From positions 10,601,099 to 10,665,098 of the forward strand of contig CM082581.2 of NCBI GenBank assembly GCA_040954595.2: 64,000 bases of DNA, written 5' to 3'. The translations under genes were made by a program, and so were the position numbers. Each line of letters starts with the position of its first letter. Position 1 is the first letter of the stretch. The DNA comes from Balanoglossus misakiensis (Eukaryota; Animalia; Hemichordata). The notes beneath the pieces were generated by a model that saw nothing but the letters and a program-made list of their open reading frames with translations, did no database searches and was not told the DNA's origin. Below, one piece after another: positions 1 through 64,000 of this stretch.

Positions 1-94
1 TACCACTAGTTTACCATTTTTAGGTTGTGGAATTTATGAAACGTTATTTATTTGTCCTTTTAATTTTCAAAATGGTGTCCGTTTTTTTTCTCAG

Positions 95-3580
<3,486 letters not shown>

Positions 3581-4245
3581 AATAAACTGCCATATCAACA
3601 TAGCATTTCAAGGATTGCAAAAGCATTATCTCCTTGAGGCGTAGTTCTAAGAAATATCAGTATTTATTAAACGAGGCTGCCTTAATTATCCCTTCAATCC
3701 ACACATACTGTTCCACACAAAATGATGTGAAACACACAGAAAATGTCCACAGTGCACAGTATTCTGAAATTTCTGAGGATTTCCATTTTGGACCAAACTA
3801 TGAAGTAATACATGATAATGATAAATTTATTTTGAAGGTGGTAGGTTAATGGGGGTCCCTGACCTGTCACCCCCAAGGCCTCTAAGTCTTCTCACTGAGT
3901 TAAACAGCCTGATCTCCAGGCACAGAAACTTGCAATCACAAGTTATCTACATGTAAATCTGTAAATTTATGATTTGTGACATGTTCTGTAGTTTTTTTCC
4001 AATTCTACAGCGCGCTCTGTATTAATATGATTTTGAAATGCTTTATGAGTATCATTTACATATCCATGAGAGATATGCGTGTCTCTGATGGAGAACAAAA
4101 CATTTAGAGTGTGTAGTACTGCCACGACATAAAGTCCGTTGCATGATATTAATCCGTCCTCTTGTGACTTTTAGACTATCCGTCCGTAAACTTCAAGGTT
4201 TGGAGACATAGGTTGACCTGGTCGGGATCCCAAATTTGAAAAAGT

Positions 4246-4298
4246 ATTTCTGTGGTAAGTAAGACCTCCATAGAAGGAATTGGGGTTGAAAGTGTTAA
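4246..4298. mobile_element. Partial copy of the piggyBac-like MITE family, in the HECTD2 3' UTR region
   Basis: tttctgtggtaag...gacctc...ggaattggggttgaaagtgttaa aligns with the right half of the copy at 1032-1116. Confidence 0.5.
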
Positions 4299-5632
4299 GT
4301 TCATGTATGTAGCATGCCTTTCAGGTTAATTGTCTCCACACAAACTTGTTATGAGGTTGCAATAACAGATAAAAACAGACTTAGTACTAGTATCTTGATT
4401 TTTTCTAGTTGTAAATATGTTTTTATATCAGTGATTTTTTAGCTTGAAATGATTTCTGTAAAGTTTTTATTTTCACTTGTTACAAATGATATTGTGCCTT
4501 AATATCAAACTGCCTTCTTCAACAACCAAGACTACATATATATCTTATTCTGCGTGTAGAAATCAATCAGTCAACTAGCCTGAAGTACACTTGAAAGTTT
4601 CTAAGGTCAGTGCATGTATATATACATTTCTGATTATAGCGCCACCAATAGTACCAATACCAACAGGAAAGCTTTAGTTGCAGAAATCATTTTATTTGCA
4701 TCAGATAATCTCTTTTCTTGCAACCCATCTGACAATCTGACAATACATAACACTCGATATGTTCTTGTGTGCAATAAGATGGGACTTTAGAAATTTGCAA
4801 AATTCTTTTTACTGGAGAGAAGTGTTTAGCGATGTACTTATAGAAATACTCTACGCATATTTAGTATGAAGTCCTATGCATGTTGTGTGTAGCTGGTGTT
4901 ATTTTCTGGTGATTGTGGCCACAAACCACTCACACTTCTATCTTTTGGTGAAAGGTGTGATTTGGTCAGTTTTGCCCTTTCATAGTCTGTTGCAAAGTTA
5001 TGTACATGTATTTATGGTTTCGAGAAATCCAGATTTCTAGGCTGATGATTGGCTGCTAAGGCAGATGCAAGGGTTCTGTTATGCAAATTGGTGTATGCAT
5101 TGACTGTACTGAACTGTCACCATGTACAGTGTAACTGAAAGTCCACACATGACCCTGTGAAAGAATAAAGTCACTTGTACATTTGACTTGACAATAACAG
5201 CCTCGCATAGTCACACTATGCCAGTGGAGACTTTGAGAGTTGGCAAGCAGAAATGTTAGGTTTTCCTGTACCCACTGTCCGACTTGTAAATAGATTCTAC
5301 ACTTTTATTTATTAGCTGTTTAGCAAACGTGTGGACGTGTGTAAATATATAGAATACAATAAAAAGGCTATCATATCAAGTGTGACACACGTTTCTCTCC
5401 CCTTTCATTGGTAACAGATGATTTGAGAACAGTACATGTGACAACATGTAGAAGTTACCGAGAAACTGTTCCAGTCTAATATTCCGATATATCTTCCAGT
5501 GTTACTGAGAATGATAGGCTGTAATCCCGGACAAGTGGGGTACCAACATGCAGCCACCTCACCCTGCATGTTTCTTTTTCCACCACAAGAGGGCAGTACA
5601 CACATCAAGTTCTCCAGGTGCACTGTGGGTCA

Positions 5633-7908
5633 TCAAACTCCTGTTGCTTGTTGGTTAACCGCTTTGCTGACTGCATCATCCTTATCCTTAGGATTGCTCT
5701 TCTCATCGACAGGATTTCTGTCTGTCCTCTTGCCAGGGTTCCAACTGGACGGCTCAAACGTTGCGTTTGTCCTCACATAGCAGCCGTCCTTGAACAACCT
5801 CACTAGAATCCTTTTGATATTCCTGGAGTCGGCCAAGCCGCTGTGTTCACGCCCATGGAAGCTCATTCCCAATTCTTCCAGCATCCGGCTGAGTTTGAGT
5901 CTCCGGGTGTGGTAGAAATTGCTGTACAAGTTGCGGATGTTGATGTACTTCCTGGCATAGTCCGGAAACGGGATTTCACTTAGCGCGCATTGCACACTGA
6001 GAAAGCACACAATGTCCCAGGGTCTAGAGAGTAGGATTAAACAAAAAAAAAGATTAAAACTTGGAGGATAAACAGACACTGGTCTCTTTGGTAGCTGTCA
6101 AGAAAGGACTGGAGTTTTGTGGTGAAGGTCACAATTGCTTACCCGTCTGTGAGAATGGAAAACGTGTACTTTTCACCAAGCTTCTTTTCCGCCATCCAAT
6201 CTTCAAATTTTTGGAAAACTCTTGAAAAAGTGTCAGCAGCATCCACTTGTTCCTGTTAAAGTAAACAAACAACAACAAATTAATTGATGTGGATACTTTT
6301 ACCTGCAGTGTGCTAAACCTTGCCTTATGTTTCAAAATTGGTAATGATGGCAGGTTTTACAGACTAATCACTTACCTGAGTGATGCCTGTAAGTTCAGTA
6401 CAAAACTTTGACAGTTTAGGATGCAACACTGGTTGACAAAATGAATGGAATTCATCTTCCTGCAATTGAAAAAAAAAGTATATCTCACATCTTGGAAATT
6501 AGTCATCAAAACGACTCAGTGTTTACTTCAGCAGTGTAAATGGATCAGTGGGTATTGCTATGTTCAAAAGTTTTTATACGGTTCATGGAAAAACTCACCA
6601 CTTTCAGAGTCTTGGTGTTCAGCAGCACCACAGGAAACTCAATAATCTCATGGATGTATTCATCAGGCGTCTCTTTCTCACAAGTAGCTTCAAAATCTAT
6701 CACCAATATGTAATCGAAGGGGCATTTGACGACAGGCTTGTCTTCATTTTCTTCTTCCTCGATACCCGCCTGGATCAGCATTTGTTTCTTGGTGTGTGCC
6801 TTTAATCTTTTCTTCAGAACTTCCTTGCTTCCGCTGTGGTGTCAAGGGAGGAAGAAGCACATGGGAGAGACGTGAACATGCCGCAAACTTTGATCTCTAG
6901 ACATGTATGTATTTCGTCCAATGCTGTGTACAAATAATTTTTAACACTTCTGCACTGACAAAAAACATCAAAACGTTTGAAGCCATTATCCTGTTGTTTC
7001 AAGAGAGAATGAACTTCCAATGTAATACTTACTCTACGTCTAGATTCAAATCTGCCAGTTTCTCAGACAACTGCTCCATGTTTAATCTATTGATTTCACC
7101 ATTCTTCAGAGAAATCTCTTTGTAAATGGGGTCACTGAAGTCCCCTCCCCCTGACCGTCCTGCCATTATGACTGGATTGTATCCATTGGTTTTGTTAACC
7201 TGTACAAAATGTAAATGTTCGGTCAGTGAACATCCTCATGTATCGGTATGATCATAGACAATACTACTGTCTATGGTATGAACTATCAACGTTATGCATA
7301 ACTAACCGGCCACAGTCCCCCCCCCCCCCCACTGGACGGTGGCCTGGGTTTAATTTACATAATTTGTTTATACACTGCCATGGAAACACTGGGCGGTAGC
7401 TCCATGGTATTGTGTATTACATACAACTCAATTAAACGCCTGTTTACGATGGAAATGCAGAACTTCCCCACCTTTTTACGTCTGACACCTGTTTTATCAG
7501 GCGACTCCACAGATTCCGTCGTCTTTGTTTTGATTTCTTGTTCAGATTTGCTACGTGACCTTTCACCCACAACAGCCACTTCCGAGTCGATACAAAATAT
7601 GGTTTTCAACAGATATCGGATCTGGTTCTCTTAGTGGACACGACTATACTCCACGGGCGATAATATGGTTTTTAGGGTTAGGGTTAGGAGGGTTAGGGTT
7701 AGGGTTAAATTCACCCTCACATTGCCACCCCTAACCCTCCTAACCCTAACCCTAACTCACCCTCATTGCCATGGTATCGTTGCCATGGGGTATAGTCGTG
7801 TCCACTAAGAGAACCAGATCCCAGATATCGACCCAAAAGCCATAGTGCTGATAAACCAAGTATTCCTACTGTGACAGCACCAGCTGATGAGTAGGAAAAC
7901 TCTGGCAT
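5633..7908 (-). CDS. ERI1: 3'-5' exoribonuclease ERI1 (SAP + DEDDh exonuclease); apparent exon 1 interrupted by a MITE; alternative in-frame ATG at 7166
   Basis: Spliced translation gives DFSDPIYKEISLKNGEINRL, the SAP motif GSKEVLKKRLK, VIDFEATC, HEIIEFPVVLLN, FCTELTGITQ, LTDGPWD and GREHSGLADSRN, all matching recalled human ERI1. Exon 1 (7908 to ~7472) joins exon 2 (starts 7199) in phase 0. Confidence 0.92.
7618..7821. mobile_element. 204-bp hairpin MITE with 32-bp perfect TIRs, internal inverted TTAGGG arrays and an 8-bp TSD (CAGATATC)
   Basis: TIR GGATCTGGTTCTCTTAGTGGACACGACTATAC at 7618-7649 with its exact reverse complement at 7790-7821. CAGATATC at 7610-7617 and 7822-7829. Internal ttagggttagggttaggagggttaggg is mirrored by ccctaaccctcctaaccctaaccctaa. 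Confidence 0.95.
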
Positions 7909-8783
7909 CGAAATATTGTCACTTGCTTCCGGGTTCTGTCCAAAGTCGTGTGTTCGTAATTCACTTACTCCAATTATTTAATGGTCCGCAGCAGTGGACT
8001 AGGCTCGTTCGACAGTTTAAATGTTTATTGTTGCCCAATCGTTTAATAGACGGCGATATAAAAATCGTAGTAAATGAAACTGAAATTTTAACAGTGTTTT
8101 ATAGTCGTTTATCCACATTAAAGTACTTAAAAGTTGTGTAAAAGACTTTTTTTCAGAGAGACATGTTTGAGGGCGCTTAGGGGAGGAAAGTTTGAAGTGC
8201 CAGACATTTTAATTAATTAAACTTCTGCAACTTAAAATCATGGAGTGGTGCTGCAGTCAGTGTCCACAGATGGCCAAGAAAGGTGCGAAGAAAAAGCCTG
8301 CAGTGCACTGCTACCAAACACCTGGCCAATATGGTGCTGCTGGTCTAAACCGAACATTTTCTGTAAGAACATAGGATACGCATGGTTTTGAATGAAATTT
8401 GCATACGTGTACACAGTAGCTAACTTGTTCTGTTTCTATGATACTTTCTCTTCGAATATGTTCAGTGCAATTATTATCTGATATTTATCAATTTACTTAT
8501 CAATCAAAGAGCCAAAAGTTACACAAATGTATGATTTTCCACATTCAGACAAAAAAAAACTTTTTAATATCAAAATGCATGCTTATCAATACAGTGTTTT
8601 TGACTATACTAAATTTGTACAGTTATTCCTTTTAATTAATTTGCCTTAAATTGTATGTATATTCAAACAGGTGAACCACCAAGTTACATGAATTCCACAG
8701 CTGGACAGTGATACCTGTGAGTATATGAACAAAAACTGCCAAGCACACAGAAATTAACATACTGTCAATTTTTCGAACTGCAG

Positions 8784-8925
8784 TAGCTGTGGCATCGCAG
8801 CTGTACCGTGCGTGGGGGGGGGGGGGGGGGGGAGATGCTAATTACCCCCAGGGTACCACCATGGGGGGGGGGGGGGGGCATTGGCATCTCCTCCCCCAAA
8901 CGGTACAGCCGCGATACCACAGCTA
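8784..8925. mobile_element. Palindromic MITE with TAG...CTA termini and poly-G runs
   Basis: tagctgtggcatcgcagctgtaccgt (8784) pairs with acggtacagccgcgataccacagcta (ends 8925) with 2 mismatches. Inner gagatgctaat/attggcatctc also pair. No clear TSD. Confidence 0.7.
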
Positions 8926-10020
8926 GACCTACACCTGCATATCACTCAAGTCTCATTACAACAGAAATGTTGACGATAGTGGTTATTGTGACCTTGACAT
9001 AGAAGTTTCCACTAAATCTGTCATGGGGTAACTAAGTGTTATTTCAAAGGTCGCTAGATATATAATCAAACATCTGGTCAAACAGAATTTTTTTCTAATT
9101 TTGCAGAAAAGATTGAGTTTTGATACAACGCTGTAATTACAGTTAATTTACAGGTGTTTATTATGTTGTTTTCCTGACTGAAATCTATTGACTCAACAGT
9201 TGTTGTCGAGAGCTCTTTTTTCTCCTCCTTCCCTCTGTAGTGATCCAATTACTCTACATAGTGCCATATAGAAAATATTTGTGGACTTAGACCCCAAATT
9301 GTATTGATGAAAACGCTGAGGAGATAGCAAGGGTTTCAACACCTACGCTAGATGTGCTATAAATAGCATCGTATACATAGAGATTGTTTCAGTGTATTCA
9401 CACTTAATAAGCCATTAATATTAATAATCCATTTATTCAGCATTTACAAAGACATGTATTTGAACACGTACACTGTCCTTGATGAGTAATATGGCCTTAT
9501 GGGGGCCAATCAGCTGAATTTAAGTGGCAGTTTTAGTGGCAAAATGAGCTTACATTCAGAAGTTTTTTTCACTATTCTCAAAATTCAAATAAAACCAAAT
9601 CAAATCACATCAAACCAAATCAAAATAGCAAACAAACAGTAATAAACAAATAAAACATAAACGACATATTCATCATATTAGATTACAAACCAATATATAT
9701 CATAAAAATACTGAACAAATATCAGAAGTTACAGCTACTTGTGGCTCTTTGAGTCAAATTTTACGTATTTGGGTCAGCACAACAAGTAAATGCGAAGCAA
9801 AAATTTTTATCCATTGCAAATGGACACAATGACAGAAAGAACTCATAACTGTAGCTTGATTTCTTTTCAGAAATAAGAACAAAATATATTTTTTGTTTAA
9901 ATTTAAAAAAATCCAGTGCAGTTTAGGCAGTTGAGTTGTACTTTTTCTCAACTGGGAGTATGAATACACTGTAGTAAAACTTATAACATATAGGTGGTTA
10001 TGGCGATAATTCTACAGGTG

Positions 10021-12687
10021 TTACACTGAGTACTTGATCGGTCGGAACTGAGATGCCTTTGATGGATCTGTGGGAGAATGTTCGATGTTTTGCTGATCAC
10101 CTCCCGGTAGCAGTACTGTCTCCTCGTTCAAACTGTCATGATCGAGCTCTTGGTCGTCGTCTTCATGTTTGCTCGACTGGCTGTGTAGTTTCTGAGCCTC
10201 TCTCTGTTGTCGACTCTCTCTGGATGGCACACTGCTGCGAGATGAGCCGCTGCTGTCGCTTCCTCTCTTCCAAGGCTCGTCACGGCGACGGTGAATTTCA
10301 TCTTCGGCGACAAAGTCCTTGCTTTCCGTGTCCCTGGTTCTCAGATTTCCCCCGCTTGAATTATTCGCGTGATCTCCGAGGAACCTGACATCAAGTCTCG
10401 TTTCCATTTCACTCCCGGACGATTCAAGGGTGCCGTCGCGCAGTCCGTTCTGTTCCGTCATGTTCCCGTCGCCGTACGTCTTCCTCTGCGGAAGTGGTTT
10501 CATGGGAATCGATATTCCGTCAGATTCACTGTCAGCATCGGTGTGCAGGTGAGCGTTGTTATTCTGGAGGTACTTCAAGAAGTGCTCCGACTCATTCCGT
10601 GGCACGCAGTTTGGGGTGGCGGGCTCTTTGTAGTGAACGGACGCGTAGCCTTTGTCTTTGGGATCCCTGCATCCCTTGACGGCACGGCAACCGATCACCA
10701 TGGAAACGCAAAAGACCGTGAGGCTGACCAGGCCCAAGCTGAGAATTTGAGCGGGGCCTTTGTTGCAGACGATGTTGGGTTCAAAAGCCAGGATTGGCTG
10801 GCCTTCAAGTGTGGCCGGATAGGCACACGTGTACTCATTGGCGTTGACAATAGTGATCGTTGCATTTTCGAGCCAATAGCAGAACCACTCCAGATCACAG
10901 GTGCAGTGAAATGGGTTATCTGCCATGTTCAACACCTGCAAACTTGACAAACCCGCAAAAGTGGTCTCATTCACCATTGTAATCAAGTTCGATTGGAGAT
11001 CCAAGGCGTGCAATGTGGACAAGTCAGCGAATAGACCCCGGCCAAGCTGGCTTATGTCATTGTCACTCAAGTCGAGGTAGAGCAACTGCTTCAGACTTTG
11101 AAACGTTCCGGGATGGATCACATCCAGACGGTTCCCCCGGAGGGACAGCCTGGTCAGAGTTTGACGCAGCGGCAGGAACACCGTGCTGTTGTGCACGAAG
11201 AGAGATCCGTTGTTGAGATCGTTGTGTCCCAGGTCCAGCTGCTGCAGGGAACTCATTCCGGCAAAAGTGTTGGAGATGATGGTGGAAATGTTGTTGTGAC
11301 TCAAATCCAAGTACGTGCATTCAAAGAGGTGCCGGAACGGGACGACCCCGGGAATTTCCGTCAAGATGTTGTGCGACAAGTCCAGCGTCTTGAGAGCAGT
11401 GGTGTTGTGGAAGACGTCTTTCGAGATGCTTGAAAATTGGTTGTGTGATAAGTTGAGGTGGTTTAGGACCATAGCTTGACCGCCAAAGATTCCAGGTTGA
11501 AGTGTACCACTGAGCTGATTCCTACTGAGGTCTAAACTTGAGAGTTTGTTCAGCCCCCAGAAGGCCGCATTGGGAATTTCACCACTCAACTTGTTCGCGG
11601 ACAATACTAGCTCTTGGAGGGTGGTTTTCACAGTCGACAGGTCTGAATAGGTCTCCAGTTGATTTCCGGTCAGATTGAGAATCTTCAGATGACGCAAATC
11701 GGCAAGGACGGACGCTTCTAGAAATTCTATCTTGTTGTAGGAGAAATCGAGGTGTCTGAGGCTGGGTAGAGGGAAAGTGTTTGGACTGAGCTTGCGCAGG
11801 TAGTTGAATGACAAGTCGAGCACTTTCAATGTTGACTGTTTCAGCGCTTGAAAAGTGGTGTTTCCAATATCGGTCCAGGCCATCTCTCGCAGACGGAGTA
11901 TTTTCATTTGGGCATTCTGCAGGCCGTACAACACTTCAGCCATGTAAGAGGGGGTCAGCAAATTGCCACTCAAGTCAAGAGAACTTATCCTCTGAAAGTA
12001 CTTGAAGGAGTCTTGATTTATCGTCTGTAGATCATTGTAAGAGAGATCGAGTCCTTGAAGCATTGTGCCGTTTAGGCCGACAAAGTCCTCGCTCTGGATT
12101 GCGGAGATCTCGTTTTCAGCCAGATTCAGCTCGAGGAGAGTATTGAGATTCCAAAAAGACTCGTCGAAGTTGAGCTTCTTGATTGAATTCTGCCGCAAGT
12201 CCAACACTTGTAGAACATGAAGTGGGGTCACTGCCCGTGGTACGACAGTGAGAAAGTTTCCTTTCAAAGACAAGTGCTGCAGTGAGGGGGTGTGTCTGAA
12301 TGTGTCCGCATGGATTCCCCCGATGTAGTTGTCCGACAGGATCAGTTTCTGCAGGCGCATCAAACCAGCGAAGGCACGCTGCGAAACAGTTTCAACGTTG
12401 CTATCGGACAGATCTAAAAGTTGCAGATTAATGAGGCCGCTGAACATACCTGCACCAAGTTCGGTGATGTTGTTGCCACTCAAATCCAGAACGACTATTT
12501 CCGATGACAGGTTTGCGGGGACCTCCTGCAGGCCCAGATCACTGCAGTCAAGTTCTGTGTCATTGTAGAAGCTGAGACACATATTCGGCTCAGAATTTCC
12601 AGACAGAGATGTCCCCTTCACGAGAACACCCAACCCCAGACATACTGCAATGACAGCAATTATACACACTCTGCACGAGACAGCCAT
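10021..12687 (-). CDS. Intronless type-I membrane LRR protein (TLR-like ectodomain, no TIR domain)
   Basis: 888-aa ORF: signal peptide, LRRNT (C..DCS..GL..VP), about 20 LxxLxLxxN repeats, LRRCT (NPFHCTCDLEWF...C.YP...C), TM ILSLGLVSLTVFCVSMVIGC, and a ~220-aa charged/Ser-rich tail ending IKYSV. Confidence 0.9.
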   Translation of the reverse strand: MAVSCRVCIIAVIAVCLGLGVLVKGTSLSGNSEPNMCLSFYNDTELDCSDLGLQEVPANLSSEIVVLDLSGNNITELGAGMFSGLINLQLLDLSDSNVETVSQRAFAGLMRLQKLILSDNYIGGIHADTFRHTPSLQHLSLKGNFLTVVPRAVTPLHVLQVLDLRQNSIKKLNFDESFWNLNTLLELNLAENEISAIQSEDFVGLNGTMLQGLDLSYNDLQTINQDSFKYFQRISSLDLSGNLLTPSYMAEVLYGLQNAQMKILRLREMAWTDIGNTTFQALKQSTLKVLDLSFNYLRKLSPNTFPLPSLRHLDFSYNKIEFLEASVLADLRHLKILNLTGNQLETYSDLSTVKTTLQELVLSANKLSGEIPNAAFWGLNKLSSLDLSRNQLSGTLQPGIFGGQAMVLNHLNLSHNQFSSISKDVFHNTTALKTLDLSHNILTEIPGVVPFRHLFECTYLDLSHNNISTIISNTFAGMSSLQQLDLGHNDLNNGSLFVHNSTVFLPLRQTLTRLSLRGNRLDVIHPGTFQSLKQLLYLDLSDNDISQLGRGLFADLSTLHALDLQSNLITMVNETTFAGLSSLQVLNMADNPFHCTCDLEWFCYWLENATITIVNANEYTCAYPATLEGQPILAFEPNIVCNKGPAQILSLGLVSLTVFCVSMVIGCRAVKGCRDPKDKGYASVHYKEPATPNCVPRNESEHFLKYLQNNNAHLHTDADSESDGISIPMKPLPQRKTYGDGNMTEQNGLRDGTLESSGSEMETRLDVRFLGDHANNSSGGNLRTRDTESKDFVAEDEIHRRRDEPWKRGSDSSGSSRSSVPSRESRQQREAQKLHSQSSKHEDDDQELDHDSLNEETVLLPGGDQQNIEHSPTDPSKASQFRPIKYSV

Positions 12688-14368
12688 CTTTTCCCGGGTT
12701 GTCAGAATTCAAACACTGCCAGGGTATTATTGTAGTAGTTCTAAAGATATTACCAGTAATCAGTTCTTGATTTCACAGAAATCTCTTGATCTCAGGACTG
12801 TTTCCTCTTCCCAGTGGACACTCAGCTGGTTATTGATCCATTGTCTGGTACAAATACGGTGAACATTTCCGCTCAGAGTGGTCTTCTTTACAGAGACCTA
12901 ACTGCAGTCGTACACGCCTCACTAACCTGGCTGTCTTCTGGCAATTATTTGCGGACCAACACATGACCCTTGATATGTGACCAGACTGGTTAATAAGTTA
13001 ACAATTAAACAGCACAATGGTCTGTTATAAAGTTGGCCTTGAGGGGCTCAGTGTGTCCAGCCAGCTAGACAAAAAGAAAATTCTAACTATGTTTAACATG
13101 TCCAAACTCTCTTCACTCAGTTCGGCAGCTTTTGGAGACTTTTATTGAGTTGTTCTTTGTCATGCAAACACTGTCATATAAATGCATGGAAATCCCTTGG
13201 AATTTACGGCCTATGCCTATAGAGACCCTGAGCTTTCAGTTAATCAAAGAATAGTTTACAAAATGCTTAGCGTATGGAGCATGTGTATACCTGTCCCAGT
13301 GCATTGGTAGCTCTAAATTAATTAGTTTCCATTGTAAACTTTGTTTTCAGAGTTTCTGGTGTCTATTGACAACATTTACATTGCGTCGTTACTATTTACT
13401 CAGTAGCCCTCTAGTGTCCTCATGGATATTTCTGTGCCCCTTTGTTTTCACAACACCACCTGTTGCTAGTATCAGAAGTCGAACTCTCAGAATTTCAAAA
13501 AATGAAATTGCAATATGAAAAACCAACAGAAGAATGAAATAAACATTTTGCGAGAGTATGACAGTGATAAAAACTGTCATTTTATGTATTAATATTTTTT
13601 CTCTATAGAAAACAGTCAAGAAACAACCAAGATAGTGTTTGTTTACAAACTCTATGACCATGGATGACAGTTGGTATCAATGTCAGATCCATGCGAGTGT
13701 TACAGGTACTTTTAATATGCCAGATACGTTCATTTTGGTGTATTAGAAAGTTTTTTTGTATTTACAGTTTTGCAGATTTTTTGCAACATAAATGACTGAA
13801 AGATAGCATTGCCTTGGCAACCACTGTGTGATTTGACATTAGAGTGACCTTGACAGGAGGGACAACTGTTGTGTTTGTGTCTTGAGCCATCATCGTAATT
13901 TGAATGACAAAAGTAATGCTTACTTACATAAGGCCATTGTCGCACAGTTTCACTTAATGAGGGTTATAGACCTACTGGGGAGTTGGCGGACTTGACGTGA
14001 CAATCAGAAGTTATCAGCTCTGGCAACCATGAGAAGTTGACAGCAGTTGTTGTTAAGGCGAGTTGAAGTGAGTATTTTGGAAAAGTGTAAAAAGGTCAAA
14101 TTGTCATTTTGTAAATATTGATCAAAAGCACAATGTGACTGTACTGTCAGTGCACAGACATCGTCTTTTAGCTGTGTATACACCTATTTGTTAGTGTATT
14201 GTTTTGATCCCTTTCACTACACAGTGTTACTTTTTGTAAGATCTCGTCCACTGCTTGTACTAACCACATGACATGGAATACTGTGATTTCCACACTTAGG
14301 GGTGTAGTACAATTAAAAGATAAAATGGAGCAAGTTTCAGTGAAATTGCACTGACAGTTGACTGAGCA

Positions 14369-17300
14369 ATGGCCACTTGGGAAGCGGGACTTAATCGCGG
14401 ATCGCCGGATCCTCCTGAACACCAAGGCGGATTTAAAAGGAGAAAAAGCAGTCGAGCTGATTTTAAAAATGTGGAGAGGTTGTTACGAGTTGAGCGACTC
14501 GCCGAACTGACCAAGGAAAGCTTTCAGGCAGCAAGTCTCTTGGATCTGGGAAGATTACAGCATTGTTTGAAAAGTGGGGTCAATGTGAGGTCAGTGAATG
14601 AGTTAAAAGAAACACTTCTGCATGTTGCCTTGCATGCTGTCAAGAGGAGAGTAAAGTTGAGACATTACAGGCGACAGAGGTCACTCCATCAGCAGAGACA
14701 AGAGGAGAGCTGTGGAGGGACAAAATGGAAGTCAAAAGACACAGATGATGAGGTAGAGGAGAAATGTACGTAGTAATGTAAATTGTCAATTGTTCATATC
14801 AAAATGAATCAACCTGGCAATTTTATAAGTATCTTTAAAATAACAAAGACAGTATATTGATATTACCGTAGCTGCAGACAGCAACCTGCAGGTGCTATGT
14901 TCTTGAACTTTTGAGATTGTATGAGACAGTCCCTGCAAAATTGATGCTTTTTGGGGGAAATTTTATATGCATTTGTTGAGCTGAATTGCAAAAGCAATTA
15001 AGATGACTGAACTATATAATCCATGTTGAATTATGAAGGATTGGTAAAGAAACTATAGTTCTCTTTCTTTTTCTGTCAGGCGAAGAAGACATTGTAAAGT
15101 TTCTGATTGAGGCTGGCAGTGATGTCAATTCTCAAGATTTCTATGGCAACACCTGCGTGCACATTGCTTGCAACGATAGCATGCTACACATCCAGGCACT
15201 CATGTACGAGCTCGCCAAACCCGACATCTCAGTCTTCAGTTACAGTGCAAACACCAGGCCCCTGGACGATGCCTGCAAGATGGGCCATCTCAAGACTGTC
15301 GAGATGCTTCTTGGCCATCTTGATGATACCCTGGAGAAAGTACCCTCCTCCAGCGTTGGTTCCGGTGCGCGCAAAAAGAGAAATGGAAACCTCACGAAGC
15401 AGTCCTATGCTGAACCATCAACCAGTGAACTGAAATCTGCCTTGGACTGTGTTAATGAAGATGCATATACAGCATTACACTATGCTGTGATGGGAGGTTA
15501 GTAACATTTCCACTGTGCAAATGTGGAGGTTAAGAAACTGTATATAAAATCTACCAGTGTTAACCTCAAAGGTTGCCTAGTAACCGTTATTTTATGTGAG
15601 TAATAAAGTGTCTGTTGTATGTTTGCAAGAGTGGCTGAAGAGGTTTGTACATATCGGTAGGTGTGTGACTATGTATATGCTGCAGGTAGGGGTCAAATAT
15701 GTACAGGCAACATGCATAGCAGTTTACTCAGTAGCTAAATATATGACGTATGATGTACATCAATGACGTATGAGGTTTCTCTGTGACGGTAGAAAAGTTC
15801 CTCCAGTATGACGCAAAAGACATTATTCAATTTAAATATAATATTTTACAGCTTCAACTCAAAATAATACAATAATCAATTCTCAAAATGGGTTATGAAT
15901 GGTTTATGCACAGGGATATCCAGATAGTTAGAGGATTTCTTGTTTGTTAATGTCGTTCCCATCTGGATTCGAACGATAATGTTGATCTAAATGTTATCAC
16001 ACTTGTGTAATTGGTTTGTGAAGTTGATTCCAACTTTGCTACAGTTGTTGTACAGTTTATATGCTTTGCGGCAAACACAAACAGGATTAATGGTTTCTTA
16101 CCCGGTAGGATGCTTCGCCAGTTTGTTTAAATAAGACAATAAAACCAGTCAACTGATTGGCGCTACCCTGACTTTATTTAATAGCCCTGTGTGTGGTAAA
16201 AGCACGCGTAGATAAAAGTCTTGCTTTAGCAAGCAATGTGAAGTGTAAGACGATCCTCTTACGACACCCGTAATACCCCACTGTTAGTATTGTAATCAAT
16301 CTCGATATAACCTCTTTGAATTTACCGCAACATCAACAACTGGGCGCCGAAACTGAAGTAAGATAAGGAACAACTTGGCAAACCAAATGTGCAAGTATGG
16401 TAACATTTAGATCAACATTATCGTTCGAATCCAGATGGGAACGATAGTAATGATATGTATGATGTATAATTAAAAATGGATAGATGTATGTTTGTAAAAT
16501 CCAGATCTGATCAGTTCATTTCTTTATGTCTACCCCCCTCCAGGGAACCCTGATCTGGTGTCCTTTCTCCTCGCAAAAGGGGCAGACCCCTTGTTGGGAA
16601 GCGACGACGACGACAATGGACAGAAGAAAACCCCCCTCCATCTGGCAGCTGTGAGGGGGCAAACAGACATCGCTGAGATGTTAGCTGATGCCAACAGTCT
16701 TCTTGTGAACCTGGAGGATATACACGGAAATACGCCTTTGCATGTGGCCGTGTTGAAAGATAAAGTGGATGTTGTTGAAGTAAGTCCTCGCTCTGTTCTT
16801 GCAGGAATACTGAGGGATTCCAATTGTATTCTTGGAATACTGCTGGTGTATGTATCATTAATACATTGCAATACAGTGGTACTTTTTTGAAACAATAGCA
16901 GTATACGCCATCCCTTGCTTTGATCATAGGTGCAGCTGTTTCCACTTGCTTTTGTTTATTTTGTGACTTAAAGGCCAGGGTCAAACTATTTTCACAGAAT
17001 GCAACATCTGTTCTTTGCACTCCAGTCAATAAAGTCAACACATTACCCGTTTGTTTTATCAAAATCCATAATTTGGTAATACAGTGCCTGACTCAGGACT
17101 CAAGTGATCTCTGATTGGCTCATTCTTGAAATGATTACACCAGACAGCCAATCATTATGAGGCTGTCTGTAGGTTGGCCTCAGATACCAAAAATCTGTCG
17201 TATGTATCACAGCCAGAATAAGTTGGACAGCAATACTTGGTGTTACCCTGAAACTGTAAAATATATACCTAAATTGAGGAATCAGTTTCTAAGGAAATGA

Positions 17301-20300
17301 GGTAAAGTATCTTTTTTTTAAAAAGAAAAGTCTTGAGTCTTTGTTGATTGTACGAATTAAGACATTTATAACTTCACGCATGTGCTTATGATTTGTTTCA
17401 GGTGTTGGTCTCAAAAGGTGCCAATTTGAAAGCCAAGAATGAAGCAAAGAGGACCCCTTTAGACGAGGCGCTCCTTAGAATTCCTGTCAACGAAGACATC
17501 GTAGATCTTCTGAAAAATAAAACGGTAAGTCTCTTCGATGGCCACAACAGTGGACAGTGGTGGTGTATAATCACTATGCCAGCTGTTGTGAAATTGAATT
17601 GACTGTTGTCTGGTGTACAAACAATAATCTGTTTCAGAAATATTTATTCATAACTTGGCATTTAAAATTTGAGGGATGAGATTCCTGGTATAGTGGTATT
17701 GTACTTTTTCAAACACATTTCAGTTTTATACCGTGTACCTTAAACTGAGAATAATACTAAAGACACATGTAAATGATATTGTCACCTGCAGCTGTATCAG
17801 TAATTTTTCACAACCCGTATAAGTGAATAATTACCAAATTATACATGATTGCCTTGGCAAAAGTTCTTTGGTTGTTTTGTTCAGTGATCCCATACCCATG
17901 TGCAGTACCAGCAGAAAATGCAAAGTTTAATTTTTACCATATGAGAGTTCGGCGCCCATTGTACGTGTGCAAGTTGGTAAGGAGTGACTCAGTGTGTATA
18001 TTGCAGTCTTGCACAAACACCTGCCACATTTATCATGCCTGCATTGTTCTCATTTCTGATGCATCTCGTGAAACATTCACCCCCTCAAATCATACGGTAG
18101 TCTAGTAGAGAACACTATTTTTGCTGGTAGAAAATCTCTACCATTTCGCTATACATCTGTATGTTTGCCAGGGAACTGAAGTGCTAAAATTTGTGTTTTA
18201 TCTTCAATAGAGCAAAAAGAAAACTAAGGATATGGCCAAGAAGGAACAATCTAGCAACCTCTTTTCTAAACTGACTGAGATCAAAGACATTGGTGGAAAA
18301 TTCCTGAAGAAGGATCGGGAAAAGAACAAGGAATATTCCGACACAGAGGAAGACAAGGAAGAATTGGATCCACAGAGTCTGGAATTTTTAGACGCAGCGA
18401 GTGTTGGAAATTGTGGTGGCATTGTTTCATGTCTGAAACAGGGCGTTAATCCAGGTAGATGAATATAATTTAGCTAGCTCAACAATGGTTTGGCAATGAA
18501 TTCAACAATGCCAGCTGGTTGTCAGTTTAGCTCAGTTCAATAAGGGATTAAATATCAACCAAGTTCTGTAAATAGGTATCTCTACGCATATTGTAGTAAT
18601 AAAGACAGACCATCTTTAATATTGACTTTGTCCTCAGATGTCCAGAACAGTGCTGGAGAGACAGCTCTCCATATAATCATCGAACAGGGTCACCCTGACC
18701 TTCACTCATTATTGGCCACCATATTGGAAGCAGGAGCCTCACCAGATGTGACAACAAATAATAAACAAACTCCACTGCACTACGCAGCATCTACAGGTAA
18801 GAACATTTTCAGCACTTCACTTTGTTGAATCTTTTGCACAGTGAATTCCATCATACTGTTATCATACATTTGTCATACACTTGTGTGTGGAATTTGTATG
18901 ATTCTTTTTTAAATCAAGAACAACATTTGACAGGTTACTGACTGGTTGAGAACTCGTATTCAGTTTGAAAACAATAAATGTCTGTGTTTGCATGGCAGGT
19001 TCCTCCGTGGCAATGAAGTTACTGCTGGACCGAAACGCTGACCCAAACATCCAAGATGTGAACGGTGAAACTCCACTGTTTACCTTGGCAACCGAGAAAC
19101 TGACGGTAGAGCAATCCATGACGTGCGGCAGATTGCTCGTAAAACATGGAGCCAACGTCAACCTTGCAGATGATAATGGACTCACACCATTGCATGTTTG
19201 TGAGTTTCAACTTCAGAATTTCCAAAAACATTTTGTCTGATGAATTTGAGTGTATCAAAAAGGCAAATTCTCTTTCTTTGCTGCCCAAATTAAAAAAAGT
19301 ACCAAACAAATCTAAATAAATAAACCATGTAACTATTTACATCATGACACAATATTAACCTTAGCCTTTTCCTTACAGCTTCCAAGTATGGCAAAAAGGG
19401 TTTGATGAAGTTATTCATGGAAAATGGAGCTGATCCTGCCATAGGTAAAATTTTGATCTATCTAAAAAGATTGCACCAACCAAGACCACAAATCCAGAAC
19501 CTATCAATAAAATAGATTGATTACAAAAATGAATTGAGGCATGGTGGCAAAAAGCATAAACTATTATGAAGCCTTCAAAGGATAAAGTTTGAATCAACAG
19601 ACAGGGCTCGATGTATAAATGATCGACATATAATTTCTCTCTGTTTCAGTGGATGCCAATGGAAGAACTCCTTTACACCACATTTTCAAACTGGCCCATG
19701 ACTCGCACGACGAATACATCAAAATTCTTGTACCAAGTCACGGCCATCCAATGATTGACATCAAGAACAAGACCGGAGATGCTCCATTGCACATGGCCGC
19801 TCGGAACCAGTGTCCGAACACCATGATATCCCTGCTGGAGATGGGTGCTGATCCCAACCTGGTCTCGGGGAAAGTGCCCAGGCAGATGGCGTTAGAGTTG
19901 CTCTATCAAGACTTCCTTGTGAACAAAAATGAGGTATGGGGAATATTTAGTTATACTCAACTGCAGAGTGGCCTGTATGCCAAATTATGGCAATTGCCAC
20001 TGAAGCAATTTTCTGTGAGAAATCTCAATTTTCATAAAATTTTGATATTTGAGTGTACGGTAATTGTCATTCTGTCTACGTGTGTAATGGATAGGCATTT
20101 TTACTTGTTTATAATTTGTAAGATGTAGTGGGTGCTAATTCCCAGTATTTTTTTGTAGGATCATGAGATTACCAATGACTTCAGCATAGCAGAGAGCATA
20201 GCTGAACCAGAATTAATAGTGAAATCACCATCGCCAATCCTGACAGCCATGAACTACAGCAAGATATTTGCTCACATTGCTGAATCCAAAGATAATAACG

Positions 20301-23300
20301 CCACGTATGCAAGTAAGTTTCAACACATTGTTAGGTTCATATGCTCCTGGAAATGGGTTATCTTGCCATTCTCGGTGATGTGTCTGCACAAGAAATTAAC
20401 GTGAAATGAATCTTTTGATTTCAGCACTCTCAGCTTCCTGTGAGGACCTGACTGTGGATCTGATACAAACCTGCAGAAACATGGACGATGCAAGGATCCT
20501 TCTCCAACACAAGGATTACTTCCTCTACAAAACTGCTTCACAGGATCAACACAAAAAGGTATGCATGCCTTTTATTGGCATCTGTATCGATCCTGATTGC
20601 TAAACTCAGAATGATCTGTGTCTGGTATTTCTGATATTTCAAGACAAAGATGGACAAAGACAATTTACAACCTTAATGGTGATTTTTCATTCATTTTATT
20701 GTCTGAGTACTTGCCCTGTGTTGAGAATGAATGCATGATACAGTAAATTAAATTCATGGGTAAAAATGGAATAGAACATAATTTTATTACATTTCTATAT
20801 CCAGTCATCGATTCCATGGCAATACATCAGTATAAAGTAATGAAAAACTGGCCTTTCCTAAACGACTGCTGATGCATAAATATGAATAGGTCTGCATCAA
20901 CTGAGCAGTTGCCTAGGTTACCAGGTATCCATCGTGTCGAGTGATGAAGTAATTAGAGTTTGAAATCTGACATAAAAATGCCCAGCAACACTCTGCGGGT
21001 TATGATGAATATTTCAGAAGTACAGTCCATATGTCTTTGTCATATCTATAGAATATTTGTGTCACAGTGTTGTGTGTGTCTTAGCTGTGAATAATTCTTG
21101 GCAGGTTTGAAAAGGCTGCGAGCCTTGAGGCTGGATGTGCTGGTTCAATCACTTCTATGCCTCTGTCATACCACTTCATAGATCACATCCATCAAAAATC
21201 CACCAAAAGAGAAAAAAATGGGGTTTTAATTCACCAACAGAAGTGCAACATTTAGCAAAGAACAGAATTTCTTGCATGTTTATTTCCAGTTTTAACGACA
21301 TTATCTTGCATGAACTTTGGACCCTTTGGAGTTTATGGAGAAGTTGCTGGTAGTAATTGTGAAAGAGTTTGTGAAATAAAATATTTGCCACAGTAGATCA
21401 TCATGTGAAAATATATTTTGTACCATATGGTATGAAAAATAAATTTGCTAGTGATGAAATTTCACCTAGCTACCACTATACCAAATCATGCTGTTTTGAA
21501 GTATAAGATATAATTCTTCATATTAAAAAATGTGTTTGCATATTTGATGGAAAGTTCATTTCTATCTTATACATTTATCTATTGTCTTTTTTCTCTCTCC
21601 ATGCAGTTCATGTATGCCACTTACATGCAGAGATTCCTACAAGAAGTGTGGTACGGCAAGGTGTTCAAGTCTTACAAAACATGGCGTCTGGTCTTGTATC
21701 CCACCATTTACATCCTCTCTCCGATAATATATCCCATAATGCTCTTAGTCTACCTGTTCCTGTGTCTACTCTTCGGTGTGTGGGTGCCGAGGAACCGCGA
21801 CCGCGACGACGGTTGCTATGCGTGGCGTAAACCCTTCCAGAAGTATTTTAGATTCTTTTCTCTGTCCACAAAGTACAGTCCGTACATCAAGTTCGTCGGT
21901 CACCTCACGTCGTTCCTCTGTTTCATCCTGGTGGTGTCGTTCAAATGCCTCTTGCCGTTCGACTTCCGGAACCCGATGCCGGTGCCCGCCGTCGACTTCA
22001 TCATCCTGCTGTGGACGGCCGGCATGATCACGAACGAAGCGAAACAGTATCGCATGTCGAGTTCGTTCGCCGCCTACATGACGGTTAACTACCTGGACTT
22101 CATATTCCTGACGACGCTGACGATTTCCTACACCATGCAGTTCATCGCGCTCTTCTACACCATCGCCAACAACTACGACATCAGCGACGAGGAGTACAAC
22201 ACGACTGCACAGTGGGTCATCATCATCCTGATGATAGCCGATGTGATATTCGCCCTGAACACGCTCATCATTTTTGGGAGATTGCTCACATATTTTCAAG
22301 TTAGTCCATTCCTGGGACCACTTCAGATATCTCTCTTTCGCATGGCCTGGGATGTGATCTTTGTGCTGGTCATCTTAGGTGAGTATGAGGTTTTTTCATA
22401 TGTGTTAACAGTATATGGGCACTTACGCAAATTTAGTCATAATTACTATGGAAGTTATCATTGAGATATTGGAGATTCCTTGCTCCTGCGAGTATAACAA
22501 AAAAATAAAACTACTTGAAACAAAGAACAAAAAACCAACAAAATTATCAAGTGGTATCTACCGGAACTGTCTGTCTCTTTCACTTCATGGGACCATTTCC
22601 TATCTCACAAAACTGAACTGGACACTTTCTCCAACTTGTTTGCAGGAATCGTGATGTTTGCCTTTGCTGCCAGTATGACTAAGGTCTACATGGTCGGTCT
22701 TTACACCATTCCACCTGGATTGAACGACACAGAACTACAAGAGAGGTTGTACCCGAGTGTTGGTCCTCCACTCATTCCAGATACTGTCTCCAGGTATTGC
22801 AACTTAGTAATTTATTACTAGATTAGTTTTTATACAAAGTTGGTCAGCAGAGAGAGAGAGAGAGAGGCCGGGGGTTGGGGAGGGAGCCAAACTACAACAA
22901 TTAAAGAAATGAATTTCAACTGAATTATAACCTACTTGGAAATTGTCATACTATATGTTCAAAGGGATGTGAAAAAATGTTTTCACTATGTGAATTTTTT
23001 TACTGATTTTTAATCTTTTTCACTCAGCATGGGAGCCACGCTAGTCAGCTTGTACTGGTCTCTGTATGGATTGCTTGATGTTGAAGACTTTGAGAGTTAC
23101 TACTCAGTGTCCAATGCTGTGGGAAAAGCTCTGCTTGGGTTGTATCTCATTCTGGCTGTCATTGTACTCCTCAACATGTTGATAGCCAAGATCAGTAACA
23201 CATATGCAAATATTCAGGTATGCCTCTTTCTTTGATCATCTACCGTATCTTCTGTAGTTAAAGTCTCACTGTACAGAACTTCTTTGCATTATTTTTATGG

Positions 23301-24636
23301 CTTTTAACATTCAGATTTGATCGTCTTTCAGGAAAATTCCCGTGTGGAGTGGAACTATGCCAAAGCCACTTTGATCATTGAATATCAGGAGTCCCAGGAC
23401 TTGCCAATTCCTTTCAACTTCATCCAAACGATTGTGAGGGCGATTATAAGATTGTTCCGTAACTGTGGACGGTGTTGCAAGAGATCTAAGGTACTGTAAT
23501 ATTGAGTTTGCAAATTCATTCATAGTTAATTTATCGTATCATTTCCGTAAAAAATGTCCTTCCATATTTAGTAAAAGATTTCCATCTCTTCTACCAAATA
23601 CCGTAGGTTGTTGAGATTTCGGCTGAACCTGATAACACAGGAAAGGGAGACTTGGATTATGGCGAAGAAAATCTGACTTTCTTGGATGATGGTGGGATGA
23701 ATAATGTGAATGGTGCTTCTCCTGCAAATAGGTATGTGTACTGCCTACCATAACCTTAGTGTAGTATTCATTTTCATTAAATTTAGACTGTGAAACATTT
23801 AATTAAAATGGATCTGTGAGTGACTTCCACATGGCACAGTAGATATGGTTTAATATGAGGAGGGTATATAAAAATGGGTAAAAATATCCATTGATTTGAT
23901 TTTAGTGAAGCAAAACTCCGCAGTGACATAGACCAGGCATCAGGAAGTGAGACAAATAAGTCTTCTGGGAATGACTCTGGCAAAGTAACAGGGAACGGGT
24001 CCGGCAAAACATCTGGGAATGGCTCTACTAAGGCCAAAGAAAAAGAGAGAGAACTGGCAGAGGAAAAGAAAGAGGTGGACAGAATCCTGGCTTACGTAAA
24101 AGCAGATTATCTGAAAAAACAAGAAGAAGCCATGAGATATTCTTTAAAGGTATTTCTTGTATGTCTTGACAATGATTTTCATTTGACCGAGATATCATGG
24201 TTTATACCGTACATGTTCTGGCTGTGATATGGTTTGTCAGACACTTCAGGGAACCTATGAATGATTTGTTACGTTTTTATCAGCGTTGATCATATTCCGG
24301 TATGATCAAGCCCTGTTATATCGATTTCCCGCTCAATCTATCATTCACTTTCCAAGTCAAAGTTTGATATACGAGAATTTGCCAGTATGTGGTCTCAGCT
24401 CCCAATGCCTTGACTATATTTCATTTCCTTACAAACATTCCCCCTCGCAGGAACTGCATAACAAGATGAACTGTAAAATGCAGATGATGGAGGAGAAACT
24501 CAGACTGTTGTGGAATGAGGTCACAACCTGGAAGACAAACACCAATGCTAAGATGAAAGAAATGCACAAAAACTTCACCAACACACAGGAAGTTCTCAGG
24601 AAACATCTCCAGAAAAAATTTGCAGAGAAATCATGA
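14369..24636 (+). CDS. TRPC-type (short TRP) cation channel with an extended ankyrin-repeat N-terminus, 18 exons
   Basis: Phase-consistent exons start at about 14369, 15080, 16544, 17402, 18211, 18639, 18999, 19379, 19650, 20159, 20425, 21607, 22646, 23028, 23332, 23608, 23906 and 24451. Many G.TPLH ankyrin motifs. TRPC hallmarks: SPILTA, PYIKFVGH, LGPLQISLFRM, pore LYWSLYG, S6 VLLNMLIA, TRP box EWNYAK, LPIPFN and a C-terminal coiled coil. Confidence 0.88.
15953..16444. mobile_element. ~490-bp MITE with long TIRs in intron 2 of the TRP channel gene
   Basis: tcgttcccatctggattcgaacgataatgttgatctaaatgtta at 15953 has its exact reverse complement ending at 16444, and the pairing extends imperfectly to ~80 bp. 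TSD is not obvious. Confidence 0.85.
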
Positions 24637-25452
24637 ACACAATAAGAAGAATGATGCAGTAGCAAATCTTATATGAAAATATTCTTTTTTGATGTTTTAG
24701 TAAATGAAGCCTGACATGCACTAACCAGTGAGACAGAAGTAGCAATGTTTCTGTCTGATTTCGGGCTGTAAAAATCCAAATAAGATAGTTGCAAACAAAG
24801 GGGCCATTTTAACAGTCCTTCGTAAAAATCAATCATGATAAAACTCCTCTAACAAACAACAACAGTACTGATTTTAGAATTTTAGAATAAGTTTCCTTTA
24901 TTCAATCTTAAAGTCTTAAAAAATACATAAACACTGCTCTCCAAATCAAGTAGTTTTTAACATCCAACCTAACAGTCTCTGTACTTTTGAAGTTGTTGCT
25001 TGAATAATTTTGCTAGTCTCCCGTTTGAAAGGCAGGGCAGGTCCTACTGTGTAGCACACTGTTGCGGTTAGTCAGAACTTCTGAATGTAACTTGAATTTT
25101 AACTAGGAAAAAGTAATGTTAAAATCTCCCGTTTGAACTGGAACACCAATCAGAACTACTTTGTGTGTGAATTACTGTTAATTTTCTATTTTTTCCTGAA
25201 AAAAATTCTACATTTTTATCCTTACCAAAAATGAAAGTTTCAAAAGGTGCAAAATTTGAGAATTGATAAAGTTACAAAGGCAAAAGTCCCAAAAGAACAA
25301 GTCTTAACCAACGAAGTACAACCTGTAGTTACAAACTTCTAATATTACTACACAGTACTGATTCAACTGAAAGACTATGGTCTATAATAATTTCAGTGAA
25401 AATTTGAATTGGTGGTAACATCCAGGGGTAAACTGTCCTGAACATACAGACA

Positions 25453-25478
25453 TACACACACACACACACACACACACA
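25453..25478. repeat. (CA)n microsatellite
   Basis: Direct run of CA dinucleotides. Confidence 0.9.
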
Positions 25479-26335
25479 GTGACACAGGCACACACTCAGT
25501 GTCATGTACGCTGACAAGGAAATGTTCATGTCTCAGCTGCTCTTACAGTTTTACAAAATATATTCCAGACATTTCACTCTAACGCTGTAAATGTCAATAA
25601 ACCATGCCCCCAAATACTACTCTAACTGTACTCAACAAATTATGCAGAAAATATTGCACTAACAAGAAGACATGAAAAAATAAAAAAACAAAGCAATGTC
25701 CTCTACAAATTTTTGTAGCCTTGTTTTACAGAGTCCATGACAAAGAGATGCAGCTGCTGAAAACAGAAAAAAGGCACCCGGACATCGGCTCGTGATAGTA
25801 TATGGATGATGTTTACATGATAAAATACCGCTAGTTTTCGCAGTGATTTCACACATCGAACAGTAATTAGTCAATATCACTTTGTTGCAATGGGCCTGCA
25901 GGCCTGTGTTCATTCAATTGAAGCACCATTGACAGCCTCAGTACTGTTTCAGCACATTAGTTAATGACACACGATAACTGTGTGGCTATTGCAGTAGGAG
26001 ATTGACACTCCACTGGACTCCGATTGCTTAGATATGCAAATCAAGTGAATGAGAACTCATTTTATGCAAGGACATGGACACGCAAGGCATCAATCACACC
26101 TCTGTTATTACATGGCTGATGTCACAGTACCATGTTTTTTTTCCAAACATTCCGACTGAGAGAATCATTTAGAATCAATGACATACTGACTAAGATTAGA
26201 AGGCACAGCATATGTTCCTGAATTAATGTACCACAAATCACCTCATAACCAGGTACACTTCACTATTTGAGAGTAAAGACATATGACAGGACCAAAAGTA
26301 TACAAAACGAGTTGCCACAAAATTGAGTTTTAGGT

Positions 26336-28719
26336 TCAACCGTCTGCAAGATCAGCTGTGAGTCTGCTGTACGTGATCTGGACCATGTCAGGATCCATGG
26401 GGGTCTTGCGTCGTCTCACCAGTAACAGGATCACAGTTATAATCAGAACGATGATGATCATTGACGACAAGATGTAGATCACGATGTTGTAATTAAACTG
26501 GCTTGGTTTGACCGTCTGAGAAAGAGAGAAAATAATACTTTTCTGTCATTTTTTTCATTTAAAATTGAATTACCAGTATTATATATAATTCAAGAATTTG
26601 CTAAAAATATACATGCTATTTGTACTTACAGCAACAACATAGCTTGGATCTGCATTGCAGTTGTCTTCATTACAGCAACATAGTGTGCCTTCTTGTCCAT
26701 TGAACTGTAAGTTATGAATAATGATGACATGAAAAAAGCAGATCATTTGTATTCTTTCAATGTATTGTTCTGTTTTCTTTACCACAGATACTGGACAGGT
26801 ATTCTTCACAAGCCAAAATACTATTTTAAATTATTACTAGTTAGTTAAGTTAAAGCAGTCAAAATCATGGCTGGTAAAAAATAATTGAACTCCAGCAAAA
26901 GCTATTAACACACACTAACCATTCCTGAGTAACATCCTCCTTTGGTGAGATTGTATTTTTTGCAGAATCTCTGATAACCAGTGTAACTGCCACAGAAGTA
27001 AGATGTCTCTTCTTTCTGTGTTATGTTCATGCAATATCGACTTTGATCTTTTTCACAGAGCACTTTGGTTAGGGGAGCTGGGGAAAAGGATCAGGGAACA
27101 ATAACTACAGTCACTTCACACAAAAAAAATTAAACTTCTACGATAAAATATTACATAATTTCAAGAATACGACCCTTTTTATTAGCCTTGGCATGAAATA
27201 TGTAATGCACTGAAGACATAAAATACAAAAGTAAAATCTACCCTTACCTGATTTGTTGTGACTATTTTTGTAGCATTCTTTAACTGAGGGAGTTATGGGT
27301 AGATTTCTGTCCAGTAAATCGGGCGTGTTACATTTGTCTCCATGGCAGCAACACAAATAACCATTTTTCCCATTGACCTATAAGTGTTAAAATATAAATT
27401 AGTCAGCACAATCCAATTTTGACCATTTTACATAAAATAGCAGTACGACTGTATATTTATTTACCTCAACATGATCTTTACAATTTGTTTGATTGAAACA
27501 TACACCAGTTGTGTCACAGGAAAAATCCGCTGTCCAAGATGATGTACCAAATTTCAAGGTGTCTTCATTGAAATACTTGAATATCATACAAGCTGGAAGC
27601 TGTGCTAGGGGTACTTCAATGTTAGATCTCTTCAGACGTTTCTCTCCTTGAGGGCTTGTGTCATTGCTCAATGACTTTGTTTCATTTGATTGGATTGCAT
27701 CAGTCACATGGTTGCCATTACCAACGGTGCTTGTGTGTGAGGGACTGGGTGTGGCAGGCAGCTGAGTAGTGGCTGTCCCGCGTGGAGGTGTGTGGTTAGC
27801 TGCAACTGTTGTCACGGTTTGCAGTTCTCTGGTGGGTGATGACTGCGTTCGTGCAGGAGTAACTTTCTTTGTTGTCGAAGGCACGGTTGGGGGGCGGGGG
27901 GTCACCTGAGCTGTCGGTGGCAGTGGTTTGTTGGTTGGTACAACACATTCCTCTGTGTGAAGCTGATTGGCATTTGTGTTGTCACTGGTCAAAGAGCCAA
28001 CATTACAGCCTGGTTCACCTGCAAGTCTGAAACATGATACAAATCAAAGTTTTCACAACTGGGGTCTGAAAAATATGACAATTAAATGCTGTATATAATA
28101 TAACAATATATTCACATGAAATTTAAATGTGTCTTTTTCTTTTGGTTTATTGTGAAATTAATCGATGTGATAAGAACAGCGATGACAACAAAAGCGGCTT
28201 ATGTATATGCACATTAAAGTAGTTATAGGCCCATATTTTTTTAATGAACGTCATCCCTATCATCTGAGTACAGAATAACAATGGTAATAAAATATACTAA
28301 ACTGTATTCACTACATCTGAAGTGCGAAATGAAACACAAATGTGTGTATTTCTACCACAGGCGCTAAGTCGCCGGTGCACACGACTCACGAGAGCTGTCT
28401 GACGCAAAGGGAAAAAAAGAGGAGGCATGAAAATGTTGAACCATACGCAATGTTTTATACACCCCTATGGCCTCGTAGTACAGTTGAGCCCCGAACGCAC
28501 AGACCTGTGCTTGGTGAAAACAACGACTTCCGGGTCTGTATTTCGAAAATATTACCGCCTAACAGATCTGGGCGACTTAAAAGTATGTGATATCGTGAAA
28601 ACTACATTAAGCGATACCATCAACACAAACAAAAATCGTACAACTTACCGCTGAATCGAGGAAAGTGACAAAACGCAGATAAGCGCCAGTCTAACACCGC
28701 AACATCTGTTGTCTGCCAT
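26336..28719 (-). CDS. Type-I membrane protein: signal peptide, Thr/Pro-rich mucin-like region, two three-finger (Ly6/uPAR/activin-receptor-like) Cys modules, TM and a short tail
   Basis: Six phase-consistent exons: MADNRCCGVRLALICVLSLSSIQR / mucin-like stretch and KRLKR / ...YLCCCHGDKCN / ECY...LC...YC...FCG...FC...GCY / TLCCCNEDNCN / TM IVIYILSSMIIIVLIITVILLLV followed by RRRKTPMDPDMVQITYSRLTADLADG*. Confidence 0.8.
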
Positions 28720-29062
28720 TTTCTCATCGAGAGCGACTTATCCACCAACTCACAGCAAAAGTATTATGTCGTTTGTTTTAGTTGTTTACCTTGACATACC
28801 GTGATTCATACACTATTTGTCATATTCAGTTGCATGAAAATCGATTACAAGGTTGAAAGAAGATTCATATATTCAAAATATTAATGTATTTCGTCGACGA
28901 ATTAGGTGTGGGTGGAAGTGGATGTGACTGATAATTGGTAACTTAAAGGGCCTTTACTCCGCAGCTTGCCCATTAAAATCACACCCACATGGCCGTCGAT
29001 TGAGAAAACATGTGTGTGTAACTCGTAGCGATTAGAACGAAATAAATTTCGAATTATCAACG
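28720..29062. promoter_or_regulatory. Putative bidirectional promoter between the three-finger receptor gene and RRP12
   Basis: Divergent start codons only ~340 bp apart, with locally elevated CpG. Confidence 0.55.
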
Positions 29063-32000
29063 ATGGTGCGTGGTCCAGGGCGAGTGAAAGGCGGCAAAGG
29101 AAAGCGTTGGAAGAAAGGCCACAGCAGCAGTTCAAACCCACAATCAAAATCTCATCGACAGGATGCGAAAAGCCAGTTCTTCCACCGAACAACTTCAGGT
29201 ATGCGTTAGGATTTGTGTTGTGGGCATGTGGCAGTTCGGTATGTCCTGTATGTACTAGACTCCGCCAAACCCCCAGGCTCCAGTCATAGAGCGTGATATT
29301 AACATTCAGTAAATGAAACAATATAGTCAAATTACAGTTGTCATGGTAACACTGTAAACACCTAGGGTAAACGCATCCCAGTGCAACAGCTGAAATCGTT
29401 AAAGGGGCAGTACCCAGCATGCCTCAGTCAGTCACTCACTTATTGGTCAGTTGCTTATGTTTTTCTTTATGGAAGTGTGCAAGAGTTATCAGTCCCTATA
29501 GCCTCTTTGCACCATATGATATCAGGTGTAAACTGCAAAGTACATATCCAAACACAAAACCAAACTAACCGTGTCTTTTAATATGAAATATACGTATCCC
29601 TGTCTCCATCTATCTGTATGCATCTATCTGCATGTTTCTATACTCATTCATTCTTATATGTTTGATGTGTGATGCCAGGTGGTAGTGGTCTGACAGAGAA
29701 AGCACTGCAGAGACACAACCAGGCAGTGTTGGAGGATGAAGATGTAGACATTCAGGATGTTGACAAAGAAACTGTCAGTGAAAGAACTTGCGGTACGTTC
29801 ATGAGTGGTCTGACAGATTGCACCAATCCCACGTTTGACAAAGTCAAGAAGTTTTGGGACAACAACTCAGCCAGTCACAAAGAGGTAAGACATACTTCAG
29901 TTTATTTCACTGTATGATTGGATAGCATTAGTTTCAATCCGAGTGATAAATGTTATTGTCACTTTCCGTAGCTGTGTCTGTGTGTGAGATTTGATGATTT
30001 GGATCTTTTTCAGATTTGTGCTGTTTTGGCAGCAGTGACAGAAGTCATTCGTGCTCAGGGAGGCAAGGAAACAGAAACCGAGTACTTTGCTGCATTGGTA
30101 AGAAAAGAAAAGATGTCTTCTGTTCATCTTCAGTTTTCCTGGTCCCTCTTTTCTGTTTTCATTTTTCTGCTTCTACCTCCAAGTCAGCATAACGCTCACA
30201 CATGCACTATTTACTCCCATGTTGTGTGATTTCTTTTCACAGATAACAACTTTAGAGACGGTGGACACTGAAGAGTCCAAAGCAGCTGTTCTTTATTTAC
30301 TCAGCATGGTCATGAAAAGGTGAGGAAATTTTATGAGAATAATCTTGTTCAGCTGAAATAGAAAAAAAAATCCTATCAAGATATAAAATGAGAAAAAAAA
30401 GAGACAAATCAAAAATCTCAATGCTTGTTTGAAATCAAGGTAGGCTCTACTCAACTGTATGCTATTCAAACTGTGAATCATCTAAAAACAGAATAATGCA
30501 TTTTCATTGTCAGAGTTCCTCCGTCAGTTCTGAAGAGTCGTTCTTCAATGGTCAGCAAACCACTGTTGGATATCTTGGCCCAGCACAGCAACACTGCAGT
30601 CTCACCATTGCTCAGGTCAACTTTGTCATCTTTGGCTACTCTGCTTCGTGCCCAAGAAATTGCAGTGTGGAGTGACGCATCCACGTTACAAGTCTATCAT
30701 GGAGTTCTGAGCTACACTATTCATCCAAAGCCAAAGGTTAGTTTCAGGATTATTGATATAAAGCACAAGTGTATCATCTCAATCTCTGCTCCTCTGTTCA
30801 GTCAAACATATCTCCTGCTCTCTGGCTCATACTCATGCAGTCAGTGATTCATAAATAATATTTCCCTGAAATGTCTGACTAGGTTCGTAGAGCTGCCCAC
30901 CAAGCTGTCTGTGCAATACTGAAAGGAAGTACATTCATGACACAAGGAGACCCGCCCCCGTATCACCCAGCTGCCTCCACTACTGCTAAGTTCTGTATCC
31001 AACAGATAGAAGACACTGGAGGTATGTGAAATGGCAAACCTAAACTGTTCTGAAGTCTCATGAGGCCAAAGTTCTTGTAATTCTTGATGATATAATTTTT
31101 GGAGCATATTGTTTGATTTGCTGATGACAGAATAAAAGAGTTTTTTAACTGGATGATGGAAAATGAACAAACATTTACTGTACTGTTACAGGTACTGGTG
31201 AAGCCCATGCTACTCTTCATGTACTTGGATTCTTGAAAGATGTTATTGGGGTATTTCCCCAGAGTAGCCTAAAATCAACTTGTGAGACACTTCTAAGAGT
31301 GATGACTCTCAGTAATGTGGTGAGTAAAATCATATATTAATATAAACATATAAAGTCATATGTTTTAAATAATTTAAGGATGTACGTTCAGTAAAATTGA
31401 AAGTATTGTCATTTTTTTTAATTGTGGATTTTTGGATTCTCCTTTGTATGTATAATGAAAATCCGTAATAAAATATAGGGGTCACCGCGCTTGTTTTTGA
31501 AATACAGAGCCATGAATTTAGTCGAAAAAAGAAGAAAACTGATGACTCAGCATTTTTCACCAATGGTTTGTCTATGGGCAAAATTTTTGACGCAATTTAT
31601 CTCAAAATAGAGCGCGGTGACCCCTATATTTTATTTGACCAATGAATTTATATTTGCTGAACTGAGCTTTGTGTGAAATTTCGTGAAAATGACAATAGTA
31701 GAAGTTTGTTTTCTAGCAATTTTCAATGTAATCCTATGGGAAAAAGACCGGGCGCGCGCTGTTTCCGGTTTATGTTCTGCGCGTACATCCTTAATAGAAA
31801 AGGTTTTTGTATTTTTCAGTTTTGAACCATTCAGGTGTGCAATCATTCGACATGGAAGGATTAAATTCATCCTTCTCTAAATCTGTCTTTTTTTACCACA
31901 CAGTTGGTGACATCATGTTGCATGCAGGCTCTACACGGTATGTTTTCACTGAAACCCAAGTCCAGCAGTTTGCCGCCAGACTTGAACGCCCAACTGATAA

Positions 32001-35000
32001 ACGCCCTGTATGACTACCAACCGAGCGAAAATGATGTGCAGCCAACGCTCGCCTGGCTGGCTGTCATGGAAAAAGCACATTGTAATTTAGAAAGGCAAGT
32101 AATTAATGCTTGGAGATAATTTATACAACAACCATGTAGAGTTAAGGTTAAAAGGGGCTCATATATTTTCCTGACAGATAAAACCAAGCATGCAGGCAAT
32201 CAGTCTTATATTTTTCAATGCTTTGGTTGAGATTTTGAAACATTGCCAAACATTTGCATTACAGTGATTGATTCACTTGGGAGAATACATTGTTAAATTG
32301 TGCAAGTCTTCTTTTATGGGGCCAGGATATCTGTCACTGTCACTGTGAGCATTTTTCATGAATTTTTTTTTAATTATCAATCTTTTTATTTTTTTTTACC
32401 TTCAGGTTGGATGAAAGATTATGTATCAGTCATTTACCTAGGATTTTCAGTTCAGCCATGAAATGCTTAGCTTCAGAGAAAAGAGAAATTACACAGGCTG
32501 CCACTCAGACACTGAAGGTGAGAGAATTTGCGGTATAGGATAGGCCAATATTGTTGGTGAAAATGAATAATGAATGTAATAAATAATGCAATATAAGTAG
32601 GGAAATTTTTCCCAAAGAAAAGAACATGCCATACAGAGAGAATGTATTACATTTCTTCACACGGCCATCTTTGTTTCTTGCAGGAGTTACTGCAGCATTG
32701 TGTGAAGCCAGCAGCTGAAAGACTACAAAATGAAGTGAAGACTGCCCCCAGTGGCAGTCTGACATCAGGGCATAAAATGTTCAAAGCTGTAGAAAGTGGA
32801 CTGGCGTATAAATATCATTCCTCATGGAGACTTGTCTTGCAAATACTGGGAGTGTTCTTTGAGGTAATGCAAATAGTGCTCATAAAGTAACAGTGAATTT
32901 TGCCATTGTTATACTAGTATTTTTCTTAAACAGAACATAACCAGCTTCAGATCTCCCCTCACATGACTAAGTTCCTATGGCTCTATGTTTCATTATTCAG
33001 GTTCTGGGTAAACAGTGCCCTCAGATGATGAAGAAATGTTTGCAATCCATGGCAGATCTCCGAAACACTCACCAGTTTCTGTATGTCTATGAATTAGACA
33101 AAGCTGTGGGTATGGCAGTCAGAAGTATGGGGCCTAGATTGGTGTTAGAGGCTATCCCGCTACAGGTCACAGGAGATGAGTAAGTTTGACATTAGATCCT
33201 TGACAAGAAAAGTTTGGGTTTTTGAATTATTTGGTTGTAGAAATTGAGCTCCTGAAGAAGAAACATACCTTGTTCAAAATTATGGAATCTTTGATTTTCC
33301 CTTCACAGAGACAATTATGATTTCCCAAGAAGTTGGTTGATACCGGTGTTGCGGGATTATACCAGAGAAACAGAACTGCAGTTTTTCACCAAATACTTTC
33401 TGCCGTTGGCTGCAAAACTGAAAACGAAATGTAAGTGTTTCCTGCCATTTGTGCGGTTTTGGCTGACTTGCAATTTTAAATGGGGTATATACCTTGATAG
33501 GAATCACTTCAGTTCAGAATATATCACGTCTTTTGATAGCACTGTATAATGTTTACTCACTCTGTTTTTGCAGCCCTGGAACTAGAACAGAGCGGTCAAA
33601 TGGTCGAGAGTAAAACTTACGACATCCTTCAGTCGCAGCTGTGGTCCCTGTTGCCGGGATTTTGTACCAGCCCAACGGATCTGTGCCTGGCGTTTAAGAA
33701 CATTGCTCGGATACTTGGAAGTGTGCTGAACGATCGACCGGATCTCAGGCCTGATGTCTGCAGTGCGATCAGATTGTTGATCAATAAAAATGTTGATAAT
33801 GGTAAATTTAGAACTATTTCACCATTATTTCTCTGTATGTTGATCCAAGCGTGCCTTAGTCACCTGAAAACTGTTGCTGTGTTTAAAATTTCGGAGTTTT
33901 TGCCATTTCATCAAATGGTATGGTCTTCTATTTCTTTTTGTCTTTCAGAGGAAAACACGGCTGAAGTTGCCAGATTTGCCAAGAATTTCCTGCCCATCCT
34001 GTTTAATATTTATACCACAGTGGATTCGGAGAAGAGGGACTCTACAAGATATACAGTTCTAGAAACGGTTAAGACGTACCTCAGCATTACAGACACCAAG
34101 GTGCGATGATCACTGAGATATTTCATTAATCTTGATTTGAGCTTTGCTTTTAACAGAATGAAATCATGTGATGTACAACTAGTCAACAAACCACAGAGCA
34201 CCACAAACAACCACTGAGATTGATAGCTGTTGCTTTTGTTTGTCTTCACAGCTTGCAAATAACTTTCTTGACAAGGCATTGGACAAACTGAATACAGATG
34301 CCACCTCTCTTGTCAAACATGCTGTCTTGGATCTGTGCATATGCATGGTGCCATACATCAGTACGGAAAAACTCAACAAAACCTACAGCGCAGTTGTTCC
34401 ATACCTTCAGGTGGGTCAGATAAATATGTATATCCAACATGTCATTTCAAAGTGATAAACAGACCACATAATAATTCTGTGCTTGTCTTTTTTATTTAAA
34501 CAGAGCCACGATAAAACCATGCAGAAGAAATCCTATCGCATACTGGAAGAAATATGCGGAAGTTCATCCGAGGCCAGTCAGAAGTTTGTGGAAGACAAGT
34601 TGCCAGAGTTGCAAGAGATCCTGCTCAGTGCCTTGGCGTCATCCACATCATCTTCCAAAGCTGTGAGTTTGCAAATGATGTCATTATGTTTGGAGCATGT
34701 CAGCTCATGTGATATAAGATGTAGCTCTGAGATGTTTATCAAAAGCAATTCTGCAATTGAAACATCAGAGACAACTCAATAAAATAATTGTATCTGATTT
34801 CAGCCAAGACTCCGTTGCCTGATCCACCTGGTGAAGAGACTTCCGGCAGAAAATATTGATTTTGTGGAGTCCATCGTTGGAGAAGTGATTCTGTGCACCA
34901 AGGAAGTGGGCATCAAAGCAAGACAGGCAGCGTTCACTTTGCTTGTGGAAGTGGGTAATACCTTGGTGAGACTGAACAAGGACAAGACTAAGCAAGGTAT

Positions 35001-37853
35001 GAGAAGTCCCTCCACATTCCAGCTGCACTCCCCATCTCAAATTTGGTTTAACCAACTCTATAGTATTCCATTTTTGACTCATTTCAGAGAAGTAGTTCAT
35101 GTACTGACTGTGTCCTGTAATATGCATGTATTATTGAATTTATTTTTCCAGATTGTTTGTGTAATTACATGTCTATGGTGTCTGCCGGACTTGTCGGCTC
35201 TCCAACTATGGTTAGTTCCACCATCCTGGCATTGACAAGATTGCTGTATGAATACAGAGGTAAGAGCATTTACAATAAATCTCAAACTCCCTTGTCTAGT
35301 TTCGCATGTACATTTGTAAATAACATTCAGTACCAAAGGGATCATTTTGAAGCACACCTTGAAATTGTTAATGTTTTTTGTCTGTATGATCACAGACACA
35401 CTGCCCAGTGATGTCATTGGGGACCTGATTGATGGCATCTGCATTCTGTTGAAGTCTCGCAATCGTGAAATAGTGGCGTCGGCGATGGGTTTCGTCAAAG
35501 TTTTGATTAGCGTCCTGAGTGATGTGGCACTGGCTCAGCATCTCCAGAAACTGGTGAGTTTTTCAGTCTGGTTTATACGCGAGCTTTCCAAAAATATGCT
35601 TTGTGTTCTCAGTGTAAGCATTCTGCTCGTTCATGAGACATAAGATATAAGAGTCATTTTCTGGTGAATTGCAAAAAAATTGTAGCATTATCTGTGTATA
35701 CGTACCATCATGTATTATTTTAATATTCTCAGATTGATAGTATGGTGACATGGAACAGTGATAGCAGACATCATTTCAGGTTCAAAGTCAAGAACTTGTT
35801 TGGGAGACTCATGAAAAAATACGGGTGAGGGTTAAAACTTTTTTTTGGTTTTCCAAAGATATTGATAAATGAGCAAAAAAAGAAAGCATTGAAAATGAGG
35901 GTTGTGAAAATCAATGACTGTAATAGGCATTGGGATATTTTATTGCTTGTGTCGTCTGCAGATACCACACAATTTTCAAGATGGTGCCGGAGAATTACCA
36001 CAAAATGCTGAAGAACAGTCATAAACTACAAGAAAGGTCCAAGAAGCGGAAGGCTCTGAAAGAGTCTGTCAAGATGTCTGAAGATGATGAAGGTCAAAGT
36101 GTACAAGCACCAAGACCAAAACCAGAAAGGTGAGATTTGTTGGGTTATATTCATGTGGGTATTTGATGTTCCATGGGCGTCGGCCAAAATTCACATCTTG
36201 GAGATGGAAGCTGCAACACCTTGTTCCCATGTGGGAAACTCATGATTAACCTAAGTGTGTGTTTTTTTTCGGTTACTGCATAGTATTGAAGACTTGCTGC
36301 AGGATACCGATTCTGAAGACGAGGAAGAGGAGGAAGAAAAGCCGAAGAAGAGAGACAGGGTTGCTAAGAAACAAAAGTCTGCTGCCTGGTTACAGGAAGA
36401 TGCTGATGTGGAACCCCTGGATTTCTTGGATCCTGGCGTTTCAAAAAGGGTCCTTGGTAAGTCAATAAAGATGGCATGTTTTGACATTAAAGTAAAACAA
36501 AGGTGTGACTGGTTTTCGTAAATAGATAAAGAGCCACATACAATCTTTGCTTTATTTGCAGCAACAAAACCTGGTCTTGAAACTACAAAGAAGAAACCAA
36601 GCCGAAAAAATGACTTCAAAATTGCCCCAGATGGTAGAATGATTATAACAGAGGAGGATGAAGATGATGACGATGATAGCAAAAAGAGGAAAGTTAGTGG
36701 AGATATGGATGATCTGGATAAACTTATGGCAGAAGCTGTGCCTACAAAGGTAAGCTTTGTAAATATTTCCTGTTGTGTGGTGAAATTCTGAGAGTTCACT
36801 TTTGGTCTGAGTAGTTCATTATTTTGATAAGACAGTGTCTTGAAGAAAGTGTTCATTGTTGTCCATTTCAGGGTAATCGTAAACGTAAACTTGATGACGA
36901 TTCCGACGAAGAAGTCACTACCAAGTATAAAGGTAAGGAAATTGGTTCAGTGTTTTGATATATCAGTGTAGGGGTAGGAGAAACGAACCATTGACTTTGT
37001 TCCCTAACCTCTAAGCAAAATCATCATGTCCACTGTATGTCATTTACAGCTGGTGGAAGTGGAATTCACAGACCCGTCAAGATCGCCAAAAGGACGAAGC
37101 TCCCCCCTGGTGCTGAATACAAAGCCAAGGTTAGTGATTTCCAGCCTTGAAACAGCTGAACTTCTTTCAGAAGTAGAGCCCGTAAAATGGTACTGCAAAT
37201 GTATGAGCCAACATTGTGAATGTCGAATTGATGTTTTTGTGATCATGTAAATGAAAATGGCCGACACAATTTATGAAGATGAATGAATTTTCAATACGTT
37301 TATTGTTGAGTCCAAATATACTGTAAACATAAAATGTACAAGGCAATAACCTTTCACTTGACTAATGTTGGAAAGCATAGCATGCGTGTCTAAGGGAAGT
37401 CGACCATCAAAAACTTCACATTACAAAACTTTTGTTGGTAGTTTTCCTTATGGCATTATTTTTTCCTGTTTCTATCTAACAGAAAGCTGGTGGTGACATG
37501 AAGAGGCGAGGAATGCCTGATCCCTATGCATATATGCCATTGAACATGACACAACTTAACAAGAGGTAGGTACATTTGTGAAGACTACTGCACATTTTCA
37601 AATGGTGCTTCCACTTTGCAGAACAGAAAAAAAACTCTTAATATCTGCACTACATAGCTACAGTTGGTTGCAGTCTATTCATATTGTTCCCTGTCCAGAA
37701 GCAAATCACAGATTTAAAAACAAAGGCAACTTTTGTTTCAACAGGAAACAGGCCAAGGCTGCCGGACAGTGGAAGTCGATGGTCAAAGCGGCGAAGAGAG
37801 GAGCCAAGAAAGGAATGCAAATGAAGGGTCAGAAAAGGAAAGGAAGAAAATGA
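29063..37853 (+). CDS. RRP12: RRP12-like ribosome biogenesis HEAT-repeat protein (multi-exon)
   Basis: N-terminus [14 protein letters not shown], then [121 protein letters not shown] and PDPYAYMPL. Confidence 0.95.
31378..31790. mobile_element. 413-bp Kolobok-like non-autonomous DNA transposon in an RRP12 intron
   Basis: TTAA|GGATGTACG...CGTACATCC|TTAA (TTAA at 31374-31377 and 31791-31794). Internal inverted pair aataaaatataggggtcaccgcgc (~31467) / gcgcggtgacccctatattttatt (~31612). Confidence 0.8.
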
Positions 37854-38148
37854 CCTTTGACCCCAATTATACAGATTTTCAATTAAAAATGTTTTGCTTT
37901 CGTGACAATTTTTGTTCACTCACCAGCATTTAAGTTCTGATTATAGTTTTAAGGTATTTTAGAATATTCAATAAAAATATTGAGTAATTTAATATTCCAT
38001 CCAGATGTCACATTGAGAAACGTTGAATTCCCTACTAATGTAAGTTTCATTGTAATCCATTATTGTAGATCATGTCAGGTTTACATTATACAGCCATGAT
38101 CACTCCACAGGTCATATGCTCGATGTAGAGTGGCCATGCTCTTGCTCA

Positions 38149-40439
38149 TTAACAGACACAGACAGCTGCTAATTTTGCGACCGCATCTGCCGTTGCCTTG
38201 GCCGAATCTTGCACTCTCTGTGCAATCAACACCACATCGCTGTCACGCGCCTTCCCTGTGGCTGCAGCGTTGACTGCGGCTGTTGCAGCGTATCTATCAG
38301 CAGCAGCTGCGGCACCCCTGGCTCTGTGTACAGCTTCCTGCAGCGCGCCGGTGTCGCCGTTTTGCGCCGCGTCTACGGCGTCTCGGATAGCCGCAGTGGC
38401 TTCGCTGATGAAGAGTTGAGCTTCCCTGGCTGCACTGATGGCGTCTTTCTCGAGACCGCTTACGCTGATGCTGTTGTTTTCAGCATTGTCGATGCTAGCA
38501 ACTTGTGGCAGAGGGACTTCTAACCCATTTCCTTCAAGAGTGTCAGTCCCTGCGTCATCAGACTCTAGTCCAGTAAATAAATCCTGTAATAATTGCTGCC
38601 CATCATCCTTGATCTCATTGCCGACCAACACATCTGTATTACCAGACATGTCATCCAAATATGGCCCATCCTGTACAAGCACTTCCTTTTGCTCTCCAAC
38701 CAAATTTGCGTCTTCTAATTCTTCAGCCCACGCGTCTGTTTGTGTCTGCGAATAATTCTCTCCATCGCCTGCCGTTTCTTCTATAAAGTTATTTGCAGTT
38801 TTGTCCAGAACTGCTACTTCCTTCATGATCGAATCCCAGTTGAGACCCTCCTCAGATTGTAATTCTTTCACGTGTGTGAAATCCTCCGTTGCAGGTACAG
38901 TCACGGTCGGCATCATCCCATCGGGGAGAACCTCGAGCATCTCGTTTGATTCAATCATTATTTCTTCATCACCTTTGATGTCATCCTCTGTTCCGACAGT
39001 TGCTTCTTGCCCCGTTTGTGCTGAATCCGAGTAACCTCCTGTGGTCACCAACATCAACCACGTGAATAGATCTCCATCACCTGTTTTGTCTTCTTGTGGG
39101 AGATCTTGAGTGAATGGCGTGGTTTCCACCCACATCAGTCCCGGTTCAGTTGCACTCTCATCTTCACCAAAAGCCTGGACAGTTTGCATGTCATTGACTT
39201 CAGCTGGCTCCATATAACCCAGTATTCCCATTGTGTTGTCGTCTTCTATTCCTAGTTCAACAGGTGTGAAGTCAGTTCCTGCAATCAGGAAATTCGAAGT
39301 TGTGTGTTCCTCCATTATTGTGTTTGATTTTCCCTCCACTGTTCCCTCTTGGAGAATGCTCTGAGTCGACCCTGTCCTCGGGTTAGCATCTTCGAAAACT
39401 GAATTTGTGGCCGCCTGTCTCTGCAAGATGACGAGTGGTTCTGTTTCTCCATCATTAATTGGTTCTGTTGGCGACCCTGTATGGCCAGTCTGGTATTCAC
39501 TGGTTGGCATCACAGTTGATAAACCTGCAGTTTCCTCTTGTTTGGTCGCTTCTGTTGTTGGAGTTGTTACTGCTTCATGTCCAACTGTAGCTCTTTCTCT
39601 TTCCTCCACAGCGCCGTGTTGAGTCGTTGCCACGGTTTCGTATCCAGTTCCGGTGTACTCTGATCCTGGAGACGTTTGTCCCAAAGCGGTGGATTTTTTT
39701 TCACCATCCACAGTTGAGCAGTTATCATCATCTATTTGTTCTTCAGTTTGCTGTGATCCAGTCGTTCCTTGAATGGGCGTGGTCCAAGGTGTTGTCTCTC
39801 CTTGGGACCTGTCGCCTTTTCCATCTCCATCCTCACCATCTGTTTTTGTCACTGGATCCCCACCAGATGTACTTCTGTCAACATCCGTCGACTTTGGTGT
39901 GGTATCTACGCCAGTAGATGTACTGGCAGTTGGAATAACCTCAGTTGTGGGTGAAACTGGACCTTTCACTGTGCCCGTGGGTGTTACAAAGGTTTCACTA
40001 TCTCGAAGCATTGTTGATGGGGACATTGTAAATGTAGCATCATCCGTTTCTGTGAGTCCAGCATCATCAGAAGTAACATGTGAGTTGATGGTGTTAATAT
40101 CATCTATAAAAAGACAGAAAATCGGTCAGAAGTTGGTTGAATATTTAGAGAATATATCTGTCCATTATGAAATATTACACATGCCAAAAGTAAGATAAAA
40201 CGTTACTGTTTGTTGAAGTCAGTTTAGAATCTTCTGCTTATAATTTACTGCAGTGATTTGTGAATGTGTATGCTGACATGCATTGGGATTGCAGTCACTG
40301 TTTTTGATTTCTGAAGATAAAGAATATGAGTTTTTGTACCTTGTGTTACAGTTGTCGCATCGATGGGTGCAGCGGTGATTGTTGTTTGGGTGAAGGAAGA
40401 ATATAAGTATAGCACGATGAAAAGAAACTTCCCGTCCAT
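38149..40439 (-). CDS. Orphan secreted acidic Thr/Glu/Asp-rich protein with an Ala-rich helical C-terminus, 2 exons (~685 aa)
   Basis: Exon 1 (40439-40340) encodes the signal peptide MDGKFLFIVLYLYSSFTQTTITA-AP. A phase-1 splice leads to exon 2 (40103-38149), which contains the 625-aa ORF ending AAVCVC*. Confidence 0.8.
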
Positions 40440-41513
40440 TGTTGTTGAAATGGTGATGAAAATCTGTAACATCGATAGGCAGAATTTGTATGAATAATTA
40501 TGAACATGAATTTTAAATTGAATGATGATTTTCTATTGCCTATTTGGTAAATACACAATGTACCATGCTTCAATTTGAACCAAGGAGTATTCTCAGAAAA
40601 TAGTTCTCATGGCATGCTGCACCTGTAAAACGAGTTTGTATGTAAGAATCACTACCAACCTGCCAGAAATGTGATACCTGCTTCAGATTCGATTGTCGGT
40701 GTGATGAGATTTCCCAGTGGAATGAAACATTCTTTTGTGAGTCATTAATTAACAGAAAAAATGACAAGCTGTTGCACTATCATTGTCATGAGCACATTGT
40801 ACGTGAGTCACTTAATTTTATGCTTTCACAAGATGTTACCATGAAAATTAATTGATTGTTAACGCCATCTCGCCAGTTATTCATCAAAACCATGTAATGT
40901 ACACTGTACGTTCAATCACTGCATATAATTATTGAAAACTTAGCTCATCAAATCCTCATGCACTTGCTAGTAATACTGTCAGTGAATTGTGTTGAAGACC
41001 ATTGATATAGTATGGGCAATTATTTATATGGGGGAGTCAACAGAAAAAACACACATAGTTTAGAGTGAAAGACATATTTATTTACAGTAAAATTTTTACA
41101 AACTTCATTTTTGTATAGGTATGGACGGGCGGGGTTCCACAACAGCAAATGTGTTTGATGTGAACGTTACATTGATATTCAGTCTTGGTATTCGCAAAAC
41201 CTTTTTGGGAAATTCTTTCTTAGTTACAAAGATATAAGCTGTACAAATATTACAAGTTATTTTTTGAACTGTAATATAGTTTACAGTTCTATTCACTTTC
41301 AAATGTACAGGCAGGATGGAGAAAGAAAACAAAAACAAAATTTCAATCAGACTGGTGTCTCAAAAGTAAGCATAAATTATCAAAATGTTAGATGTATATA
41401 TTCATCAAGTTTCTAGATCTGTTTCACGGAGTTCTTGCATGTTCTATTGTGATCATTCTCTCATTATAACCATCTTGACATTTTTTGTATGTCCCAATTG
41501 ACATCAGTTCCTC

Positions 41514-46690
<5,177 letters not shown>

Positions 46691-47250
46691 GGTTGACTGA
46701 AGTCGCCTTCGATGTAGGTATAGTATTCGGCAAAACAAAACTACGAGTATTTATTCCCTTGAATCAACTTCTCAGCTCCGAGTCCTCTATAATGATCTTG
46801 GATGAGCATCTGTGTAAACGGCTATCCATGCACAGAATCTTGATCTGTTTCGCCAAAATCAGGTTGTGTTCAAAACTTGGCGGCCATGTTCTCCGTTGCT
46901 AGGTAGTCCCTTTCCAAAGCATTGTGGGTAAATTGAAATTAACTTATCTTTTAAGAATTTTCATACTTTGTCTCACTTAAGGTTCCTTAAATGATATTTA
47001 ACGGGTAATGGGTGCATATAATAGCTCAAACACCGGACTTATTGTTTCCAGAGTTGAAAAAGTATTGTTTTAACATGGTGATATGTTTTCAAATAGTCAA
47101 CCCGGAAGTGGATGCCACTGTTTATAAGCAACCAAGGGTCATTGATTGAATAGCGATCAACTGGATGGGCATTTGTTTCTAGGTATCGTAATGTCGTGAT
47201 ATTTTTAGCACCAGCCATCGTTCATCCGTCAGATCTCCACAACTATCAAT
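46691..47250. promoter_or_regulatory. Putative bidirectional promoter ENO4/ANKRD53
   Basis: Divergent ATGs ~560 bp apart. YY1-like GCGGCCATGTT (~46880), RFX X-box-like GTTGCTAGGTAG (~46896) and ETS CCGGAAGTG (~47102). Confidence 0.6.
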
Positions 47251-50134
47251 ATGGAAATATCGGATTCAGGACCGACAGCTGAGGCTGAATCGGCCGCAGC
47301 CCAGCAGAGTAAGCCACATGTAGCAAAGGGTAAACGTGTCGGGCTACCGGGCTCGGCGGAGAGACCTCGTCTGGTCAGGAAAAACTCCAAACTGGAAAGC
47401 GACGAATACATGGCCGCAGCGATCGGCGACACTGCTTGGCTAAAACAAAGTTTACGTGATGGGAGAGACCCGACAAAATATGACAAAAACGTAAGTCAAA
47501 ACGAGCATGTTGTTACTTTTTTTTAATTCTTATACATTGTACATTACAGCAACATGTAGTCATTTATCACAATCACAATGCTTGTAAGTTGCATGGGAGG
47601 CAGTCAACCGTCACAGTTTATATTGGCACACCATAATGTAAAGTGCATGCCTTCACGCACATTAACGTTTCCTATAGTGCTGGGCGTTTAGATTCTTTTA
47701 AGTTGATTTATTGTCAGAAAGAAAGAATCATCACAGTGTGCTGGGAGGGGTTTGACAGCTGTGAATTATTCAATACACTAATATCAACTGCAACAAGATA
47801 CATATGATGAGATATGATATGATATGTGAGGGTATGTTACTGTCACTTGTGTGGGATTGTATGACAAAAGTTGTCTCATACTAATGAATTTACTTCAACC
47901 ATATTGACTTGCAGGGGCTTGCTGCAATTCATTTAGCAGCATTACATGGTCGCCTGGAAAGCCTGAAGCTACTCATAGAGAAATATGGCGTTGATATTAA
48001 TTTGTCCAGCAATACGGGATGGCGGGCTATTCACCTTGCAATAAACAACAGAACTGGCAAACGGGCATTCCAGTGTGTGGAATACTTATTACAGAAAGGA
48101 GCAGATCCTTCTGTGTAAGTCAAGTCTTATCAAATACTCAGCTTTTGATTTTCTTTTCTTTTCGAAGAACATCTTGCAAACACATTAATGGCAAATGTTA
48201 TTAAATAAATGTATCCATAGTTGCCAAAAGTATGTAACTAATTAAGATTAGATTTAATACCTTTAAAGTTCCCCTTTGGAAAAATTACACCCACCAGCTG
48301 ATAAAAACAGTTTTAGTGTTATCTGGTGATAAGAAAGATTTTTGAATTTTTATTCCTTATTTTCTTCTCAGGTTTAACGATGATGATCTAACCCCTGCTC
48401 ACCAAGCTGCCATTGAAGGAACTGTGAAATGTCTGGAGGCAGTGACCAAAGCAGGAGGTCTTATTAACACCAGAGATGTCAAAGGTCATCTGCCGATCGA
48501 TTACGCAAAGCTCTGGGGCAACAGAGAATGTGCCAGGTAAATTTTGCATGTGTGTGTGCACATACAGATTAAATTCCTGGACTGGACTAGCCAGTTAAAT
48601 TCATGCAATATGCCAGATGATTTAATATCAAACCTGGAGACCACTATGAAAAACTGCAGATTACAAATTACTTTGTTTTGTCTACGATAGCACTGTATCT
48701 CAGAAATGTGCCAGTGCTTTAAGTACAGCATGCTTGTGTTGCTATGGAGGTGAGCTTAGTGTCCACGGACCTTAGTCCGCCGTTTGATACATTGCCAACA
48801 TGCTGCTCTATTGAACCGTTAATAGTTCTTACAGGGGATGAAATGTAAACCCTTCATCTTTTCAGTGTTGTCTCGTTCGGGATGTAGTGTGTAAACCCTC
48901 CCATTGCTTAAGGGTTGCCCTTCGGCCTTGTTGGCACTCCGCTATTGTGCTGCTCCCCATGAATGCTTGTTCATCTGAATGTAATTATTATCCCGTCTTA
49001 GTATGTTAGAGCTTACATTAAGTGAATGGGGGAACGTTCCACTAAGGTAGTTTGTGTTGCTGCTGGACTTGTATTTGTTTTTTTAATCCACTGTTGCTGC
49101 ATTTTATTCACTTCTGTCTGGTTTCGGACGGCAACACAGTTTGTGTATTGTTGTTTTGTCTGGGCATAACAAACCAATATTTCTTTCTTTTTTATTACAG
49201 GATTTTGACCACTGAAATGTGGAAACAGGAGAAGGAACAAGAGGCTGTAGAAATGGACAGATTGGTCTTATTGAAGCTAATACAAGACGAAGAGAATGAG
49301 CGAGAGATGGAAATCAAGAAATCCGAGAGAAAAGACAAGGCCGATGAGGCATTCGGCAGCTGGCTCGGCAGGAAACATTTGCCAAAGCAGCCTGCCAAGT
49401 CTACTGCGTTGGTGAAGAAAGAACCCAAAAAGCCAAAGAAAGCTCAGGGCAAAGCCCAACCTCAGGAGACCCTGTATCAGCCAAATAGTGCAGTGAGGCA
49501 AGACGGCAAGAGCACAGATACTGACGGCCGCATAAAGGTCTGGAATCGGAGGGAGCCGAAAGCCCTGAAACCGATCGACGAGGAGAATAAAGCTCCTCAC
49601 AGACAGGCACGGCCGCCACTGGCTCCTCAGAAACTCACCCCATTGGCCATTCAAGACTCTAGGCAGGTGGCTCTGCAGGAAGAAGGTGCCGATTCAGAGT
49701 ACAGTGATGGGTCGTTGCCGAATCTACCGGACGAGATCATCGACAGGGTTCTGTCAGGCAAGCAGAACCCACACGACAGGCCACTAGTCTTCAAATGTAA
49801 GAATATCATTGACGTACAGCAGAAACGTTTTCCGCCGGTCGAGAAACGCCCACAGAGCGAAGTTTACATGCATCTCTCCCACGACATCTCCTCGAATCTG
49901 TACCCGAGCAATGCCCACGTTCTACTACGATCTTTAAGTACTAGTACATCTTCCCACTCGTCCGCCAATAGTAAACACCTTCGTACCAGATCGGCACCAG
50001 ATGGGTCATCACTGAACAGTTATGACAGGCAGAGGATAACCACCATGATGAAACAGCTGACCAAAAACCCCAAGCGATTTCCTGACATCAGAGGGCCTGA
50101 ATACGAATTTACTTTCAAAATGAAAGCCGTTTAA
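47251..50134 (+). CDS. ANKRD53: Ankyrin repeat domain protein 53, 4 exons
   Basis: Exons at about 47251-47490, 47914-48114, 48372-48536 and 49201-50134. EYMAAAIGDTAWL, GLAAIHLAALHGRLESLKLLIEKY, CVEYLLQKGADP and PIDYAKLWGNRECARILTTEMWK resemble recalled human ANKRD53, and the gene is adjacent to TEX261 as in human. Confidence 0.85.
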
Positions 50135-51522
50135 AGTTGCCAAGTTTACAATTTTTTCAACATCACAAGATGTTCAAGATATAGCTGTATGTCAGGGATT
50201 CTGTATGGTAGTGATTTTTAACTATAACAAAGAGAGATGAACATTTTGCAATTCGACCTGTTACGTTTGCAATACTTGAATCCAAACTACAGTACGGGCA
50301 GATATATATATATTGGCTGCAAAATGGATAACCAGATTTCCCTTTAGGTATTCACAGGTGATAATATATGAAAAAATATTCCAATACAAGCAAAGTTATA
50401 TTCTCGTTTTTTCCTACTGCCTTCCTGAGAAATCCAAATTTGTTCTTCCACCTCATACTAGTATATGCGATCCTCATTTCAATTTGTAAAACAATTTTCA
50501 CATGATTTGCCAAAAAATGTGTCAAATTATAGTGTCAACTCCACCATAAGAAGACAATTGTGCCATTCGATTTCTTGCATTTTGCAAAATATAAGTTTGT
50601 AATTGATACCAAGGTAGTTCTGACAGCCCATAGATGTTGGCAGTTATAGGACACACCCTAACACTAACCTAAACTAACCCTGAAATGAAATGTGCTTCTG
50701 TTGATCATGAACTATCAACAAAACGCAACTCTGAAAATATGACTTGAAAACTTTTATGTGGTGAGTTGTCAGCTAGATGCTGGATTAATGTGTGCTAGTT
50801 GCTTCCAGTTTAGTTTTGGTATGCTGTAAATATTTTGATACTTTCTTTTACACCAATAAACATATTTCCACAAGTCAGACATTTTTTATTTACCAAAAAA
50901 AAAAGGTTTTATTGCATGCATTTAAAATACACCTCTATGCAATCTGTAAACAGCTGAACAGACTTTGCTGGCTTGGATAGTAAGATACACAAAGATTGTA
51001 ATAACCATCACTGTGGCCCTGCAAAGTTTTGTACACTGCGGTTGAACATTTTATTTTTTTACACCTGGCTGATCAAAGTGACAAGCATTACTATGAAATC
51101 TCAATACAGATATTATTGCATGTATTACAGAATAACTTACTACAGACATTTAATTTAAGATGTGTTTTTGTTGTTGAAAAATATGGAACAAAAGAAATAA
51201 TTTGGCATACTCATGGAATAGTTGATAGGTTTGTTATGTTGAATGTAAGTAGGGGAACCTCCCATACTTGTATACAAAACAAATCTTAAAACTAAAACAT
51301 CGTTGAATTTTCCAATCCCTCATTGCAAAATGCATCCAATGTAAATAACTAACCACCTCCCCAACCCTCTTCACCTCTGCAGTTTGGTACAACCCTACTG
51401 GTTTCAATGGCATGGTGGTGCCCATTTATAAAGAATAGGGGTGCTTGACCGTACACTGGGAGGACAGCAGATCAACGTTGACAGTTCACTTGGCTTGGTA
51501 AGTTTGCACGTACGGGAATTGA

Positions 51523-53962
<2,440 letters not shown>

Positions 53963-54447
53963 TTTTTGTTTTGCTCTTCTTTTCTCGGCGATGCAATGAT
54001 GGGGAATTCCAAAATGGCAACGTCTCACTTTCCGTCGATAGAGGGCGTGTTAGGGTGGCAGGGTCTATATATTTGTTGAGGCGTCGGGCGGCTGGGTCAG
54101 ATTAGCTTGTTTGATCTTCCCATCAATTTCAAAGCTGTGACGCTGGCAAAAAGTTTTACTTCCTCAGTTGATTCACAATTAATACTATTTTCTTACGTTT
54201 TACTGTGTTTTGACTCACTTTTCAGTCCGTAGGCATTCTATCGACAAGTGCATCGTGCGGTTGTGGGGAGCGACGGAACCTATGAGCGAATGGAATTGCC
54301 CTTCGCAATATATTACATGTAAACTTGCCTTAGGTCATCGAGATAGGCTTGGTGGTGGAGTCAGTCATGGACTGGGATCCACCGAAAAATCTTGTATGAA
54401 CGAAATCTCCGTCATGTTATGCGGGGATCTTAGATCAGTTGAAAGAG
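53963..54447. promoter_or_regulatory. Putative bidirectional promoter / 5' UTR region between TEX261 and neuralized
   Basis: Divergent ATGs ~490 bp apart, CpG-richer sequence, and YY1-like AAAATGGC at ~54011. Confidence 0.5.
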
Positions 54448-57400
54448 ATGGGCCAGTCTTCGAGCAACAATCACTCGAACAGCAGAGGTAAGTCTATAAA
54501 TCGTTTCATTCGACGCAGTAAAATGAAGCTGTGTTCTAGTGGTTTGTTCGCCCGTGGATAGCGCCTATTCAAGCATTTGTTGACTTTAGTTTCTAGCTTG
54601 CCTGCCAGTCAGCTGGTGTCTGCTACCACGGTCCATGAGTTAGGCGCGTGTTGAATGATCGAGAACTTTCATAGATATCGTTTTAACCCGCATTTAGGAG
54701 TGTTCTTTAGAGGACAGACTACCTGGGTATCGCCATATGACTCATGTATTCTCAGATGTAACCGCAAGATGCACAAGTAGAAGTAGAACGGGAATCACAA
54801 AAGAGCACATACCAAACCTCACATGCGCTATACATTCCATGATGAAGGGCTATTGACGCTGTCAGATTCGATTGTTTGAGGACAACAGACATTGTTCTGT
54901 GCGGTATTTATAAATTCGGTGCAGAGGTATACTCTGCCAACATTTCAATATTATCAGAACCCTGAAACCCAGTTATATTTCAAGGTGTAGTCTACACTGT
55001 GATGAGAAGTTGTCAGGACTGCGAACAACAAATTCAAACAATTACCTGGACCACACCTGGTGTACAGTATTGCAAAAGCAATTGTTTTCAGTTTTGTTTA
55101 AAATAGCTAAAGGCCATAGTTTGCTTGACACGAGTCACATTGGAGAAACACGTGTATTTACGTGTGTAAATAAGTACTGGTTCTGTAATATGTCAATTTC
55201 ATGTCATGAATATTATATTATTTTCAAGAGGAATTGAAAGAGGTCCTGACAAAAATGAAATATTGAATCAATAAAAAAAATTGAGGGTTTTTACTTCATA
55301 ACAACCTCTCACCTGATGATGGCCAAACCCTAAAAATAAATCCAACAATAGGTTTTTATATGTGGGCCATGAGCATATATCCTGTGACCATGGTATGATA
55401 CATATTCACATTGATTATCATAATATTCATTGTCTTTGGGCAGGGAAGTACGGTTTAAGATCAAAGGACCTTTTTTGGTAAATTCCGGGCTAGCCCAGTG
55501 TTAAGGCTTTGTTATAGTGGTGCTTAAATTGCTAGCATTCAATAAACCAAACTGGGCAATATCCTGTGCTATTATTTATTTGGTTGTTTGCTAACAGTCA
55601 TAGTGAAAATTAGGTACTAACTGGGCAAACCTTGGTATCTGTTTATTACACTGGGGAAAGAACATCAATACATGTATATGATACAAAAATATTTGTCAAT
55701 CCTACTAACTGAGGTAAAATCTACAAATATTTATAAGTACAGTAATTGTTAGCTATATAGGTGAAATGGCAGTGTCAGACATCCAGGAATTCCATTCACA
55801 GATCTACTATTAAAATGTCGTAAATTTTCTATGCTCACTGACATTTGTCCTTCCACAACTCTTAGTGATGTAGCACCCGACTGAATGACTAGACAATAGA
55901 AAGACCCTATGCTCTCACAATATCAATCAACAGTGAAGTGGCAACATGCCACAACACAGGAAAAAAAAATCACTTACATTTCATGGACCAGTGAACTTAT
56001 GCACATGCATGTGACTGCTCAATGCACTATTTATTTTGAACTACTGACTCACCCATGTCAGGCCTGATGAAATACTCACATTACATTTGTACACATCTCA
56101 GTTACAAAGAGCCAAGCTCCGCGTGTAATAATTTCATATACTGCTTCAATCAGGAATGCAGCTATAAACAAGGAGCTATCACAGTGGGTAAAAAAAGTGT
56201 CTATGTTCATTTTCATATCAACTTCCATAATCTTAAATTAATCTGAAGTCTTGGCAGTTTCTGGCCACTTATAGTTTTAGTATTGTTTACTTTTCTGTCA
56301 AAAACTGAGTCATCTGACAGGCGTGGCATAGGTACATTGTAACCTACATGTACTACCGGTATTTGAGTTGCTGGAGATGAACAATTGTGCTCTGTAAATT
56401 CGTTTGGTATGAATGTTGTGTTTTCACTTATTTTACCATACCTTAATTAAGCCTTGTTTTTCTATTGTTTAGGTGGATCAGGTCGTAGTCAAGATAGGGT
56501 TACAGCAGGGTCAACGACACCCCAGCGAAGCCACAGTAACCGTGGCAACAGTTCATCACCATCCTATAACTCCCGCGGACCCTTACAGTTTCACAGTTTT
56601 CACGGGAGTAACATTATACTTTCGCCAGATGGCAAATCAGCACGCAGGAACGGCAGCTTCTGCAACGCCATTGTGTTTACCAGCAGGCCGGTGAAATGCA
56701 TGGAGAAAGTCTGCATCAAGTTCACAGACACCACAACCAATTGGAGCGGCGTGGTGAGGTTCGGCTACACGAATCGAAACCCGGACGAGATGGGTAGCGC
56801 CATGCTGCCGCGGTACGCCTGCCCCGACCTGACCAGTCGGCCGGGATTCTGGGCCAAAGCGCTGGGAGAAGGCTATGCAGAGAGAAACAATGTGCTTTGT
56901 TTTTGGGTGAACAGGCAAGGGGAAGTGGTGTACACAATAAACAATGACAGTAAAGGCATTTTCTTCAACGATGTTGACATCAATGAGCCGTTGTGGGGAC
57001 TCATGGATATCTATGGCAACAGTGTCGAAGTTCGTTTGATTGGTAAGTTTCTGATACCAGCGGTTTTTTGTCATGGCATGGTACATCACAGGTTTCCACA
57101 TGTTTGTGTAAATACACTTACTACCATGATGTATTGATGGGTGTGGTGCCTTGATGCTTTTGACACCCCTGATGTTATTTACTGACAGCACTCAAATCAT
57201 AAGTAAGGGAAATTTTGTACACAGTCATATTTTCTTGTCAGTATCCTAACAATGCCCAAGTTATGTTCATGATAGTATTTGGCTTGAATCATCATTCCAG
57301 GGTGAAATATGGTCCTGATATGACAGGCCCTTTAACTTGCCCTCACCGCATGATGTGGACCTTATAATCAACATGACCAATTTGTGATTCATGTTTATAA

Positions 57401-60400
57401 TTACACATTCCCACTGCTGAGAGATGGGTGGTGCCTGGTTACCTACTCTGTAGAAACAACCAAATACACTATTAGCAATGGAGTTTTAAGTGTCGGTAAT
57501 TAGGTCACTTCCTGTCTTTAATAATATGCTGGCCAAATGAGGATGGTTTCTCCTGATGCAATCTGGGTTATGTTTTATGTAAGCACTAAACGTGTGGCAG
57601 GGCAGCCCAATACATAGCATATAATGCTAGTTTATGTCTCTGTGTAGAAACCATAAACCTTAGCTGAAATTACCCCTCCCAACTGTTCACTGCAATTCCC
57701 GTGATATCACAAATGACCCACTTATGTGCTGTACGTACTGTTTCAGTTTTACAATACCTGTTAAAATTTCTTCACAGCAAAGCATGCTTGAAAAGAAACA
57801 CTGATTTTTTTAAGAGTCAACAATTGAACTCTTAAGTATTTTGATGAATCAGTCATGCGTGCATAACAATTCAGATCCACAGTAGCTCTTAGCACATACT
57901 TCACGCTCTTGATTCATGCAGCTAAGTTTCCCACAGGAAAAAAAAGAAGCAAGGCTTTCAGATCTTTGTTGATGGAAGTTTCACTTCTGTTCTGGAAATT
58001 TCAATTGTAAAAAAAACTCAACTTCAAATGCAGGAAGTCAAGTTGCACTGCTGTGCTTCTGTTGGGGCTGACTGATAGACATATGAAACATGATGTGAAA
58101 ATGCAGGTTAATATTGAGCCTCATGATGTCGGACACTCGATAACTGAACCTAAAAATAAATCTCCAGCAAAGATAGCCTGTTAAGTTCTGTCATACCAGC
58201 GCAATGCAAGGTCACCCACATACCACTTTGACATGACCTCTGTCGTCCAACTGCAAACAATATTGTGTTTTCGAAATTGTTGGCCGACCACGACATCATG
58301 TAAACGTTTTCAGGCGTAATGTGTTACTCAGGATGTTATGTCTTTTCGGCTCTTTTGCCGTGTCATTTTATTGGGAATGGGATGTAATTATTTTTCAGCT
58401 GCTGCTCTAGTGTGCTTTGAGACAGACCTTTGATTACACATGTACAGGGTAGATCAATAGCAGTCAACATTTATGTGCCCCAGGGTACATTAGAAGTTAA
58501 TTAAACAAATGAAATTAAAGTCACCCCAGACTGTGTTAAGTAAAGTCTAGTGTCACATGTTTGCCGACAATATAAATAATTCTGATATTGTGACTTTTTT
58601 TGATTTCGTAAGGTAACCTTGAAATATTCTAAATAACTTGTAGATTGCAGCTTCTGATAAGCAAACAAGATTACGCGTAAATTTGAAGGCATGTCACTCT
58701 GTGATTTGAATCATTCTGAGAGAGGTTGCGAGTTTCACGCAGACTATAAAATGAAAATGGCGAACCCTGTTTTAATTTTTAATGTTGTGTCGAGTCAACC
58801 TTGATAGAATATGAAAAATATCTAGAGGACAGGTATTGTAATTAAAGTGTCCCTGATGTGCGTTCTGTTGCGTTGACATGGTGAAAACCATTTATAGAGG
58901 AATTTTAGGGTACCTGGTATGTATAAAATATGAATGTACATGTATCTTTATGTGAACTTAAAAGTGAGAGTGCAGATACACACACTAATGAAATTGATAG
59001 GGTCCCCAGGCAAAACTGTAATACCTTTACGCTTAGTTAGCCCCCCTTTCTGCTAATTAAATCTAAGCCGTGGATAATCTTAGATGTGATAGATTTAGAC
59101 GAATACCTGCTGGTATTCATGACTCGAGACTGCACTGACTTTTCAACTCAATTAAGATGCCAACAGCCGACATGTGACTTGGAATTCTCAGTCACTGAAC
59201 GGGGAATGTGTGGCCTGTTCTAAGAAGTTATCTCTTACTGCATGCATTACAGTGTATGTATTACCACGCTGTATCCATTGGATGATATGGTACATGGAAT
59301 AAAATTATTATTAAATGCATTACAGGGAGCCAGCTGCTTGTCTCCAATTCTAGACCTTGACCTTGGCAAAATAGTTATTTGTGATGTCAATTTTTGGGGG
59401 CGGTGCCAGCTAAAGTAGATTGCAAATTAGATTTAATGAAGAGACAGTCTAGTCCAAAATAACACAAACAGTAAGAACCTTGCATAACCCGGGTATCTCA
59501 TCTGTGTATTTGAGTGCAATGAACCTCTCCCGTGGACGGGAATAGACTCCGGAATGGACTCTCGTGGTAATTGCTTGCCGGGTATTATGCAGTGCTGGCA
59601 CAATGGGAATGCCGAGATAGATGGATTGCCGCTTTCCGTGGGAGTTCTCAGCCGTCATGTCCCGTTCACCAATGAATGATAAATTAGAGTCTTAATGTGG
59701 TCTTGACCTTTTCCATCCCACCCTGGAGCCATTGTTACTGCAGAGCAGACAGTTCATCGAAACTCAGAAGGTTGTCACTCAGTCTATTGAAGTCTCAGGG
59801 GAGACCGTATCTGAAATGTCAAGGTCTTCTTTGTCACAAAAGCAGACACAATCATACATCAACGTCATGTTGTGGTCTCATATCAGTTTCAAAAATGCAG
59901 GTCGACAGTGTAGCCTTCGACAGTACTGTATTCCTATAAATAAATTCTGTCTTGCCTGTACATGTATAGCAAGTAGATGTGGGTCTTTAAATCTTTTTGA
60001 CTCTTTTTATTTCAGAACCACCAGAGCACATAGATGATGACAGAGCTGTCAATGAAACCAACGACAATACCATGGCAATACCGGTCGCGTCCAGACTTGC
60101 GGCTTTGGACGTGGATTCCGACAGCTCCCACAGCAGCATCAGCTCCTTCCTGCACGCCCACGAGAGCTTCATCACCCGGGAGAGAAACCTGGCCGCCATT
60201 CCGGGCTTGCAGCCGCTGCCCTTCCACGAAATCTGCGGCATGAACGTGGTGCTCGACCCCGCCCGAACTCAGGCGCGGAGAATCGACGGCGAATTTCAGA
60301 ACAGTGTAGTCTTCCTCAGTCGTCCCATCCACATTGGCGAACTGGTGATCGTCGAGGTCTTGGAGACCACCGCCCGCTACCTGGGCTGCTTGACCATCGG

Positions 60401-61461
60401 CGTCACCACGTGCGATCCCGCGGTCATATCGCCGGCGGTTCTGCCCGATGACTCGGAGGATTTTTACGATAGACAGGAATACTGGGCGCTCAGTAAGGAC
60501 ATATCGTTGCCCGATGTGGGCGACCAACTCAGTTTTGTCATAAACTCAGAGGGGGAGTTGCATTACCATGAAAACGGAGTCCATCGGAGAGTTCTCATGC
60601 ACGTTGATGCTTCCCAACCTCTCTGGGTCCTCTTTGAAATCTATGGCAGCACCCAGAAAATCAAAAGTCTTGGTAAGTCTTATTTTAATTTCAGAGCTAA
60701 CAACACTTTTATGGATGTGAGCTGATCCAGGATGTGGACGTTGTAACGATATACTACTGATACTGTAATCGTGGGGATACACCTGATTTGCATGTACCAT
60801 GTGTGGAACTGTGATTTCATTCATGTCTGGGGAAATCCCAGGAAAAAACAGATCATATGATAATGAGCAGTACATGTAGCCTACCAGACCTACAATGTAA
60901 TGTATCCTGATGCATGTATGAGAGTCTGAATGAGTAATGCATACTATATATAAAATAAGCCTGGGCTTATGGTAGGTCATCTTGTACTCAGACTCAGATC
61001 TTACCGCCTGTATATCCTTCGGTAACACGTGGTTGCTAAGAACATATCTTGTTTTTTTGTACACAGGTGTTGTACCAGTCAGTTCCACTTTGAGGGCCAA
61101 CACTCAGAACATGGCAAGCTCCCTGTCCGGAGAGTTTGGAGACGTGAGCCCTCAGTTCCACAGAGCCAGTACGTGTGGGGACGAGGAAGACGATTTACAC
61201 CTCAATTTAGCTTCTGAAGCCGCCTATGGTGCTAGCAACACGGCTGCAACCACGACGACGACAACAACTCCCGGTTCTGTGCAGAGGAACCCTGAAGAGT
61301 GCGTGATCTGTTACGATAGACGCGTGGACACCGTCATTTACACTTGTGGGCACATGTGCTTGTGTTATTCCTGTGGGAAGAAACTGAAGCAGCAAGTAGG
61401 AGCAGTCTGTCCGATTTGCCGGGCGGTCATCCGAGACGTCATCAAGACGTACAAGGCATGA
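54448..61461 (+). CDS. neur: Neuralized E3 ubiquitin ligase (2 NHR domains + C3HC4 RING), 4 exons
   Basis: Exons 54448-54487 (MGQSSS, a myristoylation motif), 56473-57042 (NHR1: FHSFHGSNI...[13 protein letters not shown]...[19 protein letters not shown]), 60018-60672 (NHR2) and 61067-61461 (ECVICYD...[12 protein letters not shown]...[15 protein letters not shown]). Confidence 0.95.
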
Positions 61462-62864
61462 TGATCCAAAAGCCAGTGTCTGTCTGAGAACTCATGCATT
61501 ACTGTATAAGCCTCCTCCACATTGAATGCACACCCAAACATATATGTATATCAGTGACTTTTTAGTGAATTTTCCAAACACCTCCTATGTATTCAAATCT
61601 GCCAGTATTCAAAGCAGAGTATGCGAACTCACAGAGTAGTACCACACCTGAAGATGCAGAAGAAGAAGAAAGTCTAGCCATGGACCAATATTGCTTGTGT
61701 ATCTACAAAACCCATGGGACACTGTACTCAATAATTGCAATTCTGTGGTACTTCAATTTCTATCAAAACTTCTCATTTTAATTAGCGATGAAAATTCTTA
61801 TCTCATGAAATGAAATATTTCCTAATTTGCTTTATTTTCATTTGTATGACATTAAAATAACGACAGACATACTTTACAAACACTTTTAGTACCAAAGAGT
61901 TCCTCACATCTCTGTGTGCATATTATAAAACATTTATACTGTCTGTTACAATATGAACTGAACTTTGCAGGCGGTGTAATTGTTGAGAAGTTTACCTGCC
62001 ATATATATGGCATCAGTATCCTACGCTACCATAAGTGTTTACATCTTACTGGCAATAAGAAAATCATCACCCCTATGATTGGTGCATAGTTCTCATAAAA
62101 CTTGTGTGTGAACATTTACTTGAAGGACAAAATAATTTGTTCTGGGAATACATAGCCAAGAGAAGTCTTGGGCAGCTGTCAAAGTATCAGAACAGCTTAA
62201 CTAACTGGTCATTTTCCACCCCATGCCCAAATCATACTTTTTATATAACCAACCACATGGAGTACAGAATCAGTTGGCTGTCCCTTGTACAACAAACATA
62301 CAGAAACTGCATTGCAATGTAGTTATACAATTATGCCATTATTTATAACTGTCCATATTCTCAGTGCCTGGTTATGTGGCGTGTTGCTTGTATCCAACAT
62401 ACTATGTGAAGCCACTCAACCAACCTAAAGATGTATGCAAGGAATTGACAGAAACTAGGGGAAAAATCAGCAGTGTGCATGTAATGTAAAACACTCAAAT
62501 CACCATGATGTTAGTATTACTAAACAATGTGACCCGTGAGACTGCAAAGTATGGCCTGTCTTACTGAATTGTTTGATTTCATTCACTTCAGAAGAACTTT
62601 TCATATTTTCATCTCCATATTTTGTATTCTGACCTGAAGGTCGGAGGGAGAGGTGAACACCAGTTGTACTGTAAGCGTTGTATGCATTTCTGTAAATGCA
62701 ACAGTGCCAAGATAAATTTTGTATTAAACAATAACTCCAGTCATTGGATGAAAAAGTTGTGTGCTTTTCGTTTGTTTTATTATTATGGTAATGCGAGTAT
62801 TTGGGCAGCCAACACAAAGGCCTGTGGGCTACAATTATTGCATGAAGATGCAGATTTAAGCATT

Positions 62865-64000
62865 TCAACTCCACTCAAACAAAACATCAAGATTTTCTCT
62901 CTTGATCATCCGTTTGATCTTGTCACTGTCTTTCCGGCTAATTTCCCGGCATTGCAGCACTGAAATCTCCCGGATAACGTTCTCGTGGTCACGCAGCAAT
63001 GTATAGATCGGCTCGCGTGAGAGCTCGTCACAACCGTACACCTTCATTTTTCTGAGACTTAAAAATCTGTTCGAATCGAACACATCAAGAAGCACAGAAT
63101 CATTGAAGCTTTGGACGTGGATGATGTCAATTGTCTGAAGTTTGAGACTGTTCCTCAGGAGGAACGACAATGTGTCTGCTGAGATGTCCTCTTCCTTGGC
63201 ATAGAGGACCAACTGGCTGAGCTTACTGAAGGGTTTGCAGGTTGGACTCTCGGCTTGCCGTTGGAAAGGAGACGCCTCCTGGAAATGGGCATCGTCTAGT
63301 GGTCTGACGTCGATCGTCAGCTCCAGCAGATCTGGACAGAAGTAGCCCACGGCATAGACATCAATATCATTGATATCCTGCAGATTCAACTTCTTCAGGT
63401 TGCGACCGACTTGCGTGAGAATCGGCAGAACGTTGTCTTCGAACAGAACGTTCTCATGGTGGCCACTAAGGGTGAAGTCTTGTAGATTGGCCAGGGATGT
63501 GACGTGTTGAAGTCCACTGTAGGTGAAACCGCCAGGCCCTGCCAGTACAAACTTGGACACCTCTAGGCAGTTAATGCAGGCCAGGTATATACTGTGATCT
63601 GTGACTTTGGGAAACGAGCTATCGGCGACCAATGATCGCAACTGGCACCTGGTATCAGTCGATGACAACCCTACGCTGCAGCCCTCGCTGCTCTGGCCTT
63701 CTTGTAGAAACCCTTCCTCAAACACGGAGAAGATATTGATCCAGTTGAGGTGCTTGATGTTGGGCATGTGGTTGATGATGGCAACCACTGCGTCAGTAGA
63801 AACCAATGTGTTGAAGATGTCCAGCCAGAGTAATCCCCGACACCCTCGTCCCTGCTGCGACTCCCTACACATGTAGAATACGACATCATCCTCCACTCGG
63901 ACACCATGAAGGTTGAGTTCTTTCAGCTTGGTGCATTTATCCACAATCGTTCTCAGTGCGTCTCCGTAGCATTTGGTTGAAGCAAAGTTCAGACTGGTGG
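62865..64000 (-). CDS. RNI/AMN1-type leucine-rich-repeat protein (probable F-box/LRR), 3' part
   Basis: The frame stays open to the window edge. Cys-containing LRRs such as CTKLKELNL, MPNIKHLN, CPDLLELTI, LRKMKVYGCDELS and IREISVLQCREIS. The F-box itself is not in the window. Confidence 0.7.
   Translation of the reverse strand, partial: TSLNFASTKCYGDALRTIVDKCTKLKELNLHGVRVEDDVVFYMCRESQQGRGCRGLLWLDIFNTLVSTDAVVAIINHMPNIKHLNWINIFSVFEEGFLQEGQSSEGCSVGLSSTDTRCQLRSLVADSSFPKVTDHSIYLACINCLEVSKFVLAGPGGFTYSGLQHVTSLANLQDFTLSGHHENVLFEDNVLPILTQVGRNLKKLNLQDINDIDVYAVGYFCPDLLELTIDVRPLDDAHFQEASPFQRQAESPTCKPFSKLSQLVLYAKEEDISADTLSFLLRNSLKLQTIDIIHVQSFNDSVLLDVFDSNRFLSLRKMKVYGCDELSREPIYTLLRDHENVIREISVLQCREISRKDSDKIKRMIKRENLDVLFEWS

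Follow-up and report, generated by a model that had tools for sequence, protein, structure and literature searches.

In this study, a MITE belonging to a multi-copy family was found in exon 1 of one allele of the ERI1 gene of Balanoglossus misakiensis. The preferred reading, to which we give a probability of about 0.7, is that a new and likely spliceosomal intron restores the frame of this allele and that the enzyme likely still works. The allele would then likely be an intron caught at birth, tolerated by its carrier, and not a knockout. The DNA analysed was a single stretch of 64,000 nt (the window), to which all positions refer. A preliminary description, made from the letters of this stretch alone, had expected, as the main outcome, a reading frame shifted by the insertion and an mRNA containing the whole hairpin; that expectation was not borne out, as the sole transcript form assembled removes one arm of the terminal inverted repeat (TIR) and both telomere-like arms, in frame.

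The ERI1 gene and its first exon

The gene lies on the minus strand and, judged by homology, is an ERI1 3'-5' exoribonuclease with SAP and DEDDh nuclease regions. ERI1 trims histone mRNA, 5.8S rRNA and siRNAs. Its homologues carry PF00929/PF02037, and a Pfam scan of three single exons of the present gene returned no family. Exon 2 (7033..7199), defined by a spliced contig and by tblastn, contains an in-frame ATG at 7166 and the start of the SAP region. Exon 3 (6599..6833), placed by homology and by a contig loose end of run X3 (see below) that matches the exon start, contains the end of the SAP region and the first catalytic motif; used as a query, it found Glandiceps talaboti, at 71% identity, as the best of 165 matches. 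Exon 4 (6376..6459) and exon 5 (6143..6252) are predicted from the homology model, and the coding part of exon 6 up to the stop (5633..6023) from an ORF together with that model. Removal of the element and one copy of the target site duplication (TSD) gives, as the preliminary description had proposed, a frame that runs in phase into the ERI1 exons: the empty-site gene is a six-exon model with canonical GT-AG introns, open throughout and encoding 403 aa. Where it aligns, the model is about 60% identical to the ERI1 proteins of Glandiceps and Saccoglossus; full-length comparison of the gene product gave 58% identity with Glandiceps, 59% with Saccoglossus and 53% with human ERI1.

In the filled allele, exon 1 is divided in two. 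Exon 1b (7472..7578), the 3' remainder of the old exon, is part of a spliced contig. Exon 1a (7761..7908) is a modelled exon, of which the RNA-like contig covers 7761-7790; it would comprise the ATG at 7908, a hydrophobic stretch and 61 nt of the MITE that encode 20 new residues. An in-frame stop is present upstream of the ATG at 7908. Pairwise BLASTP of the exon 1 pieces against orthologues gave no significant match (best E 0.15), so exon 1 rests on splicing, hydrophobicity and a border motif; the alignment placement of a 29-aa exon 1 piece proved misplaced and was discarded as support. At the exon 1/2 border, a run of basic residues followed by VN is common to Glandiceps and the newer Saccoglossus model. 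The resemblance to orthologous exons by which the preliminary description was to be judged was therefore found in this motif and in the hydrophobic N-terminus of Glandiceps, but not as a significant sequence match. The exon that holds the element is transcribed, the exon 1-exon 2 splice being present in an X3 contig.

The hydrophobic stretch (7822-7908) scores 1.71, slightly below a cut of 1.8. An N-terminal window at or above this cut was found in 9 of 218 Met-starting ERI1 homologues, namely those of Glandiceps, six echinoderms and amphioxus and one unnamed protein. The stretch is absent from both Saccoglossus ERI1 models, the older of which starts at the Met that corresponds to the in-frame ATG 7166, and no vertebrate, mollusc, arthropod or cnidarian protein among the 218 exceeded the cut. 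These data suggest that invertebrate-deuterostome ERI1 may be membrane-anchored by a predicted N-terminal segment that was lost in vertebrates; a literature search returned nothing to the point on membrane-anchored ERI1. The N-terminal linker of ERI1 is unconserved across orthologues.

The element, its family and its two alleles

The MITE (7618..7821, not assigned to a strand) is a non-coding element of 204 nt that folds as a single hairpin, as defined by repeat and fold analysis, by its multiple copies and by the empty site. Its TIRs match perfectly over exactly 32 nt (7618..7649 and 7790..7821, likewise unstranded). The left TIR starts with GG and leaves with the new intron; the right TIR would remain in the mRNA, with base 7790 alone covered by the spliced contig. 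As single-stranded DNA the element folds at -77.7 kcal/mol (z -16.4), and none of 200 shuffles folded equally well. The length, the perfect TIRs and the hairpin of the preliminary description are thereby confirmed. A 22-mer of the TIR occurs twice in the window, at the two ends of the element, and not at all in 100 shuffles; blastn revealed no second copy of the MITE within the 64,000 nt. Rfam returned 17 matches to the element, all well under the gathering score and of a generic hairpin type.

The element is flanked by the 8-nt duplication CAGATATC at 7610-7617 and 7822-7829 (plus strand), of which the left copy leaves with the new intron and the right copy is retained in the exon. A duplication of 9 nt had been offered as a second reading. 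The corresponding direct repeat exists, but the terminal symmetry is then perfect over 1 nt only, and the 8-nt TSD is therefore preferred. The head-to-head TTAGGG/CCCTAA arrays are real but short: the plus strand of the element contains four TTAGGG and three CCCTAA hexamers, and the longest perfect run is two units, the arrays being interrupted by GGA. With arrays of this length, the proposals of the preliminary description that the family may disperse sites for telomere-binding proteins and may bear on small-RNA silencing stay conjectural. The first arm (7672..7707, plus strand) contains four perfect hexamers with interruptions; the second, inverted arm (7729..7756, minus strand) pairs with it over 27 nt, and the two arms form a perfect inner stem of 27 bp.

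The region is covered by public contigs of three runs (X1, X2 and X3) from one sample of one study; since this sample may be the assembled animal itself, the runs constitute no independent population evidence. One X2 contig, of depth 35.5 and with 21+9 letters on its short side, passes directly from 7609 to 7822 and leaves out 212 nt; it represents the empty site that had been predicted. The filled junction, implied by depth bins, is carried by a second X2 contig that starts at 7589, has a depth of 19.3 and matches the window. The single-allele depth in X2 is 17-26, and the depth sum of the empty and filled contigs predicts 43.0, where 42.9 was observed. Each of the region's three GATC sites interrupts the X1 contigs, and GATCGATC is contained in one of their loose ends, which makes X1 likely a Hi-C library; the X1 contigs lead from unique flank into both ends of the MITE, up to GATC sites present in the filled allele only. 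As a single sample contains the empty as well as the filled site, the insertion is polymorphic and the animal likely heterozygous for it. Moreover, the other haplotype has six listed differences in exon 1 (7478-7586 and 7854), four of which change residues, which suggests that the exon 1 linker changes fast and that the animal is highly heterozygous. In ERI1 intron 2, a 57-nt skip with GT..AG ends (6925-6983) was seen in both DNA-like runs; it was read as a haplotype indel and rejected as a splice.

The MITE is young and multi-copy. Three X2 contigs of 54-65 nt that are identical to the present copy reach approximately 91, 119 and 150 times the single-allele depth; contig depth is not copy number and the ratios are rough, so a copy number of the order of a hundred is a rough figure. 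Furthermore, the MITE terminus is joined to foreign flanks in at least seven contigs among the 11 listed of 17 loose ends. The empty site, the near-identical interior contigs and these foreign flanks bear out the proposal of a young, possibly polymorphic transposon with other copies in the genome. Three contigs of X1 and X2 share the TIR and then enter a different interior at 7788, a hint of related subfamilies or of a longer partner element. In the flanks of other copies, several letters often agree with the TSD of the ERI1 locus (7612-7617 and 7822-7824; X1 and X2), and all those flanks among the listed loose ends begin with C or G; a target-site preference is possible, and the shared choice of first letter tempers the rejection of the 9-nt TSD.

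The superfamily of the MITE is likely Merlin, as judged by termini and TSD. Merlin/IS1016 elements are described as having GG termini, a TSD of 8-9 nt, TIRs of 24-462 nt and internal tandem repeats, and Merlin has been reported in two acorn worms (relevant sections of PMC8101967). The present TIR starts with GG and has a length within that range, and the TSD is 8 nt at the ERI1 locus, the one locus with paired flanks. The preliminary assignment to Merlin/IS1016 or MULE accordingly fits as far as termini and TSD go, and it depends on these two features. TSDs of 8-9 nt are also made by MULE, hAT and P elements. A match to the TIR start in metagenomes, the only one, lay inside an operon, which we take to be a bacterial ribosomal-protein operon, and had no second arm; it was regarded as chance. 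The first 10 nt of the TIR were not found in 11 supplementary files of PMC8101967, of whose sequence lines approximately 400 letters each were covered. In the S2 appendix of that paper, Merlin transposase loci of Ptychodera flava have, close to one of their ends, a run of T and then two TTAGGG units (the first 4 of 36 text matches), as does the ERI1 MITE. Telomere-like subterminal repeats may thus be common in acorn-worm DNA transposons; the literature search gave nothing to the point on TTAGGG-bearing MITEs.

A probable new intron in the filled allele

The evidence for the new intron is contig 17 of X3. The run is labelled 'DNA?', and we infer from its spliced joints and its size that it is RNA-derived (cDNA-like). 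The contig is 343 nt long with a depth of 5.2, lacks intron 1 and continues from exon 2 into exon 3. It joins 7578 to 7761, and the removed segment (7579..7760, minus strand) is a GT-AG intron of 182 nt made up of 143 nt of the MITE, one 8-nt TSD copy and 31 nt of old exon. On one side of the joint lie 107 nt of unique exon; on the MITE side lie 30 nt without any difference from the window, one letter below the 31-letter bridging rule, and the position of the joint is ambiguous by 1 letter. At all covered sites where contigs of X1 or X2 differ, contig 17 has the letters of the window and therefore derives from the filled haplotype. At 95% likeness, positions 7791-7908 are not covered by X3, and the link to the ATG at 7908 lies outside the contig; 7579-7655 and 7822-8500 are likewise without X3 cover. 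The joint is known from one contig of one sample, and contigs drop rare forms. Two artefactual sources of the joint were discarded: template switching, as only 1 letter is common to both sides, and a retrocopy, which is unlikely as the DNA-like runs X1 and X2 are free of such joints.

The donor AGG|GTGAGT (7755..7763, minus strand) lies within the MITE, has 8 of 9 consensus letters and ranks first among the 15 GT sites found from the ATG to the premature stop; the five old ERI1 donors score 7-9. The acceptor (7579..7601, minus strand) is a cryptic site of the old exon and the first AG downstream of the MITE. It is weak (AAG, with 12/20 pyrimidines, as compared with 12-16 at the five old ERI1 acceptors). 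No difference between the other haplotype and the window is listed at this AG, which indicates that the AG predates the insertion. Four CTAAC motifs resembling the branch-point consensus are found in the C-rich arm, 100-121 nt upstream of the acceptor; another, weaker motif is located at -28.

In the predicted fold of the pre-mRNA, the used donor is unpaired with a probability of 0.63, and three GTs of the telomere repeats and four AGs of the TIRs are fully paired. The acceptor AG in use is, for its part, largely paired (unpaired probability 0.09). Hairpin masking therefore gives no clean explanation of the choice of acceptor and is only a lead as to what might steer it.

The following course of events would account for these observations. 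An unseen transposase, likely of Merlin type, would have inserted the MITE by cut and paste and produced the 8-nt TSD, with the empty and the filled site both observed. In its present orientation the element would then supply the strong donor, which stands in the sequence 61 nt inside its end, and this donor would be spliced to the first AG downstream of the element, which lies 39 nt outside the other end, as in the one contig. With 212 nt added and 182 nt removed, the net change is +30 nt: the residues LKTIFCIDSE (7609-7580) are lost and 20 MITE-coded residues (7821-7762) are gained. The computed model is open, encodes 413 aa with the SAP and nuclease parts and the catalytic motifs in place, and has 58% identity to Glandiceps ERI1 over residues 11-401. 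The exchange lies directly after the predicted N-terminal membrane segment, in a poorly conserved linker that would likely tolerate a swap of 10 for 20 residues. Nonsense-mediated decay clears transcripts with early stops, and it would be expected to clear the unspliced and out-of-frame forms here; the in-frame form is then probably the one seen because such decay, together with purifying selection, removes the others. With the MITE donor, 4 of the 15 acceptors tried keep the frame open, which makes the in-frame outcome by itself not improbable.

The same figures can be turned to an alternative that we regard as unlikely, namely that the filled allele is mostly loss-of-function or weak, that the in-frame joint is a minor survivor and that the animal lives on the empty allele or on a short form from ATG 7166. 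The remaining 11 of the 15 acceptors lead to early stops, and the frame of the unspliced filled allele ends after 63 aa at the TGA 7719-7717, so that the stop at 7717 noted in the preliminary description is confirmed for unspliced RNA. The weakness of the acceptor and the RNA hairpin of -138.6 kcal/mol in the pre-mRNA would also fit a poorly expressed allele, as would the apparent heterozygosity of the animal and the fact that the older Saccoglossus model begins at the counterpart of the Met at 7166. However, the sole ERI1 form assembled in X3 combines the letters of the filled haplotype with the new joint, and if the filled allele were nearly silent, the letters of the empty allele would be expected to have won the X3 contig, which they did not.

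It is highly improbable that the spliced contig represents a transcript initiated within the MITE, or a chimera of the assembly graph with another copy, and encodes only an anchor-less ERI1 from ATG 7166. The contig does end at 7790 with no continuation in X3 toward 7908, and further family-like contigs are present in that run. However, 30 nt is the overlap length at which contigs break at repeats (21+9 in X2 contig 13), so an end at 7790 requires no start site, and the 107 nt of unique exon beside the joint exclude another locus. Excision by SOS splicing (triggered by the hairpin and dependent on AKAP17A, CAAP1 and RTCB), or by a hybrid of it with the spliceosome, has only a very slight chance of being correct: an exonic DNA transposon with pairing inverted ends is a suitable substrate, and RNAs of this kind are processed by SOS splicing in worms and in human cells, with small indels as the result, but its sites are described as many, in or near the inverted repeats and rarely GU-AG (PMC12779559, in the sections on these sites), whereas a single canonical GT-AG joint is seen here, with the donor 29 nt inside the inner end of the TIR and the acceptor 39 nt outside the element.

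Comparison with known systems

The splicing of an exonic transposon from a donor of its own is a known mechanism, and a natural example still segregating in an animal is uncommon. In maize, Ds1 provides a donor within an exon and is removed imprecisely from mRNA (PMC5432752), and Tc1 of Caenorhabditis elegans is imprecisely spliced out of an exon at GU-AG sites (PMC12779559, legend of Extended Data Fig. 9). As far as these passages describe them, Ds1/Ds and Tc1 resemble the ERI1 MITE in that a DNA transposon in an exon contributes a donor close to one of its ends and its removal is imprecise. The alleles described there are mutant or engineered, whereas the ERI1 allele is wild and apparently heterozygous; moreover, the ERI1 donor lies 61 nt inside the element, and 20 transposon-coded residues replace 10 host residues.

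Introners of Micromonas, Aureococcus, Chrysochromulina and others are MITE-like elements with TIRs and TSDs; some carry the 5' splice site and recruit a 3' site at the insertion, and some families add or delete codons (10.1101/2022.06.06.494994; PMC11282704). The ERI1 MITE is likewise spliced from an exon, with a donor in the element and an acceptor co-opted from the exon, in an aquatic host. However, the boundaries of introners, in the parts of these texts that treat them, lie at or next to the element ends, whereas the ERI1 intron begins 61 nt inside and ends 39 nt outside. Introners act genome-wide (10.1101/2022.06.06.494994; PMC12130899; PMC11282704) and give rise to many similar introns per genome, whereas the ERI1 MITE intron is known from one locus. 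The intron was therefore not classed as an introner, because the boundary feature fails and a spliced intron was seen at one locus. That the whole family is an acorn-worm intron maker seems decidedly unlikely; its hairpin would hide its own AGs and the GTs of the telomere repeats and expose a bulged donor, antisense exonic insertions would use the host AG that follows as their acceptor, and numerous introns, each with a 20-residue peptide, would segregate genome-wide. If true, hemichordates would thereby have their first reported introner-like family, as judged by the literature searched. The string 'Hemichord' has no occurrence in the main text of two introner surveys (PMC12130899; 10.1101/2022.06.06.494994); the latter, in the part concerned, covered 835 genomes of animals and land plants and found introners in no more than two groups of animals.

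The intron derived from Doc1053 in Drosophila sechellia GM26034 is a single intron gained by transposon insertion, with the frame kept and few residues added (PMC3296678). It is like the ERI1 case in being a single gain that keeps the frame, and differs in that Doc1053 is a retrotransposon and the comparison is between species; an empty allele within one animal is not described in the relevant section of that paper. Segregating new introns in animals have been described mainly from Daphnia, where they are tied to double-strand-break repair (PMC4202315, PMC3488318), and a 2012 review counted 25 cases of within-species intron presence/absence in animals (PMC3488318). The ERI1 intron resembles those of Daphnia in still segregating in an animal population, but the latter, as presented in the sections concerned, are linked to break repair and not to an identifiable MITE. 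SOS splicing is similar in that the host removes an exonic TIR element from mRNA and buffers gene function where indels hit unconserved regions; it is spliceosome-independent, mostly non-GU-AG and uses multiple sites (PMC12779559, in part), whereas ERI1 has a single GT-AG joint. The ERI1 intron does not look like an SOS product; contigs drop rare forms, and minor SOS forms are compatible with the data.

Direct views of how an animal gains a single new intron are rare. At the ERI1 locus, one animal shows the ancestral and the new allele together with the source element and the spliced product, which makes it possible to measure side by side how efficiently the intron is spliced, how the two alleles are balanced and how frequent they are in the population. 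An apparent knockout of a regulator of RNA silencing has likely turned out to be a tolerated allele, which calls for caution with frameshift calls made from DNA alone.

Several other features were observed in the window. Upstream of ERI1, a second MITE-like element (8784-8925) has inverted ends with 83% complementarity across 36 nt, a TA at each end and internal G-runs, and the inverted-repeat elements at 31467-31635, 15947-16450 and 53073-53137 likely represent other MITE families. Further upstream and on the same strand as ERI1, a single ORF of 895 codons (10021-12708, minus strand) encodes leucine-rich repeats (Pfam LRR_8, E 2e-94), and its product likely has a signal peptide and a membrane segment. 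On the plus strand there are three genes which, from their ORFs, we take to be an ankyrin-repeat channel-like gene (14366-24636), an RRP12-like gene (30497-37853) and a neuralized-like gene (56451-61461). A long trinucleotide repeat lies at about 46250-46530.
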